NCBI GenBank assembly: GCA_965207855.1 | Contig: OZ242310.1 | Coordinates: forward strand, 3,444,202-3,508,201 | DNA length: 64,000 bases | Direction of reading: 5' to 3' | Origin: Candidatus Poribacteria bacterium | GTDB lineage: Bacteria; Poribacteria; WGA-4E; WGA-3G | Made by a program: the position numbers and the translations under genes | Shown: piece by piece, positions 1-64,000 of the stretch | How positions within the stretch are numbered: the first letter of the stretch is position 1 | Layout of the letters: every line of letters starts with the position of its first letter | Notes under the pieces: generated by a model | The model's database searches: none | The model's input: the letters and a program-made list of their open reading frames with translations, nothing else | Told to the model about the DNA's origin: nothing

Positions 1-51
1 ATCACAATCTGGTTTCCTTAGAGGGTGGCCCTAATTTCCGATGGCAGTACA
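1..51 (-). mobile_element. Terminal inverted repeat (left end) of a second IS3-family copy lying upstream of the window, in inverted orientation
   Basis: The reverse complement of 1..51 (TGTACTGCCATCGGAAATTAGGGCCACCCTCTAAGG...AGATTGTGAT) matches the left end of the IS at 40628.. over about 36 contiguous nt and more loosely beyond that. Confidence 0.6.
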
Positions 52-314
52 ATTAGTCAGTTTGGACTTGCAGAAATTTTTCAATCGGACGTAGTAAAGT
101 TGATTTTCATAGTTAATATTACGCAGTTAGCAGTTTTGGGCTTGGTTAAATTGAGTTTCACAATAAATAGTATACCATTTTTACGGGATTAATCGTTTTT
201 TACTTGCTGTGGGAATCTCAATAAGTCTGCTCTGGCTTTTTCTACAGATTATAGTATAGGTCTTATTTTCTCTTTAGTCGTCTAAATGGCTAACTCAACT
301 AATGGAGGGTAACC

Positions 315-845
315 ATGAAAACGACAAGGAATAAAACAGGAATTATTGTCATATTATTGTCAGTAATTCAATTTCTGGCTTGTGAAGAATCTATACCTGA
401 ACATAATCACCCGACTTCAGAAAACAGCCATGAAACACAAGACACTGTTTTTGATGAGAAAAAGGCTGAACTAAAAAGACTCCAAGTGTTTCAGAACTAT
501 CTGAACACTTTCAGTAAAGCGGTCGATGAAGCAGAAGCTGCCATTGCTAAAGGAGAAGAAGGTGGTTTTAGGATTGAAAAGTTTACAAATAGAATCTTTA
601 CGCTTGATGTCAGAATTACTTATATAGATTGGGATAGACAAACATTTTCCGCTAACGTAATTGAAACAAACGCCAATCTTAGAATAGATGTGGATGAAAA
701 TAGTATGGAAATTGTAGAGTCTACTATCGTAAAAGGTGAAAAGTATCTCCTAAAAGTAAAGATAATAGATATTGAAAAAGACGTGAGATTCGGGCTTTGG
801 ATAGATGAACCTCGCTTTCAAATTACCTGTCAACTTATTATCTGA
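315..845 (+). CDS. Hypothetical lipoprotein/secreted protein (176 aa)
   Basis: ATG preceded by GGAGGG RBS. The N-terminus MKTTRNKTGIIVILLSVIQFLAC looks like a lipoprotein signal. I do not recognise the family. Confidence 0.5.
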   Translation: MKTTRNKTGIIVILLSVIQFLACEESIPEHNHPTSENSHETQDTVFDEKKAELKRLQVFQNYLNTFSKAVDEAEAAIAKGEEGGFRIEKFTNRIFTLDVRITYIDWDRQTFSANVIETNANLRIDVDENSMEIVESTIVKGEKYLLKVKIIDIEKDVRFGLWIDEPRFQITCQLII

Positions 846-1114
846 TACTTTCTACCTTCACATTCAATTCAGAAAGTCGTGTGCGGTGAAAGTCGCACGC
901 ACGGTTTGGAGGGGCTGATAACTCGTGAGGGTTATTGGCTACCCTACAATAGAAGTTAGAAGTAAAGCAACTACCTTCAATTTTACAGGATTAACGAATA
1001 AATTTCAAACAGAAAACGAACAACAAACGACTTAGCCTCTGAAACAAGGGTAAGATTAAACTAGCTTGTATAAATAGCGTCCAAAAGTATAAATACGTCC
1101 AAAAGGAGTATCAT

Positions 1115-1519
1115 ATGGATAAACCGAACCCAAGTTCCGCAATCAAGATGAACGCTTATATTATCATGTTGCACCTTCGTTCACAAGGCTGGACAAATTT
1201 CACAGAGATTAAGAAACTATTTGGTTGGGAACGCTTTAAAATGGCAGTCGCTATTGACAGTGTTGGACACATCAATGCCACAATTGACTATCTCTCGGAA
1301 AAATGGAACGAAGATATACCCAAAATTAATGCCTTTGTCTTTACTGATGTAACTGAATCCACGGACTACATTTGCAAGAACGTTTTTGGTAAAAGTGGTG
1401 AGGAGGAGCAACCTCGCTCTAAAGAAATCGCTGCACACGCTGCTAAAATTGCTGCATATCCTAACTGGGATAAAATTGTAGAATATTTAAGGTGTGAAGC
1501 GTTTCACGCAGCAAAGTGA
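1115..1519 (+). CDS. Hypothetical protein (134 aa)
   Basis: ORF with AAAAGGAG RBS 7 nt upstream of the ATG. No recognisable motifs. Confidence 0.4.
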   Translation: MDKPNPSSAIKMNAYIIMLHLRSQGWTNFTEIKKLFGWERFKMAVAIDSVGHINATIDYLSEKWNEDIPKINAFVFTDVTESTDYICKNVFGKSGEEEQPRSKEIAAHAAKIAAYPNWDKIVEYLRCEAFHAAK

Positions 1520-1592
1520 TTGTAAACGAATGTATACAAATCTTCACTTTTTCCGAACAAAAATTTTTTTACTTGACAAATATATGCAAAAT

Positions 1593-1733
1593 AGGGCTAT
1601 TTAGTTTTAAGAGTTAAGTTTATCTATGTAAAGCCGTCCCGTTTCCGGATGCCCGAATTTATTCGGGATAGCACACTTTCCCCCAACAAGTTGGGGCATC
1701 CGGATGTAAATTTTTGGAAAACTAAATGCCCCT
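1593..1733. repeat. MITE-like dispersed repeat, copy A: inverted termini AGGGCTATTTAGTTTTAAG ... AAAACTAAATGCCCCT with an internal palindrome CCGGATGCCC..GGGCATCCGG
   Basis: The termini are reverse complements of each other. The same roughly 17-nt terminus recurs at 4867, 10234, 10921, 11003, 40611 and 51207. Confidence 0.55.
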
Positions 1734-1972
1734 AAGCTTCCGTTCCCACTGATTCCCTGTAGGACGGGGAATGCCATACGGGGAAGCCCACACGGGAAAC
1801 CTCATACCGTTGGTTATTTCCTAATCCCGACTTCCCTATCTTCCATCCTTCCGTCTTATAGGAACTGACTTTATTAACCATCCTTGCGAATCGCTAACCG
1901 CTATCTGCCAACCATCAAAAGCATTTGACATAATCCCAAGATATGCTAAACTCTACATAAAGGAGACCCACA

Positions 1973-3028
1973 ATGAAGAAACCCATTCGCTTAGGACTCA
2001 TTGGCTGTGGCGGGATTGTTCAAAATACGCATGCCCGCGCCTATAGTGCACTTTCAGACACCGTTCAGGTAACCGCACTCGCAGACATCGTTCCAGAAAA
2101 CCTACAAAAAGTCGGAGAACAGTTCAGCGTACCAACAGAGAACCGATACGCAGATTATCGCGAGATGCTTGAACACGCACCTATTGATGTTGTAACTATC
2201 GCCACACCGCACGCATTCCACGCCGAGCAAGTCACTGAAGCCGCAAACGCAGGCGTGGCAGTTATTTCCGAAAAACCGATGGCAACGAACTTGGAAGAGG
2301 CGGACAGTATTCTAACAGCCGTACGTCGCAACGGTGTACCCTACACAGTCGTGCATAACTACCTTTTCAACGCCGGGATGAGAGCAGCGATGACAGAACT
2401 TGACGCGCTCGGTGAATCCCACTTTGGACGAAGCGTTGGAATGGGACTGAAACCGACGGATTTCTCAGCGGATCACCCGACACCGGCGTTTGCGTGGCGT
2501 GCCAGCAAGGCAAAAGGCGGCGGGTGTATCATTGACACCAGTTACCACGAAATCTATTCTGTTTGTGCTTTGATGCAATCACCCGTCCGATATGTTGAGG
2601 CGCGCGTCCAAACCCTCCGTTTCGATATTGATGTCGATGACATTGCTATGTTGCTCTGTGAACACGAAAACGGCGGAATCACGACTGTATCGGGAGCGTG
2701 GTGCGTACCTGCCACAGATTTCGGGTGGTGCGAGATGCACGCTGAAAACGGTTCTCTGCGCGTCCGACATCGCGTAAATGTAGCGGACGCGCTGCGCCGC
2801 TTCACTAGGGCGGATGGATGGAAGGAATTAGAACTCCCTGAATTTAGCGAAGCCGATCAGAAGGACGCAAGCGGACATATCCGCTATTTCACGGAGACCT
2901 TTAATGCCCTTGCAGCGGATGCACCATTACCCGTAGATCCGAAGAAGGCGTATCACAACCTCGCTATTATCGAAGCCGCGCGTAAAGCAACCACAGAACG
3001 CCGCGCAATTGAGATTCCGTCGGCGTAA
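1973..3028 (+). CDS. Gfo/Idh/MocA family NAD(P)-dependent oxidoreductase
   Basis: N-terminal Rossmann motif IRLGLIGCGGIVQNTHARAY. Length is 351 aa. A TTGACA-N17-TAAACT promoter sits near 1923. Confidence 0.8.
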   Translation: MKKPIRLGLIGCGGIVQNTHARAYSALSDTVQVTALADIVPENLQKVGEQFSVPTENRYADYREMLEHAPIDVVTIATPHAFHAEQVTEAANAGVAVISEKPMATNLEEADSILTAVRRNGVPYTVVHNYLFNAGMRAAMTELDALGESHFGRSVGMGLKPTDFSADHPTPAFAWRASKAKGGGCIIDTSYHEIYSVCALMQSPVRYVEARVQTLRFDIDVDDIAMLLCEHENGGITTVSGAWCVPATDFGWCEMHAENGSLRVRHRVNVADALRRFTRADGWKELELPEFSEADQKDASGHIRYFTETFNALAADAPLPVDPKKAYHNLAIIEAARKATTERRAIEIPSA

Positions 3029-3113
3029 ACGTTTAAAGTTTATCCTCCGGCTGCTGGCGAGGTTAGGAAACCTCGCCAAGTATCAAATCCCGCATTTTCA
3101 GAAAGGAAATAAA

Positions 3114-3545
3114 ATGAAAAAAAGCCTGCTATTCCATATTTTGGTCGTTTTGATGGCGATGTTCAGCTTCAACTTTCCCGTGACTGCTATTGCACAGCAG
3201 CACACCACAGTCGTGGACGCAAAGACTGCCGCTGAATACGATGCTGAGGATGATGTCAATACGGCAATATGGCTCGCTGCTGGTGGGATTTTGGGAGTGG
3301 TGGGTAATCTTCCACTAAGTGCCGTCGCTGTCGGTGGTGCGTATGTCTATCAGCCTGTACCACCCGCGGAGCGGTTGCTCGGCAAATCAGCGGAATACGT
3401 CACTATTTACACGGATGCTTACAAAGCCAAGTCACGTAATCTGCGATTGATTGCTGCTGGAAAAGGGGCACTCGGTGGATCGGCTGTCTTCTGCATGTTA
3501 GGGATGGTTAAGATAAAGCCGTGGGCGGATTTCGTTCTCTGGTAG
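3114..3545 (+). CDS. Hypothetical secreted protein (start re-called at internal ATG with RBS; track ORF is 3009..3545)
   Basis: MKKSLLFHILVVLMAMFSFNFPVTAIAQQ is a signal peptide, and GAAAGGAAATAAAATG is an RBS. The 35 aa upstream in the track ORF are basic and not convincing as coding. Confidence 0.45.
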   Translation: MKKSLLFHILVVLMAMFSFNFPVTAIAQQHTTVVDAKTAAEYDAEDDVNTAIWLAAGGILGVVGNLPLSAVAVGGAYVYQPVPPAERLLGKSAEYVTIYTDAYKAKSRNLRLIAAGKGALGGSAVFCMLGMVKIKPWADFVLW

Positions 3546-3547
3546 GA

Positions 3548-3588
3548 ATTGGCAATTAGCAGTTAGCAATTGCTAACCACTAACCGCC
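3548..3588. repeat. CAATTGCTAAC-type palindromic intergenic repeat (GGCAATTAGCAGTTAGCAATTGCTAACCACTAACC) between convergent genes
   Basis: It contains the perfect palindrome TTAGCAATTGCTAA. Related words recur at about 5005-5033, 6116-6210, 12904-12995 and 47380-47427. Confidence 0.45.
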
Positions 3589-3608
3589 CTATGCTGATAG
3601 CCAAAAAA

Positions 3609-4727
3609 TCACGCCAATATATGTCGTAAGGCGTTTGCGATAATATACTCTTCACCGGCATTGAGGGTGTATGCATTAATAACCAGCGCCTTTTTGCCCT
3701 GTGCGTTCACTTTAATCCTCGGTGTGCCAGCATCAAGTTCCTGTGTGATTTGTGCAGCGTCCTTCCCAGTAATAGCGGCATCAATCTTCACGTGCAGATT
3801 CGACAGTGTATGGCTCCTTTCCGGGTAGTGAACTTCGCACGATACACCGTCAACGCTCGCAAGTTCATGTGCTAATGCTTCATATCTGGCATCTTGTTCC
3901 TTTAGGCGTTTATCGTGGTCGGTGGACAACCAAATATCGATAGCAGTTACCAATCCGATAATCTCCTGTCTATCTACTTTCATGCCGCGTCCGACAGGTC
4001 TCGGTCCAATGAAACCGTGCTGCCGCACTGTTTCGATCATGTCTTTTCTTCCACAGACGAAACCCGTTGAATGTGGCGCGTTGAAATACTTGCCCCCAAA
4101 ACAGACAAGGTCAGCGGATTGGGCATTCCGACGGAAATAGTCAAGCGGATAGATTTGGGCGGCTGCATCAGCAATCACTGGGAGATTGTGTGAGCGGGCA
4201 ATCTCAGTCGCATCTGCTAACGACACGCCATTTTCGTGCTCTGCTTGAATAAGATAGGCAACCGCCGCTGTATTTTCATTGATGGCAGCCGCTAACGCCT
4301 CGTTCGTGCAACCGTTGTCATCGCCAACGTAAATGAGTTTACTCCCAGGAATCGTAAACGCACGATCGTAGGTGTAATGTTGCATCTTCTGAAAAACGAT
4401 TTCATTCTTAAGCCCGCTGGTGTCTGGCAGTTGTGCCATTTTGTCAGGATCGTTTCCCGTCATCACTGTTGCTGATGCCAAAACGAGTGCCGTATAGCAC
4501 CCGGCGGTAATATAGGCATCCTCAACACCGAGTCGTTCCGCTATGAATTGTCCAGATTTTTCCAACAATTCTGCCATTTCGACGTAGCTCGCATCGGCTT
4601 CAAACATCGCTTTGCGAACGGCTGCTGAAGGTGTGGACCCACCGCGCACAGTCTGGTTTCCCTGAGCGTTAATTAGGGGCCGTGCCCCGAGTTTTTTATA
4701 GACGTTTCCCCAACTTGTAGTCGCCAT
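3609..4727 (-). CDS. SelA-like / DgaE-like PLP-dependent enzyme (L-seryl-tRNA selenium transferase-related family, COG1921-type)
   Basis: 372 aa. The FGGKYFNAPHSTGFV segment is a candidate PLP-lysine region. Overall similarity to the SelA-like aminotransferase fold is recalled from memory. Confidence 0.5.
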   Translation of the reverse strand: MATTSWGNVYKKLGARPLINAQGNQTVRGGSTPSAAVRKAMFEADASYVEMAELLEKSGQFIAERLGVEDAYITAGCYTALVLASATVMTGNDPDKMAQLPDTSGLKNEIVFQKMQHYTYDRAFTIPGSKLIYVGDDNGCTNEALAAAINENTAAVAYLIQAEHENGVSLADATEIARSHNLPVIADAAAQIYPLDYFRRNAQSADLVCFGGKYFNAPHSTGFVCGRKDMIETVRQHGFIGPRPVGRGMKVDRQEIIGLVTAIDIWLSTDHDKRLKEQDARYEALAHELASVDGVSCEVHYPERSHTLSNLHVKIDAAITGKDAAQITQELDAGTPRIKVNAQGKKALVINAYTLNAGEEYIIANALRHILA

Positions 4728-4780
4728 GAGATAGCCTCCTTAGTATAAGGATTCTCTGTAACACGGTCATTCAGTTCTTC

Positions 4781-4839
4781 TGTAGGAGGGATTTCCTAAT
4801 CCCGACTTCTTCTTGTAGGAGCGAGCTCCCGTTCGCGAC
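4781..4839. repeat. Two tandem REP-like units: TGTAGGAGGGATTTCCTAATCCCGAC and TGTAGGAGCGAGCTCCCGTTCGCGAC
   Basis: Same unit architecture (TGTAGGAG + short hairpin + GAC) as 10123..10147 and 16276..16301. The copy of the MITE terminus AAAACTAAATAACCCTG lies at 4867..4883. Confidence 0.5.
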
Positions 4840-5033
4840 CTTCCGCTCCAGATGTGCAAAAAGCCTAAAACTAAATAACCCTGTTTCTGTAACTCAAAAG
4901 AGAAAGCGTTAACGGTTTTGGGTGAGAAATCTAAGCACACTTTAATACGAAACGCACAATTTGTCAACTCGTTTAATGTTTTTATTCGATGACTACTAAA
5001 CGATCGCTGACTGCTGACAATTGCTAACAGCCC

Positions 5034-6017
5034 TTAAAGAATCGTCAATTCATCTTCCTCACTGCTCTCCGCCAGAACCGCCACTAATTCGTTCGCAACC
5101 CCCCCAAAGGCTTCCGATTGCGGCGACTCCGGATTCCCAGCAACGATCGGAACCCCGATGTCCCCTGCAGTGCAAACTTCAGCGTCAAGCGGAATTTGCC
5201 CTAAGAACGTGACACCAAATCGCTCACTTGTATTCCTACCGCCATCGGCACTAAAAATCTCCGTCTTTTCATTGCAGTGCGGGCAGAGGAAGTAACTCAT
5301 GTTTTCTATAATCCCCAGAATCGGCACACCGAGACGTTCAAACATAGCGACCCCTCGCCGGACATCCGCAAGCGCAACGTCTTGGGGCGTTGTAACGATA
5401 ACTGCTCCAGTCAACGGGATCGCCTGTGTTAAGGTGAGCGCAACATCTCCTGTCCCAGGGGGGAGGTCGATAATCAGATAGTCGAGTTCACCCCACGCGA
5501 CGTCGCTCAGGAATTGACGGATCGCACTGTGCAGCATCGGCCCTCGCCAGATCATCGCCTGTTCTTCCGGCACCATGAACCCGATCGACATCAGTTTAAT
5601 GTTATGCCGAACCAACGGGATGAGTTTGCGTTCCGGACTCGTCCGTGGACGTTCTTGAATCCCCATCATCGTTGGGATACTCGGACCGTAGGCATCCGCG
5701 TCCATCAAGCCGACTTTCGCACCGGCGTTTGCAAGCGAAATTGCCATATTCGTGGCGACAGTCGATTTCCCGACACCCCCCTTGCCACTCGCAACGGCGA
5801 TTTTATGTTTTATATTTGGTAAAGTAATGTTCTGTTGCGGGGTTTGTTGTTGTGCTGTTTGCTGTTGTGGACGAGGCTGTTGCTCTTGCCGTCCAGGGAT
5901 TTGTGAACCGCTGATGACCTGTAGCTCTGGGTGTTCCTTTGCTGTCGGACCTGATGCGGGTTTCGGACCTGATGCGGGTTTCGGTTTTTTTGTGTCGCCT
6001 TTTTTCAAAAATCTCAT
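5034..6017 (-). CDS. apbC: Mrp/ApbC/NBP35-family Fe-S cluster carrier ATPase (start re-called at MRFLKK; track ORF extends to 6068)
   Basis: Deviant Walker A KIAVASGKGGVGKST, and CPHC near the C-terminus. GAGGAGG sits 6 nt upstream of the ATG at about 6017. The N-terminus carries an unusual low-complexity KPKPASGPKPASGP/Q-rich segment. Confidence 0.8.
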   Translation of the reverse strand: MRFLKKGDTKKPKPASGPKPASGPTAKEHPELQVISGSQIPGRQEQQPRPQQQTAQQQTPQQNITLPNIKHKIAVASGKGGVGKSTVATNMAISLANAGAKVGLMDADAYGPSIPTMMGIQERPRTSPERKLIPLVRHNIKLMSIGFMVPEEQAMIWRGPMLHSAIRQFLSDVAWGELDYLIIDLPPGTGDVALTLTQAIPLTGAVIVTTPQDVALADVRRGVAMFERLGVPILGIIENMSYFLCPHCNEKTEIFSADGGRNTSERFGVTFLGQIPLDAEVCTAGDIGVPIVAGNPESPQSEAFGGVANELVAVLAESSEEDELTIL

Positions 6018-6233
6018 GTTTGTCCTCCTCATTGATTCGGTTTTATCCAGCATTCTAATCTGCTGCAAAATAGTTTAACACTTTTTCTCTTAATTTTGTA
6101 TAATATCATGAATCGACAATTAGCGGTTAGCAGTCAGGGACTGATGGTTACTGATAACCGACAGTGAGCGCAGCGAATGTCCTAATCGCTAATTGCCAAT
6201 TGCTGACAGCCATTACAAAAGGAGTTTTTTTTT

Positions 6234-6899
6234 ATGAACATTCTCATGTTGCGCCATTCCGCCGGTTTTGAGCACTCGTATCTACCCAATGCTGAGGTTA
6301 CACTGAAGCAGCTGGGTGCAGAAAACGGTTGGAACGTCCTTACAACACACCGTTGCGAACTGATAAACGCTGAAAACCTTGAAAAACAGGACCTCGTCGC
6401 ATTCGCAACCACCGGTAATCTCGCTTTTGATGAGGCGCAGAAAGAGGCACTCCTGAGTTTCGTACGCAACGGAAAAGCCTTCTTGGGCATCCATAACGCA
6501 ACAGATACCTGCTACGATTGGCCCGAATACGGCGAGATGCTCGGCGGCTATTTCGCTGGACACCCGTGGCACGAAGAAGTCAATGTCATCGTTGAGGATT
6601 CCGACCATCCCGCAACCCGCATGCTCGGCAGTAGCTTCAAGGTTGTTGATGAAATTTATACCTTCAAGAACTGGGATCGCAACAAAACCCGCGTCCTCAT
6701 GCGCTTGGACAACGACTCTATCGATCTCTCTCGCGGAAACCGTGAAGACCACGATTACGCGCTCGGATGGTGTCATACTTACGGTCAAGGACGCGTGATG
6801 TACACAGCACTCGGCCATCCTGATGAACTCTGGGACCAAAAATGGTTCCATGAACACATTGTTGGATGTATCAGATGGGCTGCCGGACTCGAAGACTAA
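6234..6899 (+). CDS. ThuA-like (trehalose-utilisation ThuA / class-I glutamine amidotransferase-like fold) protein
   Basis: 221 aa. Residues are conserved across the ThuA-like region. The convergent neighbour is a Gfo/Idh/MocA (ThuB-like) oxidoreductase, which is the classical ThuA/ThuB pairing. Confidence 0.55.
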   Translation: MNILMLRHSAGFEHSYLPNAEVTLKQLGAENGWNVLTTHRCELINAENLEKQDLVAFATTGNLAFDEAQKEALLSFVRNGKAFLGIHNATDTCYDWPEYGEMLGGYFAGHPWHEEVNVIVEDSDHPATRMLGSSFKVVDEIYTFKNWDRNKTRVLMRLDNDSIDLSRGNREDHDYALGWCHTYGQGRVMYTALGHPDELWDQKWFHEHIVGCIRWAAGLED

Positions 6900-6933
6900 C
6901 TGCTATCCACACACTTCATAGCCGAGCTCCAAG

Positions 6934-6958
6934 GCGCGCTGCGTGCGCGCCCTTTTCT
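6934..6958. terminator. Bidirectional rho-independent terminator GGCGCGCTGCGTGCGCGCC + TTTTCT
   Basis: A 7-bp perfect GC stem between convergent genes, with T-runs on both sides. Confidence 0.6.
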
Positions 6959-6971
6959 ATCACCCTTCCAT

Positions 6972-7973
6972 TCAATCCGCTATAACACCTGTTGCCCGCA
7001 AAAGCGTCTCCTGCACCAACAATTCATGCGATACCGGACGATCAGGTTCCTGCTCTCCTGCGATAGTCGCTAAGAACGCATCCAACTCCAGTTCATAAGT
7101 CCGTTGACGGCTTTCACCATCTATCTCCACGATCTGCTCACCCGCTACATACCCATCTTTTGCTTCCTCCAGACAGAGGCGAATCTTCAACCCCGGTTCA
7201 AAGGGTTCAACGATGATAGCACTTCCCTCACTACCGTAAACTTCAAACCGACGCGCAACCGGTCGAGGCTCCAAAGCGGAGATAGATATGAACGCCATCG
7301 CCTTCTCGAATTCATACACCGTCAATGTATTGTCTTTGAAAGGTTCGACCGAATCGCCATCATTTCGGAGGAAAGCGGTCACCTTTTCCGGACGTCCAAG
7401 GAGCCACAGGACCTGATCGAGGACGTGTCCACCTAAATCGAAAAAGATACCGCCGATGTGTTCACTGATGCGCTTGCGTGATTCGTGAGGAATGTTGGTT
7501 GACATGTGGGCACGAACCGAAAAAACATCGCCTAAAAAGCCGGATTTCACCCACTCAGCGACCTGTTTAAAGGCAGAGTGATACCGCAACATATACCCCA
7601 TCTGCACGAGCAGCGATTTTTCTTGGGCGGTATTGATAACCCGTTGCCACTGTTCCCAGTTTTCACCAGCCGGTTTATCGTACCAGACGTGTTTACCAGC
7701 GTTCACAATCTCCTCAGTCTGATCCAAACTTTCGGCATTATTCCCTTCCGAAGCAATTGCGACAATAGTGTCATCATTTAGCATCTCCGCTGCGTCCGTG
7801 TACCAATGGACCTCCGCAAATCTGCCACCGTCATTTTGCAGTTTTGTGCGTTGTTCCGCATCCGGTTCAAACACGCCTGCAACTTCAACATCAGGGTTCA
7901 CAAGCATCGCCTGCAGCTTCCCCCCTGCGTGCCCATGTTTCGTCCCATACTGTGCCATCCGTATTTTTGCCAT
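6972..7973 (-). CDS. Gfo/Idh/MocA family oxidoreductase (ThuB-like)
   Basis: 333 aa. The N-terminal dinucleotide-binding region is IRMAQYGTKHGHAGG. Confidence 0.75.
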   Translation of the reverse strand: MAKIRMAQYGTKHGHAGGKLQAMLVNPDVEVAGVFEPDAEQRTKLQNDGGRFAEVHWYTDAAEMLNDDTIVAIASEGNNAESLDQTEEIVNAGKHVWYDKPAGENWEQWQRVINTAQEKSLLVQMGYMLRYHSAFKQVAEWVKSGFLGDVFSVRAHMSTNIPHESRKRISEHIGGIFFDLGGHVLDQVLWLLGRPEKVTAFLRNDGDSVEPFKDNTLTVYEFEKAMAFISISALEPRPVARRFEVYGSEGSAIIVEPFEPGLKIRLCLEEAKDGYVAGEQIVEIDGESRQRTYELELDAFLATIAGEQEPDRPVSHELLVQETLLRATGVIAD

Positions 7974-8212
7974 AGTTCATCTCCAAAGTCCGAAGTTTAT
8001 AGAAAAATTTATACCTTAGGACTTACGCACTGTAGCATAAGCTGTTAGTTTGTGCAATCTGAAGCGTTGATAGATACCACAGATATCCACAACTTCTAAC
8101 AGCGTAATAGACGGAATGACCGCATTTTGCGTAAGTCCTATACCTATTATATCCGCACTCAATCGAAAGTCAAGGGAAATCCAAAATCACAACTGAAAAC
8201 TACAACACAATC

Positions 8213-8247
8213 CACTTGACAATTCCATCCAAATATATTAAAATTTA
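8213..8247 (+). promoter_or_regulatory. Sigma70-like promoter TTGACA-N17-TAAAAT upstream of argJ
   Basis: ACTTGACAATTCCATCCAAATATATTAAAAT, followed by AAGGAG and the ATG at 8279. Confidence 0.5.
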
Positions 8248-8278
8248 CCCTACATTTTTTTAAGGAGCGTTCATATAA

Positions 8279-9484
8279 ATGAAAAAAATAGAGGGTGGAA
8301 TCACCGCCGTCCAAGGTGTCCGGGCAGCAGGTGTGCACGCAGGTATTAAAGCCGCAGATACAAAAGATGTGACACTCATCGTTACCGACACCCCTGCAGC
8401 CGCCGCCGGAGTCTTCACAAAAAATAGCGTCACCGCTGCACCCGTCATCCTATGCCGTGAGCATCTCAGCGATAGACAGGCACAAGCCGTTATCGTCAAT
8501 AGTGGGAACGCCAATGCTTGCACAGGCGAAGTCGGTATGACAAATGCAAGACGGATGGCATCCGCAACAGCCGAGCAGCTCGGTATAGACGCGGGGCTTG
8601 TTCTCGTCTCTTCAACGGGTGTTATCGGACAGCAGCTGCCGATGGACAAAATCGAAAGTGGAATCCAAACCGCCGTAGAAGCACTCAGTACCGAAGGCGG
8701 AGGCGATGCTGCGGAAGGTATTATGACGACCGATACACACCCGAAATCTATCGCCGTAGAGGCGGAGATTGACGGCGCACCCGTGAGGATTGGTGGAATC
8801 GCTAAAGGGTCTGGCATGGGTGCACCCAATATGGCGACTATGCTCTCCTATCTGACAACAGATGCGCGAATCAACCCTGAAACGCTCCAATCTGCTTTAA
8901 ATCGTGTTGTAGACGATACCTACAACCTCTTAACAATTGACACCGATCGCAGCACAAATGATACCGTGATTCTCCTCGCAACCGGACGTGCTGACAACGC
9001 CGATATTATTGAAGCAACCGGGGAAAATTACGAAGCGTTCTGTGAGGGACTGCAGTTCGTTTGCACCGAGTTAGTGAAGATGCTCGCTCGCGACGGTGAA
9101 GGCGCGACTAAACTTGTTGAGGTAGTCGTTACACACGCCAAAAACCGCGAAGATGCGGAAAAAGCCGCCCGTGCTGTCGCCGAGTCACCGCTCGTCAAAA
9201 CCGCTATTTTCGGCAACGATGCCAATTGGGGACGCATTATGATGGCAATCGGTAAATCTGAAGCAGAATTCGATCCGTATCAGGTGGATGTCTGGATTGC
9301 CGATTATCAACTCGTCAAAGACGGAATGGATGCCGGTTACGATGAAGACAAAGCCACCGCTTTATTCGCGCAAGATTCCCTGCGGATCACGATTGATCTT
9401 CGGGCTGGGGACGCTGAAATCACAATGTGGACGTGCGATTACTCCTATGACTACATCCGAATCAATGCGGATTACCGGACCTAA
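8279..9484 (+). CDS. argJ: Bifunctional glutamate N-acetyltransferase / amino-acid acetyltransferase ArgJ
   Basis: 401 aa. The autoproteolytic ATML..T motif (PNMATMLSYLTTDA) and the overall ArgJ pattern are present. Confidence 0.9.
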   Translation: MKKIEGGITAVQGVRAAGVHAGIKAADTKDVTLIVTDTPAAAAGVFTKNSVTAAPVILCREHLSDRQAQAVIVNSGNANACTGEVGMTNARRMASATAEQLGIDAGLVLVSSTGVIGQQLPMDKIESGIQTAVEALSTEGGGDAAEGIMTTDTHPKSIAVEAEIDGAPVRIGGIAKGSGMGAPNMATMLSYLTTDARINPETLQSALNRVVDDTYNLLTIDTDRSTNDTVILLATGRADNADIIEATGENYEAFCEGLQFVCTELVKMLARDGEGATKLVEVVVTHAKNREDAEKAARAVAESPLVKTAIFGNDANWGRIMMAIGKSEAEFDPYQVDVWIADYQLVKDGMDAGYDEDKATALFAQDSLRITIDLRAGDAEITMWTCDYSYDYIRINADYRT

Positions 9485-9586
9485 CGTTCAAGAAAAAGGA
9501 AGAGAAAAATGAGACACACAACTGAAATCAAACTTGCGAATTTTTGACGAAAATTCAAACTTCTGCTATTTTACTGAAAAATTAAC

Positions 9587-9620
9587 TTGACATTCAATCG
9601 CGGGTATGTTAAACTATATA
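9587..9620 (+). promoter_or_regulatory. Sigma70-like promoter TTGACA-N17-TAAACT upstream of the tRNA cluster
   Basis: CTTGACATTCAATCGCGGGTATGTTAAACT lies about 50 nt upstream of tRNA-Gly. Confidence 0.45.
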
Positions 9621-9669
9621 CGTTTTTGAAATCCGCAGAATATTTTTCTGCGCGGGTTGATAAAAAAGT

Positions 9670-9744
9670 GCGGGAGTAGCTCAGTGGTAGAGCTCCACCT
9701 TGCCAAGGTGGAAGTCGCGAGTTCAAATCTCGTCTCCCGCCCCA
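9670..9744 (+). tRNA. tRNA-Gly (anticodon GCC)
   Basis: The acceptor stem GCGGGAG/CTCCCGC pairs. The anticodon loop is TTGCCAA, a GTTCAAAT T-loop is present, and CCA is encoded. Confidence 0.85.
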
Positions 9745-9750
9745 TCTTAA

Positions 9751-9825
9751 GGTGGCGTAGCCAAGTGGTAAGGCCAGAGTCTGCAAAACTCTTATTCGTC
9801 GGTTCGATTCCGACCGCCACCTCCA
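9751..9825 (+). tRNA. tRNA-Cys (anticodon GCA)
   Basis: The acceptor stem GGTGGCG/CGCCACC pairs. The anticodon loop is CTGCAAA, the T-loop is GGTTCGATTCC, and CCA is encoded. Confidence 0.85.
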
Positions 9826-9844
9826 TTATTATCTTTCCAAGAAC

Positions 9845-9918
9845 GGGCGGTTAGCTCAGGTGGCTAGAGCGTTTGCTTGACATGCAAGAGGTCACAGGTT
9901 CAAGTCCTGTACCGCCCA
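9845..9918 (+). tRNA. tRNA-Val (anticodon GAC)
   Basis: The acceptor stem GGGCGGT/ACCGCCC pairs. The anticodon loop is CTTGACATG, as in bacterial tRNA-Val(GAC). The T-loop is GGTTCAAGTCC. Confidence 0.8.
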
Positions 9919-10122
9919 TTTTTCTCTCTTCCAACTTCCCTCATACCAGTACCGCCCCTATACCGATTCTGTCAGATTTCACTAACGCTTGCTCGTAGTC
10001 GGGAAACCATTCATTGCCCGTTAACCAGCGACATATTCAACAACCCAAAAAATCCTAAAATCCTGCAAGTCCTGATTCAGACAGACACCGAAACTCCAGT
10101 TTTCCACGTTTCCATTCTTCCT

Positions 10123-10147
10123 GTAGGAGCGACCTTTGGTCGCGACT
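10123..10147. repeat. REP-like unit TGTAGGAGCGACCTTTGGTCGCGAC
   Basis: Hairpin GCGACC/GGTCGC. Same family as the units at 4814 and 16276. Confidence 0.5.
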
Positions 10148-10426
10148 CTTACCTTTAACACCAATAACTGTTCTGCTATCCAGCTAGAAAAATAATTGGC
10201 ATTTCGCCGTCAGATGGTGTACAATAATTAGGCAGGGCTATTCAGTTTTAGACTTTTTAACCATTTCGGTTAGGAAGTCTAAAACAGGGTTCGCTCCTAT
10301 GGGAAAGAGTCGAGAATCAGAAGCTCCATCCTATAGAAGAACCAAATGTCCCTGGAATGGATTTACCTTTAACTAACAGTTGAAGCCTCCATGCCCACAA
10401 ACCAATAAAGAAAAGCGGAGAAATAG

Positions 10427-10888
10427 ATGAACTCTGAAAAAGGCTATGCAGTCCTTCTTCCTGAAAACTATCCATGGAAAATATCCAACAGCATGAAACT
10501 CCCTAATGCCTATATTACGGTTCCGTTAGGAAGTGAGAATCTGAGGGCACGGTACTGGAAACTTCCACCGTATTCTGCCAATACCTTACACAAACATGTA
10601 AGTTCAGAAGAACTTTATATTGTGCTTGAAGGGACGGGCAAAATTCGTATTGAAGATGAGACTATCAGGGTCCCAAAATACGGGTCGGTCCTCGTTGCCC
10701 CTGAAAGGATACGTCAAATCTTCAATGACACACCTCAAGAGGTCCTGTGGCTTATTGTCGGAGAACCCGAACCGGAATTAGAAGGCAATCAAGAATTTCG
10801 CCCTGAGATGTTTTATCCCCAAAACCCGCAACAACTGCCGAAAGAATTAACTGGACATCAATGGCCGCCCAAGGAGAAAAATGGTTGA
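10427..10888 (+). CDS. Cupin-domain protein
   Basis: 153 aa. A cupin_2-like core is present: HKHVSSEELYIVLEGTG...YGSVLVAPERIRQIFN. Confidence 0.6.
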   Translation: MNSEKGYAVLLPENYPWKISNSMKLPNAYITVPLGSENLRARYWKLPPYSANTLHKHVSSEELYIVLEGTGKIRIEDETIRVPKYGSVLVAPERIRQIFNDTPQEVLWLIVGEPEPELEGNQEFRPEMFYPQNPQQLPKELTGHQWPPKEKNG

Positions 10889-10920
10889 AGAGATAGGACT
10901 TCGACTCCGGTAGCACGCAA

Positions 10921-11018
10921 GGTCATTTGGTTTTAAGAATTTATGCAGCGCGGTTAGGAAACCGTACCTACCGGGCCTTAGGGGTAAAAAATCAGTAGAG
11001 TGGAAAACTAAATGCCCC
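10921..11018. repeat. MITE-like dispersed repeat, copy C: termini GGTCATTTGGTTTTAAG ... GAAAACTAAATGCCCC
   Basis: Inverted termini about 98 bp apart, lying immediately upstream of thrS. Confidence 0.5.
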
Positions 11019-11115
11019 AAATAATTAAACGTAAACAGTGTACGAAAAAAGACGTTAAGTCTATTGTCAACAATTTTTAAACCCATACGAATTGACATAA
11101 TGAGAGTAGATCCCA

Positions 11116-12903
11116 ATGCGTGAATCCAATCAACCTGAAGACTACCTACAACGCTTACGCCATTCAACCGCGCACATCATGGCGTATGCCGTCCAACAAC
11201 TATTCCCAGATGGCGAACGGACCGTTAAACTCGCAATCGGCCCCCCGATTGAGAACGAGTTCTATTACGATATGGAGGTGCCACGCCCTATTACACCCGA
11301 CGATTTCCCGGAGATCGAAAAGCACATGAAGGCGATGATTAAAGCCAATGTGCCTTTCCAACAGGAGACGTGGACCTACGATGAGGCTCGCGAATGGTTT
11401 GGCGAACGAAACCAAAAATTCAAACTCGAATTAATCGACGGAATCTCCGATCAGGAAGTCAACGCCAGTGATGAAGGGGTCGCTGACGAAGGTGTTTCTA
11501 TCTATCACAACGGTGATTTCACTGACCTCTGTAAAGGACCGCACGTCGAGAAAACAGGCGAGTGCCGATATTTCAAACTGCTCCGCGTTTCTGGAGCCTA
11601 TTGGCGCGGCGATGGCAATCGCGAGCAGTTACAACGCATTTATGGTACCGCATGGGAGACCAAAGCCGACCTTCAGGCATACTTAACACAACGCGAAGAA
11701 GCCGCCAAACGCGACCATCGCAGACTCGGACGCGAACTGGAACTGTTTCAGATGCATCCTGAATCTCCGGGTAGTCCTTTTTGGCTTCCCAAAGGCGCAT
11801 TCATCTATAATCTCTTGTCTGAAAAGGTACGGAAACTCTATATCAGTGAAGGGTATCAAGAGGTACGGACACCGCTCGTCTACGATAGCAGTCTCTGGGA
11901 AACCTCTGGACATTGGGAACACTTCAAGGAGAATATGTTCCTCATTGAAAGTGAGGACGGTGGATCGGTAAGTGCACTTAAACCGATGAACTGTCCGGCG
12001 CACATGCTTATCTATAAAAGTGCGCGCCACAGTTATCGCGACCTGCCTTACCGTCTACACGACCAAGGCGTGTTGCATCGCAACGAAGCCACTGGCACGC
12101 TCACCGGTTTGTCGCGCGTCCGTCAGATGTGTCAAGACGACGCTCACAACTTCGTTACCGAAGACCAGATTGCCGATGAATATGAACGCATCCTTGGGCT
12201 TTTTGACCGTATCTATGGGACATTTGATTTACCGTTCCGATGCGATTTGAGTACACGCAATCCTGACAAGTTCATGGGTGATGTTGAGGTCTGGAATCGT
12301 GCGGAAAACATGCTTGAGAGTGTGTTGAAAAACAACCAGATTGAGTATAGCATTGATCCAGGGGAAGCAGCGTTTTACGGTCCCAAACTCGATTTTCAGG
12401 TGCGTGATTCACTCAACCGAGATGTCCAATGTGCTACCGTCCAACTCGATTTTCAACTTCCTGAACGGTTTGAACTCATCTATGTCGCACCCGATGGATC
12501 CGAGAAACGACCTGTCGTTATCCATCGTGCGATTTGTGGGAGTTTTGAACGTTTCATCGCCATGCTCATTGAGCATTATGCCGGTGCGTTTCCGACGTGG
12601 CTCTCTCCCGTCCAATGTGTTGTGATGACGATCAGTCAACGCTTCGTTGACTACGCCACAGAGGTCCATCAGTTGCTATCGCAAAAGGGGTGTCGGGTTG
12701 AATTGGATAACAGCGACGATAAGATTGGGGCAAAAATCCGTCTCGCCCGTTTGCAACGTGTCCCCTATATGTTGATCATCGGTGGACGTGAACAGGAGAA
12801 CCGCACCGTCAGTGTCCGAAGTCGAGATGAAGGCGACATCGGCGCGATGGCACTTGATACTTTCGTTGAAAAAATTGCTCAAGAAGCCGATTTAGATTTT
12901 TAA
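11116..12903 (+). CDS. thrS: Threonine--tRNA ligase lacking the N-terminal TGS (N1) domain
   Basis: Residue by residue it aligns with E. coli ThrRS from the N2 editing domain onward (RHSTAHIMAYAVQQLFP ...). Class-II motifs and the anticodon-binding domain are present. Length is 595 aa against about 640. Confidence 0.9.
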   Translation: MRESNQPEDYLQRLRHSTAHIMAYAVQQLFPDGERTVKLAIGPPIENEFYYDMEVPRPITPDDFPEIEKHMKAMIKANVPFQQETWTYDEAREWFGERNQKFKLELIDGISDQEVNASDEGVADEGVSIYHNGDFTDLCKGPHVEKTGECRYFKLLRVSGAYWRGDGNREQLQRIYGTAWETKADLQAYLTQREEAAKRDHRRLGRELELFQMHPESPGSPFWLPKGAFIYNLLSEKVRKLYISEGYQEVRTPLVYDSSLWETSGHWEHFKENMFLIESEDGGSVSALKPMNCPAHMLIYKSARHSYRDLPYRLHDQGVLHRNEATGTLTGLSRVRQMCQDDAHNFVTEDQIADEYERILGLFDRIYGTFDLPFRCDLSTRNPDKFMGDVEVWNRAENMLESVLKNNQIEYSIDPGEAAFYGPKLDFQVRDSLNRDVQCATVQLDFQLPERFELIYVAPDGSEKRPVVIHRAICGSFERFIAMLIEHYAGAFPTWLSPVQCVVMTISQRFVDYATEVHQLLSQKGCRVELDNSDDKIGAKIRLARLQRVPYMLIIGGREQENRTVSVRSRDEGDIGAMALDTFVEKIAQEADLDF

Positions 12904-13005
12904 ATGGTTGTCGGTTATCGGTTGCAAAGGTTTCCCTTTTAACCGATAACCAACTGATAACCGACAACTGACAACCGACGACTATAAAAAAAAGGAGTAT
13001 TCCGA

Positions 13006-13638
13006 ATGTATAAGTTTCTGTCAACTCAATTTGCCGTATATGGATTAACAATCTCCGCTATCTTAATTGGAATCTTAGCTTTCAGCGGTTGTGGGGGTTC
13101 TAAACAGGTCACTCGCGTTGACGCTGACACCACGATTGATTTGTCAGGACGTTGGAACGATACAGATTCACGTATGGTTGCCGACGAGATTATTGGTGAT
13201 TGTCTGAGCCACCCTTGGATTAACGATCACGGTATAAATACGGGCGGGAAACCCGTCGTGATTGTTGGAGGGATCCGTAATAAGAGTATGGAACATATCC
13301 CTGTCGCTACCTTTATAACCGACATTGAACGGGCATTTATCAATTCTGGGAAAGTCCGTACTGTATCCGGTTCGAGTGAACGTGGCGAAATTCGCGAGGA
13401 ACGTGCTGACCAAGGAGAATTCGCTGCCCTTGAGACTGTCAAACGGATGGGACGTGAACTCGGCGCAGATTATATGATGACTGGCGAAATTAACACCATC
13501 GAAGACCGTGAAGGTGGCGATCAGGTTGTTTTCTATCAGACAGACCTCACTCTGACAAATATCGAAACGAACGAGAAAATCTGGATTGGGAACAAAAAGA
13601 TTAAGAAATTTATCGGGCGCGACAAGTTTAAACTGTAG
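13006..13638 (+). CDS. LpoB-like (COG3417-type) outer-membrane lipoprotein
   Basis: Lipobox LAFSGC. The C-terminal domain resembles the penicillin-binding-protein activator LpoB/FlgO-like fold, recalled from memory. Confidence 0.4.
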   Translation: MYKFLSTQFAVYGLTISAILIGILAFSGCGGSKQVTRVDADTTIDLSGRWNDTDSRMVADEIIGDCLSHPWINDHGINTGGKPVVIVGGIRNKSMEHIPVATFITDIERAFINSGKVRTVSGSSERGEIREERADQGEFAALETVKRMGRELGADYMMTGEINTIEDREGGDQVVFYQTDLTLTNIETNEKIWIGNKKIKKFIGRDKFKL

Positions 13639-13741
13639 GATGTCCGTAACGCCTCTGTTTGAGCGGGGCCCCGTGCCCCTAATCTGTTCGGATGGGTCTC
13701 CGTGCCCACCCGCTCCGACTCGTTTGAAAACTACAAAATAT

Positions 13742-15073
13742 ATGATTAAAGCTCTCCCGTTTCTGCTTATTACCTCTCTACTGATAGGGTGTGGCGGTTA
13801 TAAGTTTTCAGAAGTTATAGCACCTTTGGAGACAGGACAGCCAGAAGCTGCCTATACCTATCTTCAGAAACACGCACCGAAAAACCCTGATATTCCCTTT
13901 CTGTTTGACCTTGGACTCGTTGCCCATTATGCCAACCACTTCACTGAGAGCAGTGCAGCGTTGGATCAAGCCGGAGATATCGCCGAGGATCGCTATACCA
14001 AGAGTGTTTCAAAAGAAGTAACTTCATTGGTTACTTCCGACAAATTGCGTCCGTATGCTGGAACCCGATATGAGCGACTTTTAAGCCACTACTATCGCGC
14101 ACTCAACTATATCTACCGCGGTCAGTTAGACGGTGCCTTGGTGGAATGCCGCCGCGCTACGGCTCTCATTGACTACTTCAAAAGCGATGATAAGTATGAT
14201 TTCTTCGGTGCCGGGTTTCTTGCGAATCTCTCTGGTATGGTTTTTGAGGCCGCAGGCGAATGGAACGATGCTTATATTTCCTACAGACAAGCCGTGGAAT
14301 ACTATCAGAACGCTGCTGAGAAAACCGGTGTACCGATGCCAGCTGACATTGGTAATTCACTCGTGCGGTTGACTCGCAAACTCGGGTTCACCGACGAGTT
14401 TGAGCGTTACCGAAATCAATACGGCGAACCTCCACCGCGTCCTGAAAATACCGGTGAGTTGATTCTCTTTTATGAAAGTGGCTACGTGCCACCCAAAACT
14501 GAAGAGGCTTTGACGTTTCCTATCCTGAAAATAGACAATGTGGAGGACGAAAAGTTTGTTCCGACGCTTGTAGGACGCGAAGGCAGGGTCTATAAGGATG
14601 TCGAATTGGAATATCTCCTACGGGTCGCGATACCCACAATCGGTTCCCTTCGCCCTCGCTTTGCAGGAATCGAGGTGACAGTAGCGCAAAGTCAAGAGAG
14701 AGGCACGCTTGTAGCAGACGTGGAGAGCATCGCCGTAGAGACCTTTAATGCGGAGCGTCCTATCATTCTTCTACGAACCTTAGTCCGCGCTGTAGGGAAA
14801 TACTTGATTTACCGAAAGGCAAACAAGGAAAATGAGGCGTTAGGGCTGCTTGTAAACCTTGCGGGTGCTGTGACGGAGCAGGCGGACACACGCTCGTGGA
14901 AGACGCTACCGAATCAAATTTTTGTCGTGCGGATGCCGGTTCCCGCAGGCACGCATACACTCGATCTCTCTTTTTTAAATGCCAACGGACGAATCAGTCG
15001 ACAAGAATCCGTTCCAGATGTTAAAATTAATCCGAATCGGATAACCTTTCTCAATTACCGAACTTATGAATGA
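13742..15073 (+). CDS. Lipoprotein with TPR-like helical repeats (start re-called at MIKALPF; track ORF is 13586..15073)
   Basis: Lipobox LLIGCGG. It is probably co-transcribed with the LpoB-like gene. Confidence 0.45.
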   Translation: MIKALPFLLITSLLIGCGGYKFSEVIAPLETGQPEAAYTYLQKHAPKNPDIPFLFDLGLVAHYANHFTESSAALDQAGDIAEDRYTKSVSKEVTSLVTSDKLRPYAGTRYERLLSHYYRALNYIYRGQLDGALVECRRATALIDYFKSDDKYDFFGAGFLANLSGMVFEAAGEWNDAYISYRQAVEYYQNAAEKTGVPMPADIGNSLVRLTRKLGFTDEFERYRNQYGEPPPRPENTGELILFYESGYVPPKTEEALTFPILKIDNVEDEKFVPTLVGREGRVYKDVELEYLLRVAIPTIGSLRPRFAGIEVTVAQSQERGTLVADVESIAVETFNAERPIILLRTLVRAVGKYLIYRKANKENEALGLLVNLAGAVTEQADTRSWKTLPNQIFVVRMPVPAGTHTLDLSFLNANGRISRQESVPDVKINPNRITFLNYRTYE

Positions 15074-15104
15074 TCTGTTTCAGATCGCGATATAGACAAA
15101 AAAC

Positions 15105-16265
15105 ATGCAACGCATCTACTTAGATTACAACGCCACAACGCCGCTCCGTCCCGAAGTCCGTGACGCAATGATGCCCTATCTCACCGAGGCGTTCGGTAAC
15201 GGCTCCAGTATCCACGCCTACGGACGCGAAGCACGCACTGCCATTGACACCGCACGCGAACAGGTCGCCGAGCTCATCAGTGCCAAGAGTCCAAGCGAAA
15301 TTGTCTTCACCGGTAGTGGTACCGAGTCAGATAACCACGCCATCAAAGGTTTAACCGAGTTGCAAAAGAGCCGCAGCAAAGGTAACCACATCATCACTTC
15401 GTCTGTAGAGCACCACGCCGTTTTGCATACCTGTCAGTACTTGGAGCAACGCGGTTTCGAGGTAACCTACCTTCCTGTGGATAGATACGGACGGATAAGC
15501 ATTGAACAACTCCGCGAGGCGATCCGAGATACTACAATCTTCATCTCCATTATGCACGTCAACAACGAGAACGGCACCATCCAACCGCTCGAAGATATAT
15601 GCGAAGTTGCACAGGAACACGATATTCCACTCCATACCGATGCCGTGCAATCGGTCGGTAAATTGGAGATGAACGTTCAGGAGCTCGGCGTGAACCTTCT
15701 CGCGTTCTCTGGGCACAAGGTCTATGCCCCCAAGGGTATCGGTGTCCTCTATATCCGCCGCGGCACCCGACTCGCCAACCTCGTCCACGGCGGTTCGCAT
15801 GAACGCAACCGACGTGCTGGGTCCGAGAACGTCCCCGCTATCGTCGGACTTGGGGCTGCCGCAGATCTCGCCAAACAGGAACAGGCTGCTTATGCCACAC
15901 ATCTGAGTGGACTCACGCACCGCTTGCGCCAAGGCTTAGATGCGCACATTGAGCGGCTTCACTATAACGGACATCCTGACCACTGCGCGCCCGGCACGCT
16001 TAATGTTTCATTTGAATCTGTCGAAGGTGAAAGTCTTATCTTACGCTTGGACATGGAGGGTATCTGTGTCTCAACGGGTTCCGCGTGTACCTCTGGTTCT
16101 ATGGAACCCTCACACGTTCTCGCCGCGCTCGGCTTACCGCCGAGATTAGCACAAGGCACTGTCCGCTTTTCGCTGGGTAGAAACACAACCGAAGCCGAAA
16201 TTGATACTGTTATTGCTAAATTGCCGAAAGTCATCCAACAGATGCGCACCCTGTATAGAGGATAG
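15105..16265 (+). CDS. iscS: Cysteine desulfurase (NifS/IscS class-V aminotransferase)
   Basis: PLP-lysine region SGHKVYAPKGIGVLY, and the active-site Cys loop STGSACTSGS. Confidence 0.85.
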   Translation: MQRIYLDYNATTPLRPEVRDAMMPYLTEAFGNGSSIHAYGREARTAIDTAREQVAELISAKSPSEIVFTGSGTESDNHAIKGLTELQKSRSKGNHIITSSVEHHAVLHTCQYLEQRGFEVTYLPVDRYGRISIEQLREAIRDTTIFISIMHVNNENGTIQPLEDICEVAQEHDIPLHTDAVQSVGKLEMNVQELGVNLLAFSGHKVYAPKGIGVLYIRRGTRLANLVHGGSHERNRRAGSENVPAIVGLGAAADLAKQEQAAYATHLSGLTHRLRQGLDAHIERLHYNGHPDHCAPGTLNVSFESVEGESLILRLDMEGICVSTGSACTSGSMEPSHVLAALGLPPRLAQGTVRFSLGRNTTEAEIDTVIAKLPKVIQQMRTLYRG

Positions 16266-16275
16266 ACGCTCTTCT

Positions 16276-16301
16276 TGTAGGAGCGATTTCCCAATCGCGA
16301 C
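16276..16301. repeat. REP-like unit TGTAGGAGCGATTTCCCAATCGCGAC
   Basis: Hairpin GCGATT/AATCGC immediately after the iscS stop codon, followed by TTTTG. It may double as a terminator. Confidence 0.5.
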
Positions 16302-16425
16302 TTTTGACCGAACCGATTTCTAAAAACACCCAAAAGAGTCCCTTTTTGTGCAGTTGCATGTCCTTTTTCGTGCAGCCTGACTCCTTAAATCCACGAATTT
16401 CTCCCAAATCTATCGTTTTTAGCAT

Positions 16426-16440
16426 TGGCACAGAAATTGC
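16426..16440 (+). promoter_or_regulatory. Sigma-54 (-24/-12)-type promoter TGGCAC-N5-TTGC
   Basis: TTGGCACAGAAATTGCG matches the RpoN consensus exactly. It lies 45 nt upstream of the 16485 start. Confidence 0.5.
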
Positions 16441-16484
16441 GCTTATCTCCATATCAACAATTTATGCCTTGGAGGTAAGGGCAA

Positions 16485-17951
16485 ATGAACCGAAAACTGA
16501 CCTTGTCCGCTTTCACGATTGCGGTGGTGTTACACACAATCATTGCTTTTGTTGTTGGGATGTATCTCCTCACACAAACAGCACAATTCAGAGATCTTAT
16601 CGGTATCGAAGTATTCCAACCCAAGGAACCACCGAAACCCAAGGTTGGAAGGGCTGCTATGGAACTTCCTGTTAAACCGACAGTTCCAACAAAAAATACT
16701 GTCATCGAACAGGTTCCGGTACAACCCCGTTTAAGCACTATTTTCCTTCGCCAGCCGAAGCTTCAAACGCAGACGGTAATTGAGTTTTCAGAGCAAACCG
16801 TCAAAGTAAAACCACCAAACAACCCGGATGTCCCAAAATTAAGAACAATAGACACCAGGCCATTAACAGACGTGATACAGGCTGATTTGCTGGTATCAGA
16901 TGCCCCCGATGCTTTAGTGTTCTCCGCCCCGGTAATAACAGTCCCCTCCGTCCGAACGAGGCACATCACCCGCGGGATCGCCGGACAATTGAGAATCACT
17001 TTTGAGCATCCACCGGGTCTCACAATGGTCGAGAACGTCGGTGCCGCGCGCGACGCACTCGATGATGTCGTTGAAAACATCATACTCTCTAAGCACAAAA
17101 TCTTACCACTACCGAAGGGCGAACCGGGTGGACGCGTTATCGGTAAAGGTAAAGACATCCAAGGCGTGTTCCGCTTTACACGGATCCGGCACAATCTCTC
17201 TGATTGGTGGGCTGACGCTTCTTCCCTTAACGCATTGACGAAGTGGCTCAATGAGCGTACGAAAATCAAAACCGATATGAGCGTTGAAGGTGGCGGATTG
17301 AAACTGACCGACACAAACCTCTTCAAAACGCCGCTTACTTTTATGACAGGGCATGATCCATCTCTTGCACGCAGTCGTGAGCTTCTCGGGAACGGATATA
17401 GTGCAGGCAAAATAGATGGTCGTTTCACAGAGGCTGAAGCGGCAGGGTTACGTCGCTACCTCGTTGAAAAAGGCGGATTCCTCGTCTTTGACGACTGCGG
17501 TGTGAACGCACCCGCGCAGGCAATGGTGCGACTCTTCCTCGCACAGATGCGCTATGTCATGCCCGAATATCACGTTGAGCGGATTTCCAACAATCATGAG
17601 ATTTATAATAACTTCTATGAAATGGGTGGACCCCCTGTCGGATACGACATCTTCTGGTGGGGCACACGTCCACCGAAACGGAACTTCCTTGAAGGTATCT
17701 CCGTAGGTGCAAAACTCTCCGTCATTGTTGTTCGGCGCGATTACATGTGTGCAATGGAGTCTATCAGTCTCGCGACCCGCAGCGTCCACTATTCACCCGG
17801 CGTCTATCGTTTCATGACAAACGTCGTCGTCTATGCGTTGACGCATGGCGGAATTTCTGACTACTCCGGTTATGTGCCTGAATCGGCGTTAGAAGAGACG
17901 AAATTTCCGGCACGTCCACCTGCAGCTGCAGACCGCATCGGTTTTGAATGA
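16485..17951 (+). CDS. N-terminally membrane-anchored protein with a C-terminal DUF4159-like domain
   Basis: The N-terminus has a TM helix (FTIAVVLHTIIAFVVGMYLL). The C-terminal ~180 aa (FDDCGVN...VVRRDYMCAMES) resemble DUF4159 from aerotolerance/BatA-type loci, recalled from memory. Confidence 0.4.
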   Translation: MNRKLTLSAFTIAVVLHTIIAFVVGMYLLTQTAQFRDLIGIEVFQPKEPPKPKVGRAAMELPVKPTVPTKNTVIEQVPVQPRLSTIFLRQPKLQTQTVIEFSEQTVKVKPPNNPDVPKLRTIDTRPLTDVIQADLLVSDAPDALVFSAPVITVPSVRTRHITRGIAGQLRITFEHPPGLTMVENVGAARDALDDVVENIILSKHKILPLPKGEPGGRVIGKGKDIQGVFRFTRIRHNLSDWWADASSLNALTKWLNERTKIKTDMSVEGGGLKLTDTNLFKTPLTFMTGHDPSLARSRELLGNGYSAGKIDGRFTEAEAAGLRRYLVEKGGFLVFDDCGVNAPAQAMVRLFLAQMRYVMPEYHVERISNNHEIYNNFYEMGGPPVGYDIFWWGTRPPKRNFLEGISVGAKLSVIVVRRDYMCAMESISLATRSVHYSPGVYRFMTNVVVYALTHGGISDYSGYVPESALEETKFPARPPAAADRIGFE

Positions 17952-17982
17952 CGTTTATTGCTCTCTTTTTTTATTGACAAAA

Positions 17983-18012
17983 AAAACAGATGCCATAAAA
18001 TAGGGTGCATAT
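17983..18012 (+). promoter_or_regulatory. Sigma70-like promoter TTGACA-N16-TAAAAT upstream of the Ldh_2 operon
   Basis: TTGACAAAAAAAACAGATGCCATAAAAT. Confidence 0.45.
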
Positions 18013-18047
18013 TCTTTATTACGATTTTCAACTTTAGCAAATCCAAT

Positions 18048-18082
18048 CGTGAATTGACCAGAAACCTGCCCGTAATGAAATG
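18048..18082 (+). promoter_or_regulatory. Conserved 5'-leader motif TCGTGAATTGACCAGAAACCTGCCCGTAATGAAAT followed by a hairpin
   Basis: A near-identical 35-nt motif occurs at 20426..20460 upstream of the SDR gene (28/35 identical). Confidence 0.5.
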
Positions 18083-18112
18083 GAGGGCAGTCCAGGAGCA
18101 ATAGTTTAAAAT

Positions 18113-19183
18113 ATGGAAAAGACACATCTACTTCATGCCCCACATCTCCACGCAATTTCACGCAACATATTCGTCGCTGCCGGGGTCTCACGACACATCG
18201 CAGAGGATGTTTCTGAAATCCTGCTCAACGCCAATCTCGCTGGACACGATTCCCACGGCGTACTCCGCATTCCCGCCTATTTGCGCGGTATTGATGGCGG
18301 ATCCCTAAAGCCAACAGCCGAGCCCAAACGCCTTGAAGAAACCGCAAATACCCTGAGCGTTGATGGGCAGGGCAGCTTCGGGCACTATACCTCACGCTGG
18401 TCTATAAAGAAAGCCATTGAGAAGGCAAAAACCGCTGCCTCTTGCTCTGTCAGCATCCGCAACACCGGACATATCGGACGTCTCGGCGAATATGCTGAAG
18501 AAGCAGCAAGAGCCGGATGTATCTCGCTTATCACTGTCGGGGGGGGCGGTAGAGGCAGAGGCCCAACTGTGCCTTTTGGTGGCGCGGAAGGTGCTTTTGG
18601 AACAAACCCCATCGCTATCGGTGTACCTACTGGGGATAGCAGTCCATTTATTGTTGATTACGCCACGAGTATGGTCGCCGAAGGAAAAATTCAGGTCGCC
18701 CGAAGCAAAGGTATTGATTTACCTGAGGGGTGTATCCTTGATAAAGACGGGAATCCGAGCGTCAAACCCGCTGACTTCTACGATGGTGGCTCGCTTCTTG
18801 CATTCGGAAAACACAAAGGCTACGCACTCGCCATGTTTACATGCCTCCTTGGTGGATTGGCAGGAACGTTTGATGTGGAACAAGGTTCAATGAACGGCAT
18901 TTTCATGCAAGCCGTTGATGTCAAAGCCTTCACGCCTGTTGATGAATACCAGAAAGGTGTACGAGCCTTCTTAGATGGCATTAAATCCACACCACCCGCC
19001 CCCGGCTTTGACGAAGTATTAGTTCCGGGTGATTTTGAATACCGATCCCGAACCCAACGGTTAGTGGATGGTATTGAAATACCGGATACCATTTACAATC
19101 AACTCCAGGAGTGTGCAGACAAATTCGGCATTTCTATCGGCGAAGAGATAACCGAGGCGGAAGACAAGGCTCGCTATAAGTAG
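18113..19183 (+). CDS. Ldh_2-family (malate/L-lactate/L-sulfolactate dehydrogenase type-2, COG2055) oxidoreductase
   Basis: Signature segment NLAGHDSHGVLRIPAYL. Length is 356 aa. Confidence 0.75.
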   Translation: MEKTHLLHAPHLHAISRNIFVAAGVSRHIAEDVSEILLNANLAGHDSHGVLRIPAYLRGIDGGSLKPTAEPKRLEETANTLSVDGQGSFGHYTSRWSIKKAIEKAKTAASCSVSIRNTGHIGRLGEYAEEAARAGCISLITVGGGGRGRGPTVPFGGAEGAFGTNPIAIGVPTGDSSPFIVDYATSMVAEGKIQVARSKGIDLPEGCILDKDGNPSVKPADFYDGGSLLAFGKHKGYALAMFTCLLGGLAGTFDVEQGSMNGIFMQAVDVKAFTPVDEYQKGVRAFLDGIKSTPPAPGFDEVLVPGDFEYRSRTQRLVDGIEIPDTIYNQLQECADKFGISIGEEITEAEDKARYK

Positions 19184-19204
19184 CTTTGCAGGAGGCAATC
19201 CATC

Positions 19205-20242
19205 ATGAAAAGATTTATGTTTGAAGCCGCGGCACTCCAAACGTTCACAAGAAACCTGTTTGTCGCAGCGGATACCCCGCGGCGTATTGCTGATGATGTT
19301 GCTGAAATTTTGATAAAAGCCAATCTCGCTGGGCACGATTCACACGGTGTGTTGCGTATCCCGTCCTACCTTGATGCGATTGAAAACGGAGGGATCCGTC
19401 CAGCTGCTGAACCAGAAATCATCCGCGAAACCGACAACACACTTCATATTGATAGCAGACGCGGTTTTGGACATTATGCAGCACGTTATGCGATCCGTCG
19501 CGCCATTGAGAAGGCGAAAAGCACACGTACCTGCTTCGCAACGCTTACGCATACCAACCATATCGGCAGAGTCGGTGAATACGCACAAGAAGCCGCTGAG
19601 TCGGGGTGTATCGGAATGATCTCGGTCGGGGGCGGCTCAAAAGGCGGCGGACGTATTCTTCCTTTCGGTGGCGCGGTCGGTGCACTCGGCACAAACCCAA
19701 TCGCTATCGGCGTACCGACAGGTGATGATAGACCCTTCCTCATTGATTTCGCAACCAGTATGATTGCCAACGGCAAAACCTACGTCGCTGACAGCGAAAA
19801 TCGAGATTTGCCTGAAGGTTGTGTTGTTGACAAGCACGGCAATCCCACCGTTAAAACTTCCGAATACCGCGATGGTGGACACCTTCTTGCTTTCGGTAGA
19901 CACAAAGGCTATGCGCTTTCTCTTTTCGTCTGTTTACTCGGTGGATTGGCAGGCACATTTAACGTTGAGGCTGGACAAATGGGCGGTCTCTATATGCAGG
20001 TGATTGATGTCAACGCTTTCATGCCACTTGAAGCGTACCAAAAGGGTGTCCGTGCCTTTTTAGACAGTATCAAATCAGTGCCACCCGCTCCGGGTTTTGA
20101 CGAGGTATTAGTCCCTGGTGATTTTGAGGTCGACACCCGCACACACCGCCTCGCAAACGGCATTGATCTACCCGATACCATCTACCAGCAACTCCGCGAA
20201 TGTGCGGAAGAGTGGGGCGTTCCTATGCCTGAATCCCAGTGA
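19205..20242 (+). CDS. Ldh_2-family oxidoreductase, tandem paralogue of 18113..19183
   Basis: About 60% identical to the upstream gene (NLAGHDSHGVLRIPSYL). The 21-nt spacer puts them in an operon. Confidence 0.75.
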   Translation: MKRFMFEAAALQTFTRNLFVAADTPRRIADDVAEILIKANLAGHDSHGVLRIPSYLDAIENGGIRPAAEPEIIRETDNTLHIDSRRGFGHYAARYAIRRAIEKAKSTRTCFATLTHTNHIGRVGEYAQEAAESGCIGMISVGGGSKGGGRILPFGGAVGALGTNPIAIGVPTGDDRPFLIDFATSMIANGKTYVADSENRDLPEGCVVDKHGNPTVKTSEYRDGGHLLAFGRHKGYALSLFVCLLGGLAGTFNVEAGQMGGLYMQVIDVNAFMPLEAYQKGVRAFLDSIKSVPPAPGFDEVLVPGDFEVDTRTHRLANGIDLPDTIYQQLRECAEEWGVPMPESQ

Positions 20243-20262
20243 TTCGGTTTCCCAGATTAACC

Positions 20263-20291
20263 TTGACATTGCCCCGCTATGGTGTTATACT
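20263..20291 (+). promoter_or_regulatory. Sigma70 promoter TTGACA-N17-TATACT
   Basis: TTGACATTGCCCCGCTATGGTGTTATACT. It would give a ~230-nt leader carrying the conserved motif at 20426..20460. Confidence 0.55.
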
Positions 20292-20425
20292 TAACCTCGT
20301 AAAGTCAATTCTTTTTTTGAAAGGATGTAGGGCCTTGCGGCGGTAGCTAAAATTAGGATGCTTCGGATTTAGCAGAGGTGTGCGATATTAACGAGGGGAA
20401 GTTAGGTACAAATCCTCAATTCCCG

Positions 20426-20460
20426 TCGTGAATTAACCGAAAACCGGCTCGTAATGAAAT
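20426..20460 (+). promoter_or_regulatory. Second copy of the conserved 5'-leader motif TCGTGAATTAACCGAAAACCGGCTCGTAATGAAAT plus hairpin ATGCC..GGCAT
   Basis: See 18048..18082. Confidence 0.5.
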
Positions 20461-20530
20461 TATGCCTTAAACGGCATAATTTGTCTTTGCTTTACATTTG
20501 GAGAGCGGCCCAGAGCCCATAGTTAAAAGA

Positions 20531-21322
20531 ATGAATCTTGGACTCACAGATAAAATAGCAGTCGTAGGCGCGTCAAGCAAAGGACTTGGACGCGCAATCG
20601 CACTCGGTTTGGCACAGGAAGGCGCGAAGGTCACGATCTGTGCAAGAAATAAAGATGAACTGGAGACAACAGCAGACGATATTCGGAGCCAGACGGGTTC
20701 TGAAGTCTTGGCAGTTCCGACGGATGTTAGCCAACCAGAGCAGGTTGAAACCCTCATTAGCACAGCAATTCAGCACTTCGGGGGTATTGATGTTTTAGTC
20801 AACAACGCAGGCGGTCCCAGAGCCGGACGGTTTGACGACCTCGGCGCACAGGATTACCAAGACGCTGTTAATCTAAACCTAATGAGCACGATCAACCTCT
20901 GTCGTGCCGTTGTCCCGACAATGCAGGCACGCGGCGGCGGACGAATTATCAATCTCACTTCTGTTTCTGTCAAGCAACCTGTAGACAATCTCATGTTGTC
21001 GAACATGGCACGCACAGGTGTGATCGGGTTTGCGAAGACGCTCGCAACGGAGTTAGCACCAGATAAAATTCTCGTCAACAATGTCTGTCCGGGTATTATC
21101 TTCACCGATCGCATTCAGCAGCTGGCGACGGTACGTGCAGAGGAAGCCGGTATCACATTTGATGAAGCACTCGAAAGGATGACAGCGGACATCCCACTCG
21201 GTAGAATCGGCGACCCTCATGAATTTGCAGCCCTCGTTGTTTTTCTCGCTTCGGAACGCGCAAGTTATATAACAGGGACAACGATTCAGGTAGACGGCGG
21301 CATGGTAAGATCACTGCTCTAA
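20531..21322 (+). CDS. SDR-family oxidoreductase (3-oxoacyl-ACP-reductase-like); ATG start, track ORF begins at TTG 20498
   Basis: TGxxxGxG-type motif GASSKGLGRA. The catalytic S..YxxxK region is present. Confidence 0.8.
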   Translation: MNLGLTDKIAVVGASSKGLGRAIALGLAQEGAKVTICARNKDELETTADDIRSQTGSEVLAVPTDVSQPEQVETLISTAIQHFGGIDVLVNNAGGPRAGRFDDLGAQDYQDAVNLNLMSTINLCRAVVPTMQARGGGRIINLTSVSVKQPVDNLMLSNMARTGVIGFAKTLATELAPDKILVNNVCPGIIFTDRIQQLATVRAEEAGITFDEALERMTADIPLGRIGDPHEFAALVVFLASERASYITGTTIQVDGGMVRSLL

Positions 21323-21382
21323 ATACAAAGTAGTAGGCACACGTCGTTGTGCTGTAACAGTTGAGCGGAGGCGTGATGAACG

Positions 21383-22105
21383 ATGTTAGTGTCTGTAATC
21401 ATTCCTGCGTATAATGAGGAGCGAACCATTGGGCAGGTCTTGGAGGCACTACGCGCACTACCCCTCGAAAAACAGATTATCGTCGTCAATGATGGTTCCA
21501 CCGATGGAACATACGACGCACTTGAGCGGCTCCGTGAGGTTCATCAGTTAACCGTTGTACACTGCCAAGAAAACGGCGGCAAAGGATGCGCCATCCGTAC
21601 CGGGCTCCCTCATGTCCAAGGTGAAGCCGTGGTTATTCAGGATGCCGACATGGAGTTATCCCCAATGGATCTCTCTGAACTCTTGAAACCACTGGAACGG
21701 GAGGACATTCAAGTCGTTTACGGGTCAAGGTTTCTCAACGGACGCGGGAACGCCAGTCTTCATAATTTTATCGCTAACCGGGTGCTTGCAACTTATACAA
21801 ATCTTCTTTACGGATGTCGGATTACCGATGAATCTACGGGGTATAAAGCCTTTTCAGCGGAATTGATAACACGTTTAAATTTAACATGTGAGGGGTTTGA
21901 ATTCTGTCCAGAGGTTACAGCGAAAATTTTGCGCGCAGGCTATGGCATCCACGAGGTACCGGTCTCCTATTCCCCGCGGACGAAAAAGGAAGGCAAAAAA
22001 CTCCGATTCTGGTCAGACGGCATCTTTGCTGCCTGGACCCTCTTAAAATACCGATTTATTTCAAAAACCAAACTTTTCAAAAATACTGCGCAAGATAAAT
22101 TGTGA
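21383..22105 (+). CDS. Family-2 glycosyltransferase (polyprenyl-phosphate sugar synthase / DPM1-like)
   Basis: VSVIIPAYNEE...VNDGSTDGT...QDADME is the GT2 DxD architecture. Confidence 0.75.
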   Translation: MLVSVIIPAYNEERTIGQVLEALRALPLEKQIIVVNDGSTDGTYDALERLREVHQLTVVHCQENGGKGCAIRTGLPHVQGEAVVIQDADMELSPMDLSELLKPLEREDIQVVYGSRFLNGRGNASLHNFIANRVLATYTNLLYGCRITDESTGYKAFSAELITRLNLTCEGFEFCPEVTAKILRAGYGIHEVPVSYSPRTKKEGKKLRFWSDGIFAAWTLLKYRFISKTKLFKNTAQDKL

Positions 22106-22133
22106 TAATCTATATTTGGAGGTTAAATCGTTA

Positions 22134-23747
22134 ATGATGCTTAAAAAGGTGGTTTATGCCGCGCTGATCCTCTTATTCGTAGGTACGATCTCTACCGTTG
22201 TGTTTGGACACAGCGACCTCCCCACGCTTTTGGAGGATGTCAATAAAGATAGTGTGGTGAACATCCAAGACCTGGTGCTCGTCGCTACTGCTTTCGGACA
22301 ACCCAGAGACCGCAATGCGGAATACGACCCTGATGTCAATCGCGACGGAATCGTTAATGTACTCGATCTTGTTCGCGTCAGTAACGGTTTTGGACAGACT
22401 GCATCGGATGAAAATTCAGCGTATCACGATATTCAGGAATATGTCTTTGATAAGAGTTGTGCGAACAGTGTTTGTCATGCTGCGCCTGCCAACGCGGGTA
22501 ATTTAAATCTGACCTATGGTCTCTCTTATGAAGATTTGATCGTCGGTGTGCCACAGAATCCTGCTGCGGCTGCCGCTGGCATGAAACTCGTAGATCCCGG
22601 CAATCCAGAGAACAGTTTCTTGTTGACGAAACTGATGGGACCCACAGCACCGGAACAAGGCGCACGGATGCCCTTTGCGGGCGGCGTGCTCCACGATGGA
22701 AAAATAGAAGCAATTCGTACCTGGATCGAAGCTGGCGCACCACAGACGGGTAAAGTGATCGGGATGGGGGACCTCGCAGTCTTACGAGACCCTGAAGAAA
22801 TCTTTGAACCACCTGCACCACCACCACCCGGTGAAGGCTATCAACTTCATTTGCCGCCCTTCAGAATCGAACCCGGCACTGAACGGGAAGTATTTTATGC
22901 AACGCAAATCAAAGATGAAAATGGAGAGCCAATAGCGGGTGACATCTTCATAAATAGATATGAGATTTTCTATCCCGTGGGCAGCCATCACTTTATCTTA
23001 TATCGGATGACCGATGCAGCAATCTCAGACGGAATCCTTGAGATTGGCTTAGTTCCCGGAATCGGTGTTGATCCAACAGATCCTTTCCGAGAGTTAGACC
23101 CAGCCGACCCGCAGGCACTTGGAGACGGAGGGATTCATCGCTTCTTCGTTGCCGGATCACAAAGCGACGATCTTTCGCTTGCATTTCCAGAGGGCGTCGC
23201 CCTCCGACTTGCCGGTGATACGCTCTTTGACATGAATTCTCACTTCATTAATTTATTAGGGACCGAAACCCTAATTGGTGAGGCTTATATCAATATCTAC
23301 ACACTTCCACCTGAAGAAGTCACGCATGAGGTAATTGAGATTTTCGTTTCCAACACAGAGATTAACGTCCCGCCCGGGCTGACCCGTGTTAGCAAAATGA
23401 ATTGGTATATTGAAGATGAAATGGAACTGCAAGGCATAGATCCAGGGGCAACATTGAACGTCATGCTGCTCACATCTCACATGCATAGACACGGCGAATT
23501 GTTTGAAATCTTTCAACAGTCAACAGGGGGCTTGTTGCACCGGAGCGTCGCTTATGATGACCCACCGATAACCTTTTATACCCCACCGCTGGCACTTGAT
23601 GCAACCGATGGGCTCAGCTTTCAGTGTACGCATAGCAATTATGATCGGGATGTACCTCTTGAATTCGGTTTTACATCCGAAGACGAGATGTGCCTTATGG
23701 TCGGCTATTATTATGTGCCAACGAAAAGTGTTGCGGACAGTAATTAA
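22134..23747 (+). CDS. Secreted multi-domain protein: dockerin-like repeats + PSCyt1-like domain (degenerate C-x4-CH) + C-terminal PHM/DBH-like putative copper-monooxygenase domain
   Basis: Signal peptide. Two D-x-N-x-D-G/S-x-V-N-x-x-D-L repeats. The segment DKSCANSVCH...MPF..WIEAGAP fits the PSCyt1 pattern. Motifs SHHFILY, NSHFINL, SHMHRHGE and SEDEMCLMVGYYYVP sit at PHM-like spacing. GGAGG RBS; the track ORF begins at 22116. Confidence 0.5.
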   Translation: MMLKKVVYAALILLFVGTISTVVFGHSDLPTLLEDVNKDSVVNIQDLVLVATAFGQPRDRNAEYDPDVNRDGIVNVLDLVRVSNGFGQTASDENSAYHDIQEYVFDKSCANSVCHAAPANAGNLNLTYGLSYEDLIVGVPQNPAAAAAGMKLVDPGNPENSFLLTKLMGPTAPEQGARMPFAGGVLHDGKIEAIRTWIEAGAPQTGKVIGMGDLAVLRDPEEIFEPPAPPPPGEGYQLHLPPFRIEPGTEREVFYATQIKDENGEPIAGDIFINRYEIFYPVGSHHFILYRMTDAAISDGILEIGLVPGIGVDPTDPFRELDPADPQALGDGGIHRFFVAGSQSDDLSLAFPEGVALRLAGDTLFDMNSHFINLLGTETLIGEAYINIYTLPPEEVTHEVIEIFVSNTEINVPPGLTRVSKMNWYIEDEMELQGIDPGATLNVMLLTSHMHRHGELFEIFQQSTGGLLHRSVAYDDPPITFYTPPLALDATDGLSFQCTHSNYDRDVPLEFGFTSEDEMCLMVGYYYVPTKSVADSN

Positions 23748-23812
23748 ATAAATCATGCGAAGCGCGGAATCAATTGGATTACCAAACAAATTTGGAGGTT
23801 GAATTGTTAATT

Positions 23813-25429
23813 ATGATAAGAAAAACAGTCTATTTCACACTCATCACCTTGCTGATGGGCAGCTTCTCTTTTTTCGCACTCGGACACAGCGATCTCCCGA
23901 CGCTGTTAGAGGATGTCAATAAAGACGGTGTGGTAAACATCCAAGACTTAGTGCTTGTTGCTGCTTCCTTTGGACAACTCAGGGATCGTAATGCGACGCA
24001 GGACCCTGATGTCAATCGCGACGGGATCGTTAATGTGCTTGACCTCGTTCGGGTCAGTAACAGTTTTGGACAAACCGTGCCAAGTGAAAATTCAGCATAT
24101 CACGATATTCAGGAATATGTCTTTGATAAGAGTTGTGCCAACAGTGTCTGTCATGCTGCGCCTGCGAATGCGGGTAGTTTAAATCTTACCTACGGTCTCT
24201 CTTATGAAGATTTGGTTGGACAGGTTCCTCTGAACCCAGCCGCCGCGGCTGCCGGTATGAAGCTGGTTGATCCGGGCAACCCGGAGAACAGTTTCCTTTT
24301 GGCGAAATTGATGGGACCCGCAGCACCGGAACTGGGCGCGCGGATGCCTTTTGGCGGCGGTATACTCCATACTGGCAAAATAGAAGCTGTCCGCACATGG
24401 ATTGAGGCTGGCGCACCGCAGACCGGCAAAATAGCGGGTATCGGAGACCTTGGGGTCCTACGCGATCCTGACGAAGTGTTTGAACCGCCCGCGCCACCCG
24501 CCCTCGGTGAAGGCTATCAACTCCGTCTGCCACCCTTCAAGATTGAACCCGGTACGGAACGCGAAATCTACTACGCAACCCAAATCACTGATGAAAATGG
24601 AAACCCTATAGCGGGCGACATCTTTATTAATAGAGTTGAAATCTTCTATCCAGCGGGTAGCCATCACTTCATCGTGTATCGGTTCACTGAAGAGGGCTTA
24701 GCAAACGGGGTCCCAGAGAGAGGAATTACACCCGGAATCGCAGTTGATCCAGCGACGGATAGATTCCGTGAACTGGACCCAGACGATCCGCAAGTGCTTG
24801 GCAATTTTGGTGTTGATAGACTTTTTGTTGTCGGCACGCAGACGGATGATACGCTTTTTGAATTTCCTGAAGGTGTGGGATTACGGATGCCCGGAGACAC
24901 GGTTTACGACCTCAATTCCCACTACATCAATTTGCTTGGGGACGAAACATTGATTGGCGAAACCTACGTCAATATCTACACGATTCCCGAAGAAGAAGTT
25001 CAGTACGAGGCGGTTGAAATTTTCGTTTCTAACAGATCGATTAACGTACCACCCAAAACAACGCGCGTTTCCAAAATGACGTGGTACGTTGAAGATGAAC
25101 TCGAACGCCGAGGACACAACCCGGCAGCGGAATTGAGCGTCTTCTTACTCACATCTCACATGCACAGACACGGTGAGTTGTTTGAAATCAATCAGAGATC
25201 AACCGGGGATTTATTGCACCGAAGCATCGCTTACGACAATGCTCCGATTACTCTGTTTGAACCGATTCTCCGCTTAGGTCCAGACGATGGACTTAGATTC
25301 GAGTGTACCCACAACAACTACGACACGAATGAACCGCTCATATTCGGACTTACATCTGAAGATGAGATGTGCATTATCTTCGGTTATTATTATATCCCGA
25401 CTGAAAGTGCCGGAGAGATCATTAAATAG
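23813..25429 (+). CDS. Tandem paralogue of 22134..23747 (same domain architecture)
   Basis: About 75% identical across all the same motifs (AGSHHFIVYR, NSHYINLLG, TSHMHRHGELFEI, SEDEMCIIFGYYYIPT). The RBS context is also conserved. Confidence 0.5.
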   Translation: MIRKTVYFTLITLLMGSFSFFALGHSDLPTLLEDVNKDGVVNIQDLVLVAASFGQLRDRNATQDPDVNRDGIVNVLDLVRVSNSFGQTVPSENSAYHDIQEYVFDKSCANSVCHAAPANAGSLNLTYGLSYEDLVGQVPLNPAAAAAGMKLVDPGNPENSFLLAKLMGPAAPELGARMPFGGGILHTGKIEAVRTWIEAGAPQTGKIAGIGDLGVLRDPDEVFEPPAPPALGEGYQLRLPPFKIEPGTEREIYYATQITDENGNPIAGDIFINRVEIFYPAGSHHFIVYRFTEEGLANGVPERGITPGIAVDPATDRFRELDPDDPQVLGNFGVDRLFVVGTQTDDTLFEFPEGVGLRMPGDTVYDLNSHYINLLGDETLIGETYVNIYTIPEEEVQYEAVEIFVSNRSINVPPKTTRVSKMTWYVEDELERRGHNPAAELSVFLLTSHMHRHGELFEINQRSTGDLLHRSIAYDNAPITLFEPILRLGPDDGLRFECTHNNYDTNEPLIFGLTSEDEMCIIFGYYYIPTESAGEIIK

Positions 25430-25456
25430 GACCGATTTCATAAATGTGGAGAAGCG

Positions 25457-25486
25457 CGCTTCATAGGCGCGCTTTTCTCTTATCTT
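25457..25486 (+). terminator. Rho-independent terminator AAGCGCGCTTCATAGGCGCGCTTTTCTC
   Basis: An 8-bp GC stem plus a T-run. Confidence 0.6.
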
Positions 25487-25488
25487 AG

Positions 25489-27363
25489 ATGGAAACCACT
25501 CATTCAAGAAAAAATAACTTCATAGATGCCCTCACACATCGGATTTTGGTGTGTGATGGTGCTATCGGAACCGAAATCCGCAAGCAGGTACCAGCACATC
25601 TGCAATGTGTTGATGCCTGTAATATCTCTACTGAATACGCCGAGAAAGTCTCAATGGTTCATCGCGCATACGCTGCTGCCGGTGCCGATGTTATTCAAAC
25701 CAATACCTATCAGGCAAACAGCGAAGCGTTAGCTGTTCACGGCTTGGCTGAGCAGGTTGAAGAAATTAACAGAAGCGGTGTGAGCCTCGCACGTGCTGCT
25801 GTGCCGAAGACTTGCTATGTAGCCGGTTCCGTTGGACCGATCTCTTTCCAAACCTTAGATACCACACTGCCCGCAACGAAGGCAATCAGGCGCATCTTCA
25901 AACAGCAAATGGATGCCCTTGTTGATGAAGGCGTTGATCTTCTCGTCCTTGAGACTTTCGTTTCTCCCAGACAAGCAGAAATCGCCGCGAAGCAAGCCCT
26001 CACTTACGATGTCCCTGTCGTCGTTGAAATCAGTGGCGTTTCAGGCGGCACAGTAGGTGCCGGGGTTGATGTCCGGGTCTTTGCACAAGAGCTCGAACAA
26101 CTCGGCGCACACGCGGTCGGGGTCAATTGCCGCGGTCCACACGACCTTGTCGAGGCGATGGAACTCCTTGCACCTGTCATCAAGGTTCCTATCGCTGTAC
26201 AACCCAACGCTGGCAATCCGAGAGTCGAACAGGGCGAAGTGGCACTCTCTTATACAGTCGAGGCAGAAGTTTTCAGCGATTACGTTGGAAAATTGATTGA
26301 ACTTGGCGCGAACATGATTGGCGGTTGCTGCGGCACGACCCCCGCTTATGTGGCGAAAATCCGTCAGGCTGTTAGAGAACGTGAACCTGTTGAACGGCAA
26401 CAACGGATCTTCGTCCTTCCAAAGATTCGCGCAACCTCGAAAGTCCGGACGGATAATCCTGTGCAACAGGTGTTTGAAACGCGAGAGCAGATCATAAGTG
26501 TTGAAATGCGCGCCAATACATTTCCACAGTTTCGAGCGATGTTGCGTGAGGCGAAAAAACTCGCTGCCATCGGTGTCGATCTGTTTGATGTAACCGACAA
26601 TTCCGGTGCTGCTGTGAATATTGGAGCCGTCGGTACAGCATACCGACTTCAGCAGACAACACAAATTCCGACGCTCATCCATTGGACAACCCGCTCGCGG
26701 AATCTCATTAGTATGCAATCGCATTTACTCGAAGCAGAGGCGTTGGGTATTCGTGGCATTGTTGCGCTCTCTGGCGACCATCCAAAAGTAGGTCCCTATG
26801 AAGCGGCGAGCCTCGTCCCGGATGTCCGAGGTGCCGTTCAATTGATGAAACTCATTGCACGTCTGAATCAAGGTGAACTCGCTGACGGTTCATCTATTGG
26901 CGATCCGTGTGGATTCTATTACGGCGGCGGTTTTACGGTTGCTGAGAACCTTCAACCCCACGTCAAACATCTCACAAATAAGGTGAAGCAAGGCGCAAAA
27001 TTTGCCTATACGCAACCGGTCTGGACTTATGAAGATATCGTTCGGACCCAGCAAGCGACGGAACATCTTGGTATAAAATTGCTTTACGGCATCCTACCGC
27101 TCACCAGTTTCCGCAGTGCCTCCTATCTACGCGACAATTTGGGACTCTATATCCCTCAGTTTATCGTTGACAAATTTCGAGACCTTGAGGATACCGCCGC
27201 ACACGAACTCGGTATCCGGTTGTGTTTGGAGTTAATTCGCGACATCCGTAATCAAAATGAATGTAAAATTGATGGTATCTATCTCATCCCACCTGCTCTC
27301 ATGAATTGGAAAAACAGAGTCAGGATCATCTCAGAGATCGTTAAAACCTACCGTTTTTTTTAA
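25489..27363 (+). CDS. Bifunctional homocysteine S-methyltransferase / 5,10-methylenetetrahydrofolate reductase (YitJ-like fusion)
   Basis: The N-terminal half (ILVCDGAIGTE..GCCGTTP) is a Hcy-binding methyltransferase domain. The C-terminal half is an MTHFR/MetF domain (LSGDHPKVG). Confidence 0.8.
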   Translation: METTHSRKNNFIDALTHRILVCDGAIGTEIRKQVPAHLQCVDACNISTEYAEKVSMVHRAYAAAGADVIQTNTYQANSEALAVHGLAEQVEEINRSGVSLARAAVPKTCYVAGSVGPISFQTLDTTLPATKAIRRIFKQQMDALVDEGVDLLVLETFVSPRQAEIAAKQALTYDVPVVVEISGVSGGTVGAGVDVRVFAQELEQLGAHAVGVNCRGPHDLVEAMELLAPVIKVPIAVQPNAGNPRVEQGEVALSYTVEAEVFSDYVGKLIELGANMIGGCCGTTPAYVAKIRQAVREREPVERQQRIFVLPKIRATSKVRTDNPVQQVFETREQIISVEMRANTFPQFRAMLREAKKLAAIGVDLFDVTDNSGAAVNIGAVGTAYRLQQTTQIPTLIHWTTRSRNLISMQSHLLEAEALGIRGIVALSGDHPKVGPYEAASLVPDVRGAVQLMKLIARLNQGELADGSSIGDPCGFYYGGGFTVAENLQPHVKHLTNKVKQGAKFAYTQPVWTYEDIVRTQQATEHLGIKLLYGILPLTSFRSASYLRDNLGLYIPQFIVDKFRDLEDTAAHELGIRLCLELIRDIRNQNECKIDGIYLIPPALMNWKNRVRIISEIVKTYRFF

Positions 27364-27377
27364 ACTATTGAATCTGA

Positions 27378-27412
27378 GCACCGCTCCACTACGTTCCGCG
27401 GTGGTTTTTGGT
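27378..27412 (+). terminator. Rho-independent terminator (CACCGC...GCGGTG + TTTTTGG)
   Basis: Hairpin followed by a T-run after the stop at 27363. Confidence 0.5.
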
Positions 27413-27509
27413 CAATTCCAACCTACTCCAGGTGCTCAAGGCTTTCTGACTTCACCAGACACTATCGTGAAACGAAGTGGAACGATAACCAGAGTTAATA
27501 ATTAAAAAT

Positions 27510-29438
27510 ATGCAAACTCGTGAAACTTCCATCTCATCGGCACGCGTTACAGCGAGGTCACTGATCTTAGGGATTTTATTCATCCCTGTTAATGTTTATT
27601 GGATGACGCTTGTTGAAGTGAAGTATTACTCCCTTGACGGTTCATGCCTCCCGCTTTTTATCCAACCGGTCTTCATTATGTTCGTCTGTGTTATCGCGAA
27701 CACACTCTTGAAACGTTTCGCGCCGCGGCAGATGCTCCAACAGGGAGAGTTGCTCACTGTCTACATCATGGTGGCGATCTCGTGTACGTTTGCCGGACAC
27801 GACACGATGCAGAATATGTTCGGGAGTATTGGGCATGCGTTCCAATTCGCAACGGACGAGAATGAGTGGCAGACGCTCTTTTTTCGGTATCTACCCGCTT
27901 GGCTTACCATCTCGGATACCCAAAGCCTCCAAGGGTTTTACGAGGGGGAAGCCACCTTCTACACGAAGCATAACTTCTCAATTTGGCTAAAACCCTTGGC
28001 GTTCTGGGGACTCTTTTTCCTGATTATGATGTTCATGATGCTTTGCATCAACACAATCGTCCGAAAGCGATGGGCAGAGCAAGAAAAACTCGCGTATCCG
28101 ATCATACAACTTCCGCTACGACTCTCCGAAGATGGCGGTATCAGCCTCCTCAAGAATCGGATGATGTGGATAGGCTTCAGCATCGCGTTCGCTATCGGGG
28201 TCATTAACGGGGTCAACTATCTTTTTCCGCAGTTTCCAGAGATCCCTTATATCAAGCGGACGGCTGTTTTCCAAAATATTTTCACTGACCGTCCATGGAA
28301 CGTCATTCGTGGGACCCGGATCTCTGTTTATCCTTTCGCAGTGGGTTTGGCGTTTTTCTTACCGTTGGACCTCTCGTTCTCGTGTTGGTTCTTCTTTGTT
28401 GTACGCTTAGCGGAATTCGTCATTGGCGCAGCACTCGGTACCCGCTATTTTCCTGCCCTCAACGAGCAGGCGTATGGTGCTTGGATCGCCCTTTTCCTGC
28501 TTGCCGTTTGGGTCACACGGCGACATCTGGTAGAAGTGATGAAAAAAGTATTTGGGTTTGAATCGCGTCTTGATGATTCCAACGAACCGATGCCGTATCG
28601 TGCCGCCTTTTTGGGAATTCTTGGATCACTTGTTGCCCTTGGGATCTTTTCCTCTATCGCAGGAATGGCGTTGTGGGTCGCCGGTCTTTTCTTTGGTGTC
28701 TATTTTCTGCTATCGTTTGCAATTACTCGTGTTCGGGCGGAACTCGGCACACCGCATGAAATTTACTACGTCAATCCGCACGACATGCTCGCGACAGTCG
28801 GTGGAACGCGGCAGTTTGACACGAGCAGTCTCACCATTATGTCGCTTTTCTATTGGTTCAATCGGGGCTACCGGAATCACCCAATGCCGAATCAGATTGA
28901 GGCGTTCAAACTCGCCGAATCAACGGGGATGGGCAACAGACGTTTGTGGGTGGCGATGTTGATAGCAATTATCGTCGGGATTTTGGTGACTTTTTGGGCG
29001 AATCTGGACATCACCTTCCGGAACGGTGCTGATGCGAAAGCCGGTGGATTCAAAGACTGGGTTGGCAGAGAATCGTTCAGTCGGCTGCAGCGATGGCTGC
29101 ATAACCCAACGGAACCGAACATGGTTGGTATGGGCTTTATGGGTATCGGCGCGCTCTTGACGTTTGTGATGATGTACATGCGGATGCATTTCTTGTGGTG
29201 GCCCTTCCATCCAGCGGGTTACGCGCTTGCCATCAGTTTTGCGATGGATTATTTCTGGTTCGCTTTCTTCGTGGCGTGGTTTTTGAAGTTAATGATTCTT
29301 CGGCACGGTGGCTTGCGGCTCCATCGTCAGGTCGCACCGCTCTTTTTGGGGTTAATATTAGGCGACTACGTCATCGGCAGCACCTGGGCAATCATCGGAC
29401 CGGCATCCGGCTTACGAACCTATAAAATCTTTATTTGA
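27510..29438 (+). CDS. Large polytopic membrane protein, unrecognised family (paralogue 1 of 3 in the window)
   Basis: 642 aa with 12 or more hydrophobic segments. Shares motifs HAFQFAT(D/P)ENEW, YPI(I/V)QLPL, PLDLSFSCWFF, R(V/I)RAE(L/I)G(T/P)P and LGLILGDY with 57331..59256 and 60059..61972. Confidence 0.6.
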   Translation: MQTRETSISSARVTARSLILGILFIPVNVYWMTLVEVKYYSLDGSCLPLFIQPVFIMFVCVIANTLLKRFAPRQMLQQGELLTVYIMVAISCTFAGHDTMQNMFGSIGHAFQFATDENEWQTLFFRYLPAWLTISDTQSLQGFYEGEATFYTKHNFSIWLKPLAFWGLFFLIMMFMMLCINTIVRKRWAEQEKLAYPIIQLPLRLSEDGGISLLKNRMMWIGFSIAFAIGVINGVNYLFPQFPEIPYIKRTAVFQNIFTDRPWNVIRGTRISVYPFAVGLAFFLPLDLSFSCWFFFVVRLAEFVIGAALGTRYFPALNEQAYGAWIALFLLAVWVTRRHLVEVMKKVFGFESRLDDSNEPMPYRAAFLGILGSLVALGIFSSIAGMALWVAGLFFGVYFLLSFAITRVRAELGTPHEIYYVNPHDMLATVGGTRQFDTSSLTIMSLFYWFNRGYRNHPMPNQIEAFKLAESTGMGNRRLWVAMLIAIIVGILVTFWANLDITFRNGADAKAGGFKDWVGRESFSRLQRWLHNPTEPNMVGMGFMGIGALLTFVMMYMRMHFLWWPFHPAGYALAISFAMDYFWFAFFVAWFLKLMILRHGGLRLHRQVAPLFLGLILGDYVIGSTWAIIGPASGLRTYKIFI

Positions 29439-29480
29439 TGAAGTCATAATGCTCCTTCTTGAAACGGCACACAAGAGGCA

Positions 29481-30518
29481 ATGGAAAACGTGAACTTACC
29501 TGTTGGGAAACTCAAACACGATTTTTTAAAAGAACTTCTACCTACACACGATGGAAGCACAAGTCTGGTTGTCGGTCCACAACTCGGTGAAGATGCTGCT
29601 GTCATTGCCTTAGGCGACAACTACCTCGTTGCTACCAGTGATCCGATCACCTTTGCGACTGAAGATATTGGATGGTATGTCGTATGCGTCAATAGCAATG
29701 ACATTGCAGCGATGGGTGCCGTGCCGAAATGGTTGTTGGTAACGCTGTTATTACCCGAAGACGCGACGACACCCACGATGGTTCGAGACATCATGACGCA
29801 ACTCACGCAGGCATGTGCAGAATTTGACATCCTACTCTGTGGGGGACATACCGAAGTTACACCGGCGGTAACGCAGCCCGTTGTCGTGGGACAAATGATG
29901 GGGATTGCCAATAAAAATAGCTTGTTCACTTCAGCGAATGCCTGCGTAGGAGACGCATTAATCCTCACAAAGGGAATCGGTATTGAAGCAACTGCAATCA
30001 TTGCCCGTGAGCGTGAAGCGCAGTTGCGTGAAAAGTACGACGATCGCTTCTTGAAACAGGCGAGACACTATCTCACGCATCCCGGAATCTCTGTACTCAA
30101 GGACGCACAAACTGCAATCGCCACAGGGGGTGTCCACGCTATGCACGATGTCACAGAAGGGGGTGTCGCAACTGCGGTCTATGAATTGGCGACCGCAGCC
30201 GAGTTGGGAGTGGTTGTCTATTCGGATAAACTTTTAGGTTCATCAAGTCTGTATGGAAATATAACACGAACATTGTGTGATATGTTTCGGCTCAACCCGC
30301 TTGGTGTTATCTCTTCTGGTTCGATGTTAATCGCATCGGAGCCCGAAAAAGGCGAAGTAATTTGCCAAGCCCTCGGTAAGGAGGGGATCAGTGCCGACAT
30401 CATCGGAGCGTTTTTGCCATCTGAGTATGGGTTGTGGTTGGAAGAGGCCACCGGTACACGACAACCGCTACCTGTTTTTGAGACAGATGAAATCGCCAAA
30501 CTCTTTAAGCAGCAATAG
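29481..30518 (+). CDS. AIR-synthase-related (PurM/HypE-like fold) protein
   Basis: GKL..FLKELL...GEDAAVI..GD.YLVATSDPITF..DIG...VCVNSNDIAAMGA..KWLL is the HypE/PurM N-domain pattern. Confidence 0.55.
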   Translation: MENVNLPVGKLKHDFLKELLPTHDGSTSLVVGPQLGEDAAVIALGDNYLVATSDPITFATEDIGWYVVCVNSNDIAAMGAVPKWLLVTLLLPEDATTPTMVRDIMTQLTQACAEFDILLCGGHTEVTPAVTQPVVVGQMMGIANKNSLFTSANACVGDALILTKGIGIEATAIIAREREAQLREKYDDRFLKQARHYLTHPGISVLKDAQTAIATGGVHAMHDVTEGGVATAVYELATAAELGVVVYSDKLLGSSSLYGNITRTLCDMFRLNPLGVISSGSMLIASEPEKGEVICQALGKEGISADIIGAFLPSEYGLWLEEATGTRQPLPVFETDEIAKLFKQQ

Positions 30519-30534
30519 CCATTGAATTTTACGA

Positions 30535-31203
30535 ATGAAAACCCGACTACAAAACTATCCCCTAACAAGCACCATCATTAAGTTGAAAACCGGTCGGGTC
30601 CAACTCACACTTATAGAAGACCCCGATTGGTTTCTCGAACAACTCAGTCGGGAAGATAAGGACGGCAAACTCTATCTCCCCTATTGGACCTACCTCTGGG
30701 AATCCTCGATCGGTCTCGCTCGCCATGTAGAGAAAATAGGAGCACAACTAAAGGGCGGACATATTTTGGAGATTGGATGCGGGTTTGGATTGACAGGAAT
30801 TGTCGCCTGTCAGATGGGTGCACGTGTGATCTTCACAGACGCAGAATGGGAAGCACTCCATTTCGCAGCACACAACGCAGAGCAGAACGGCGTTGAAGAA
30901 AATGCGGATTTCGTTCAGATGGATTGGAATACGCCCTGTTTCAACTGCAAATTTCCGTATATCCTCGCCGCCGATGTCGTTTACGAGGAACACCACTGGA
31001 CTCCGATTTTATCTCTCCTTCAGAACTATCTCTCTCCTGACGGTATCGCTCTCTTTTCCGAACCGAATCGAAACAACGCTGCCGGATTTTTCAAACGGAT
31101 CGCAAATAACGGTTTCTGCTATCAAAAATCTACCCTTCCTGTTACATTAGATAGACAAACTTCCCAAGTTTCTATCTATACTGTGCGACGCGTAAACGCG
31201 TGA
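30535..31203 (+). CDS. Class-I SAM-dependent methyltransferase (METTL21/Nnt1-like)
   Basis: Motif I ILEIGCGFGLTGI, and an acidic post-I residue in VIFTDAEWEAL. Confidence 0.6.
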   Translation: MKTRLQNYPLTSTIIKLKTGRVQLTLIEDPDWFLEQLSREDKDGKLYLPYWTYLWESSIGLARHVEKIGAQLKGGHILEIGCGFGLTGIVACQMGARVIFTDAEWEALHFAAHNAEQNGVEENADFVQMDWNTPCFNCKFPYILAADVVYEEHHWTPILSLLQNYLSPDGIALFSEPNRNNAAGFFKRIANNGFCYQKSTLPVTLDRQTSQVSIYTVRRVNA

Positions 31204-31484
31204 AGGGTAAGTTGCGTTTCCTTTTCCAATCTTTCACCCCTCCAACCCTCTTTTTTTATTTTGCCCAAAAAATAGGAAAAAATACGTGCCTCTTGCTAAA
31301 AAAACAGGCAAAAATTTCCGGACGCTGACTATCTCGCGAAGGTATTGTTTGACAAAAGCCTTGTGGGTGTAGATGAAACCTGTAATTCGTACTTTTGGCA
31401 AGGTTTTTGCTAACAGCATATTAAAGTCGGCGCTCCTCGTTAATTCAGCACATTTACGTGAAATTGACTTGAGAAAGGTGGAGG

Positions 31485-32087
31485 ATGGAAACAGACACTT
31501 CAACGCTAAAGGTTTTAATCATTGATAACAATCAAGAGCGAGCAACTACATTAATCCGAATCCTAAAAGCAGGGCGGTACGAAGTTGCTGCACAGCTGCG
31601 TTTGCAGAGGGACTTAATAAGTCAGGTCTCACACTTAAAACCCGACATCATATTGATAGGCGTTGACTTTCTGGGACAGACAATACTTAGTTGGGTTGAG
31701 TCTCTTCACGCAAGCTATCCGTGTCCGATGGTCATGTTTTCGCGGGATGAGCGATCGGAAACGATTCAGGCAGCAACGCGGGCGGGTGTTTCTGCTTATG
31801 CTGTTGGAGAACTCACCGGAGCCAGAGTTAAAACGATCATTGAGGCGGCCGTTGCTCGGTTTTATGAATTCCGGGCATTACAGGAGGAACTTGAGAAAAC
31901 TAAGACAAGTCTCGCCGAACGTAAAATCATTGAGCGCGCAAAGGAGCTCCTCGCTCAACATCGCGGTTGTGACGAGGCACAGGCGTACCAAATTTTACGA
32001 AAGATGGCGATGAATCGCAGAAAACGCCTTGCGGAAGTCTCACAGGAGTTGTTATCTATGGCGGAGGTGTTGACGAATAAATTGTAA
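31485..32087 (+). CDS. nasT: ANTAR-domain response regulator (NasT/AmiR-type nitrate-assimilation antiterminator)
   Basis: Atypical receiver domain plus a C-terminal ANTAR helix pattern (LAERKIIERAKELL...AYQILRKMAMNRRKRLAEV). Confidence 0.75.
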   Translation: METDTSTLKVLIIDNNQERATTLIRILKAGRYEVAAQLRLQRDLISQVSHLKPDIILIGVDFLGQTILSWVESLHASYPCPMVMFSRDERSETIQAATRAGVSAYAVGELTGARVKTIIEAAVARFYEFRALQEELEKTKTSLAERKIIERAKELLAQHRGCDEAQAYQILRKMAMNRRKRLAEVSQELLSMAEVLTNKL

Positions 32088-32289
32088 AAAAATCTTGGTT
32101 AAGAGTTAGAAATTAAGAGACTTCTTTAACAATCCACCTCTTAACTTAAAACTTAAAACAAGAATAGCCCAAACCAAAGGTGGTTTGGGACCAGACATAG
32201 GTGTCTATTGGGTTGAGCTTTCGGTGCAACTTATAAACCGAAACTATATGCTCACCAATAGATACCTTTTTTATTTCCGTCTCTAACTC

Positions 32290-32480
32290 GGTAGGTTCGG
32301 TTTTGCGGCGTACTCGCCCCCGGTTCATGCCCTAAGGCATTCATACCGTTGATTCTGATTTGGAATGCCATACGGCATTCATACCCCGGTTCATGCCCAT
32401 AAGGCATGAATACCGTTGATTTGAAGTCCATACGGACTTCATACCGTTGATTCAAGGCATGAATACCGTTGATTCTGATT
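32290..32480 (+). promoter_or_regulatory. Structured leader of the nitrate-assimilation operon: 4-5 imperfect tandem ~35-40 bp units (GGCAT[TC/GA]ATACCGTTGATT...), each forming a short hairpin
   Basis: Hairpins ATGCC-CTAA-GGCAT, AATGCC-ATAC-GGCATT, TCATGCC-CATAA-GGCATGA, GAAGTCC-ATAC-GGACTTC and GCATGAAT...ATTCATGC. They sit between nasT and nirA. A related ATGCCATACGG word occurs at about 1760. Confidence 0.55.
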
Positions 32481-32546
32481 CATGCGACGTGCATTCCAAC
32501 TGCACCGATTAGAGATTCCACGTGTTTCTGAAGGAGGAGTGATAAA

Positions 32547-34139
32547 ATGAACCAATCGAAAAAGAGGGTTATCCCCGCAAGCCGAAAGGTGCGTTCCGCT
32601 CCCAGTTTAAAGGCACCCGCAGCTGCGAAAAAGCGAAAGTCTAAAGTAAATGCTGCCGAAGTGCTGAAGCGGGAGAAGAATGGATTTGAAGTTATCAATG
32701 ACCTTCCCAATTACATTCGGGACGGATGGGAGTCGATTCCAGCGAACGAGCGCGACCGCCTCAAGTGGGTAGGCGTCTTTTACCGAAAACAGACACCGGG
32801 GGCATTTATGATGCGTCTCCGTATGTCCAGCGGTTTTTCTAATGCCGAGCAGTTTCGCGCGATTGCTGAAATCAGTGAAACATACGGACCCGGATTTGTA
32901 GATCTCACAACACGGCAACAAATTCAGCTCCGCGGTTTCGCTATTGAAAACGTCCAGCATATCTGGAATCGACTTGAGGCGGTAGGTTTGGATTCACTCC
33001 AAACCGGTTTTGACAACATCCGCGGTGTCATCGGATGTCCCGTTGCTGGGTTGACACCGAATGAACTGTTTGATGCGTCGCATGTCGCCAGAGAATTCAC
33101 GAGACTCTTCGTTGGGAACAAGGAGTTTACCGATATTCCGCGCAAGTTTAATGTCGGTATTACAGGATGTCTTGATAACTGCACCCATACGGCTTCGCAG
33201 GATATTGCCCTTACGCCAGCGATAAAGGAAATTGAAGGTCAAGAGACACACGGCTTTAACGTCGCTGTTGGTGGAAAGATGGGGTCTGGTGGCTACACGC
33301 TTGCGAAGCCACTTGATGCGTTTGTTACTCCCAAAGAAGCTGCAGTCTTGTGTGCTGACATTGCCTTGATTTTTCGAGATTACGGAGCCAGGACAGCTCG
33401 AAATAAATCGCGTCTCGCTTTTCTGATTCAGGAGTGGGGGGTAGAAAAATTCCGAGAGGAAGTCGAGACGCGGCGGCACAGAAAACAACCGCTCCTGACC
33501 GCTGGAAAAGATGTGCGCGGCAAAAAGAAAACCGACCATACCGGTATCTTCTCTCAGAAGCAGCCACACCTCAACTATGTCGGACTCGTCGTGCCTGTCG
33601 GACGGATCACGACAACACAACTTTTCGAGGTGGCACGTCTCTCAGATGAATACGGTAACGGCGACATCCGTCTCACGCAGGGACAGAATCTGATTATCAC
33701 CAATGTTCCTGACGAGCGAATCGGGGCCTTAACAGCAGAACCGCTCCTACAGGAACTCCGTTATGATCCCTCGGAAATCATGCGTGGTATGGTCAGTTGC
33801 ACAGGTATCGACTACTGCCACTTCTCGCTCATTGAGACTAAGGAACGCGCCATGGAAGCAATCCGACATTTGGAGGCAAAACTCGGCAATACCAAACCAC
33901 TGACTATCCATTGGTCGGGATGTCCAAACGGGTGTGGCAATCACGCCGCCGCAGACATCGGACTTCTTGGTAAGAGGGTTAAAATTGACGGAGTCGTTAC
34001 CGATGCCGTGGATGTATTCGTCAAGGGGGATGCCAGTGCTAACCCTAAAGTTGCACCGAAGTTATTAGAAAATGTCCCTTGCGACGATCTACCGCGAGTG
34101 CTTGAAGGTCTCGTGCCTTATCTTTCAAGGAAAATTTAA
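32547..34139 (+). CDS. nirA: Ferredoxin-dependent nitrite reductase (NirA; sirohaem/4Fe-4S nitrite-sulfite reductase family)
   Basis: Cys cluster CTGIDYC...SGCPNGC. An N-terminal K/R-rich extension is present. Length is 530 aa. Confidence 0.8.
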   Translation: MNQSKKRVIPASRKVRSAPSLKAPAAAKKRKSKVNAAEVLKREKNGFEVINDLPNYIRDGWESIPANERDRLKWVGVFYRKQTPGAFMMRLRMSSGFSNAEQFRAIAEISETYGPGFVDLTTRQQIQLRGFAIENVQHIWNRLEAVGLDSLQTGFDNIRGVIGCPVAGLTPNELFDASHVAREFTRLFVGNKEFTDIPRKFNVGITGCLDNCTHTASQDIALTPAIKEIEGQETHGFNVAVGGKMGSGGYTLAKPLDAFVTPKEAAVLCADIALIFRDYGARTARNKSRLAFLIQEWGVEKFREEVETRRHRKQPLLTAGKDVRGKKKTDHTGIFSQKQPHLNYVGLVVPVGRITTTQLFEVARLSDEYGNGDIRLTQGQNLIITNVPDERIGALTAEPLLQELRYDPSEIMRGMVSCTGIDYCHFSLIETKERAMEAIRHLEAKLGNTKPLTIHWSGCPNGCGNHAAADIGLLGKRVKIDGVVTDAVDVFVKGDASANPKVAPKLLENVPCDDLPRVLEGLVPYLSRKI

Positions 34140-34142
34140 AAA

Positions 34143-35492
34143 ATGGACATAAAAAATAAAGCAACACACATAAATCTATTTAGCTTAAAAACGATCCAGA
34201 TGCGTACCTTCCATACCACATGGTTCGCCTTTTTCTTAGCCTTTTTTGGATGGTTCGGTATTGCTCCGCTTATGGCGATTATCCGTGAAGACCTGATGCT
34301 AACAAAAGCAGAGGTGGGTAATACTATTATCGCTTCCGTCGCAATTACAGTATTGGTGCGAGTCTTAATCGGACCGCTTTGCGACAAGATCGGGCCTCGA
34401 AAGGCGTATACATGGCTGCTGATTCTTGGTTCACTACCGGTCATGGGTATCGGACTCGCTCAGAATTACGAGACGTTTCTGCTCTTTCGACTCGCGATCG
34501 GTGCAATCGGTGCCTCGTTCGTTATCACACAGTATCACACCTCGGTGATGTTTGCCCCGAATTGTGTCGGCACAGCGAATGCGACAACAGCCGGATGGGG
34601 GAATCTCGGTGGCGGTGTCACGCAGATGGTCATGCCGCTCATCTTTACGGCTATTCTCAGTTTCGGTGTGGACCAATTCCTCGGATGGCGGTTGGCGATG
34701 CTTATTCCCGGTGTCGCGCTATTTATCACTGGATTCGCCTATTACTTCTTTACCAAAGATGCCCCGGATGGCAATTATAAAGAACTCCGTGAACGCGGCG
34801 AACTTGAACCCGCGAAAGGCACAGGTATGGCGTCTTTCATGTCGGCGATTAAAGACTACCGCGTCTGGGCACTCTTTGTTATCTATGCCGTCTGTTTCGG
34901 CGTGGAGCTCACTATTAACAATATCGCCGCACTCTACTATCACGACCAGTTCCAGTTAGATGTCAAGACCGCAGGACTCATCGCTGGACTGTTCGGTTTG
35001 ATGAATATCTTCGCACGGACGGTTGGCGGTGTTTTCTCCGATTTCTTCTCGAAGAGGATGGGGCTCCGCGGGCGTGTCCGGTTCTTATTCTTTGTGCTGT
35101 TAGGTGAGGGGATCATGCTGATAGTCTTTTCGCAAATGGCGGTGCTTATCCTTGCTGTTGGCGCGATGATGGTCTTTAGTCTCTTTGTACAAATGTCGGA
35201 AGGCGCGACCTATGGAATCGTCCCTTTCATCAATAGAAAAGCGTTAGGGGCTGTTGCGGGTATTGTCGGCGCGGGTGGAAATGCGGGTGCCGTTGCTGCG
35301 GGTTTCCTGTTCCGTGCTGAGAGTATCACACTGCAGCAAGGCTTGTTGTATCTCGGTGTGATGGTTACAATCGCCTCGTTCGCTACGGTATTGGTGAAAT
35401 TCTCACCCGTAGTCCAAGCCGCAGAGAAAAAAGCATTTGATGCCGCACTCGCCGAGAGGCAGCGTTTAAAAGCCGAAGGTGCTTTATCCTAA
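34143..35492 (+). CDS. narK: MFS nitrate/nitrite transporter NarK/NrtP
   Basis: NNP signature AGWGNLGGG, with 12 TM segments. Confidence 0.85.
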   Translation: MDIKNKATHINLFSLKTIQMRTFHTTWFAFFLAFFGWFGIAPLMAIIREDLMLTKAEVGNTIIASVAITVLVRVLIGPLCDKIGPRKAYTWLLILGSLPVMGIGLAQNYETFLLFRLAIGAIGASFVITQYHTSVMFAPNCVGTANATTAGWGNLGGGVTQMVMPLIFTAILSFGVDQFLGWRLAMLIPGVALFITGFAYYFFTKDAPDGNYKELRERGELEPAKGTGMASFMSAIKDYRVWALFVIYAVCFGVELTINNIAALYYHDQFQLDVKTAGLIAGLFGLMNIFARTVGGVFSDFFSKRMGLRGRVRFLFFVLLGEGIMLIVFSQMAVLILAVGAMMVFSLFVQMSEGATYGIVPFINRKALGAVAGIVGAGGNAGAVAAGFLFRAESITLQQGLLYLGVMVTIASFATVLVKFSPVVQAAEKKAFDAALAERQRLKAEGALS

Positions 35493-35568
35493 TCTGACTT
35501 CGATCTATAAAACTAACAAATAACCTGATTTTGACTACAAAAAATCGTAAAAAAATTGGTCAATAAAA

Positions 35569-37677
35569 ATGAAAAATGCAACGGGGAAAGCCGTCTGTCC
35601 TTATTGTGGTGTCGGTTGCGTCATCCGCGCAACCGTTAGTGATAACAAGATTACAAGAATTTCAGCGGACGATGATGTCGCCCCAAATTACGGTATGCTC
35701 TGTCCAAAAGGCGCACATCTTAAACAGGTATTTCAGAACCACGATGGAAGGCTCGCGTATCCAATGATTCGCGACCGGCGCGGCGAACCACCGCGTCAGG
35801 TCTCATGGGACGAAGCGATTACTTTCACGGCAAACCGGCTTCACGAAATTCAGTTGGAGCACGGCAAGGATTCCATCGCGCTTTACGGTTCTGGTCAATT
35901 AGACACAGAGGCTTCTTACATTTTTAACAAATTTTTCAAAGGCTTCCTCCGGACGAACAACGTAGATACCAATAGTCGGCTCTGTATGTCTTCAGCAGTC
36001 GTCGGTTACATGCAAGCGTTCGGTTCCGACGGACCGCCTACCTGCTATGACGATATTCAGCATGCGGATGTATTCCTGATTATCGGCGCGAATATGGCGG
36101 TCAATCATCCCGTGCTTTTCCAGATGATTCGCAAACGGCGGGCACTGGAGCCAAACACACGGATTATCACCGTGGATCCGCGCCGTACCAAGACAGCGGA
36201 TTTCTCGGATATCCATGTCCCGCTTGCCCCCGGCAGCGATGTTGCTTTTCTCCAACTCATTGCCAAACGGCTTCTTAGAGTCGGACGCGTCAATGGACGT
36301 TTCATCCGTCGGCGGACTGAAAACTATAGTGTTTATGAGAGCCATTTAAAGAGCCTTGACGAAGACGAACTTCTCACCGCTTGCGATATTCATCCTGCGC
36401 GTATTGACGAGATTGTTGAATACCTTTCTAAACCGAGTCGCCTGCTCAGTTTTTACTGTCAAGGCACGAATCAAAGCACAAGCGGCGTTGACAAGAATGT
36501 TGCGCTCATCAATTTACATCTCCAGTTAGGTGAAGTCGGTATAAGAGGTGCGGGGCCTTTCTCGTTGACGGGACAACCGAATGCGATGGGCGGAAGAGAG
36601 GTCGGTTATTTGTCCCACCAATTGCCCGGCTACCGCGTCGTCACCAATGATATGCACCGCGCCTATCTGGAAGGTGCGTGGCGTGTTCCACCCGGAAGCA
36701 TTGATCCGAATCCGGGATTAACGGCAGTGCCAATGTTTGAGGCAGCGGCTGAAGGAGAAGTCCGCGCACTCTGGATCGCCTGCACGAACCCCGCAGTCAG
36801 CATGCCCGATACAAAGGTATCGCAGGCAGGACTCCGTCGCGCAGATCTCGTTATTGTCCAGGATTGTTACTATCCAACAGAGACAGCCGAATACGCCGAT
36901 GTGCTGCTCCCCGCCGCACAGTGGGGTGAAAAGCAAGGCACAATGACGAACAGCGAGCGACTCGTTGTCCGAAGCGATCAGTTCCTTATACCCCCTGGTG
37001 AAGCACAGCCGGATTGGTGGATATTCGCACAGGTCGCCAGAGCGATGGGATTCAAGCGGAATTTCGACTTCTACAACGCCGAAGAGGTGTGGGATGAATA
37101 TCGACTCTTGACAGCAGGCACACCGTGTGATCAGCTGGGAATGACGAATGAACGCCTCGCCAAGACCTCTTTACGCTGGCCCTGTCCACATCCACGGCAT
37201 CCCGGCACCGCTCGCCGATACACCCGCACGAAGTTTTTCACTGAATCGGGGAAAGCACAGTTCAAAACGCCTATCTATCAACCGCCCGATGAGAAAGTAA
37301 CTGAGGCGTTCCCATTCGGCTTGACGACGGGACGTATTGAGAGTCAGTGGCACACCCGCACCCGAACCGGCAAAGTGCCGCAGCTGGTGCGTAAGGACCC
37401 TGAACCCTTTGTCGAAATCCATCCAGACGATGCAGCGGAGAACAGTGTTCAAGATGGTGAATGGGTCTATCTTGTCGGGAGGCGGGGAAGGTGCTATGCC
37501 AAGGCACGTGTTACGGAAGCGATCCGGCGCGGCTTGCTCTTTACGCCGTTCCATTGGGGGGACCTCTTCCATGCGGAGACCAATGCGAACTACGTAACGA
37601 ATCCTGCGTTTGATCCGGTCTCCAAGCAACCCGAGTTAAAATTCTGCGCTGTGCGGATTGAGGTTGAAGATTCGTAG
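35569..37677 (+). CDS. nasA: Assimilatory nitrate reductase catalytic subunit (molybdopterin oxidoreductase, NasA/NarB)
   Basis: N-terminal 4Fe-4S motif CPYCGVGC, a molybdopterin-binding domain pattern, and a C-terminal MopB barrel. Confidence 0.85.
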   Translation: MKNATGKAVCPYCGVGCVIRATVSDNKITRISADDDVAPNYGMLCPKGAHLKQVFQNHDGRLAYPMIRDRRGEPPRQVSWDEAITFTANRLHEIQLEHGKDSIALYGSGQLDTEASYIFNKFFKGFLRTNNVDTNSRLCMSSAVVGYMQAFGSDGPPTCYDDIQHADVFLIIGANMAVNHPVLFQMIRKRRALEPNTRIITVDPRRTKTADFSDIHVPLAPGSDVAFLQLIAKRLLRVGRVNGRFIRRRTENYSVYESHLKSLDEDELLTACDIHPARIDEIVEYLSKPSRLLSFYCQGTNQSTSGVDKNVALINLHLQLGEVGIRGAGPFSLTGQPNAMGGREVGYLSHQLPGYRVVTNDMHRAYLEGAWRVPPGSIDPNPGLTAVPMFEAAAEGEVRALWIACTNPAVSMPDTKVSQAGLRRADLVIVQDCYYPTETAEYADVLLPAAQWGEKQGTMTNSERLVVRSDQFLIPPGEAQPDWWIFAQVARAMGFKRNFDFYNAEEVWDEYRLLTAGTPCDQLGMTNERLAKTSLRWPCPHPRHPGTARRYTRTKFFTESGKAQFKTPIYQPPDEKVTEAFPFGLTTGRIESQWHTRTRTGKVPQLVRKDPEPFVEIHPDDAAENSVQDGEWVYLVGRRGRCYAKARVTEAIRRGLLFTPFHWGDLFHAETNANYVTNPAFDPVSKQPELKFCAVRIEVEDS

Positions 37678-37749
37678 GTGTGAACCAAATTGGGTCGTTA
37701 GGAGAGGTCCCAGTGCCTCACAACTTTGTCTGCTGATCTAATAGAAGAT

Positions 37750-38091
37750 TTAGTCGGTTCTGATAGAATCTGTTTCCAAATCTAAAACGAAGGTGATAGT
37801 GTTCTTAATTTGTGTCATCATATTGTCTGAAAGTTTGCCAAGCCTCCGCTCAAGTCGAACTTTCTCTATAGAACCTAATCCTGGCACATTAACGTAAGAT
37901 TGTTGATTAAGAAATCTCAATCGTGGAAGTGCTACTTCATACGGACTTTCCCTATATTGGGTTGTTAAGGGGATATAGATTATTAGATTTCGTGGTGGAT
38001 CTGGATCGTAACGGGATACCACAAGCACAGGTCGCGTTCTCGCGGTTAAACCGAGGTCGGCTAACCAAATCTCACCGGGATATAGGTTCAT
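37750..38091 (-). CDS. mazF: MazF/PemK-family type II toxin
   Basis: 113 aa. GEIWLADL...RPVLVVS is the PemK pattern. Confidence 0.75.
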   Translation of the reverse strand: MNLYPGEIWLADLGLTARTRPVLVVSRYDPDPPRNLIIYIPLTTQYRESPYEVALPRLRFLNQQSYVNVPGLGSIEKVRLERRLGKLSDNMMTQIKNTITFVLDLETDSIRTD

Positions 38092-38257
38092 CGAGTAGGT
38101 CCAAAACCTCCTGTTCTACAGCACGCGAGCGCATTATATCCAATGCATCTCGGTCTGCGAGATCAATGATTTCCAAAATTCGTTCCCTGACCGTCGCTGC
38201 AATATTCGGTTCCCATTCGCGTAATTTCGTGTCTAATCTCTCTGCTAACATATCCAT
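38072..38257 (-). CDS. Putative antitoxin (61 aa) overlapping the mazF start
   Basis: Small acidic protein with a 20-nt overlap on the toxin gene. Confidence 0.45.
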   Translation of the reverse strand: MDMLAERLDTKLREWEPNIAATVRERILEIIDLADRDALDIMRSRAVEQEVLDLLDEPISR

Positions 38258-38394
38258 TGGTCTCTCTCCGTTACTTTATTTGTTGGTATTGGAAAAACTG
38301 ATAAACGTCTCCGCAATCAGTTCTTAAAAATCATACAACATTTAGGAAGAAGAATCAAGAAAAAGGTGTATCTGGTACTTTCCGTTTCCTGCGT

Positions 38395-38432
38395 AAAAAA
38401 GAAAAGGGCAGGCACAGATGCCTGCCCATAAC
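38395..38432 (-). terminator. Rho-independent terminator for the vWA-VIT gene (GGGCAGGCATCTGTGCCTGCCC + TTTTCTTTTTT on the minus strand)
   Basis: 9-bp perfect stem. Confidence 0.6.
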
Positions 38433-38471
38433 AACTGCCTGACACGAATGCCGGTTTCGGCAATCTAAGAG

Positions 38472-40568
38472 TTACACCATTGGTGGTGTAATCTCATAGT
38501 TCACGCCTTTATAGCAGATAATCATGACGAGAGCATCTTTGGCAAGTTTAGTGTATCGCCCTAATTCTGGGAAATGCTGCCTCAGGCCGAAGTAGTCTTC
38601 GCTACCAAACTCAACCTGTTTTCGCTCCGATTTCCCATCATATTCGCTATCTACCCATATCTCACCGTGCCGATGGAATGTCTTACGTCCAATGTATTTC
38701 GTATTAGCATCCTGCCTCTTGTATCGAGCATATTTCCGTTCCTCTAATTCTCGGTTGTATCTAATCCTCTCGGAGATGGGTATCGCTTCCGTGTAGGCAT
38801 CTGAAATCCGTGAATCATCATACACTTTTCGTAGTGAACCATCGTCTGCGTCAACAAATGATGTGTAAGGTGTGGGTACCCCGTATTTCTTACTAAGGCG
38901 TTTAATCTCTTTATAAAGTTCGTCACTTCCATCACCGAGTGCAGCCTGGTCCACGAGTTCCGCTATTCTGCTTTGTGCCCAGAGATGTGGCAAGAAATCG
39001 TTGTCGGATTCAAGTTTGGAGAAATGGACGTTTTTGGAGAATTCCTGCTTTTCGTTGCCGATGATTCCATGAAGTTTCAGAACGGTGTGACCGTGGCCTT
39101 CATAGCGACCCAGAAGCGTCAACTGCTCCTCACGAAACAGGTCTGGCAGGTTTTTCGGGGTTAGTTCTTTCGTAATGATCTGTCCAAAATTGATTCCGAC
39201 ATCCACCAGCATCGGCTCGTTCATTTTCCTGAAGAGCGTAGACACAGCGACCTCAATGTCTTCATTTGGTTTTACATAAGTGCGCGAGCCACCGTTATCC
39301 GCCGCCATCTTGTCGAGTAAATGGTCGTTCACATCGTACCCTACACCGAATACAAAAATGCGAGATAGATTCCGGTTCGCTTTCCCGACATTTTCGAGGA
39401 TTCTGGCTGCGTTCGTTACACCAACGGTCGGTCGTCCATCGGTAAGGAAAACGATGATCCGTGGACGTTTAGGATCCGGTTTTTCGGCTAACGCAGTGAG
39501 TAGCGCATCATTGATGTTTGTCATACCGCGTCCTTCAATACCGTCAATAAATGCGAAGCCTTTTTCACGTTCACCTTTCACGTTAATGAGTTTTTCGGAC
39601 AAAACTGTAGAGTCGGGCCAGCGTTCACCACCAAACCACTCTTCGCCTCTGTTCAACCTATCAGCGAGCGAGGTGATGTCTTCGTTAAACAGAATGAGGT
39701 TGAACCGATCGCCGTCGTTCAGATTATAAACACAATAGCGGAGTGCTTCTTTCGCTTGTGCGACTTTTCGCCCGCTCATACTACCTGACCGATCTAAAGC
39801 GAAAATGAAGTCTTTCTCAGAAATCTCTGTCTGTTTTACTTTATACTTCGGCGAAACGAGCAGCATAAAGTATCCATCTTCTTTCTCATCGGCGCGGTGC
39901 GTAAGCAAGGTAATCCCGAAATTGTCATCTGAAACCGCATAGTAGCAGAGAAAGTCGTCGTCTGGGTCTACATCTGTACCTTCATAACTGATACGCACGT
40001 GGTGATCGTCCTTGCGGTTGATCGTAACCTCGTGTGAGGGTGAGTAAACCGTTCTGAGTTCATCTTCACTTTCAATCTCCATCTCAACGTGAAGATTTCC
40101 GATCAGTCCAGATGCCGATTTCGCAAGCGACAACGGATAGGTGTACTTAGCAAGGTCGCTCTCTGCGCTGATCACCTGAGAGTACTCAAATTTGACGTGT
40201 CGCATGGCGTTTGCTGGAATCCCCGCTACACGTGCCACAAACGCCCGCGTGCCGATGTGCTCCAAAATTGATCTGTTACCACCGTAACGGGCACTACGCC
40301 TATAAATCCGGTGGGATTCTTCTTGAGAGAGGAGTTCTCCGTTTATTGATTCTCCATCAATGGAGAGGGCAAGTTTTGAAAAGACCGCATCATCTGGCAA
40401 AGGAAAGAGGTAGATTCCATTGACTTCAAAGTCGTTTGGATTAACGAAAATCTGGTCTACCTTCGTTGTCGTGAGTTGGTTTTTAATGCCGATCTTGATG
40501 TGGTGGCGATCAATTTTTAAGGGGATCGCGCGACCCTCTGTGTGCTCAAGGGAAACTATAGTTAACAT
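38472..40568 (-). CDS. VIT (vault/inter-alpha-trypsin) + von Willebrand factor A domain protein; start re-called (track ORF runs to 40844 by reading through the IS terminus)
   Basis: MIDAS motif DRSGSMSG. ATG at about 40568 with AAGGAGG RBS. The upstream 92 codons of the track ORF are antisense to IS3 orfA and its IR. Confidence 0.7.
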   Translation of the reverse strand: MLTIVSLEHTEGRAIPLKIDRHHIKIGIKNQLTTTKVDQIFVNPNDFEVNGIYLFPLPDDAVFSKLALSIDGESINGELLSQEESHRIYRRSARYGGNRSILEHIGTRAFVARVAGIPANAMRHVKFEYSQVISAESDLAKYTYPLSLAKSASGLIGNLHVEMEIESEDELRTVYSPSHEVTINRKDDHHVRISYEGTDVDPDDDFLCYYAVSDDNFGITLLTHRADEKEDGYFMLLVSPKYKVKQTEISEKDFIFALDRSGSMSGRKVAQAKEALRYCVYNLNDGDRFNLILFNEDITSLADRLNRGEEWFGGERWPDSTVLSEKLINVKGEREKGFAFIDGIEGRGMTNINDALLTALAEKPDPKRPRIIVFLTDGRPTVGVTNAARILENVGKANRNLSRIFVFGVGYDVNDHLLDKMAADNGGSRTYVKPNEDIEVAVSTLFRKMNEPMLVDVGINFGQIITKELTPKNLPDLFREEQLTLLGRYEGHGHTVLKLHGIIGNEKQEFSKNVHFSKLESDNDFLPHLWAQSRIAELVDQAALGDGSDELYKEIKRLSKKYGVPTPYTSFVDADDGSLRKVYDDSRISDAYTEAIPISERIRYNRELEERKYARYKRQDANTKYIGRKTFHRHGEIWVDSEYDGKSERKQVEFGSEDYFGLRQHFPELGRYTKLAKDALVMIICYKGVNYEITPPMV

Positions 40569-40707
40569 GGTTTGCTCCTCCTTTATGCTAAAATACTTAT
40601 GATAGATTTGAAAACTAAATAGAACTTTGTACTGCCACCGGAAATTAGGGCCACCCTCTAAGGCAAGATTGTGATATACTAACAATCTATTTGAAAGGAG
40701 CATTCCG

Positions 40708-40995
40708 ATGGCGAAACGAACGAGATACACCCCCGAGTTTAAAGCAGCAGTCGTGCTGGAGGCCCTCAGCGGTGAAAGTTCAAAGCAGAACTCTGCCGGC
40801 GACATAACCTCAGCGAACAACAACTCTCGAAGTGGAAGCAGCAAGCGATTGAAAACTTTGCGTCTCTGTTTGGCTCCAAGGATAAAGCGTCAGCGGCGGA
40901 TGCGTCGCGTATCGCTCACCTTGAGCAACTCGTTGGGCGTCTCACTGTCGCCTTAGACATTGAAAAAAAAGCCGCGAAGTGGTTGCCCTAACGGC
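40708..40995 (+). pseudogene. IS3 orfA (transposase HTH) carrying an apparent 1-nt frameshift near 40780 in addition to the programmed site
   Basis: Frame 1 gives MAKRTRYTPEFKAAVVLEALSGESS. A second frame continues with the canonical KAELCRRHNLSEQQLSKWKQQAIENF...LDIEKKAAKWLP. Confidence 0.55.
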
Positions 40996-41833
40996 ATCAA
41001 AGAAACGAGAAATGGTGGCAAAAGTGCACAAGGCTTCTTCATATTCGATTCGGCAGATTTGTAAGACCCTCGGCTACAACCGGAATCTTCTCTATTATCA
41101 GCCGAAGCGCCCCCCTTCTCAAGAGGGACTGCGAACGAGAATAGAGGAGTTAGCGGCAACCTATCCAACATACGGATATAGACGTATCACGAAGTTGTTG
41201 GCGGCTGAAGGGCACACCGTTGGGTATAAGCGCGTCGCCCGGTTGATGAAAGAAGCCCATCTCTCGGTGGCTGTCAAACGTGCGTGTCAAACGACCCACG
41301 CCGCTGAGAGTCGGCAACCGTGGCAGAATCGCCTGAAGACCCTTGAGATCTGTCGTTGCGATCAGGTCTGGGTCGGCGATATCACCTACGTCCGCCTCAA
41401 CAGACGCTTCGTTTATGTCGCTCTGCTCATGGATGTCTTCACGCGCATGATTCGAGGGTGGAATCTCAGTCAACACTTGACGCAATCTTTGACCTTGCGC
41501 CCCTTAGAGCAAGCTTTAGACGACAGGGTTCCCGAGATTCATCACTCTGATCAAGGCGTGCAGTATCTTTCAAAGGACTATATCTCACTGCTGAGGCAGC
41601 ATGGCGTTGAGATTTCGGTCGCACACAGAGGACGCCCTTGGGAGAACGGATACGCTGAACGGTTGATCCGCACCCTCAAGGAAGAAGAAGTCCACCTTAA
41701 CGACTATCAGAACATCCACGAAGCCAGAGATCGCATCGAGCATTTTATCACACAGGTGTATCATCAGAAACGCCCACATTCGGCGTTAGGCTATTTGACA
41801 CCTATGGAATTTCAGCAACAAAACTTGTCTTAA
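40979..41833 (+). CDS. IS3 orfB (DDE integrase core)
   Basis: rve-type catalytic core with the DDE residues. Confidence 0.85.
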   Translation: MVALTASKKREMVAKVHKASSYSIRQICKTLGYNRNLLYYQPKRPPSQEGLRTRIEELAATYPTYGYRRITKLLAAEGHTVGYKRVARLMKEAHLSVAVKRACQTTHAAESRQPWQNRLKTLEICRCDQVWVGDITYVRLNRRFVYVALLMDVFTRMIRGWNLSQHLTQSLTLRPLEQALDDRVPEIHHSDQGVQYLSKDYISLLRQHGVEISVAHRGRPWENGYAERLIRTLKEEEVHLNDYQNIHEARDRIEHFITQVYHQKRPHSALGYLTPMEFQQQNLS

Positions 41834-42056
41834 CTTTACGGAATTTTGGCCCTAATAAAGGGTGGCACTACACTTAAAACGTGCGATGAATCGCAATACT
41901 ACAAGCAGGACCGTTCGTAGTAGAGCAATTTATTGCTCGTCAATTACCAAAATATTTTTTCAAATTTCAGTTTGTGCTACAGAACGTTTAAGGCATCTTC
42001 TACCTTTGCCTTATTGAACCACTTGTCAACAAGCTGCGTAAGTTCTAACGGGAGCT

Positions 42057-42950
42057 CTACGCCCTCGGATTAGCAAGAACAGTCATATCAACATTAAGCC
42101 GATCGGCAATGTCCTCCAGAGTGCTTGCCTTCCTTACAGTATTGGTCCCCGAAACTATGTAATATGTTCCTGGGTCAGTTTCAACTTTTCTTTGGGCTTT
42201 ATCCTCATAGTCACAATTTGCAATTAGAGGTATCCCATTAATATGTAAATCGAGTTTCTTGACTTTCTCGATTCCTAATTCCTTAATTACCTTGATAAAG
42301 GTATCTATTGCCGTATCCTCTGAAATCCAAGGCCCACCGTTTATTCGCACAGCGAGAATATTAGATTTTGTTTCGATGATAGGATCCGGTGGTTCACCGA
42401 ACAAACCGATCAAGGCCTCATATAAATTCTTACCAGGCATACCATTTCCAGCTTCAATGTAACGGATATATCCGGGGGTACAGCCTACACTCTTAGCCAC
42501 GTCATCCGGGGTCTTGTTATTTCGTGCCTCTCTAAGCCATTTTCCGAATGCAATGGCTTCTTCACTTTTAGTATGCTCTACATTGGTTTCTATGATTTCT
42601 TTATCTGAGGTCGGCGGCACATCTTCTGTAAAACGTTCCGTATATTGCACCGCATAATCCTCAATATATTGGATGATCCGGGGGGTTGCATGGAACCATT
42701 CACCGCGTGCCCGAAATCCTCCAAAATGCTCATGTATCCTCCTTTCTTCGCGGCGTGCTTCATCTTCTGTGTCAAACGGGAGGACTCCCATTGCCCATAT
42801 TGGAGATTCAGACCCGGTTTGGAGTGCTGTTTTGCGTAATGAGAGTTCTGTCTTTGTGTAACCAATCTTGATGAAGTCTACTTGCTCATCGCCAAACGTG
42901 CTCTTAGCAAAGAAATACACCAGGGGTTTCGGTTGATTTTGATCTGACAT
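42057..42950 (-). CDS. T5orf172 (GIY-YIG-superfamily)-like N-domain + XRE-type HTH + uncharacterised C-terminal domain protein
   Basis: The N-terminus VYFFAKSTFGDEQVDFIKIGYTKT...RK..LQTG matches the T5orf172/MUG113 pattern from memory. The central segment KWLREARNNKTPDDVAKSVGCTPGYIRYIE is an HTH. Confidence 0.5.
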   Translation of the reverse strand: MSDQNQPKPLVYFFAKSTFGDEQVDFIKIGYTKTELSLRKTALQTGSESPIWAMGVLPFDTEDEARREERRIHEHFGGFRARGEWFHATPRIIQYIEDYAVQYTERFTEDVPPTSDKEIIETNVEHTKSEEAIAFGKWLREARNNKTPDDVAKSVGCTPGYIRYIEAGNGMPGKNLYEALIGLFGEPPDPIIETKSNILAVRINGGPWISEDTAIDTFIKVIKELGIEKVKKLDLHINGIPLIANCDYEDKAQRKVETDPGTYYIVSGTNTVRKASTLEDIADRLNVDMTVLANPRA

Positions 42951-42955
42951 GATTG

Positions 42956-43228
42956 TTACTCCTTATTGGTAATGACTTTGGATTTACCTATTGGTAGATC
43001 ATCAGTTAAAAGCCGTTCAATACTGGTATCAAAAACTTTTGCTATCTGGTAGCATCTCCAAACCGTAGGAGAATCTTTTCCCTTTTCAAAGCGCGAGATC
43101 ATTATCTGCGATGTGCCGATCTTCTCAGCAAGTTCGACTTGAGTCAAATTTCGCATGACACGTTGCCTTCGGATATTCTCGCCGAGTCTTTCCCTAACGT
43201 GTTGAGGAATACGAGATTTGCTTTGCAT
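42956..43228 (-). CDS. XRE-family HTH transcriptional regulator (90 aa)
   Basis: LTQVELAEKIGTSQIMISRFEKG is an HTH_3 motif. It lies 5 nt upstream of the T5orf172-HTH gene. Confidence 0.8.
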   Translation of the reverse strand: MQSKSRIPQHVRERLGENIRRQRVMRNLTQVELAEKIGTSQIMISRFEKGKDSPTVWRCYQIAKVFDTSIERLLTDDLPIGKSKVITNKE

Positions 43229-43277
43229 AATACCCTCCGTTATTGCTAATAAATAATTAGTATTACTTATAATTTAG

Positions 43278-43318
43278 AATTATAAATACTAAATTATAAG
43301 TAATTATACTATATTGAT
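43278..43318. promoter_or_regulatory. Perfect palindromic operator ACTTATAATTTAG-N13-CTAAATTATAAGT upstream of the XRE gene
   Basis: 13-bp arms that are exact reverse complements, about 50 nt upstream of the XRE start. Confidence 0.6.
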
Positions 43319-43560
43319 CGCCTTAAGTCAAATTTTTTTGCATCTGTTCATGAAAAGGGTAAAGTTTACCCATTCATTACAAAAATGGTATTCCAATGTT
43401 TTTGAGGATCAGGAATGGTGAGTTAAGCTGGCGCGGTGTTTCTTTGCCCATGTACTTTTTAGAATTTCACCAGCATACCAGTAAGTTAATTTTCGACTAT
43501 TGAGGGAATTTTTCTTGCTTCGCGAAAGTATTGCGAGTTTATCCACTATTTAAGGAACCT

Positions 43561-45171
43561 CTAACCAAAATTTTCACTTGAAGGGCGTTCTTGCAACACA
43601 GGAACAACGTAACTCCGAATCGTCAACCCGTCTATCATCTCTGTCTCAGTCCGCGGTTTTGGTGCCTCGCGATGATCGAACACCACGTGGTAGCCTTCTG
43701 TTACATCTTCCGTTGATAGATACGCCGCGAGTTGTTGCTTCCCTGCGGTATAACCTCTTTCACTTCTCCAAATCTTTGTTTCAACGATGTATTTTTTTTG
43801 GTTGTGAAGGATGAGTAAATCCATCCGACCTCGCCCTGTAGGAACCTCCATATACATTGCCCCATTCACGCTGGCAACAAACTGGTCAAGATAGGCAAAA
43901 AGCAGATGCTGTCCGATGAACTCTTGCGGTGTTTCAGGGACTTGTAAGATCCTAAATCCTGCGCGGGCAATAAAGTCCCGGAAGTTATCCATGAGTCGTT
44001 CCATCTGAATGTGTCCGGTGGCCGTAAGATACTGAAATCCATCGGTCCCTTCGGGGAAGTAATCGTTCTCCAATCCGTTGATTACTGGCTTGAATGCTTG
44101 TAAAATGCAATGTAGATAAATTGGATTGTCAATTTTACACATTCTGTCACTGCCTCTCGCGAGTACTCCGTACGTTGCAAGTTCATTAATAAGTTCGTTG
44201 CGTAGGTTGAAAGGCACTCCTTCTTCGTACAATGCGATTCGCATCAAAAAGTTTTCAAAGCGAGGATTTCGACGGATATTGGTCGTCAAATGTGTTAGGT
44301 TGGTATTATTTTCATCCACGAGTTGTATGTGTGCTGCTGAAAAGTGTGCCAACGTGATCGTTTCAGTTTTCGGGATGTCCATCTCCTCTGTGAGTATCTG
44401 CGCGAATCGGTTGACAAGAAAGGGTTGGCCCCCTGTCTGTTTGTGAATGGCTTCAGATACTTCTGGAGCAAAAGCCTGTCCGACCTCAGCGGTATATTGT
44501 CCGAACAGCTCTTGCACCTGTATGAGTGTAAAATTGGGCAGAGCAAAATCGTCGTGGATATTGAACGGAGAAACAGAGCGATCATAGTCAAGTTGTGCAA
44601 TACTTTTAACACCCACAATGCCAAGACTGTGCGGACATTGAAACGTGGTGTCAGTGACGTAAGTATGTCGAAACGCGTGCAGAAAACCCTTCAACGCAGA
44701 TGTAGGGATACCATCAAACTCGTCAATAATGAGGACAACTTTCTGCCTGTTTTCCCCATCCTTCAGGAAACGCTGAACCTGTTCAAAGAATTCCATCATT
44801 GACAAATGGTTGGTTATCTGGGCATTGTCGAGAAAATGCTTTAGCGTTGCGTCGAGTGCCGCTCCGCGTTCGTAGAAAACGCGTTCAATTTCCTTGCAAA
44901 TTCGTTTGGTGAGAGACTCGTAAAATTCGGAACGATCACAATCTACATATATTTCAAAATTCAGTTGAATAGGAAAATAGGTTAGGTCTTCAGCGGCGAG
45001 TGCTGCAACGGCGCGCTGAAAGAAAGTCGTCTTCCCTGTCTGCCGCGGTGCGAAGATGACGATATAGCGTCCCTCTTTAACGCGCTTGATGAACTCAGTA
45101 AGTTCTTCAGTGCGAGGGACAACGTAATGCTGTTCAGGGTTCACAGGCCCCTGCGTACCAAATCTTCTCAT
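43561..45171 (-). CDS. AAA-ATPase-like (PF09820-type) N-domain + PD-(D/E)xK nuclease (PDDEXK_9-type) C-domain protein
   Basis: Walker A APRQTGKTT, Walker B LIIDEFD. The C-terminus GRGRMDLLILHN..YIVETK is a PD-(D/E)xK-like D...E.K. Confidence 0.6.
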   Translation of the reverse strand: MRRFGTQGPVNPEQHYVVPRTEELTEFIKRVKEGRYIVIFAPRQTGKTTFFQRAVAALAAEDLTYFPIQLNFEIYVDCDRSEFYESLTKRICKEIERVFYERGAALDATLKHFLDNAQITNHLSMMEFFEQVQRFLKDGENRQKVVLIIDEFDGIPTSALKGFLHAFRHTYVTDTTFQCPHSLGIVGVKSIAQLDYDRSVSPFNIHDDFALPNFTLIQVQELFGQYTAEVGQAFAPEVSEAIHKQTGGQPFLVNRFAQILTEEMDIPKTETITLAHFSAAHIQLVDENNTNLTHLTTNIRRNPRFENFLMRIALYEEGVPFNLRNELINELATYGVLARGSDRMCKIDNPIYLHCILQAFKPVINGLENDYFPEGTDGFQYLTATGHIQMERLMDNFRDFIARAGFRILQVPETPQEFIGQHLLFAYLDQFVASVNGAMYMEVPTGRGRMDLLILHNQKKYIVETKIWRSERGYTAGKQQLAAYLSTEDVTEGYHVVFDHREAPKPRTETEMIDGLTIRSYVVPVLQERPSSENFG

Positions 45172-45272
45172 ATCTATTTTTTCTCATTACATAAGAGAAA
45201 GAATAAAAAACGGGCAGATCTGAATGACATCCGCCCGCATAAGTTTGTAAACCTAATGCTAAATGCAGATGC

Positions 45273-46223
45273 CTAAAAACCAAGTTCCTTATTCACAATA
45301 TTCCGCAGCTCCTCACCCTTCAAATACCGTTCCAAGTTATCCAAGAAGAACCCAGTGATACGGCGCATGCGATGCTGTGAACCACCCGCAGAATGCGGTG
45401 AGATAATAACATTATCAAAATCCCACAACGGACTGTCTGCTGAAAGCGGTTCGACTTCGGTGACATCTAAACCTGCTGCAGCGATTGTTCCGGCTCGCAG
45501 AATCTCAATCAGATCGGGTTCGTTGACAATCGGACCGCGGGCGACGTTAATAAAGAACGCCGTTGGTTGCATCACAGAAAGGTTATCCTTATTAATCAGA
45601 CCCCGTGTCTCTTCGGTCAACGGACAGGCAATCATCACAACGTCCACTTGACTCATCATATTTGAAAGTTGATCCATTGGTAGCAATTCATCGACGTTAT
45701 CGGGTTTATCCGTGCGGTAGGCATCGACAGCCGTGACGTGCATATCAAACCCTTTGGCGCGCTTCGCCATCTGCATCCCGATACCACCCATCCCGACAAT
45801 ACCGATCTTGAACTCATCAATCTCAATCATAGGCATTGTCCTGGCACCACCCCATTGGTGTTTGTCCTGATTCCGAACGGATTCATGGATACCACGGGCT
45901 AAGCCGAGTAGAAGCGCAAACGCTTGATCTGCGACATGCGTTGCGTACAAGCCTGCGGCATTCGTCAAAATGACATCGCTCTCGCGGATTGCAGGATACA
46001 TGTGCCGATCCATACCCGCACTGGAGGATTGAATCCATTTAATATTGGGGAAATGCGGGAAAATGTCTTCGCTGCAATAACCGTAAAAAATATCGACATC
46101 TTTACCTTCTTCGATAAGTTCCTCGGTTGAGTTTGGGACAACGTAGGTGTGTTCGTCGCCAAGGATGCTTTCCAATCGCTCAAGAAGTGCGCCTTCAAGA
46201 CCTCTTTGAAGTAGAATTTTCAT
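45273..46223 (-). CDS. D-isomer-specific 2-hydroxyacid dehydrogenase family protein (start re-called at MKILLQ with AGGAGG RBS)
   Basis: NAD-binding GIVGMGGIGMQMAKRAKGFD, and catalytic R/E/H segments. Confidence 0.8.
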   Translation of the reverse strand: MKILLQRGLEGALLERLESILGDEHTYVVPNSTEELIEEGKDVDIFYGYCSEDIFPHFPNIKWIQSSSAGMDRHMYPAIRESDVILTNAAGLYATHVADQAFALLLGLARGIHESVRNQDKHQWGGARTMPMIEIDEFKIGIVGMGGIGMQMAKRAKGFDMHVTAVDAYRTDKPDNVDELLPMDQLSNMMSQVDVVMIACPLTEETRGLINKDNLSVMQPTAFFINVARGPIVNEPDLIEILRAGTIAAAGLDVTEVEPLSADSPLWDFDNVIISPHSAGGSQHRMRRITGFFLDNLERYLKGEELRNIVNKELGF

Positions 46224-46386
46224 ATTTTTAACTATTACCTCCTGGGCTGCCCTCCATTTCATTGCGGGCAGGTTTATGGTTAATTCCAAGCTGGATTGGT
46301 ACAGCGTGCGCGGTTCATGTTCATTAAGAACTTCGGGATAGTGGGATAGAGGCACGCGGGAAGGCACTTTGTATCCTTCTCTCTTT

Positions 46387-47283
46387 TTATTTCCACGGTG
46401 GTGTTTCCGGCAGCAATTCCTGAAATTTATCAATCAACGCCGTCTCATAAGCACCCGCATATTGCCCGTTGAAAAACTTTTCCAGCACTTCATCAAGGAA
46501 GAGCTGCCACGATGCGTCCTCAGAACCCGGATTGACAGGAAAAAACAGGGCACCCACATCTCGCGCCGCTTTCAGATCCCCCGGAGAATCGCCAAGCATC
46601 AGAACGTGGTTCTCCGCATATCTGTCTTTCGTCGTTATCGTAAGATGTTCCGTTTTCGTTCCCATCTCCTGTCCGGCAATCACAGCGACATAGTTATCAA
46701 TCTCGTGTTCCGCCCATTCGCGTTGGAGTGCTTCGTCGGGTGTAGCAGACACAACGATAACATCCGCCTTGTCCTGAAGCCCTTGTAAGGTCTCGCGTAC
46801 CCCAGGAAAAGGGGGCAGATTATAGACAATCTCTTCGACGCTTTCGTTCACGCCGAGACTCCATTCCATAACTTGGCTCAGTTCCTCGTGCCGCTCGCCG
46901 GTTGCGTTATCAATCGCTGCTTGTAGTGCTGGATTCCCCAGTTTCGTTTCGGTTTCAGACCATTCCCTTAAGTAGGGAAGTTCTGGCACCGCAACACCCA
47001 TATTCTGCACGAGTGGCATCTCGCGTAAGAAATCGCACACCAGTAGAATCGCCTTAAACCGGTTCGTGCCGCGCGTTGTTGAGTAGAGATTCACAAAATC
47101 CCATGCTTGATGCACCTGCCGTGAAATGGATGCTAAGCCGAAATGCTTGACGAGGTTCACACTGAAACAGTCGTTGTGCTTAACCTCCATACTATTGAAA
47201 ACACAACCGTCGGAATCAATTCCGACAAAGAACTCGTGTTGCGGTTGAAAATCGTATAATGCCTGTTGTGCTCCGTAATCCAT
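46387..47283 (-). CDS. HAD-superfamily hydrolase
   Basis: Motif I VGIDSDGCVF and motif IV LMLGDSPGDLKAARDVG. Confidence 0.65.
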   Translation of the reverse strand: MDYGAQQALYDFQPQHEFFVGIDSDGCVFNSMEVKHNDCFSVNLVKHFGLASISRQVHQAWDFVNLYSTTRGTNRFKAILLVCDFLREMPLVQNMGVAVPELPYLREWSETETKLGNPALQAAIDNATGERHEELSQVMEWSLGVNESVEEIVYNLPPFPGVRETLQGLQDKADVIVVSATPDEALQREWAEHEIDNYVAVIAGQEMGTKTEHLTITTKDRYAENHVLMLGDSPGDLKAARDVGALFFPVNPGSEDASWQLFLDEVLEKFFNGQYAGAYETALIDKFQELLPETPPWK

Positions 47284-47427
47284 AAACCCTCCTTTTTAGG
47301 AATTGTCAACTATCAATAGTTATCAATTAAGACTCGTGGTCAATACGATAAAACGGACTGCCACAAGCGACTCTTTGACTGACAACTGAAAGGTTTTTCG
47401 CAGAAAAACCGAACTGACAACTGACAA

Positions 47428-48984
47428 CTACTCAACAATAACTTCTGGGCGACCGTCCAGCATCCATTCGGTATGGAACACCGTCGGTTCCCCGTCTTTT
47501 CCGAGGATCGTGTTGCCGTCTGCGTCTAACTTATGGTAGGTGTGCGCCCCGAAGTAGTCGCGCATCGCTTGAATCAGATTCGCAGAGAGCCTACCGTTAC
47601 GATAGCTATCAAAATATGCTAAAGCCGAACTGAACGCCGGAATCGGGACACCGAGCTGCGTGGCTGTGCTGATAACATTCCGCCAGTTCGGTTGTGCCGC
47701 CTCAATGACACCTCGGAAATACGAGTCAAGGAGTAGGTTCGGCAACTCAGGGTTCCGCTCGAACGCCTCTGCAATCCGGTGTAGAAATTTTGCCCGAATG
47801 ATACACCCACCCCGCCAGCCAAGACTAATCTTGCCGAGGTCCAAATCCCATCCGAACTCTGCACTTGCTTCTCGCATCAAGGCGAAGCCTTGCGCATAAG
47901 AGCAGATTTTCGCAGCGTAAAGTGCGTCGTGAATCGCCTTTAGCATTTCCTCACGATCGCCTTGGTATGCCCCGGAAGGTCCTTGGATAACCTGTGCCGC
48001 TGCGACGCGTTCACTTTTTATCGCCGAGATACACCGCGCAAAAACCGCTTCTGCGATCGTCGGTGCGGATATACCGAGATCCAGTGCCGAGATGCTCGTC
48101 CATTTGCCAGTTCCCTTTTGTCCGGCTTGATCCAACACGACATCAACAAAAGGCGTACCACTGCTATCGAGTTGTGTGAAAATATCAGCCGTAATCTCAA
48201 TGAGGTAAGAGTTGAGTTCGCCGCTATTCCATTCACTAAAAACCTCGTGCGTCTCTTTGGCATTCATGCCGAGGACACCTTTCATCAGCGAGTAGGCTTC
48301 ACATATCAGCTGCATGTCCCCGTATTCGATGCCGTTATGCACCATCTTCACGTAGTGCCCCGCACCATCCGGTCCGATGTAAGAACAACACGGCGTACCG
48401 TCTACCTGCGCTGCGATTTTCGTGAAGATCGGTTCCACGAGTGCGTAAGCCGCAGCTGAACCCCCGGGCATCATCGCCGGTCCCTTTAACGCGCCTTCTT
48501 CTCCACCCGAAATGCCTGTCCCAATAAACAAAATATCTTTTTCGGCTAACTCGGCGTGCCGACGGACGGTGTCGTTGAAGTTTGAATTTCCACCATCAAT
48601 AATGAGATCGCCTTTTGAGAGGTGTGGGACTAATTGCGCGATAAACGCGTCAACGGGTTCCCCCGCTTTCACCATTAGGATAATTTTTCGAGGGCTTTCC
48701 AGTTTCTCGATGAGTTCTGTCACCGAGTGTGCCCCTGTGATATTTTTACCGTTCGCAGTACCTGCTATGAAAGCGTCAACGCGTGCGACGGTCCGGTTGA
48801 AGACCGCTACTTCAAAGCCTTTGCTTTCCATATTCAGGGCAAGGTTTTCGCCCATCACTGCTAATCCGATGAGTCCAATATCTGCCGCCAAATTTGTGTT
48901 CCTCCTATGATAGAGTTGGTCTTGAATATCATAAACCGCAGAGGAAATAGTGTCAATATGTTTTTTCTCAGAGGCTAGGGTCAT
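47428..48984 (-). CDS. gnd: 6-phosphogluconate dehydrogenase (decarboxylating); annotated ORF has a ~35-aa N-terminal extension relative to E. coli Gnd
   Basis: Near-collinear with E. coli Gnd from DIGLIGLAVMGENLALN onwards. The ATG abuts the IS630 terminus. Confidence 0.85.
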   Translation of the reverse strand: MTLASEKKHIDTISSAVYDIQDQLYHRRNTNLAADIGLIGLAVMGENLALNMESKGFEVAVFNRTVARVDAFIAGTANGKNITGAHSVTELIEKLESPRKIILMVKAGEPVDAFIAQLVPHLSKGDLIIDGGNSNFNDTVRRHAELAEKDILFIGTGISGGEEGALKGPAMMPGGSAAAYALVEPIFTKIAAQVDGTPCCSYIGPDGAGHYVKMVHNGIEYGDMQLICEAYSLMKGVLGMNAKETHEVFSEWNSGELNSYLIEITADIFTQLDSSGTPFVDVVLDQAGQKGTGKWTSISALDLGISAPTIAEAVFARCISAIKSERVAAAQVIQGPSGAYQGDREEMLKAIHDALYAAKICSYAQGFALMREASAEFGWDLDLGKISLGWRGGCIIRAKFLHRIAEAFERNPELPNLLLDSYFRGVIEAAQPNWRNVISTATQLGVPIPAFSSALAYFDSYRNGRLSANLIQAMRDYFGAHTYHKLDADGNTILGKDGEPTVFHTEWMLDGRPEVIVE

Positions 48985-49006
48985 TTATGGTAAACCTGAG
49001 AATTAA

Positions 49007-49558
49007 TTAGACATTTGCATATTCTTGAATAATCTCCTGAAGTGTTGAGTCGGGGTTATATTCGCGTTTGCGTTTGATATTGGCAAAATCATGTTCAATC
49101 GGATTATAATCCGGGGAATAAGGTGGCAGAAATAGCAGCCTCGCACCCGTCGCCTCTACGAGCTCTCGCGTCCGAGAAGTCTTGTGGAGCATCGCATTAT
49201 CTAAGATGAGGACATGACTCGGAGTCAAATGTGGACATAACTCCTCGGCTAACCAGTCGTTGAAATCGGCGGATTTACACCCGCCTTGAAGCAATCGCAC
49301 AGCTCTGAAAGTTCCTTGAAAACGCGCCGCAAGGAGTGTGGTCGTCCGGGTGCGTTGGCTCGAAATCAACCCATAGACGGCTTGACCTTTCGGGGCATAC
49401 CCGAAGCGTCTATGACTTTCGTCTCGGAAACCGCTTTCATCGGCGTAAACTACACATTTGCCTGCGCGCTTGAGCGTAGCGAGTTCCTGACGGTAGGCGG
49501 CGCGTTGTTTCGGACATCGCTCCTTATAGCCGAGTGTTTTTTTTTCGGGTAATCCCAA
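49007..49558 (-). CDS. IS630-family transposase, DDE (DDE_3) catalytic part
   Basis: ADESGF...ILDNAMLHKT...LPPYSPDYNPIE is the DD(35)E pattern. Confidence 0.75.
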   Translation of the reverse strand: MGLPEKKTLGYKERCPKQRAAYRQELATLKRAGKCVVYADESGFRDESHRRFGYAPKGQAVYGLISSQRTRTTTLLAARFQGTFRAVRLLQGGCKSADFNDWLAEELCPHLTPSHVLILDNAMLHKTSRTRELVEATGARLLFLPPYSPDYNPIEHDFANIKRKREYNPDSTLQEIIQEYANV

Positions 49559-49844
49559 GCGTTTTCAAGCCATAGTAAACACAAAACTCCGAGACGCCCA
49601 AATCAGCGGCGCGTTCGGCTTGCGTCTGATCCGGGAAGTCAGCGACATGTTTTTCAAGTGCCTGCAGATCAAGGGTTCTTGGACCCCGGGGCCCCGGTTT
49701 CTCACGCACCAACGGGTCTTCGGCATTCAACCATGTATACAGAGTTGCGCGTGCGATGGAAAACTGCTGGCAGGCTTCGGTCTTTTTACCGCCAGCTGCG
49801 ATGAACGCTAAAACGCATTTGCGGAAATCTGATGAATAAGCCAT
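49524..49844 (-). CDS. IS630-family transposase, N-terminal HTH part (joined to the DDE part by frameshift)
   Basis: HTH segment CQQFSIARATLYTWL, and a 35-nt overlap containing the A9 run. Confidence 0.7.
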   Translation of the reverse strand: MAYSSDFRKCVLAFIAAGGKKTEACQQFSIARATLYTWLNAEDPLVREKPGPRGPRTLDLQALEKHVADFPDQTQAERAADLGVSEFCVYYGLKTLGITRKKNTRL

Positions 49845-49907
49845 AATACCAAAAGGCTAACATAAATCTAATAAAGTGTCTATTTATTTATCTGGGTTAC
49901 CATAGTT

Positions 49908-51101
49908 TTAAAAGTTATTCTTTAGTAAAGTCAATGCTTGTTTAGGATGTGCGGCGAAATATCTCATTGTTTTAGCGATAGCTTCATATCCTGCTAAGCG
50001 TAATATAGAAAGTGCGGTGTTCCGCAAAGCTGCCATGACTGCCGGGATTGCGCCACAGCGGACTTGAGAAGCATCTTCACCGAGAAGCATGTCTCGGATC
50101 CAATGGGACTTATTTTCTATCGCCCAATGTCCGCGCTTGAGGCGTAAAAGGTCAGCTGCGGTGGCACGGTTAGGTTCAAGGCTCGTGATGCCATAGTGTG
50201 TCTGGCAGGCGACTTCTCCGGTTCGTAGGTTCTTGCGGGTGTATGTGCACTCGAAGACCTGCCGGACCCCTGGCCAGTCTATGTATTCATTAAGTGCGGT
50301 GCTTGCCGTCAAACGTCGTGTTTCAAAGCGTCCATGGGCTTGGTCAACGGTTTTGCGAGTGTCAAGGGTTTCTCCCCAGTCTTGGTGTTCTGCCTTGAGG
50401 ATGTTATAGGCGGTCTGAAAGGTTGTTTCGGTAGGTCGCCGAAACAACCTTTCAATATCTTCATAGACCTGTTTATGGTTGGCTTTGACGGGTAAAACGT
50501 AATCCCCGCCTGATTCTAAAACCGATGCGCAAAAACGGCGTTGCGTCAATAGAGCATCTGCTGTCACGACCTTGCCAGAAACATCAAACGCCTTGAGGAT
50601 TTCACGCGAGACGGGCACTTCATGCGTCTTCTCTGACATCGCTTTTTGCGTGAGAGTAATACCGAGTTCATGAGAAACGACTGACATCAAATGCGTGAAC
50701 TTCGCACCTTGTTTCTTGCTACCCCGTAAGGTCTTGCCATCTATAGCGACAGCCGTCAGACCGCCTTGACTGCCCCAACCCAAGTCCTCAAGCGCACTTG
50801 AAGCCCACTGCGTCAGCACGGTTTCTAAGTCATCAATGTCTAATCTACGAAAAAGATTGTAGAATGTTGCGGCACATGGTGTTTTCCTATGTGTGAACCC
50901 TAAGGCTTTTCTGAGTGCCTTGTAGGTGCGTCCGTATTCAGCAATAGCTGCATAGCTGCGATATCCAGACATCATGGCAATGATAGCGAGTGCGAGGATT
51001 GCCTTTAGTGGATGTCTTTTGCCTTTTTCCTTGCGTGGGTCTGCGACGGATGCTAACATATCAAGTAAGTGGCGAGAGGGTTTTCTCGTCATGAGCTTCA
51101 C
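49908..51101 (-). CDS. ISAs1-family (IS4-related, H-repeat-associated) transposase
   Basis: 397 aa. The N-terminal DDE_Tnp_1_assoc-like region (KRHPLKAILALAIIAMMSGYRSYAAIAEYG) and the C-terminal GHWAIENKSHWIRD are ISAs1 hallmarks. Confidence 0.75.
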   Translation of the reverse strand: MKLMTRKPSRHLLDMLASVADPRKEKGKRHPLKAILALAIIAMMSGYRSYAAIAEYGRTYKALRKALGFTHRKTPCAATFYNLFRRLDIDDLETVLTQWASSALEDLGWGSQGGLTAVAIDGKTLRGSKKQGAKFTHLMSVVSHELGITLTQKAMSEKTHEVPVSREILKAFDVSGKVVTADALLTQRRFCASVLESGGDYVLPVKANHKQVYEDIERLFRRPTETTFQTAYNILKAEHQDWGETLDTRKTVDQAHGRFETRRLTASTALNEYIDWPGVRQVFECTYTRKNLRTGEVACQTHYGITSLEPNRATAADLLRLKRGHWAIENKSHWIRDMLLGEDASQVRCGAIPAVMAALRNTALSILRLAGYEAIAKTMRYFAAHPKQALTLLKNNF

Positions 51102-51350
51102 CTCAAAGGTTGTGGTAAATTTTTAAGGTGAAGTATAGCATGTATGGCGTGAAAACTCACGCCATACATGCAGATATAAAAACATAAATCTGCCAAAGCA
51201 AAACTTAAAACTAAATGACCCTATCTCAGAGGCAGTCAGCTGTCGCTAAAAATCCAGATTAGACCCCTGGCACTTATGTTGCTCTGGATCACCAGAGAAG
51301 TGTCCTTCAAGGAACACATGAATCACCTTTGCTTTCGAGGGGTGAGGATG

Positions 51351-53444
51351 TCAAGAGCCTATAAAAGGTTTCAAATCCCAGAGGAGGGTTGTGCACTCAA
51401 AACTGCCAGTCGCCAGAAGTGTACCGTCCGGTGAAAAAGCGAGGGACTGAATATCTGTTGGATGTCCCCAGAGCGTCGCAATATTTTCACCACTTGTCAC
51501 AGACCATAACCGAATTGCCATCTTTTCCATGCCTTTTTCCCACCAAGTGCCAGATGCCAAATACTTACCACATGGCGAAAACGCCAAGGCATAAGGTTTC
51601 TGTCTCTGTGGCTGCGAGATTGTAAAAAGCGTTGTTAGAGTTTCAGCATTCCATAGACGAAGTTCTCCGAACAGTCCACCCGCAATCAAATTACCACACG
51701 GCGAAAATGCTATCTCCATCAGTGTCCGAGGTTCACCTAATGGCAATGTTGCAATCTCTTCGCCGGATTCAACATTCCACACCCGGGCGATTTTATCAGC
51801 TGATCCGCTCACCAGTCGTTTGCCATCTGGCGAGAAGCACATTGACCAGATGTGCTCGGTGTGTCCTGTGAGAGGTTTCAACTGCTCTTTATGTATGAAA
51901 TTCCATAGATAGATTGTACCTTCTCTACTTCCAACTGCAAGCCGGTCGCCTGTTGGTGCAAATGCAATCTTCCATAGCAATCGGACCGGATCGGTTTCAG
52001 TGAATTCTGCAATCGGTGCGTCGGCTTTCTCGGCATCCCAAACTTTGACGTTGTTGTTTTGGCTATGGGCAGACAGCATGTTTCCAGAAGGCAAAACAGT
52101 AAAAGAGGTAATGCGTGCACCCTGCAATAATGTTTCCCGAACCTCTTTACTTTCAACATCCCATAGCACAATACCGGTCCGTTGCCCTTTTATCGCCAAC
52201 GTCTTTCCATCTGGCAAAAACAGGACCGGATCTGGGAAACAATCGGGTTCACGAAGTGTTGAAAATGTGTGTATGTTGCCAATTTGAGTTTTTTTCTTTG
52301 GTGTAGTGCTCGTGTGGAACGCTGCGAGAGCCGGCTGTGGGAATTCTCTGAACCATACGGCATCAATGCTCCTCGGATGTAGTTCCGGGATCTCTATTTT
52401 TTCATTACGTTCCATATTCCAGACCTCGATGGGGTCTTGCCCATCTACAATCGCGAATAACTCACGTTCTGTTGTGTAAAATGGTGTTATCTGAGATGTT
52501 TGAAAGTCAGTATAAGCGACCTTTTGCACACCCTTTGCCACATCCCACACGCGTAGACTTTGATCTCTACTACTTGATGCAAGGAAATTGCTGCAAGGCG
52601 AAAAGGTAATAGTGTCTACCCAGTCGCTATGTGCTTTGAAGTGAGCAATGCATTTCGCCTTTTCTATGTCCCATACTGAGATGCATCGGTCAACGCGATC
52701 GGCACCGCCGAGCGGTTCATCAGGGGCTGCGCCCGCCAGCAGGCGACTGTCCGGAGAGAAGGCAAATCTACTACTTGCGAATTTGACAATTGGGACACCG
52801 GTTGCTGGGTACCAGATGTGAGTTTGCATGCCTTCTGCATCAGGGTTAACAAGTCGATCATCGCGGACTGAATAGACTTTGGGGTTATCTCCAATAGCGG
52901 CCATGTACTGGCCGTTAGGCGAAAATTCGAGTTGGGAAATATCAGCCGATTTAACTTCACGGTCACCTCGATCCATTTCTGCGACGCAGACACCGTGATG
53001 CACGTCTAACACCTCAACGATGCCGTGCTGATTCGCGGTGGCAACCCACTTGTGATCTGGAAAAAAGTTAATGCGCCAATGAATATTATGTTCCACCTTC
53101 GGCTTCATCTGCGCGAGACACTCACCACTCTGAATATCCACTACCTTAATAACACCGTCATAGTTGGCGATAGCAATCCATTTGCTGTCTTGCGAAAAAT
53201 CGATGGCGGAGATCATCCCACGTTCTGTTTCCCATAACGCTATGGGAGTACTTGATGACATTTCATACCACCAGAGCCCCATACCGGTTGCAACGGCGAA
53301 ATACCTGCCATTTGGGGACGGTTTCACGGCACGAAAATTGCCTTTTCCCAATCGGGCGATTGCACCTTCTGGTAGTGCCCATCTGGTTCCTTTGGAATCA
53401 CCCTGCACAACATGAAAGGGTGCCGGTCTTCGATTTTGTTTCAT
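51351..53444 (-). CDS. WD40-repeat (beta-propeller) protein, ~14 repeats (start re-called at MKQNRRP with AAGGAG RBS)
   Basis: Repeated [LF]xGHxxxIxSxAFSPDGxxLASGSxDxTxxLWD units. Confidence 0.75.
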   Translation of the reverse strand: MKQNRRPAPFHVVQGDSKGTRWALPEGAIARLGKGNFRAVKPSPNGRYFAVATGMGLWWYEMSSSTPIALWETERGMISAIDFSQDSKWIAIANYDGVIKVVDIQSGECLAQMKPKVEHNIHWRINFFPDHKWVATANQHGIVEVLDVHHGVCVAEMDRGDREVKSADISQLEFSPNGQYMAAIGDNPKVYSVRDDRLVNPDAEGMQTHIWYPATGVPIVKFASSRFAFSPDSRLLAGAAPDEPLGGADRVDRCISVWDIEKAKCIAHFKAHSDWVDTITFSPCSNFLASSSRDQSLRVWDVAKGVQKVAYTDFQTSQITPFYTTERELFAIVDGQDPIEVWNMERNEKIEIPELHPRSIDAVWFREFPQPALAAFHTSTTPKKKTQIGNIHTFSTLREPDCFPDPVLFLPDGKTLAIKGQRTGIVLWDVESKEVRETLLQGARITSFTVLPSGNMLSAHSQNNNVKVWDAEKADAPIAEFTETDPVRLLWKIAFAPTGDRLAVGSREGTIYLWNFIHKEQLKPLTGHTEHIWSMCFSPDGKRLVSGSADKIARVWNVESGEEIATLPLGEPRTLMEIAFSPCGNLIAGGLFGELRLWNAETLTTLFTISQPQRQKPYALAFSPCGKYLASGTWWEKGMEKMAIRLWSVTSGENIATLWGHPTDIQSLAFSPDGTLLATGSFECTTLLWDLKPFIGS

Positions 53445-53799
53445 ATCCACTCCTTGATGATAGTTCTGGGTGTATCCTAACATAGCTGGAGTGAGGGAGC
53501 AACCCCTTATCCCCTGATCCCCTTATCAGCCCGGAATCCTCCCGGGATGTATTTTCATGTATTCTTGAGAGGTCACGAGTACAACTCAGGCCTACACGCA
53601 CGAAGTGCTTTATGGATGTCCACCAAAACTCAATTAAACACATATCCCAAATTTACGTCAAAGTATAAAGATAAAAAACACATCGCGCGGCAAGACACAC
53701 TCGCCGGAAAGGAGCCCCACCATTCGCAGTCTACTCGGCCTCAAGAAGTATATCATTCGATATAGATACGCCATCGTAATCAGTTTCATTCTTGTCATT

Positions 53800-55485
53800 G
53801 TGACGAATGTGCTTCTCCTGATTAGCCCAAAGATCCTCGAGATGGTTTTTGATGAATTGCAGCGTTCCTTTGAAGATCCCAACTTTACGGTATCTTCGGG
53901 ACGGATTCTCTTTTTCGCGCTCCTCATTTTTGGAGTCGCCCTCTTTGCCGGTATCCTGCGCTTCGCCCAACGGCGTATCATCCAAGGGGTCGCGAGGCAG
54001 ATGGAGTTTCATCTTCGTGCCGACTTCTTTCTTCATCTCCAGAAACTCTCCGCTGCGTATTACGATAACGTTCGCACGGGTGATCTGATGACGCGTGCAA
54101 CCAGCGACTTAAACGCCATCAGAATGGTGCTGAGCAGTGCTGTGATGTATACGGCGGATGCTATTGTGTTTTTCGGACTCGCGCTTACCATCATGCTGCG
54201 GATTGATGCAACGCTAACGCTTGTTGCCTTGCTCCCGTATCCAATCCTTGCCGTCTTAATTCGTTCTCTCGGCAAACGATTACACGCCCACTACGAGAGT
54301 ATCCAAGAGGCGTTCTCAACGCTGAATACGAAAGTACAGGAAAATCTGTCGGGTGTCCGCGTCGTCAAAGCCTATACACTTGAGGAGAGCGAAATTGGGC
54401 ATTTCCAAGAATTAAACCAAGAATTTGTTGACCGTAACCACCGCCAAATCCGACTGATGACCTTCTTTTTTCCGCTCTTCCGATTTCTACCCGGCATTGG
54501 CGGTGTCGTCCTTCTTTGGATGGGTGGACTTCATGTCATCGAAGGAACAATTAGCCTCGGCGAATTTGTTGCCTTTAGTGCCTATCTTATGATGCTTGTC
54601 CGTCCGATGATTACGCTTGGATTCATCGTCAACACATTTGAGCGCGGGGCAGCGTCTATGGACAGGATTCAAGCAATCCTTGATGAAAAGCCGGAAATTT
54701 CTGACGCGAAAGATGTGAAATGGGGGATTAAAGATATTGATGGCGAGATTGAGTTTAGAAACCTGAATTTTGATTATCCAGACGGAACGCCTGTACTCAG
54801 AGACATCAACCTTAAAATTGCGCGTGGTATGACGCTCGCGATCGTGGGCGGGACCGGGTCTGGAAAGTCTACGCTCGTTAACCTAATTCCACGCATTCGT
54901 CAGGCTGAACGTGGCACCATCTTTATCGACGGTGTGGACATTCAGGATATACCGCTAAACGTCCTCCGTTCCAATATCGGGTTTGTCGAGCAAGAACCCT
55001 TTCTTTTTTCTGACTATTTGCGAAACAATATCGCCTACGGTCTCGAAACACCAGATGAGGCACAGATAAGAGACGCAGCGCACACCGCCGACCTCCTCGA
55101 TCAAATTGAGGAGTTTCCTGATGGCTTGGAGACGTTTCTGGGTGAACGTGGGATAACAATCTCAGGTGGACAACGCCAACGGAGCGCACTCGCACGCGCA
55201 ATTATCATCAGACCCAAAATTCTCATTCTTGACGATGCATTTGCGAATGTTGATACCCAGACCGAAGACACCATTCTTAGTCGGCTTGACGAGATTATGA
55301 AGAACCGCACGACGATCCTCATTTCGCATCGGATCTCCACTGTCAAAAATGCCGACCATATTATCGTCCTCAATGACGGCAACATTACTGAGACAGGCAC
55401 ACACGAACAACTGATTGAACAAAATGGGATTTACGCGAATATCTACGAAACACAACTCTTGCAAGAGGAACTTGAGGAACTCTAA
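53800..55485 (+). CDS. ABC exporter, fused permease/ATPase (MdlA/MsbA-like), first of a pair
   Basis: Walker A GGTGSGKST, signature ISGGQRQR, Walker B ILILDDA. The only in-frame start is GTG 53800. The conserved N-terminal helix continues upstream in frame (LKKYIIRYRYAIVISFILV) without a canonical start. Confidence 0.75.
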   Translation: MTNVLLLISPKILEMVFDELQRSFEDPNFTVSSGRILFFALLIFGVALFAGILRFAQRRIIQGVARQMEFHLRADFFLHLQKLSAAYYDNVRTGDLMTRATSDLNAIRMVLSSAVMYTADAIVFFGLALTIMLRIDATLTLVALLPYPILAVLIRSLGKRLHAHYESIQEAFSTLNTKVQENLSGVRVVKAYTLEESEIGHFQELNQEFVDRNHRQIRLMTFFFPLFRFLPGIGGVVLLWMGGLHVIEGTISLGEFVAFSAYLMMLVRPMITLGFIVNTFERGAASMDRIQAILDEKPEISDAKDVKWGIKDIDGEIEFRNLNFDYPDGTPVLRDINLKIARGMTLAIVGGTGSGKSTLVNLIPRIRQAERGTIFIDGVDIQDIPLNVLRSNIGFVEQEPFLFSDYLRNNIAYGLETPDEAQIRDAAHTADLLDQIEEFPDGLETFLGERGITISGGQRQRSALARAIIIRPKILILDDAFANVDTQTEDTILSRLDEIMKNRTTILISHRISTVKNADHIIVLNDGNITETGTHEQLIEQNGIYANIYETQLLQEELEEL

Positions 55486-55506
55486 AGTTTAAAGGAGGAA
55501 CCGCTT

Positions 55507-57315
55507 GTGTTTGGCATGGGAGGCGACCTATACGAATATAGCGATGAGGAGCAGGACCTCGGGAAAGTCTATGATCGCGTGCTGATGAGACGGCTCTTGG
55601 CATATCTCAAGCCCTATAAACTCCAATTGTTTATCATCGGGTTTCTCATGGTCGGGAATACGCTTGCACGTTTGGCTGGACCCTACCTGCTGCAGCGCGG
55701 TATTGACGAGCACATTACCCCGGGCGTATTAGACGGATTAAGCACAATCGTGATTTTCTTCGTAGTGGCACTGATTGGCGAGTTCGTATTTAGTTACTTT
55801 GAGGAATACCGTATGCAGATGATTGGACAACGCGTGATGCACGATCTGCGGCAAACCCTCTTTTCACATTTGCAACGTTTAGACGTGCAGTTTTTCGATA
55901 AGAATCCTGTCGGTAGACTGATGACCCGTGTTATGGGCGATGTTCAGGTCCTCAACGAACTCTTTGCTTCTGGCGTGATTACTGTTTTCGCGAATCTGCT
56001 TCAGATTTTGGGTATCATGGTGGCAATGCTCCTGTATAACTGGAAACTTGCCCTTGTGACATTCACTGTCATACCGATTATCTTCGGCGCAACGCTTGTT
56101 TACCAAATCTATTCGCGGCGTGCTTTTCGGGAACAACGGAAGCAGCTCGCACGGATCAATGCCTTTTTACAGGAAAACATCGTCGGTATGACGACGATGA
56201 AGCTTTTCGCACAAGAACGCCGGAGCCATCTCCGTTTTAACGAGCGCAACCGGAGATACCTCGCTGCCAACCTTCGGAGTATCTTCTATTTTTCTATTTT
56301 TCACCCGCTGATTGAAGTGACGGCTTCGCTTGCGATAGCCGTGATTATCTGGTACGGTGGTGGACAGGTTGTTCAGAACGCCCTGAGTTTCGGTGTACTG
56401 TTAGCATTTATCCGTTATGCTGAACGCTTCTTCTGGCCCATACGAGAACTCAGCGAAAAATATACCATCTTCCAAAACGCCATGGCTTCCTCCGAACGCA
56501 TCTTCCAATTGCTTGATACGCAACCGACGATCGCTTCTGCCGTCCCTAAAAGTGGTACCAAGACGCTGAAAGGTGAGATTGAATTTCGGAATGTCTGGTT
56601 CGCCTATAACGATGATGACTACGTGCTGCAAGATGTCTCATTCAAAGTGAAACCGGGTGAAAAGGTCGCGCTTGTTGGGCATACCGGTGCCGGGAAAACC
56701 TCTATCATCAATCTGCTTTGCCGATTCTACGAGATTAACAAAGGTCAAATCCTGATTGACGGTGTAGACATCCGAGAGATGAACGTGGAGGAACTCCGGG
56801 AAGCCATCAGCATTGTGCAACAGAACATCTTCCTCTTTTCCGATTCAATTGAACGGAACATCAGTTTAGGCAATCCATCAATCTCATCAGAGCAGGTCGA
56901 ACGCGCCGCAAAAGATGTGCATTTAGATCGGTTTATTCAGAAGATGCCACAAGTTTACGGCACTGAAATTAAAGAGGACGGCGGTGGGTTATCCGTTGGA
57001 CAGAAACAGTTGGTCGCATTTGCCCGTGCTTTGGCTTCTGATCCAAGTATCCTTATCCTTGACGAGGCGACATCAAGCGTTGACACCGAGACCGAAATCT
57101 TGATTGAGGACGCACTTAAACGTTTGATGGCGAATCGAACTTCTGTTGTTATCGCACACCGGCTCTCAACAATCCAGAATGCCGATAGGATTATCGTGAT
57201 GCACCGCGGGGAAATTCGGGAGACTGGCACACACCAGGAGTTATTACAAAAGGGAGGCATCTATCATCGCCTGTATCAATTGCAATACAAGGGACAGGAA
57301 AGAAATGGGGGGTAA
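55507..57315 (+). CDS. ABC exporter, fused permease/ATPase (MdlB-like), second of the pair
   Basis: Walker A GHTGAGKTS, signature LSVGQKQL, Walker B ILILDEATS. AAAGGAGG RBS before the GTG. Confidence 0.8.
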   Translation: MFGMGGDLYEYSDEEQDLGKVYDRVLMRRLLAYLKPYKLQLFIIGFLMVGNTLARLAGPYLLQRGIDEHITPGVLDGLSTIVIFFVVALIGEFVFSYFEEYRMQMIGQRVMHDLRQTLFSHLQRLDVQFFDKNPVGRLMTRVMGDVQVLNELFASGVITVFANLLQILGIMVAMLLYNWKLALVTFTVIPIIFGATLVYQIYSRRAFREQRKQLARINAFLQENIVGMTTMKLFAQERRSHLRFNERNRRYLAANLRSIFYFSIFHPLIEVTASLAIAVIIWYGGGQVVQNALSFGVLLAFIRYAERFFWPIRELSEKYTIFQNAMASSERIFQLLDTQPTIASAVPKSGTKTLKGEIEFRNVWFAYNDDDYVLQDVSFKVKPGEKVALVGHTGAGKTSIINLLCRFYEINKGQILIDGVDIREMNVEELREAISIVQQNIFLFSDSIERNISLGNPSISSEQVERAAKDVHLDRFIQKMPQVYGTEIKEDGGGLSVGQKQLVAFARALASDPSILILDEATSSVDTETEILIEDALKRLMANRTSVVIAHRLSTIQNADRIIVMHRGEIRETGTHQELLQKGGIYHRLYQLQYKGQERNGG

Positions 57316-57330
57316 GGTGCGTTATCGGAA

Positions 57331-59256
57331 TCAATGCCAGACAATATACGTCGGCATTTCCAATACCAACCCAATCAGGCTCCACACACATCCAAGCGTA
57401 TAATCCCCCAAGATGAGTCCTAAAAAGAACGGTACCGCCTGCCGATAGAGCTTCACGCCCCCAATCTTCAGTACAATTGCCTTTGCCAACCAACTTAGGA
57501 AGATTGGAAACCACAGACCGCTCATCCCCGTCCCACTCACCAGCACATAACCACCGGGATGCAGGGGCCACCAGAGAAATCGAATCTTCATAATCATCAG
57601 GAATATCGTAAATAGGAAACTGCTGCCGATAACACTCAGTTCCGGCACACTCGTCTCCCGTGGACTAACAAGCCACGTTTGTAGGCGATTAAACGTTTCC
57701 CATCCCATGTAAACAATCCAACCACGTGCTTTGCTCCCTGCCCCCATATCGTAAAGGACGTGTAGATACGCCCAAAACGTTATCAGTATCCCGAACACAA
57801 TCGCCAAGATCATCCCAATAAGGAGTTGACGATACCCGATACGACTCCGTTCTGCCAACCTGAACGCCTCCAACTCACTCGGTGTCGGATGTGCGCGGAA
57901 ACACCGAACAAATGGATAGAGAAACGTGAGTCCTGTTAGATTCGCTGCACCGAGACGACGCGTGCCTAATGCAAGCACCATCGTCCGTCCAGGATCGACA
58001 AAGATGAGCTGATGCAACGGCGGTCCGATCTCTGCGCGGATACGGGTAATACCGATAACTAACGGGAAGTAGAACACGAAGAACAGCCCTATCGCCCAAA
58101 ACGTCATCCCCATCTGATGGCAAAAGAAAAAAAGAAACAGCATCCCAACGGTAAAAAGACCCGCCGCAGTCCGATAGCGCATCGGTTCACCGGAGTCGTC
58201 GGGTGCAGCTTCACCACGGCGTTGTGCGATGCCGAAAACTTTCCGCAGAATGCGCCCGTAGTGCCGCCGACCCATCCACAGCGGAATGCAGCCAAACGCA
58301 ATCCATGCCCCTGTCTGCTGCTCAAGGTGATAGATGTTTCGTGCCCCAAACGCGTCTGTTACAATCAGTTGGATACGACTGAAAAGCCAGAAAAACCAAC
58401 ACGAAAACGAGAGATCCAGCGGTGTGAAGAACATCAAACCGATACTAAACGGATAGAAGGATATCCGAATCGGTCCCATCGCGCTCCACGGTTTTGAACT
58501 GAATTGCCCGATTGTTTTGCCTTTGATGGGGAGTGCAGGTATATCAGGAAACAGGTAGTTCAATCCATTCAACAATTCCGCGCTCCCTGCGAGTGCGAAG
58601 CCTAGCCACATCCACGGCGAAGTAAAGAAGCGTTTCGGGTTGCTTGTCAGAGCCAAGGGGAGTTGAACGATTGGATAGTTTAGGCGTTCGTTTTCGGTCC
58701 ACTGTTTTCGGAGAAAAACGGTTACCGCCAGCAGCGTCAACCAGAGCGCGATGACAAAACTCGACCACGCCAGCACGGGGGGTATCCACGCATCTAAGTG
58801 AGAAGGGGTATAGAGAGTAGAATCACCGTTATAGAACCCATCCAAAACGCGCGGGCTTTTAATAGCGATCCACGTCGGGATGTGGTGTCCAAAAAGCGGA
58901 ATCCATTCGTTTTCTGGCGTTGCAAATTGGAAGGCGTGTGCGAGGACAGGGATAAGATACCCCATCATCGTGTGTCCGCTAATCGTCGTTAGCATCACCA
59001 CCATGACATAGATGGTCTGCAAATCCGCCTGCGACATCGCCAGACGCGGCACGAACCGTTGGAACAGTAGATTGATAAGTACAAAGACGAGGAGGGTGAA
59101 AACGGCGTTGAAGAATAGAGACGCGATTGTGAGCTGCGTAGAGTGCCACACCTCTGTTCCCATCAGACACCAGTAACTATTGAAAGCAACAAGCACCAAT
59201 CCAATCAGCAGAATATGCGGTTTGACGAGGTTCTGCTTACTATTACTGTTAGTCAT
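57331..59256 (-). CDS. Large polytopic membrane protein, unrecognised family (paralogue 2)
   Basis: 641 aa. About 40-45% identical to 27510..29438, and about 85-90% identical to 60059..61972. Confidence 0.6.
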   Translation of the reverse strand: MTNSNSKQNLVKPHILLIGLVLVAFNSYWCLMGTEVWHSTQLTIASLFFNAVFTLLVFVLINLLFQRFVPRLAMSQADLQTIYVMVVMLTTISGHTMMGYLIPVLAHAFQFATPENEWIPLFGHHIPTWIAIKSPRVLDGFYNGDSTLYTPSHLDAWIPPVLAWSSFVIALWLTLLAVTVFLRKQWTENERLNYPIVQLPLALTSNPKRFFTSPWMWLGFALAGSAELLNGLNYLFPDIPALPIKGKTIGQFSSKPWSAMGPIRISFYPFSIGLMFFTPLDLSFSCWFFWLFSRIQLIVTDAFGARNIYHLEQQTGAWIAFGCIPLWMGRRHYGRILRKVFGIAQRRGEAAPDDSGEPMRYRTAAGLFTVGMLFLFFFCHQMGMTFWAIGLFFVFYFPLVIGITRIRAEIGPPLHQLIFVDPGRTMVLALGTRRLGAANLTGLTFLYPFVRCFRAHPTPSELEAFRLAERSRIGYRQLLIGMILAIVFGILITFWAYLHVLYDMGAGSKARGWIVYMGWETFNRLQTWLVSPRETSVPELSVIGSSFLFTIFLMIMKIRFLWWPLHPGGYVLVSGTGMSGLWFPIFLSWLAKAIVLKIGGVKLYRQAVPFFLGLILGDYTLGCVWSLIGLVLEMPTYIVWH

Positions 59257-59983
59257 TCCCGCACCTACTGATGTGCTGTAACGCTTTCTTCAACACCGCT
59301 TCGTTGCTGTATTTTTTTAGAGTATCTTGTGCGGTAGAATCGTTGAATTCCCGAATCTCTTCGCATAACAACGGTAGTGCCCGCACAACGTTATCTACGA
59401 TTGTGATGCTCGCCTGTTGTGCCGTCCGTGACATTGGGTTTAAATCGACGGTTACAACTGCTTTACCCATCTTTCGGAGTGCTTCGCATCGGTCCCCGTC
59501 CTCAAGTGGCACAAAAACGACATCGGCTTTAAAGATTCCCTTTGGATGCACGAACTTACGATTGGAATCGATATAGGAGAGTTGTGCCTCGGTTGTCGGC
59601 ATCAGGATGTCGCGGGCACCGTGCTTGAGAAGATACTCCCGGATTTTCTGTTCCCGTCCGGTTTCCGTGTGGAAAATGTTCACCTCTAACGGTGCGTTTA
59701 GAGCCTGTCCCAATTCGATGAGTCCCTCCGGTGCCAACGCTGCCACATTCCCGTTGACGGAGATGACGGGGTGTTCTGCCAAACGCAGCATTGCTGCTGC
59801 GGCGTGGATCGCCTCAATCGCGAACGGTTGTGTCGCTTCTCCGATGAGGTAATCAAAAGCCTCTCCGCGACCGTGTGCGATAAGTCCGTGGATTGAGGTA
59901 ATCCCTTGTTCTACGCCTGCAACGATGGTATCTCTGAGCGTGAGTGAAAGGTATCGGGGATGTGTTTTCGGAACGTCGCTCAA
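59249..59983 (-). CDS. Hypothetical 244-aa protein, weakly reminiscent of the archaeal-type DUF137 / 4-phosphopantoate--beta-alanine ligase (PPS) family
   Basis: TTG start. An 8-nt overlap with the downstream membrane-protein gene implies translational coupling. The family call is from memory and weak. Confidence 0.3.
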   Translation of the reverse strand: MSDVPKTHPRYLSLTLRDTIVAGVEQGITSIHGLIAHGRGEAFDYLIGEATQPFAIEAIHAAAAMLRLAEHPVISVNGNVAALAPEGLIELGQALNAPLEVNIFHTETGREQKIREYLLKHGARDILMPTTEAQLSYIDSNRKFVHPKGIFKADVVFVPLEDGDRCEALRKMGKAVVTVDLNPMSRTAQQASITIVDNVVRALPLLCEEIREFNDSTAQDTLKKYSNEAVLKKALQHISRCGND

Positions 59984-60058
59984 TTGGGTAGCACCTCAGC
60001 AGAAGTTTCCGTCTATTATACCGCCTTTTGCATAAGTTTGCAAGAGGGCTTGAACACC

Positions 60059-61972
60059 TCAATGCCACACAATATACGTCGGTATCTCCAACACCAACCC
60101 AATCAGGCTCCAGACACACCCGAGTGTATAATCCCCTAAGATGAGTCCTAAAAAGAAGGGTATCGCTTGTCTGTAGAGTTTCACACCGCCAATCTTTAGC
60201 ACAATTGCCTTCGCTAACCACCCCAGAAAGATTGTAAACCATAATCTTCCCATTCCAGAGCCACTGATTAACACATAGCCCGCGGGATGTAGGGGCCACC
60301 AGAGAAACCGAATCTTCATAATCATCAGGAAAATCGTGAACATGAAACTACTGCCGATAACGCCGAGTTCCGGCACGCCTGTCTCTCGTGGACTCACAAG
60401 CCACGTCTGTAAGCGGTTAAACGTTTCCCATCCCATATAAACAATCCAACCGCGCGCTTTGCTTGCTGCCCCCATATCGTAGAGGACGTGTAGGTATGCC
60501 CAAAACGTTATCAATATCCCAAACACAATCGCCAAGATCATACCGATAAGGAGTTGGCGATACCCGATGCTCGTCCTTTCCGCCAGACGGAACGCCTCCA
60601 GTTCACTCGGTGTCGGGTGGGCGCGGAAACAGCGAACAAATGGATAGAGGAACGTCAGTCCCATCAGATTGCCTGCCCCTAAACGGCGTGTACCTAACGC
60701 CGTGACCATCGTCCGTCCGGGATCGACGAGGATGAGTTGATGAAGGGGCGGCCCAATTTCGGCGCGGATACGCGTGATACCGATAATCATCGGAAAGTAG
60801 AAAAGAAAAAAGAGTCCAATCGCCCAGAAGGTCATCCCCATCTGAAAACAGAAGAGGAAAAGGAACAGTAATCCCACGGTGAACAGGCCTGCAGCAGTGC
60901 GATAGCGCATCGGTTCACCAGAATCGTCGGGAGGCGGTTCGTCACGGCGTTGTGAGATGCCGAAAACTTTACGGATAATACGTCCATAGTGCCGTCGTCC
61001 CATCCACAACGGGATGCATCCAAACGCAAGCCACGCCCCCGTCTGCTGTTCAAACCTATAGATATCGCGTGCGCCGAGCATATCTGTCACAACCATCTGC
61101 AGACGGGTCAGTAACCAGAAAAACCAGCAGGAAAACGAGAGATCCAGCGGCGTGAAGAACATCAAACCGATGCTGAATGGATAGAGGGAGATCCGAATCG
61201 GTCCCATCGCACTCCACGGCTTTGAACTGAATTGCCCAAGCACTCTGTTTCTAATCGGTAGGGAAGGGATTTCTGGATACAGGAAACTCAGTCCGTTTAG
61301 GAGTTCCGCACTCCCCGCAATTGCAAATCCGAGCCACATCCACGGCGAGGTAAAGAAGCGTTTCGGATTGCTCGTCAGTGCCAAGGGGAGTTGGACGATT
61401 GGATAGTTCAGGCGTTCGTTTTCCGTCCACTGTTTACGGAGAAAGATCGTCACTGCCAGCAATGTCAGCCAGAGGGCGATGACAAAACTCGACCATGCCA
61501 GCACGGGCGATATCCATGCGTTTAGCGTGGCAGAATTATAAAGTGTAGCATCCCCGTTGTAGAACCCGTCTAAGATGCGCGGACTTTTGACTGCAATCCA
61601 ACTCGGGATACTGTTTCCAAAGAGCGATAGCCACTCATTTTCGGGGCTTGCGAACTGAAATGTATGTGTGAGGACGGGGATGAGGTACCCCATCATGGTG
61701 TGTCCACTAATTGTGGATACCATCACCACCATCACATAGATGGTTTGCAGATCGGCTTGCGACATCGCCAGACGCGGCACGAATCTTTGGAACAGGAGGT
61801 TAACAAGCACGAAAACAAGGAGGGTAAAGACCGCATTAAAGAACAGTGAGGCGATGGTTAGCTGCGTAGAGTGCCACACCTCTGTTCCCATCAGGCACCA
61901 GTAGCTATTAAAAGCGACGAGAGCCAACCCAATCAATAGAATGTGAGGTTTGACACGGTTCTGTTCCGCCAA
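60059..61972 (-). CDS. Large polytopic membrane protein, unrecognised family (paralogue 3, recent tandem duplicate); TTG start re-called, track ORF extends to 62095
   Basis: It aligns from LAEQNRVKPHILLIGL with paralogue 2 (MTNSNSKQNLVKPHILLIGL). GAGGTG lies 7 nt upstream of the TTG. Confidence 0.55.
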   Translation of the reverse strand: MAEQNRVKPHILLIGLALVAFNSYWCLMGTEVWHSTQLTIASLFFNAVFTLLVFVLVNLLFQRFVPRLAMSQADLQTIYVMVVMVSTISGHTMMGYLIPVLTHTFQFASPENEWLSLFGNSIPSWIAVKSPRILDGFYNGDATLYNSATLNAWISPVLAWSSFVIALWLTLLAVTIFLRKQWTENERLNYPIVQLPLALTSNPKRFFTSPWMWLGFAIAGSAELLNGLSFLYPEIPSLPIRNRVLGQFSSKPWSAMGPIRISLYPFSIGLMFFTPLDLSFSCWFFWLLTRLQMVVTDMLGARDIYRFEQQTGAWLAFGCIPLWMGRRHYGRIIRKVFGISQRRDEPPPDDSGEPMRYRTAAGLFTVGLLFLFLFCFQMGMTFWAIGLFFLFYFPMIIGITRIRAEIGPPLHQLILVDPGRTMVTALGTRRLGAGNLMGLTFLYPFVRCFRAHPTPSELEAFRLAERTSIGYRQLLIGMILAIVFGILITFWAYLHVLYDMGAASKARGWIVYMGWETFNRLQTWLVSPRETGVPELGVIGSSFMFTIFLMIMKIRFLWWPLHPAGYVLISGSGMGRLWFTIFLGWLAKAIVLKIGGVKLYRQAIPFFLGLILGDYTLGCVWSLIGLVLEIPTYIVWH

Positions 61973-62148
61973 TTCGTAGCACCTCAACACAAATTTGCGT
62001 CTATTATACAGTGTTTTGTGTCTGTTTTCAAGAGGGATATCGGACAATCTTATTTTTTTGAAACCTCTTACGAATTGCTGTATAATTTGCTTCAATTTGA
62101 CATCATAGAAAATGAGTCGCGTCTTATATCTATCTCAGATTTAGGAGA

Positions 62149-62533
62149 ATGCATGAAGCATCGAAACGGAAAAGGAACAAACGAACATCTCGAAAGCGAT
62201 TCAGCGAGCTTAACTTGCAGTACCTCGGTGAAAAATCGATCCCGATCTTAAAGAAAAAACTCGCCCAAGACCCGAATTCTGCGGAACTACATAACCACCT
62301 CGCAACTGCCTATCTTCTTTCTACAGGAAACGTATGAAAAACCTGATAAGTCAGCACTACATGCCAGCGTTGCGCTACTTTACATGAAGCAAGGCGACAT
62401 TGATGCCGCGGAACCTTATCTCATAGAGGCACTCATGCTGGATCCAGAGTGTAGCGCGGCACAAAAGGTTTTGGAGGTGTTCAACGAAGAACAAGCAAAG
62501 CAAAGCACTGCCTATGAAACCGAGGCACTCTGA
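62149..62533 (+). pseudogene. Small TPR-like protein split by an apparent 1-nt frameshift near 62330
   Basis: Frame 1 gives ...AELHNHLATAYLLSTGNV*. Frame 2 continues as a TPR helix pair: ...SALHASVALLYMKQGDIDAAEPYLIEALMLDPE. Confidence 0.35.
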
Positions 62534-62789
62534 AGCACAAGTCTCTTCCATTTGGGGGGTGAGTTCCACTAGCGATTTGGCAAGCTGTATGAGGTGAGAT
62601 TGTACTTCGTGTCCGCTGGAGCAAAGACCGACTCCAAACAGTGTGTTTCTTCACGCCAGCGGCGTGATATGTCTATAGAAATTGGAAACGGCTATAGCTG
62701 CACTCCAGCGGAGTGCTATGTCAAAAATTGTCCAAAATTTAGTATGCTCAGTGAAAATGGTAAATTGAGGTCTTGTGGGTGAATATTCT

Positions 62790-64000
62790 ATGATACGATT
62801 TTCTGAAATATGGTACTGGGTTTTAGTAGTGGTTGTTGTCATACTTGCAGCCAGTATAACGATTTTGTTTGGAGAAACAAATGATGTTCCGGTGCTTGAG
62901 GAAACCAGTTCGCCTGATACCCTTAAAGAGGCGGATCCGGTAACCAAGGTTGAACTTCAACCTGAGGATTCTGCCTCGCGTGGTACTACAGTAAATGTTG
63001 ATCCTTCCGACAAGGTTGAACTTCAGCAGCTCTTCAATGACTTGAGGAAGGAATATCTTGATACTCGAGCTAAATTGATGGATTGGTGGTTGGAGTTCAT
63101 TGGGATAATCCTCACCTTTTTTGCTATTCTTATTGCTATTGCTGGTTACATTGGTTTCAGAGAGTTTAGGAGGCTTAGAGATGAAGCACGCCAACATGTT
63201 ACTGAGATACGAAAAGATAAGAAAGAGTCTGATGAACTCATGCAGAATATGAGGCAAAAGGGAAATGCGGAAGTTTTCGACACGCTCTCCGAAAGTGAAG
63301 AATTTAAGAAAAGTTTGTCTGATCTGCTACAAAATTCCGAATTACCTGTTATAGAAAAGGCTATAGCCGATGCATCGGCATTGCAGCAAGATGGAGCAAT
63401 TGAGGATGCTATCGAGAAATGGCGTTCTATTGCTAACATAGTGGAAGGAATTGATAATGCCTCGCGTATCGAGCGTGGTTTTCTGTCGGTTATCTTTATT
63501 CACAGGAAGGAAAACCAGAGGAAACAATTTCCGCCTGCAACGAGGCAATTCGTCTGAAACCAGATAGTGCTGAGGTATACAATAATCGTGGTGCTGCAAA
63601 CGGTGAACTTGGTCAATATGATGATGCTATTACTGATCTTAATGAGGCAATCGCGTTGGATCCAGATGATGCCGAAGCATACTACAACCGAGGAACTGTA
63701 CGCTTCATGAGGGACGAAGATGAATTTGCTTGTGCTGACTTTGATGAGGCGATTCGTCTAAAGCCGTCTCATACGAAGGCGTTTATCAATCGTGGGTCTT
63801 CGAGGGCTAGGCTTGGTCAATACGATGCTGCTATTGCTGATCTTGATAAGGCAATAGCGTTAGATCCAAATGATGCCCAGGCATACTATAACCGAGGATG
63901 TATGAAATTCCTACTCGGCGCAGATACAGAAGCTTCTGTCAACTTTGATGAGTCGATCCACTTTGAAAATGCAAAGTCGGATTTCCAAAATGCATTAGAC
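62790..64000 (+). CDS. Membrane-anchored TPR-repeat protein (continues past the window end) with an apparent frameshift near 63465
   Basis: N-terminal TM helix IWYWVLVVVVVILAASITILF. After about 63460 the TPR repeats (AWFSVGYLYSQEGKPEE..AIRLKPDSAEVYNNRG..) continue in a different frame to the window edge. Confidence 0.45.

Follow-up and report, generated by a model that had tools for sequence, protein, structure and literature searches.

Background

The leader described here touches on two kinds of known systems, the RNA targets of ANTAR regulators and the dispersed intergenic repeats of bacteria. Among the latter, the BOX elements of Streptococcus pneumoniae are arranged in the order boxA-boxB(n)-boxC, the central module being absent or repeated in tandem up to several times. 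A second group is formed by the GTAG-tagged REP elements and BIMEs (Nunvar 2010, PMC2817692; Di Nocera 2013, PMC3733652), a REP being a single palindrome of 20-40 nt with an unpaired GTAG at one end (PMC3733652). ANTAR targets consist of two tandem stem-loops of at least 3 bp each with hexaloops carrying A1 and G4 (Ramesh et al. 2012, PMC3369931), and the leader examples include EutV/eutP of E. faecalis, NasR/nasF of Klebsiella, and AmiR/amiE of P. aeruginosa (PMC3369931). The nitrate/nitrite-responsive NasS-NasT systems have been described in Paracoccus, Pseudomonas, Azotobacter, and Bradyrhizobium (PMC3795266, PMC10783516, PMC6759348).

The sequence analysed in this work, referred to as the window, is a stretch of 64,000 nt from a Candidatus Poribacteria bacterium. 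We propose that two unrelated things very probably share the leader in front of its nitrate-assimilation genes: a NasT attenuator switch, and a dispersed repeat whose hairpin array lies outside the switch.

Results and discussion

The nasT locus and the downstream operon

The genes of the locus and the translation start of the operon are as follows.

31485..32087, + strand: nasT-like gene, 200 aa, with a divergent (pseudo-)receiver domain and an ANTAR RNA-binding domain
32531..32549, + strand: Shine-Dalgarno sequence AAGGAGG and nirA start codon ATG (32547), read from the sequence
32547-34139, + strand: nirA, NIR_SIR nitrite reductase (ferredoxin-type), by Pfam
34143-35492, + strand: narK-like MFS transporter, by Pfam
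35569-37677, + strand: nasA, molybdopterin nitrate reductase, by Pfam

A first-pass annotation of this DNA had reported an ANTAR gene followed by an untranslated region of about 450 nt and by genes for a nitrite reductase, a NarK-type transporter, and NasA, and all of this was confirmed: the ANTAR domain in the ORF at 31485-32087 is detected with a Pfam E value of 5.5e-18, the untranslated gap between nasT and nirA spans 32088-32546 (459 nt), and the Pfam families of the three downstream products are those expected. The predicted target operon nirA-narK-nasA (32547..37677, + strand) has the identical gene order in 14 of 14 related loci, and AAGGAG and the position of the nirA start are conserved across all leaders compared. 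The basic N-terminal extension of NirA, earlier singled out as unusual, is real and is kept in 11 of 11 poribacterial orthologues. A candidate promoter for nasT is located at 31395-31422.

The receiver domain of NasT is divergent, with a Response_reg score (26.7 bits) below the Pfam cutoff. The nearest solved relatives are Rv1626, the REC-ANTAR response regulator PDB 6wsh (which we take to be EutV), NasR, and AmiR, and when NasT is aligned to them a Gly is found at the position of the phospho-acceptor Asp and another at that of the conserved Lys. Because the receiver lacks both residues, control of NasT probably comes from a ligand or from a partner protein whose gene lies elsewhere. A scan of 46 ORFs of the window found no NMT1/NrtA-like (NasS-type) domain, in agreement with the earlier remark that a NasS-like gene is missing from it.

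A predicted dual-hexaloop ANTAR target overlapping a terminator

Upstream of the hairpin array, at 32168-32276, the leader carries a predicted canonical dual-hexaloop ANTAR target together with an overlapping terminator.

32168..32189, + strand: P1 of the ANTAR target, 8-bp stem CCCAAACC/GGTTTGGG, hexaloop AAAGGT (A1, G4)
32193..32206, + strand: P2, antiterminator hairpin, 4-bp stem AGAC/GTCT, hexaloop ATAGGT (A1, G4)
32199..32276, + strand: predicted intrinsic terminator, a long interrupted stem followed by TTTTTTATTT

P1 and P2, joined by a linker of 3 nt, were the sole A..G.. hexaloop hairpins in a scan of the 459-nt leader. The arms of the terminator lie at 32199-32218 (5') and 32250-32267 (3') with an apical extension between them and the U-tract at 32267-32276, and the sole T-run of at least 5 in the leader is directly 3' of this long stem. 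The terminator fold has an energy of -46.7 kcal/mol (z -6.8), and its two arms were also found as an inverted repeat. Since the 5' arm begins at 32199 inside the P2 loop and takes in the 3' halves of both that loop and the P2 stem, the formation of P2 and that of the terminator should be mutually exclusive. A simple terminator scan with a loop limit of 3-8 nt missed the attenuator terminator because its stem has the apical extension. P1, P2, and the T-run (32168-32272, upstream of the array) had been overlooked in the first-pass annotation.

The bare dual-hexaloop pattern is not rare, a regular-expression scan giving 2-3 loci in the window versus about 1 per shuffle, so that it is context, conservation, and covariation that give the assignment its weight. 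When the leader was used as query against Rfam, which holds no ANTAR-target model, no relevant match was obtained at E values up to 10.

Conservation was assessed in an alignment of the switch from 11 poribacterial leaders, whose NasT proteins are 60-96% identical. In P1, 92% of the cells are paired, with compensatory changes in 3 pairs; in P2, 100% are paired, with one compensatory change from A-U to G-C; and for the two hairpins taken together the paired share is 94.7% and 4 pairs are compensatory. A1 and G4 of the loop are invariant in the 11 leaders while positions 2, 3, 5, and 6 vary, and as position 6 of the P1 loop is among these, the loop is not closed. The terminator comprises 24 pairs (97-99% paired in the 11 leaders), 6 of them with compensatory changes, a result reached in none of 500 shuffles. 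At the column corresponding to window position 32206, a U to C change in leader L013 is compensated both in the P2 partner and in the terminator partner. Covariation thus backs both predicted folds, P2 and the terminator.

The hairpin array and the element that encloses it

Downstream of the terminator, the following features were mapped, together with a related sequence elsewhere in the window.

32280..32515, + strand: long stem-loop around the repeat element, formed in MFE folds by TCTCTAA (32280-32286) and TTAGAGA (32509-32515) plus the outer stem of the element
32290..32318, + strand: 5' module of the repeat, with GGTAGG (containing the unpaired GTAG tag), outer-stem arm TTCGGTT, and hairpin H1 (GGCG-TACT-CGCC)
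32319..32481, + strand: hairpin array of about 5 central hairpin modules, consensus GGTTCATGCC-NNNN-GGCATGAATACC-GTTGATTC
32482..32507, + strand: 3' module of the repeat, with hairpin H3 (ATGC-GACGT-GCAT), TCC, and outer-stem arm AACTGCACCG
1740..1815, + strand: relic of the hairpin-module family in an unrelated intergenic region, GAATGCCATACGG ... CTCATACCGTTGGTT, nhmmer E 0.04

The array had been described as 4-5 degenerate units, each folding into a hairpin, and this holds: a 27-nt unit is present five times (starts at 32334, 32372, 32401, 32432, and 32454, with spacings of 38, 29, 31, and 22 nt), and the MFE fold of the array contains five small hairpins with loops CUAA, AUAC, CAUAA, and AUAC and one larger loop, the stems being located at 32327-32340, 32363-32380, 32391-32411, 32424-32441, and 32456-32485. 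The leader fold has a z-score of -6.9. Within a span of 140 nt there are four exact copies of the 12-mer ATACCGTTGATT, and with up to 1 mismatch it gives 5 matches in the window versus 0.39 expected, a count that none of 100 shuffles reached. The array was not detected by TRF because its units differ by indels.

The array is an expanded, copy-number-variable central module of an intergenic repeat dispersed throughout the Poribacteria. The parts of this repeat are a GTAG tag that stays unpaired, an outer stem that covaries, and, inside that stem, hairpins H1 and H3 with 0 to n hairpin modules between them; a minimal copy has about 60 nt (the outer stem and two small internal hairpins), and copies with modules have about 93 to 220 nt. 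The 5' module in the leader matches a profile of 64 minimal copies with an nhmmer E value of 1.2e-05, and the 3' module is an exact match to the signature used in the genome scan (nhmmer E 2e-04).

Scanning species-representative genomes with this 19-20-nt 3'-module signature gave at least 93 stretches, in both orientations, many per genome and mostly intergenic, with at least 13 on one chromosome; among the matches listed, 79 of 80 were in Candidatus Poribacteria metagenome-assembled genomes (MAGs). Copies with both ends numbered 86, of which 68 lack a central module, about 10 carry a single one, and 2 carry two, and the window copy has the longest central insert among them (a spacing of 177 nt versus 17 nt in the 68). 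Eighty of 96 copies, in both orientations, are outside ORFs of at least 100 aa. The outer stem covaries (TTC/GAA, CGA/TCG, TGC/GCA), as does H1 (GGCG/CGCC versus GGTG/CACC), and GGTAGG precedes the outer stem in most copies, being replaced by GCTGG in one subfamily. Paralogous copies are present in other intergenic regions of the related loci, and on metagenome contigs the same module is found in 2-4 tandem copies within other repeats framed by GTAGG...CCTAC; a search of such contigs with the doubled 12-mer gave 37 matches, 22 of which were unrelated tandem or coding repeats. The word matches noticed earlier near position 1760 of the window are genuine (an exact 14-mer at 1768-1781 and an 11-mer at 1802-1812) and fall within the relic listed above. 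Occurrence of the hairpin repeat in unrelated intergenic regions had been named beforehand as an observation that would speak against a regulatory array, and it is found in many such regions of the Poribacteria.

With the minimal repeat element as query, Rfam yielded no relevant match at E values up to 10, and nothing relevant to a described poribacterial repeat family was found in the literature. The repeat is apparently an undescribed family of the REP/BIME/BOX-like kind, located here in a 5'UTR. No Y1_Tnp (RAYT) domain was detected by Pfam in the ORFs of the window, and no ORF lies between the inverted copies in L039 or L105. As no transposase (RAYT) was found, it is the distribution and the presence or absence of copies that suggest mobility.

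Proposed model and alternative explanations

The nitrate-assimilation operon is predicted to be under an ordinary NasT (ANTAR) two-hairpin/terminator switch working by the standard ANTAR mechanism. Transcription entering the leader would by default halt at the intrinsic terminator (32199-32276). Active NasT would bind the adjacent hexaloop hairpins P1 (32168-32189) and P2 (32193-32206), and the formation of P2 would deprive the terminator stem of its 5' base, allowing RNA polymerase to continue into nirA-narK-nasA. The array lies 3' of the terminator and 5' of the ribosome-binding site. Its expansion most likely took place in situ, the ATACCGTTGATT direct repeats having allowed slippage or duplication; the array would be dispensable for NasT control and would contribute at most a stable structure in the 5'UTR.

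Compatible with this model, though unlikely in our estimate, is co-option of the repeat element in cis, its module number tuning the stability or the translation of the nirA mRNA. At least six lineages (the window, L001, L003, L005, L008, and L009) retain the element in the corresponding place of the leader, and flanks specific to the leader lengthen its closing stem: TCTCTAA/TTAGAGA is present in the window, L001, L003, L005, and L008, and in L009 the arms differ and stay complementary (GTCCC/GGGAC, a compensatory variant). Such persistence in several lineages, with complementary flanks of its own, could mean that the element has acquired a local role. Its multi-branched fold is strong (-92 kcal/mol) and lies shortly upstream of the ribosome-binding site. 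BOX elements can influence the stability of mRNAs and gene expression. Known REP elements can likewise affect both (PMC3733652). Against co-option, the element is wholly missing from L007 and L010-L013, which also lack the flanking arms, yet the attenuator, the Shine-Dalgarno sequence, and the operon are kept in all of them, L007 being the closest relative (NasT 96% identical) and having neither array nor element. Moreover, the content between the stem arms ranges from 3 nt to about 195 nt across the leaders (the outer stem alone in L003 and L005, no central module in L008, one in L001, and about 5 in the window), and the predicted folds show no sequestration of the Shine-Dalgarno sequence by the element.

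A broader version, to which we give slightly less credence still, is that the GTAG-tagged, cloverleaf-like element of about 60 nt could be an undescribed, phylum-wide functional family of structured ssDNA or RNA, with module copy number tuning the operon. If this were true, the number of modules, which among close relatives is 0, 1, or about 5, would be a heritable knob for translation or mRNA stability, layered over NasT antitermination of the nitrate-assimilation operon.

It is very improbable that NasT acts on the array itself, whether as an ANTAR target of a variant kind or as a terminator/antiterminator ladder. This was the reading of the first-pass annotation, of which the NasT-type antiterminator locus with a leader terminator stands and the role given to the array does not. 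The array does sit in the leader beside an ANTAR gene and does consist of several short hairpins. Within 32319-32481, however, there is no A..G.. (A1/G4) hexaloop hairpin and no T-run of at least 5, and none of the hairpins is followed by a U-tract; the predicted terminator of the leader lies upstream of the array, at 32199-32276. A conserved, predicted canonical target with its terminator is already present upstream of the array, the closest relatives keep nasT and the operon with the array missing or reduced to 0-1 units, and the modules recur genome-wide in unrelated intergenic regions.

That the four exact 12-mers within 140 nt are DNA operators for a transcription factor (e.g., a nitrogen regulator) at a promoter inside the leader is the least credible explanation and was rejected on distribution: the repeat module to which the 12-mer belongs recurs in numerous unrelated intergenic regions and contexts, and the 12-mer is missing from the orthologous leaders. 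The promoter scan found no promoter-like site on the + strand of the leader.

Significance

With an ordinary NasT switch and a separate repeat as the preferred reading, a false lead is removed, i.e., there would be no variant mode of ANTAR recognition here, and the textbook dual-hexaloop attenuator is extended to an uncultivated phylum with good covariation support. A poribacterial nasT with a pseudo-receiver domain and without an adjacent nasS bears on nitrate sensing. When leaders and non-coding RNAs are annotated, the abundant, modular GTAG-tagged repeat can cause confusion; as a marker, it might be of use in strain typing.

Comparison with known systems

As in the known ANTAR leaders (PMC3369931), the switch has adjacent A1/G4 hexaloop hairpins, a P2 that overlaps the 5' base of the terminator, and an adjoining ANTAR gene. 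It differs in that, within this clade, the terminator has the unusual length of about 69 nt including the apical extension (a 43-nt version is found in more distant Poribacteria) and in that the P1-P2 linker is just 3 nt, which makes no mechanistic difference. The likeness to NasS-NasT systems lies in the REC and ANTAR domains of the protein, the assimilatory nitrate/nitrite reductase genes, the leader RNA hairpins, and a receiver domain that is apparently not phosphorylatable. Unlike in those systems, no nasS (NrtA-like sensor) gene adjoins nasT in the window or in 14 related loci, and the poribacterial operon has a ferredoxin-type NirA, not NirBD.

The repeat resembles REP elements and BIMEs in being high-copy, mostly intergenic, and present in both orientations, in having an unpaired GTAG 5' of an imperfect palindrome with a stem that covaries between subfamilies, in its mosaic combination with other hairpin modules, and in its presence or absence between close relatives. 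It departs from REP in that the core of about 60 nt has two internal mini-hairpins and so is not a small single palindrome, in that one subfamily has GCTGG for GGTAGG, and in that a weak search (tblastn with an E. coli RayT query) of 1.15 Mb of sampled flanks gave no match to a RAYT (Y1 HUH transposase) gene. With BOX it has no sequence relationship, the phylum is a different one, and the poribacterial central module is itself a hairpin; as in BOX, the 5' and 3' modules pair and enclose a variable central module, and the copies lie in intergenic regions and untranslated leaders.

RESULTS AND DISCUSSION

Organization of the nasT-nirA locus

The first-pass annotation had described an ANTAR regulator gene, an untranslated region of ~450 nt and the gene order nirA-narK-nasA; all are present, the gap being 459 nt (coordinates without a locus name are those of the window):

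31485-32087, nasT-like ORF, 200 aa; domains: ANTAR (E 5.5e-18), divergent receiver
32088-32546, leader in the gap between nasT and nirA, 459 nt
32168-32189, leader hairpin P1, CCCAAACC-AAAGGT-GGTTTGGG
32193-32206, leader hairpin P2, AGAC-ATAGGT-GTCT
32199-32276, terminator
32319-32481, hairpin array
32547-34139, ferredoxin-type nitrite/sulfite reductase (nirA)
34143-35492, MFS NarK-like transporter
35569-37677, molybdopterin nitrate reductase (nasA)

The order nasT-nirA-narK-nasA is kept in all loci of relatives compared (NasT identity 96, 94, 92, 89, 85, 84, 79, 75 and 60%). Candidatus Poribacteria are the source of the closest database proteins and of the genomes with the dispersed repeat. 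In most relatives the nasT locus is syntenic with the gene at 27510-29438 (+), one of three for large paralogous DUF6785+DUF6784 proteins in the window (the others at 57331-59256 (-) and 60059-62095 (-)). Directly 3' of nasA is a MazF/PemK toxin gene (37750-38091, -), followed downstream by three transposase genes or fragments (rve, DDE_3, DDE_Tnp_1; 40979-41833 (+) and 49007-51101 (-)), which indicates a neighbourhood rich in mobile elements. Elsewhere in the window are three clustered tRNA genes (9670-9918) and an Rfam group II intron match (RF00029, 872-947 (+), 55.6 bits); Pfam has no match to the ORFs on either side of it (315-845 and 1115-1519).

In alignment with Rv1626, NasT has Gly in place of both the phospho-acceptor Asp (in IILIGVDF) and the conserved Lys, and the receiver domain looks like a pseudo-receiver. 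The loss of these residues makes control by sequestration or ligand probable, as in NasS-NasT and AmiC-AmiR (PMC3795266). As annotated previously, no NasS/NrtA-like gene is present in the window, and none adjoins nasT in 14 related loci. The sole promoter-like site found near the leader on the + strand in a promoter scan is upstream of nasT (31395-31422), so the operon may be transcribed by read-through from nasT. The basic N-terminal extension noted for NirA (MNxSKKK..RKVRSAPSLKA..KKRKSKINAAE, residues 1-38, 32547-32660) is kept in 11 of 11 poribacterial orthologues examined, which argues that it is a real, selected feature.

An ANTAR target and terminator upstream of the array

ANTAR substrates have been defined as a pair of mini-hairpins, each with a hexaloop that has A at position 1 and G at position 4, in which the second hairpin and the 5' base of the terminator overlap (Ramesh et al. 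2012, PMC3369931). P1, P2 and the terminator of the window have the same architecture. P1 and P2 are the only hairpins in the entire leader with A..G.. hexaloops and at least 3 bp. The 5' arm of the terminator stem (AGGTGTCTATTGG...) begins at 32199, within the P2 loop, and its 3' arm ends at 32267 (inverted repeat I3); the predicted fold has -46.7 kcal/mol (z -6.8). The leader's single run of five or more T (32267-32272) lies at the end of this long stem and precedes the array. The relaxed dual-hexaloop pattern has two further matches in the window (1492-1534 (+) and 47181-47228 (-)), one within a coding region; such a number is expected by chance (~1 per shuffled window), and neither is likely to be a NasT target.

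The segment from P1 to the terminator was aligned in 11 leaders. P1 and P2 are 94.7% paired, with four pairs changed on both sides, and sliding the partners lowers pairing to 22-49%. The 24 terminator pairs are 97-99% paired, six with compensatory changes, a level reached in 0 of 500 shuffles. At the column of 32206 most leaders have U, but that of locus L013 has C, and in L013 the bases paired with it in P2 and in the terminator have both changed from A to G, which argues that both alternative folds are under selection. Both loops, of P1 and of P2, have an unchanging A at position 1 and G at position 4, while position 6 of P1 is T, C, A or G; the loop is therefore an open hexaloop and not the tetraloop drawn in the MFE fold. 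Judged by architecture and covariation, the leader is shown to be a NasT-type ANTAR attenuator in which the predicted P2 and terminator folds are mutually exclusive. Active NasT would bind the P1 and P2 loops and block terminator formation, allowing nirA-narK-nasA to be transcribed.

Directly 5' of P1 is a 7-nt tandem repeat, AACTTAA/AACTTAT (32143-32159; 3032-3066 in locus L008), whose copy number differs among close relatives (window 2.4, L001 3, L008 5); its position suggests that it could alter promoter or leader spacing. A conserved motif upstream of P1 in several relatives, ATTGCCAGTTTTGCCTAATACAGAC and variants (L005 4660-4700, L003 4730-4760, L009 4650-4680, L010 4690-4720), may be a promoter or operator; it is missing from the clade of the window, which has a TTAAGAG...CTCTTAA hairpin instead.

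The array as a dispersed repeat in expanded form

The array reported in the first-pass annotation is confirmed as a 27-nt unit repeated five times at a spacing of 22-38 nt and predicted to fold into five small hairpins with 4-5-nt loops. The word ATACCGTTGATT occurs exactly four times, and with up to one mismatch has five matches in the window versus 0.39 expected. The proposal that the array is a variant ANTAR target or a terminator ladder is refuted by the canonical P1, P2 and terminator upstream, by the absence of the array from close relatives and by copies of the repeat in unrelated intergenic regions, an outcome that the first-pass annotation had itself named as refuting: the switch has all the sequence-level hallmarks of an ANTAR target, whereas the array has none.

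Past the terminator, nested insertions and deletions set the leaders apart. In L007 (NasT 96% identical) the U-tract leads directly to the Shine-Dalgarno sequence, with no repeat. L005 and L003 have only the hairpin GGTAGGTGCGGTT-TCC-AACCGCRCCGATT; L008 has TGCGGCGTGCTCGC...ATGCGACGGGCAT added within the loop of this hairpin; L001 has one hairpin module added (GGTTCATGCC-ACAC-GGCATGAATACC-GTTAATTC); and the window has ~5 modules. L010-L013 carry unrelated sequence at this position. The L003 leader (NasT 89% identical) also has two other MITE-like insertions, before P1 (4604-4925) and after the terminator (5058-5215, with TAACTTG apparently duplicated at its ends), and small insertions seem to be concentrated in the nirA leader. 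This comparison of leaders shows the array as lying outside the conserved switch module; sequence and covariation show it to be a dispersed repeat in expanded form. It probably grew by slippage between its own direct repeats, with an effect that is probably neutral or mildly modulatory.

Copies of the same architecture were found in other intergenic regions of related loci, together with partial ones; those in the window account for the repeat word noted near 1760:

L005 6538-6675, copy between nirA and narK
L008 1354-1414, copy between AIRS-domain and methyltransferase genes
L001 3021-3048, truncated copy
L005 8190-8250, isolated hairpin modules
1740-1815, isolated hairpin modules

When a species-representative genome collection was scanned with the 3'-module signature ATGCGACGTGCATTCC(N)AAC, at least 93 stretches were found versus ~9 expected by chance. 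Among the matches listed, 79 of 80 are from Candidatus or uncultured Poribacteria MAGs, some of them from sponges, and one 5.24-Mb chromosome has at least 13 separate stretches. Copies outside ORFs of at least 100 aa number 80 of 96, the remainder being mostly at ORF edges, in short, probably spurious ORFs, or chance matches; both orientations relative to neighbouring genes are seen. A 5' module lies upstream in 86 of the 99 signature matches listed. The 5' and 3' modules lie side by side (spacing 17 nt) in 68 of these 86 two-ended copies, enclose one hairpin module in ~10 (spacing 49-63) and two in 2 (spacing 84 and 88); the window copy, at 177, is the longest. A few have A-rich filler in place of hairpin modules, which makes the element's centre a general expansion site. 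Short tandem repeats of the A-rich AAATCCGCAG type form the central filler in the database stretches L055 (7181-7290), L034, L077 and L028 (chromosomes OY764073.1, OZ253447.1). Searching metagenomes for pairs of closely placed ATACCGTTGATT words gave 15 further loci, in which the hairpin module of the array is present in 2-4 tandem units between different framing sequences (GTAGGAGCGACC...GGTCGCTCCTAC); tandem module expansion is thus a general property of the family, rather than one of the nirA leader.

Structure of the element and comparison with known repeats

The minimal element has the consensus CC-GGTAGG-TTCGGTT-TT-GCGGCGTACTCGCC-CAA-ATGCGACGTGCAT-TCCT-AACCGAA-CCGG. Subfamilies differ by covarying bases in its outer stem (TTC/GAA, CGA/TCG, TGC/GCA; CAC/GTG singly), which is 95.7% paired versus at most 87.5% in shuffles; hairpin H1 of the 5' module covaries as well (GGCG/CGCC, GGTG/CACC, AGCG/CGCT). 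The one-module form folds into the outer stem and three hairpins (z -5.6 as RNA, -6.2 as DNA). There was no match in Rfam, a weak search found no RAYT, and no description of such a repeat family in Poribacteria was found in the literature.

The NasT attenuator of the nirA leader is thus of the canonical type, in a phylum new for it, and the 5'UTR holds the longest sampled copy of an apparently undescribed REP/BIME/BOX-like repeat family. The poribacterial repeat resembles GTAG-tagged REP/BIME elements in its unpaired GTAG, covarying palindrome, abundance, extragenic location and mosaic arrangement (PMC3733652; PMC2817692). Unlike REP, it is larger and has internal hairpins. The A-B(n)-C modularity of pneumococcal BOX elements is shared by the poribacterial repeat.

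What the first reader, a model, noticed from the sequence alone, without database searches (positions are those of the whole stretch)
40628..45171. IS-flanked accessory island: XRE regulator with palindromic operator, T5orf172-HTH fusion protein and AAA-ATPase/PD-(D/E)xK protein, a candidate defence or abortive-infection module
The region between the IS3 element (40628..41872) and the IS630/ISAs1 pair (48987..51175) encodes three things. There is a 90-aa XRE repressor. Five nt downstream there is a 297-aa protein that joins a T5orf172/GIY-YIG-like N-domain, an XRE-type HTH and an unassigned C-terminal domain. There is also a 536-aa AAA-ATPase-like + PDDEXK_9-like nuclease protein. T5orf172 domains and ATPase-nuclease fusions recur in phage-defence islands. 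This particular three-gene combination, with an HTH embedded in the T5orf172 protein, is not one I recognise as a described system.
Basis: partly seen in the sequence, partly recalled or inferred. Interest (0 to 1): 0.65.

Follow-up and report, generated by a model that had tools for sequence, protein, structure and literature searches.

The report
Regulated methyl-reader nuclease beside ATPase-nuclease gene
In a sponge-symbiont (Poribacteria) chromosome, a small repressor gene controls a nuclease that carries a SeqA-like DNA-methylation-reader domain. It sits next to an unrelated ATPase-nuclease gene, in a variable hotspot that is conserved across the phylum, so these are two candidate defence genes and not one IS-bounded three-gene island.

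Summary
The three ORFs, the 5-nt spacing and the palindrome are real. The palindrome has 19 of 20 paired positions; 0 of 2000 shuffles reach that.

1. This is not an IS-bounded island. The order gnd-HAD-2-hydroxyacid dehydrogenase-[variable]-VIT/vWA is syntenic in many Poribacteria species that lack these ISs. The IS3 is a simple insertion with a 3-bp target duplication.
2. The three genes are not one module. XRE and the 297-aa gene form an operon with its own sigma70-like promoter and operator. The 536-aa gene is a separate unit, and its family occurs without any T5orf172 or XRE partner in 69 of 70 metagenomic loci, on plasmids of other phyla, and in some Poribacteria at this same locus.
4. 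The ATPase is AAA_35+DUF8371, with invariant Walker A/B and E..D..ExK motifs. It is not PF09820/PF08011.

No PADLOC system matches, and no phage carries the full-length protein.

Best reading: a controller-regulated, methylation-state-sensing T5orf172 (GIY-YIG-type) nuclease, plus an independent ATPase-nuclease. Function is untested. I rate it a new variant of known kinds, of moderate interest.

The parts
43303..43331 (-). sigma70-like promoter of the XRE operon (TTGACT, 17 nt spacer, TATAAT)
   Evidence: Matches 11 of 12 consensus positions. The same TTGACA-17-TATAAT architecture is present upstream of XRE in 8 orthologous loci.
43262..43304 (.). 43-bp palindromic operator candidate (20-nt arms, 3-nt centre) overlapping the -10 box
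   Evidence: inverted repeat I1, 95% complementary. None of 2000 shuffles reaches 19 pairs. Orthologous loci carry different direct or inverted repeats at the same position.
42956..43228 (-). XRE-family HTH regulator, 90 aa (controller-like)
   Evidence: HTH_3 at E 3.5e-14. PADLOC matches to HTH_VI, CapH and R-M 'Control_protein' models at E 1.9e-11 to 2.6e-7. Orthologues are 66-78% identical.
42057..42950 (-). 297-aa T5orf172(GIY-YIG-type)-HTH-SeqA-like protein, starting 5 nt after the XRE stop
   Evidence: The family has 233 full-length homologues, all in Poribacteria. Structure model pLDDT is 75.7.
42669..42920 (-). T5orf172/MUG113 nuclease domain (aa 11-94)
   Evidence: PF13455 scores 34.8 bits and PF10544 scores 25.5 bits, both above cut-off. 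Y12, K28-I29-G30, T32, R39, E69, E84-W85-F86 are invariant and H73 nearly so in 25 sequences. Phage T5orf172 and MUG113 proteins are the fold matches in BFVD.
42384..42539 (-). internal XRE-type HTH (aa 138-189)
42072..42365 (-). SeqA-C-like domain (aa ~196-293)
43357..43371 (-). terminator-like hairpin (GGGTAAACTTTACCC followed by a T-run) between the 536-aa gene and the XRE promoter
   Evidence: This is a consensus match only.
43561..45171 (-). 536-aa AAA_35 P-loop ATPase with a C-terminal DUF8371 / PD-(D/E)xK domain; a separate unit
   Evidence: PF14516 at E 2.5e-17. DUF8371 (PF28130) is precomputed on homologues. Walker A G46-K47, Walker B D150-E151 and E442/D451/E464-x-K466 are invariant from Poribacteria to Thermotogota, Bacteroidota and Cyanobacteria.
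43774..43848 (-). PD-(D/E)xK motif region of the 536-aa protein (aa 442-466)
   Evidence: invariant columns. Weak PDDEXK_9, NERD and Cas4 hits fall on the same residues.
40628..41872 (+). IS3-family element: a secondary insertion, not an island boundary
   Evidence: 26-nt terminal inverted repeats. CTT is duplicated at 40625-40627 and 41873-41875. rve and HTH_21 domains. The gap between the 297-aa gene and VIT-vWA is 114-406 nt in orthologous loci and 1488 nt here.

Best explanation
Two independent conflict-type units sit side by side in a chromosomal variable hotspot. The hotspot is conserved in position across Candidatus Poribacteria, between the 2-hydroxyacid dehydrogenase gene and VIT-vWA (or, in other clades, a nitrate-reductase-type molybdopterin oxidoreductase gene).

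Unit 1 is a two-gene operon. The 90-aa XRE protein binds the palindrome that overlaps its own -10 box. This keeps transcription of itself and of the downstream nuclease low, in the manner of R-M controller (C) proteins. The 297-aa protein has a 'beads on a string' layout: an N-terminal T5orf172 (GIY-YIG-type) catalytic domain, a disordered linker, an XRE-type HTH, and a SeqA-C-like domain. I infer that the HTH and the SeqA-like domain choose the DNA by sequence and by adenine-methylation state, and that the tethered nuclease then cuts nearby. That would make it a type IV-like or methylation-state-sensing restriction nuclease with no cognate methylase.

Unit 2 is the 536-aa AAA_35-DUF8371 protein. 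It is a stand-alone NTP-driven PD-(D/E)xK nuclease from a widespread and often tandemly duplicated family.

Shown: the anatomy, the conservation of motifs, the synteny, the independence of the two units, and the SeqA-like homology.
Inferred: repression by XRE, nuclease activity, methylation sensing, and anti-phage or anti-plasmid function.
For: - Operon anatomy, promoter and significant palindrome.
- The promoter is conserved in 8 orthologous loci, each with repeats between the -10 box and the ribosome-binding site.
- The XRE protein matches C-protein and CapH models.
- T5orf172/MUG113 hits are above cut-off and the motif residues are invariant.
- T5orf172 is an experimentally active GIY-YIG subfamily: PMC10448857, PMC8263062.
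- Linker pLDDT is below 50 at aa 108-126.
- The C-terminal domain resembles SeqA by fold and by profile.
- Its family is fused to the restriction modules HSDR_N, Mrr_cat, ResIII-helicase and DndB, and to MTaX1. MTaX1 is described as a putative modified-DNA discriminator in R-M systems (PMC10853773). T5orf172 is listed among restriction-type nucleases fused to m6A readers (PMC4738411).
- Paralogues of the 297-aa gene sit at the end of a type I R-M operon (L017), beside a type IIG R-M gene (L019) and before a cNMP-TIR gene (L005).
- Degraded copies are frequent (L007, L008, L021, L023, L024, L025).
- GC content dips to 0.36-0.44 across the unit.
- The ATPase is independent of the operon. Its catalytic motifs are invariant.
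Against: - No functional data exist.
- No known defence model matches.
- No methyltransferase was found next to the operon, so the methylation logic cannot be closed.
- The 297-aa family is confined to one phylum and is largely vertically inherited at one locus, at 50-79% identity. That also fits a lineage-specific housekeeping or regulatory role.
- Adjacency of the ATPase and the 297-aa gene is retained in about 14 of 25 species loci and survives several rearrangements. Some functional coupling therefore cannot be excluded.
Confidence: 0.5

Rival explanations
1. One reading: XRE, the T5orf172-HTH protein and the ATPase-nuclease form one integrated three-gene defence or abortive-infection system.
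For: The trio AAA_35-XRE-T5orf172 occurs in that order and on one strand in the window and in L001, L003, L004, L006, L008, L015 and L062. In L007, L008 and L043 a second paralogue of the 297-aa gene flanks the ATPase on the other side. Adjacency survives insertion of a 1111-aa NOV_C protein.
Against: All of these loci are orthologous positions in one phylum, so they are not independent observations. The two units have separate transcription signals. The ATPase occurs without the other two genes in L042, L049 and L050, in 69 of 70 metagenomic loci, and on plasmids of other phyla. The 297-aa gene occurs without the ATPase or XRE in L005, L012, L017, L019, L020 and L021, and without XRE in L014 and L022.
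Confidence: 0.12
2. The 297-aa gene is a free-standing GIY-YIG-type homing endonuclease gene, or a domesticated descendant that now acts mainly as a DNA-binding regulator (as PLE CapR or I-TevI autorepression do). It would spread or persist selfishly and would not defend the host.
For: - The architecture of nuclease, linker and HTH-containing DNA-binding region is that of I-TevI and of phage T5orf172 homing endonuclease genes (PMC10448857).
- Genomes carry several paralogues in unrelated contexts (L017 and L019 come from one MAG).
- One clade sits 20-26 nt after the dehydrogenase stop codon.
- Duplicated 3' fragments of that dehydrogenase gene occur in L001 and L018.
- Presence is patchy and pseudogenes are frequent.
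Against: - No full-length relatives occur in phages or viral contigs.
- The gene stays at the same locus across species at 50-79% identity with invariant catalytic residues.
- A dedicated repressor with an operator is atypical for homing endonuclease genes.
- The SeqA-like domain family is otherwise fused to restriction-type modules.
- Homing needs two alleles in one cell, which is rare for bacterial chromosomes (established knowledge).
Confidence: 0.2
3. A lineage-specific housekeeping role in DNA metabolism. For example, a SeqA/MutH-like factor that reads hemimethylated DNA after replication and nicks or organises it, with the XRE protein acting as an ordinary regulator.
For: The C-domain is SeqA-like. 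Inheritance is vertical, next to metabolic genes, in many Poribacteria. Sequence conservation is high.
Against: - Many species loci carry truncated or frameshifted copies, or lack the gene.
- Copy number varies and paralogues lie next to R-M genes.
- The SeqA N-terminal oligomerisation domain is absent.
- The locus is a rearrangement hotspot holding ISs and a NOV_C/sacsin-like gene.
Confidence: 0.1
4. XRE and the 297-aa protein form a type II toxin-antitoxin pair, with a nuclease toxin neutralised by the XRE antitoxin protein.
For: A small HTH gene lies directly upstream, 5 nt from a potentially toxic nuclease, and has an autoregulatory palindrome. The XRE protein gives weak hits to HipB, MqsA, HigA and PezA antitoxin models.
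Against: Apart from the HTH, the XRE protein has only a ~15-aa tail, and tblastn alignments to it stop before that tail in several orthologues, at 83-90% coverage. No toxin-binding domain is evident. Two loci keep the 297-aa gene intact without XRE (L014, L022), as do paralogues elsewhere. A lethal toxin would not tolerate that.
Confidence: 0.08

Closest known systems
Controller (C) protein-regulated restriction endonuclease operons (e.g. C.AhdI, C.BclI, C.Esp1396I systems)
   Same: A small XRE-type HTH gene lies immediately upstream of, and is co-transcribed with, a nuclease gene. A palindromic operator overlaps the controller's own promoter. The XRE protein matches PADLOC 'Control_protein' models.
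Type IV / modification-dependent restriction enzymes built as reader domain plus nuclease (e.g. Mrr, SRA-HNH, DpnI-type)
   Same: A nuclease domain is fused to a domain homologous to a methyl-adenine reader (SeqA-C). There is no methylase partner. The same reader family is fused to Mrr_cat and HSDR_N nucleases in other proteins.
   Different: The combination T5orf172 + XRE-HTH + SeqA-like was not found described in the papers I searched. Ligand specificity is unknown. The position aligned to SeqA N150 is not conserved.
SeqA (hemimethylated-GATC binding protein of gamma-proteobacteria)
   Same: The C-terminal DNA-binding domain matches by fold and by the motif ...YW(V/I)I(T/S)xTxTxxK...L(E)xI....
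Phage T5orf172 / GIY-YIG homing endonucleases and derivatives (I-TevI, ICP1 T5orf172 HEGs, Odn, PLE CapR)
   Same: The catalytic domain family is the same. The modular layout of nuclease, linker and DNA-binding domain (with an HTH, as in I-TevI) is the same (PMC10448857, PMC8263062, PMC8096241). BFVD fold matches to the N-domain are phage T5orf172 and MUG113 proteins.
   Different: This gene is chromosomal, phylum-restricted and vertically retained, and has a dedicated repressor. Its DNA-binding part is XRE-HTH + SeqA-like rather than a Zn-finger/CapR or RepA_N domain. No phage homologue spans the full length.
AAA_35 (PF14516) 'AAA-like domain' proteins with DUF8371; more loosely, the PF09820+PF08011 ATPase-PDDEXK_9 proteins
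   Same: The 536-aa protein is a full-length member of AAA_35+DUF8371: 24-29% identity over 90-99% of its length to plasmid-borne proteins of Marinitoga, Haliscomenobacter, Pseudanabaena and Clostridium, with invariant ATPase and nuclease motifs.
   Different: No member has a tested function, so nothing can be said about mechanism beyond the motifs.

Membership tests
T5orf172 / MUG113 (GIY-YIG-type nuclease superfamily) | Pfam model matched above the curated cut-off | tested here: met
   PF13455 scores 34.8 bits against a cut-off of 22.3. PF10544 scores 25.5 bits against a cut-off of 20.
T5orf172 / MUG113 (GIY-YIG-type nuclease superfamily) | Conserved core motif including the catalytic Glu (E-W-F), Arg and (K)IG(Y)T | tested here: met
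   Y12, K28-I29-G30, T32, R39, E69, E84-W85-F86 are invariant and H73 nearly invariant in 25 homologues. The catalytic role of the Glu is taken from PMC10448857 and PMC8263062.
T5orf172 / MUG113 (GIY-YIG-type nuclease superfamily) | DNA cleavage activity | not testable with these tools
   Needs biochemistry.
C-protein-controlled restriction-modification system | Small HTH controller upstream of, and co-oriented with, the nuclease gene, with a repeat operator at its own promoter | tested here: met
C-protein-controlled restriction-modification system | Cognate DNA methyltransferase in the same locus | tested here: not met
   The neighbours are AAA_35, 2-hydroxyacid dehydrogenase, IS3 and VIT-vWA. 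Pfam scans of these found no methylase domain.
Type IV (modification-dependent) restriction enzyme | Nuclease fused to a modified-DNA reader domain, with no methylase | tested here: inconclusive
Binding to modified DNA is not shown, and the position aligned to SeqA N150 is not conserved.
Type IV (modification-dependent) restriction enzyme | Cleavage only of modified DNA | not testable with these tools
   Needs assays on DNA prepared with and without Dam-type methylation, and on hemimethylated DNA.
SeqA family | C-terminal DNA-binding domain homologous to PF03925 | tested here: met
SeqA family | N-terminal oligomerisation domain and stand-alone ~180-aa protein | tested here: not met
   The N-terminal part is T5orf172 plus HTH.
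Free-standing GIY-YIG homing endonuclease gene | Nuclease, linker and DNA-binding domain architecture | tested here: met
   (linker pLDDT below 50).
Free-standing GIY-YIG homing endonuclease gene | Sporadic presence or absence at a fixed intergenic site, with a cleavable empty allele | tested here: inconclusive
   Presence is patchy and copies are degraded, but orthologues are retained across species. Cleavage of empty sites is not testable here.
Free-standing GIY-YIG homing endonuclease gene | Residence in phage, intron or other mobile genomes | tested here: not met
   IMG/VR gives only N-domain matches of 26-38% identity. There is no tblastn match in 50,697 phage records.
Known anti-phage systems (PADLOC-DB v2) | Significant full-length match of the effector proteins to a system model | tested here: not met
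   The best hits are PDC-S57 at E 0.002 (partial) for the 297-aa protein and PDC-S20 at E 1.8e-4 (about 50 aa) for the 536-aa protein.
AAA_35 + DUF8371 family | PF14516 above cut-off, with a C-terminal DUF8371 region carrying E..D..ExK | tested here: met
   PF14516 scores 63.1 bits against a cut-off of 27. PF28130 is precomputed on 89%-identical homologues. The motifs are invariant.
   PF09820 scores 15.1 bits (cut-off 26.1) and PF08011 scores 15.3 bits (cut-off 25.5).
IS-bounded accessory island / composite transposon | Cargo absent from related genomes that lack the ISs; matching IS copies at both ends | tested here: not met
   The cargo is syntenic in Poribacteria loci without the ISs. The ISs belong to different families: IS3 on one side, IS630 and ISAs1 on the other. 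The IS3 has its own 3-bp target duplication.
Type II toxin-antitoxin (XRE antitoxin + toxin) | Antitoxin has a toxin-neutralising domain, and the toxin is never found intact without the antitoxin | tested here: not met
   The XRE protein is an HTH plus a short tail. Intact 297-aa genes lack XRE in L014, L022, L005, L012, L017 and L019.

The most novel reading that the evidence does not exclude
The 297-aa protein founds an undescribed class of restriction-like nucleases. In this class a SeqA-type domain reads the adenine-methylation or hemimethylation state of DNA and directs a T5orf172 nuclease, under C-protein-like control. The wider SeqA-C-like domain family (844 cluster representatives, often in tandem, fused to HSDR_N, Mrr_cat, helicase, DndB and MTaX1 modules) would then be a general, so far under-recognised methylation-reader module of bacterial immunity. 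Separately, AAA_35-DUF8371 would be a widespread single-gene ATP-dependent defence nuclease.
Probability: 0.3. Interest if true: 0.65.

Novelty: new variant of a known kind. Interest (0 to 1): 0.45.

Why it matters
If the inference holds, it adds a new reader-nuclease combination (SeqA-like plus T5orf172) to modification-sensing immunity. It also flags a sizeable, uncharacterised SeqA-C-like domain family that recurs in restriction-type proteins.

The work gives a concrete example of a positionally conserved defence hotspot in Poribacteria, an uncultivated sponge-symbiont phylum known for dense defence gene content.

It corrects a tempting misreading. ISs near a gene cluster do not make that cluster an island, and adjacency within a single lineage does not make a multi-gene system.

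Tried and rejected
- An exact-sequence look-up of the 297-aa protein found no contig.
- The narrow Poribacteria-only C-domain profile did not reach SeqA in the PDB; it gave only chance septin hits at E about 0.1. A broader 43-sequence profile was needed.
- The afdb50 fold library was unavailable.
- A sequence search of the PDB with the 536-aa protein gave only P-loop noise, to RecA.
- A literature search for 'AAA_35' returned accession-number noise.
- BLASTP of XRE against the internal HTH of the 297-aa protein showed no specific relatedness, so the idea that the two share one operator specificity has no support.
- PHROGs gave only generic regulator hits and one family of unknown function for the N-domain.
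- I considered and rejected a composite transposon, a prophage or phage regulatory cassette, the PF09820/PF08011 assignment, and an obligate three-gene system.

Full report
**1. What is in the sequence.**

All three ORFs exist as described, on the minus strand:
- an XRE-type gene at 42956..43228 (90 aa);
- a 297-aa gene at 42057..42950;
- a 536-aa gene at 43561..45171.

The XRE stop codon and the next ATG are 5 nt apart (CAATC), and an AAGGAG ribosome-binding site overlaps the stop. Upstream of XRE there is a near-consensus promoter, TTGACT-17-TATAAT, at 43331..43303 (11 of 12 positions). Directly overlapping its -10 box is a palindrome with 20-nt arms at 43262-43304. With 19 of 20 positions paired, it is not reached by any of 2000 shuffles, either of the whole intergenic region or of its AT-rich core. 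A terminator-like hairpin at 43371..43357 lies between the 536-aa gene and this promoter. The XRE operon therefore looks like its own transcription unit.

**2. Domain calls.**

The 90-aa protein is a plain XRE HTH (HTH_3, E 3.5e-14). In PADLOC it matches only generic regulators: HTH_VI, CapH and R-M 'Control_protein'.

The 297-aa protein matches MUG113 and T5orf172 at aa 11-94 and HTH_3/HTH_31 at aa 138-189, all above cut-off.

The 536-aa protein is AAA_35 (PF14516, E 2.5e-17). Its C-terminal region is DUF8371 (PF28130) on close homologues.

In an alignment running from Poribacteria to Marinitoga, Haliscomenobacter and Pseudanabaena plasmid proteins, these residues are invariant: Walker A (G46-K47), Walker B (D150-E151), and E442...D451...E464-x-K466. 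An active ATPase plus PD-(D/E)xK nuclease is the natural reading. No PADLOC, NCBIfam or PHROGs model identifies either large protein as a known defence protein.

**3. The 'unassigned' C-terminal domain is SeqA-like.**

An AlphaFold model of the full protein has pLDDT 75.7. It shows three folded parts and a linker of very low confidence at aa 108-126. The C-domain modelled alone has pLDDT 84.

A profile of the domain finds 844 cluster representatives among 1.84 billion proteins. The domain usually lies at the C-terminus and is often present in two or three tandem copies. Of the 149 best representatives, the Pfam matches are:
- 12 match PF03925 (SeqA C-terminal domain);
- 7 carry MTaX1;
- 7 carry HSDR_N;
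- 4 carry Mrr_cat;
- others carry ResIII/helicase, DndB, or FRG plus TPR.

A broader 43-sequence profile hits SeqA as the top five PDB sequences (E 0.002-0.06). It aligns SeqA 'YWVITNTNTGRKCSMIEHIMQSM' with the window's 'YYIVSGTNTVRKASTLEDIADRL'. This is the SeqA segment that, from my memory of the SeqA-DNA structures, carries the methyl-adenine contacts N150 and N152. The first of these positions is Gly here and His in the broad profile consensus, so the ligand need not be hemimethylated GATC.

The literature describes MTaX1 as a probable modified-DNA discriminator of R-M systems (PMC10853773). It lists T5orf172 among restriction-type nuclease domains fused to m6A readers, and SeqA among the partners of such readers (PMC4738411).

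**4. Where the genes occur.**

The 297-aa protein has 233 full-length homologues at 56-79% identity. A scan of one genome per species found 25 loci, all in Candidatus Poribacteria.

Catalytic-type residues are invariant: Y12, K28-I29-G30, T32, R39, E69 and E84-W85-F86, with H73 nearly invariant.

IMG/VR holds only N-domain relatives at 26-38% identity. GenBank phages hold none. BFVD fold matches are phage T5orf172 or MUG113 proteins covering the N-domain only.

**5. The region is not an IS-bounded island.**

tblastn of the window's proteins against the 25 loci shows a conserved, same-strand gene order: WD40 - gnd - HAD - 2-hydroxyacid dehydrogenase - [variable] - VIT/vWA - PemK. Flanking genes are typically 75-93% identical. 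In another clade the right flank is a molybdopterin oxidoreductase/MFS/NirA block.

The gap between the 297-aa gene and VIT-vWA is 114-406 nt elsewhere and 1488 nt here. The difference is the IS3 element, 40628..41872. It has 26-nt terminal inverted repeats and its own CTT target duplication.

Likewise gnd and the WD40 gene are 51-520 nt apart elsewhere. Here they are separated by the IS630 and ISAs1 elements.

The ISs are therefore secondary insertions into a vertically inherited region that also contains housekeeping genes.

**6. The variable segment behaves as a hotspot holding two independent units.**

Across species the segment holds different combinations of the following:
- a B-type paralogue of the 297-aa gene, 20-26 nt after the dehydrogenase stop codon;
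- one or two AAA_35 genes;
- XRE plus an A-type paralogue (the arrangement in the window);
- a 1111-1140-aa NOV_C/sacsin-like protein;
- WD40 proteins and IS fragments.

The promoter TTGACA-17-TATAAT upstream of XRE is conserved in eight orthologous loci. Each of these has repeats between the -10 box and the ribosome-binding site, but the repeat sequences differ, and so does their type (direct or inverted).

Evidence against an obligate trio:
- AAA_35 genes occur without the 297-aa gene at this very locus (L049, L050) and elsewhere in the genome (L042).
- Of 70 metagenomic AAA_35-DUF8371 loci (23-80% identity), only one has XRE and the 297-aa gene. That locus is Poribacteria-like, and a transposase has inserted between the two genes.
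- Plasmid-borne homologues in other phyla have unrelated neighbours, in one case a type I R-M system.
- Copies of the 297-aa gene in other contexts carry neither XRE nor the ATPase. They sit after a type I R-M operon (L017), beside an Eco57I-type R-M gene (L019), before a cNMP-binding TIR gene (L005), near SbcCD (L021), or among metabolic genes (L012).
- Intact A-type copies lack XRE in L014 and L022.
- About six copies are truncated or frameshifted (L007, L008, L021, L023, L024, L025).

**7. Most likely mechanism.**

Shown: a two-gene operon with an autoregulatory-looking operator; a nuclease domain with intact motifs, tethered by a flexible linker to an HTH and a SeqA-like domain; and a separate ATPase-nuclease gene.

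Inferred: XRE represses the operon, as R-M controller proteins do. The HTH and SeqA-like modules select DNA by sequence and adenine-methylation state. The T5orf172 domain cuts nearby. The biological role is restriction of foreign DNA without a cognate methylase, which would make it type IV-like.

T5orf172 nucleases are experimentally active, modular enzymes in phage-satellite conflicts, and some are domesticated as repressors (PMC10448857, PMC8263062, PMC8096241). That second fact keeps the homing-endonuclease or regulator rival alive.

The AAA_35-DUF8371 protein is best read as an independent NTP-dependent nuclease of unknown trigger.

**8. Verdict.**

The 'island' and 'three-gene system' interpretations are not supported. 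The 'candidate defence' reading survives for two separate units, on indirect evidence only.

The T5orf172 + HTH + SeqA-like architecture under a controller-like repressor was not found described in the papers I searched. I class it as a new variant of known kinds (reader-nuclease restriction proteins and C-protein control), of moderate interest.

Noticed in passing
window 37750..38257 (-): A PemK/MazF-type toxin gene (113 aa, PF02452 at E 7e-14) overlaps by 20 nt a 61-aa upstream ORF with no Pfam hit, which is probably its antitoxin. The toxin is conserved downstream of VIT-vWA in L001 and L003.
   Followed up: partly
window 38472..40568 (-): A VIT + vWA protein of about 698 aa. The 790-aa ORF listed mechanically runs into the IS3 element; homologues start at 'MLTIVSLEH'. 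It is 77-80% identical across Poribacteria and is the usual right-hand neighbour of the XRE operon.
   Followed up: partly
window 48985..51350: An IS630-family element whose transposase is split into two overlapping ORFs (49524..49844 HTH_Tnp_IS630; 49007..49558 DDE_3), followed by an ISAs1-type DDE transposase (49908..51101). Both are inserted in the gnd/WD40 intergenic region, which is only 51-520 nt long in other species.
   Followed up: partly
window 45273..46433 (-): The mechanically listed 386-aa ORF of the 2-hydroxyacid dehydrogenase starts at a TTG. Homologues are 315-316 aa and align from residue 71, so the real start is probably the ATG at 46223. Only 101 nt separate its stop codon from the start of the 536-aa gene, so the ATPase gene may be co-transcribed with it.
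   Followed up: no
L001 8898..9122; L018 13618..13896: Duplicated 3'-end fragments of the 2-hydroxyacid dehydrogenase gene (72-74% identical to aa ~294-386) lie inside the variable region. This hints at cassette insertion or recombination at the end of that gene.
   Followed up: partly
L048 1585..2856: A 423-aa chimeric ORF sits exactly where the 297-aa gene sits in the window. It consists of ADP-ribosylglycohydrolase, an XRE-like segment, and the HTH segment of the 297-aa family (57% identity to aa 120-189). It ends where the SeqA-like domain would begin.
   Followed up: partly
L043 6112..6297; L049 6804..6989; L050 6804..6989; L048 6810..6989: A conserved ORF of about 60 aa lies 12 nt upstream of AAA_35-DUF8371 genes in several Poribacteria. 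It has no Pfam hit and is absent from the window. It may be a small partner or leader peptide of the ATPase gene.
   Followed up: no
L043 1263..4598; L015 4150..7506; probably L018 13993..17415: A 1111-1140-aa protein with a NOV_C domain and a weak sacsin-type match occupies the same hotspot in some species. This adds to the defence-island-like character of the interval.
   Followed up: partly
L056, L060, L069, L073; L043; L050: AAA_35-DUF8371 genes are often present as tandem pairs of diverged paralogues, both in Poribacteria and in distant metagenomic lineages.
   Followed up: no

Follow-up and report, generated by a model that had tools for sequence, protein, structure and literature searches.

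An old tandem duplication of a phosphopantothenate synthetase–transporter operon, with probable later deletion of the upstream synthetase gene, in a sponge-associated Candidatus Poribacteria

In sponge-associated Poribacteria, phosphopantothenate synthetase (PPS) and pantoate kinase replace PanC/PanK (Thomes and Lescure, 2020; PMC7883664). Pantoate kinase was reported in 31 of 38 Entoporibacteria genomes, and the PPS is thought to be archaeal, acquired by horizontal transfer (PMC7883664). The same paper gives no gene context for PPS; operon, neighbour, synteny and transporter are not among its words. The locus described here lies in a 64-kb stretch of DNA (the window) from the genome of a sponge symbiont, Candidatus Poribacteria, and in it the PPS gene is co-oriented with, and overlaps, a transporter gene instead of standing beside a kinase gene. 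No GHMP-kinase homologue was found within the 64-kb window, and the order GHMP kinase followed by PPS was seen only in more distant Poribacteria (L030–L040).

The PPS gene (59249..59983, minus strand) starts with TTG and encodes an archaeal-type phosphopantothenate synthetase (4-phosphopantoate--beta-alanine ligase) of 244 aa. It matched PF02006 over its full length (E = 1.1e-67, 227.5 bits) and scored above the cut-offs of the NCBIfam equivalog NF041123 (302.5 bits, cut-off 300) and of NF010324 (336.3 bits, cut-off 227). The protein was 93% identical to an annotated Poribacteria PPS, while an exact-sequence look-up returned no identical entry on record. Across relatives, the start codon interchanges between TTG, GTG and ATG at one position. 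The first-pass annotation had described a 735-bp DUF137-like gene restricted to copy 2, and the 735-nt PF02006 gene bears this out.

On either side of PPS lie two membrane-protein genes, downstream p2 (57331..59256, minus strand, 641 aa, ATG start) and upstream p3 (60059..61972, minus strand, 637 aa). Both carry DUF6785 and DUF6784 (543.7 and 115.7 bits in p2; 538.6 and 117 bits in p3; cut-offs 25 and 26.4), as does a distant third paralogue, p1 (27510..29438, plus strand, 642 aa; 578.3 and 123.5 bits), identified with Pfam and by alignment. At approximately 40% identity to p2 and p3, p1 is outside the duplication that produced them. The DUF6785/DUF6784 proteins share the OPT/YSL fold over most of their length, suggesting that they are OPT/YSL-fold transporters. 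Identity to the OPT/YSL transporters (TC 2.A.67; barley HvYS1, PDB 7WSR/7WST) was only approximately 11–12% in structural alignment, with no detectable sequence similarity: the Pfam OPT model did not match any of 40 family members at E ≤ 10, a family profile found no match among PDB chains at E ≤ 10, and sequence thus does not place the family in the OPT/YSL superfamily. The gene neighbourhoods differ as well: homologues elsewhere often adjoin glycoside hydrolases, fucosidases, YdjC or sulfatases and not peptide or metal-chelate genes. A literature search for DUF6785 or DUF6784 returned no papers.

Alignment of 57331..59235 with 60059..61963 (1907 columns, both on the minus strand) was collinear; identity was 81.3% at the nucleotide level and 87.8% at the amino-acid level. 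From the first reading of the sequence it had been proposed that the membrane-protein locus was duplicated in tandem, which is upheld here, the promoter included and PPS present in one copy only; the accompanying estimate of 85–90% DNA identity was too high. The upstream segments are also duplicated. The segment preceding PPS (59977..60048, minus strand; promoter, 5'UTR, ribosome-binding site and TTG) aligned by blastn with the one preceding p3 (61967..62036, minus strand) at 79.2% identity over 72 nt, and the local alignment score of 37 compared with 7.7 ± 1.3 (maximum 14) in 2000 shuffles (z = 22), in agreement with the repeat of approximately 75 nt noticed earlier. A 31-nt, 97% match further upstream in L001 was considered as a marker of the extent of the unit and rejected, being a dispersed REP-like hairpin repeat with three copies in the L001 locus.

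The AGGTGC motifs recorded at the junctions were found at 59266..59261 (before the p2 ATG) and, as GAGGTGC, at 59997..59991 (before PPS) and 61985..61979 (before p3). The PPS ORF is thus flanked by two AGGTGC motifs, one of which is the p2 ribosome-binding site (59261..59266, minus strand), located inside the PPS 3' end; relatives have AGGTGC or AGGAGC at this position in the aligned region spanning the PPS 3' end and the p2 start. The PPS ribosome-binding site, GAGGTG (59992..59997, minus strand), lies 8 nt before the TTG and is present in most PPS upstream regions of relatives, with some variants (GAGGTA, AAGGTG, TTGGTG). For p3, the likely start is the TTG at 61972 (61972..61970), 7 nt after GAGGTG (61985..61980), as judged from this ribosome-binding site and the homologous position of the PPS start. 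The ORF-maximal start, TTG 62095, was rejected because it lies upstream of the promoter, where the sequence is unconserved in relatives. TTG starts, previously claimed for both the membrane gene and the DUF137-like gene, therefore hold for PPS and p3, while p2 begins with ATG (59256).

Promoter scanning predicted TTGCAA-17 nt-TATAAT for the PPS-p2 operon (60015..60043, minus strand; 10/12 matches) and TTGAAA-17 nt-TATAAT for p3 (62003..62031, minus strand; 11/12 matches). Both are putative sigma-70-type promoters (consensus TTGMAA, 17 nt, TATAAT). Of 48 upstream regions, 45 had the -35 box together with the 17-nt spacer and TATAAT, and the p3 promoter was kept in 16/16 relatives. Transcription would accordingly yield two units, one with p3 only and the other with PPS-p2. 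The -35 box of the PPS-p2 promoter begins 15 nt past the p3 stop codon and no terminator lies in between, so read-through from p3 into PPS-p2 is likely. In a terminator scan, sites were no commoner than in shuffles, and two near gene ends fell within coding 3' ends; an Rfam scan of 57000..62600 gave no match at E ≤ 1. The PPS stop and the p2 ATG share an 8-nt overlap (ATGACTAA).

The order p3/PPS/p2 was shared by 14 other species-level genomes (L001–L006, L008–L013, L017 and L049), in which the orthologues of p2 and p3 were each 92–98% identical. These assemblies included several closed or single-contig chromosomes (OX638352, OZ241845, OX639992, OY764016). With L014 and L043, which have the order p3-PPS (L014 without p2), p3 orthologues at 92–97% identity stood upstream of PPS in 16 genomes. 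At 13 loci of more distant Poribacteria, PPS was followed by one overlapping DUF6785 gene, and ten of these lay behind the same promoter (TTGAAA/TTGAAT-17 nt-TATAAT). The ancestral state is hence a single operon of promoter, PPS and one membrane gene.

Very probably, then, the locus arose by an old tandem duplication of the PPS-transporter operon followed by deletion of PPS from the upstream unit. The ancestral unit in this sponge-associated branch would have consisted of a sigma-70-type promoter, PPS and an overlapping OPT-fold transporter gene, the two genes being probably translationally coupled. In the ancestor shared by a clade comprising no fewer than 15 species-level lineages, a unit of approximately 2.7 kb, reaching from the promoter as far as the stop codon of the transporter gene and possibly including a divergent upstream TPR gene, would have undergone tandem duplication. 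The redundant PPS of the upstream unit would then have been removed by a deletion of approximately 0.73 kb, after which promoter, 5'UTR and ribosome-binding site would drive the upstream transporter copy directly. The deletion is represented by two or more alleles: a scar allele, which retains the last ~25 nt of PPS and starts at the transporter's own ATG, and the allele of the window, in which the PPS TTG start codon is joined in frame to approximately codon 8 of the transporter. TPR genes occur upstream of p3 and again between p3 and PPS in L011 and L013, and upstream of PPS in L029; their inclusion in the duplicated unit is suggestive only, given the low identities and a gene order upstream of p3 that varies.

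The duplication had been called very recent, a description that the divergence of the copies contradicts. Between p2 and p3, dS was 0.86 (YN00) or 1.15 (NG86) and third-codon-position identity 0.595, where a very recent event predicts near-zero dS and a second copy absent from sister species. In a neighbour-joining tree, upstream copies, downstream copies and single-copy genes formed separate clades (75, 72 and 95% bootstrap, respectively). Taken together, dS, the separate orthologues in 14 genomes and the separate clades show that the copies predate the radiation of this Poribacteria clade. No clustering by genome, as gene conversion between p2 and p3 would produce, was seen in the tree, and only in L017 was dS somewhat lower. 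With dN/dS of approximately 0.07 between p2 and p3, both transporter copies are maintained under purifying selection.

The duplication could be older still and predate the single-copy lineages, which would then have lost the upstream copy secondarily. Single-copy proteins are 88–89% identical to p2 and p3, a value much like that between p2 and p3, and losses do occur, as in L014 and perhaps in L015 and L026, which are single-copy yet group near the downstream clade. Rooting with p1 (40% identity) was moreover unstable, upstream and downstream copies excluding the single-copy clade in 9% of bootstraps, so that synonymous-site similarity and synteny are the basis for dating the duplication against the single-copy lineages. 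Both point the other way. Third-position identity was 0.58 between upstream and downstream copies (0.69 among upstream and 0.63 among downstream copies) but 0.52–0.53 from either copy to the nearer group of single-copy genes and 0.43–0.44 to the farther group, and dS to L016 (0.96–1.98) compared with 0.86–1.15 between p2 and p3. Each clade also has its own derived states, 14 of 17 near-fixed differences being derived relative to single-copy genes in the p2 clade and three in the p3 clade, and neither a scar nor an upstream promoter copy was seen at single-copy loci. This greater age is therefore unlikely.

Whether one copy had gained or lost PPS was left undecided in the first-pass annotation, and comparison with related genomes, through single-copy outgroups and scars, settles it as loss. 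In related genomes, the promoter copy that precedes p3 runs straight into the final ~25 nt of a PPS ORF, the scar of a deletion of approximately 726–729 nt. L002 has a counterpart of the PPS promoter region (9916-9985) at 6713-6783 and, directly next to it at 6784-6815, one of 10712-10743, which covers the PPS 3' end and the start of p2; in L003, the junction between 7875 and 7876 corresponds to that between 9985 and 10715. The same two-block pattern was found in L001, L006, L008, L009, L011, L014 and L049, the scars reading CAGCACATC..GCAGG..GGGAATG. The window differs from this scar allele: its junction, GAGGTGCTACGAATTG joined to GCGGAACAGAAC, compares with GAGGTGCTACCCAATTG followed by AGCGAC at PPS, the TTG start codon standing in frame with the membrane gene at approximately codon 8, so that p3 retains only the ribosome-binding site and start codon of the lost PPS. 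Junction types are scattered over the gene tree, which needs independent deletions or allele exchange. Mosaicism of the window p3, shown in this one genome, was significant, the gene being L004-like at its 5' end and L002-like in its body (Fisher p = 5.7e-6, uncorrected for the 258 breakpoints).

Outgroup PPS, the duplicated 72-nt promoter and the PPS 3'-end remnants in relatives together are what duplication followed by gene loss leaves behind. A second PPS copy or pseudogene was sought upstream of p3 by tblastn (word size 2, E ≤ 10) in 16 relatives and the window, giving noise only, and a genome with both PPS copies intact was not encountered; the two-PPS intermediate is accordingly a deduced stage. 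The reverse order, in which membrane gene and promoter were duplicated first and PPS was inserted into copy 2 later, would fit the window alone equally and could be accommodated by the presumed archaeal origin of Poribacteria PPS (PMC7883664). It is nevertheless very improbable given the scars and given that the single-copy loci already combine PPS with an overlapping membrane gene, mostly behind the same promoter; furthermore, PPS stands elsewhere in more distant Poribacteria, beside a GHMP-kinase gene, and is therefore older than the duplication. The whole-length collinearity of the two genes and the repeated promoter might suggest that the duplication is very recent, or that the assembly was wrongly expanded or collapsed, but either is scarcely credible at 19% DNA divergence and dS of approximately 1, with distinct orthologues of both copies in the same order in 14 independent assemblies and a tree that gives no hint of concerted evolution.

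Duplication and subsequent deletion agree with what is known of tandem operon duplications resolved by removal of a redundant gene: the unit runs from promoter to stop, a member of one gene pair is lost and the other pair is retained under purifying selection. The ends of the deletion fall close to a pair of similar ribosome-binding motifs (AGGTGC), again in line with duplicate resolution in which the promoter is retained. Uncommon relative to ordinary duplicate resolution are the coexistence of two deletion alleles in one clade and the re-use of the lost gene's start codon by one of them. The mechanism is otherwise nothing unusual and evolutionarily ordinary.

The two paralogues form an old pair maintained by selection and represent neither a fresh duplication nor an assembly problem, and the value of this result is mainly corrective: the direction of change is settled as PPS loss, DUF6785/DUF6784 proteins can carry an OPT/YSL-fold transporter label, and p3 should be annotated from TTG 61972 and not as the longest ORF. 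Because the overlapping PPS-transporter operon is stable in approximately 27 species-level Poribacteria genomes, the OPT-fold protein might conceivably import a coenzyme-A precursor from the sponge host, with beta-alanine or a beta-alanyl compound, pantoate or a pantetheine-like molecule as candidate cargoes. The duplication would then have supplied a second, enzyme-uncoupled importer, and p2, which carries 14 of the 17 near-fixed differences, may have changed specificity afterwards; this is a speculative and rather doubtful reading. In one Entoporibacteria clade, the archaeal-type PPS thus appears to be tied by transcription to a transporter and not to pantoate kinase, which offers a weak lead on the cargo.

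The membrane-protein gene p3 (60059..62095 as the longest open reading frame), the 735-nt gene PPS (59249..59983) and the second membrane-protein gene p2 (57331..59256) are arranged head to tail on the minus strand, and the ATG of p2 overlaps the PPS stop codon by 8 nt (ATGACTAA). p2 and p3 align over their full length (57331..59235 vs. 60059..61963), with 81.3% identity across 1907 columns for DNA and 87.8% (559 of 637 residues) for protein. The first-pass annotation rightly described a tandem duplication with PPS in one copy only; its DNA identity of 85–90% was an overestimate, and the start codon of p2 is ATG rather than TTG. The more distant paralogue p1 (27510..29438, plus strand) shares only about 40% identity with them and, in a context unrelated to PPS, is flanked by a fused homocysteine S-methyltransferase/MTHFR gene on one side and an AIR-synthase-related gene on the other. 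The window also holds what looks like one more tandem pair of paralogues, the adjacent plus-strand genes at 22116..23747 (543 aa) and 23774..25429 (551 aa), each with Dockerin_1 and copper type II monooxygenase C-terminal domains.

Judging from its match to PF02006 (E 1.1e-67) and its score of 302.5 bits, above the NCBIfam equivalog cut-off of 300, PPS encodes an archaeal-type phosphopantothenate synthetase (4-phosphopantoate--beta-alanine ligase). Its nearest relatives belong to Candidatus Poribacteria (up to 93% identical). Archaeal PPS in sponge-associated Poribacteria has already been published, with no discussion of its gene context (PMC7883664). The p2 and p3 proteins match Pfam DUF6785 and DUF6784, and a literature search returned no paper naming either family. 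An AlphaFold2 model built from 40 homologues was confident (pLDDT 87.7, pTM 0.88), and the modelled protein has an OPT fold and is probably a secondary transporter; since no link to OPT was found at the sequence level, we speak of an OPT fold and not of proven membership in the OPT family. In other genomes, homologues are frequently found next to fucosidases, glycoside hydrolases, YdjC or sulfatases, and frequently in several copies on one contig, one less clear context having only a distant cellulase-domain gene nearby. On metagenomic contigs (L081, L082 and the one that carries P0216) there are two or three DUF6785/DUF6784 genes each, and their neighbours (alpha-L-fucosidase, GH42-like, glycoamylase, YdjC and sulfatase genes) hint at a role in glycan use.

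The duplication had been proposed to be very recent, which is contradicted by the divergence of the copies: dS between p2 and p3 was 0.86 (YN00) to 1.15 (NG86), with a dN of 0.07 and a third-position identity of 0.595. A scan with the PPS protein, taking one genome per species, yielded 80 loci. The order p3-PPS-p2 was the same in 14 Poribacteria species, several with closed chromosomes, their upstream genes being 92–97% identical to the window p3 and their downstream genes 93–98% identical to p2. In a neighbor-joining tree the upstream copies formed one clade (75% bootstrap) and the downstream copies another (72%), and no clustering by genome was seen, which argues against concerted evolution. 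The tree and the shared gene order place the duplication before the radiation of this Poribacteria clade and rule out an assembly artefact. Two further loci hold p3-PPS: in L014 the downstream p2 has been lost, and in the other the contig ends. Together with L025, where PPS has no adjacent membrane gene, L014 indicates that the locus also loses transporter copies.

Whether one copy had gained or lost PPS had been left undecided; the answer is loss, and the strongest evidence comes from the junctions in relatives. In the genome L002, the stretch 6713–6783, upstream of p3, resembles the promoter region of PPS (9916–9985), and the directly adjoining 6784–6815 match 10712–10743, comprising the last PPS codons and the beginning of p2. 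The L003 junction, 7875/7876, corresponds to 9985/10715. This two-block pattern, found in seven other genomes as well, reads as the footprint of a 726–729-nt deletion that took nearly the whole PPS reading frame. The scar is long in L005, L009 and L011, medium in L006 and L013 and short in most others, a variation that looks like later erosion. The junction differs in the window, L004 and L010, where the membrane gene, from about codon 8 onward, is joined to a retained PPS ribosome-binding site and TTG; L017 retains even PPS codons 2–3 (GCGACG). Because the long scar lacks the TTG, simple deletion cannot turn it into the TTG-fusion alleles, which makes at least two separate deletions of PPS from a full duplicate probable. 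The junction alleles are scattered across the gene tree, and the window p3 is a mosaic that most resembles L004 in its promoter and 5′ end and L002 in its body (40:18 vs. 78:142 informative sites; Fisher p 5.7e-6, uncorrected), which points to allele exchange between lineages.

In 13 more distant Poribacteria, PPS is followed directly by a single overlapping membrane gene, and according to a motif search PPS is preceded by the same promoter in 10 of these 13 single-copy loci. Third-position identity was 0.69 within the upstream clade, 0.63 within the downstream clade, 0.58 between them and 0.43–0.53 between either copy and the single-copy genes, a ranking that places the duplication after the split of the single-copy lineages; a p1-rooted tree was too unstable to confirm this. 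In still more distant Poribacteria (L030–L040), PPS directly follows a GHMP-kinase gene, presumably a pantoate kinase, with stop and start abutting; no such gene was found in the window. These loci have no adjacent DUF6785 gene, the sole exception being L036, with a distant homologue (~40% identical) about 1.2 kb upstream of PPS.

The segments upstream of PPS and p3 (59977..60048 vs. 61967..62036) are 79% identical across 72 nt, with a local alignment score of 37 against 7.7 ± 1.3 for shuffles (n = 2000). On the minus strand both read CCCTC, TTG(C/A)AA, a 17-nt spacer, TATAAT, AGACG, about 14 nt, GAGGTGCTAC, (CC)(C/G)AA and TTG, and the repeat is thus predicted to comprise a near-consensus sigma-70-type promoter (11/12 and 10/12 consensus matches), a short leader, a ribosome-binding site and a TTG start. 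This TTG opens PPS in copy 2, whereas in copy 3 its equivalent (61972) is in frame with the membrane protein (M-A-E-Q-N-R-V-K-P-H...). It is the likely start of p3, because the open reading frame start at 62095 would precede the promoter, in a region where window and relatives are only about 40–50% identical. The TTG −35 box, 17-nt spacer and TATAAT recurred in 45 of 48 upstream regions examined. The PPS start codon alternates between TTG, GTG and ATG at one position.

A near-consensus promoter on the plus strand (62058..62086; TTGAAA, 17 nt, TATAAT; 11/12) is placed back to back with that of p3. Short plus-strand reading frames follow it (62149..62533); by eye they look TPR-like, and their frames may be disrupted as well. 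Upstream of p3 and divergent from it, a gene for a membrane-anchored TPR protein (62775..64000, plus strand) changes frame near 63480–63557, through a frameshift, pseudogenization or sequencing error. TPR-family homologues occur between p3 and PPS in L001, L002, L006, L011 and L013. L011 and L013 have one upstream of p3 too, and the outgroup L029 has one upstream of PPS. A dispersed REP-like hairpin (GGCGAGG-loop-CCTCGCC, often followed by AGCGGCG) is present in L001 (2034, 6611, 9792), in L013 (10365) and once in the window (3056..3077; 0.01 expected by chance). The L013 hairpin is in frame inside PPS, which measures 771 nt there vs. the usual ~730, and in L017 a similar hairpin has inserted into the leader (5′UTR) of PPS. 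Restriction-modification cassettes, one made up of an N6/N4 DNA methylase and an MjaI-like endonuclease, and a second, uncharacterised gene pair separate p2 from a convergent ABC-transporter pair in L001, L003, L006–L012, L014 and L049; the window has none at 57316..57330, where p2 directly adjoins the ABC gene.

Both copies are under strong purifying selection (dN/dS ~0.07). Of 17 near-fixed amino-acid differences between the clades, the single-copy genes show the upstream state in 14 and the downstream state in 3, so the PPS-linked copy is the diverged one; with the synteny, this asymmetry speaks for placing the single-copy genes outside both copies. The promoter at 62031..62003 would transcribe p3, and that at 60043..60015 PPS and the overlapping p2, with probable translational coupling. 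Read-through from p3 appears likely, as its stop lies just 15 nt from the next −35 box, with no terminator predicted in between; no Rfam family matched in the region. The locus represents a clear but ordinary case of duplicate resolution. Its modest additions are that two DUF families can be assigned a fold and that PPS and the transporter form a conserved operon, which might hint at the substrate.
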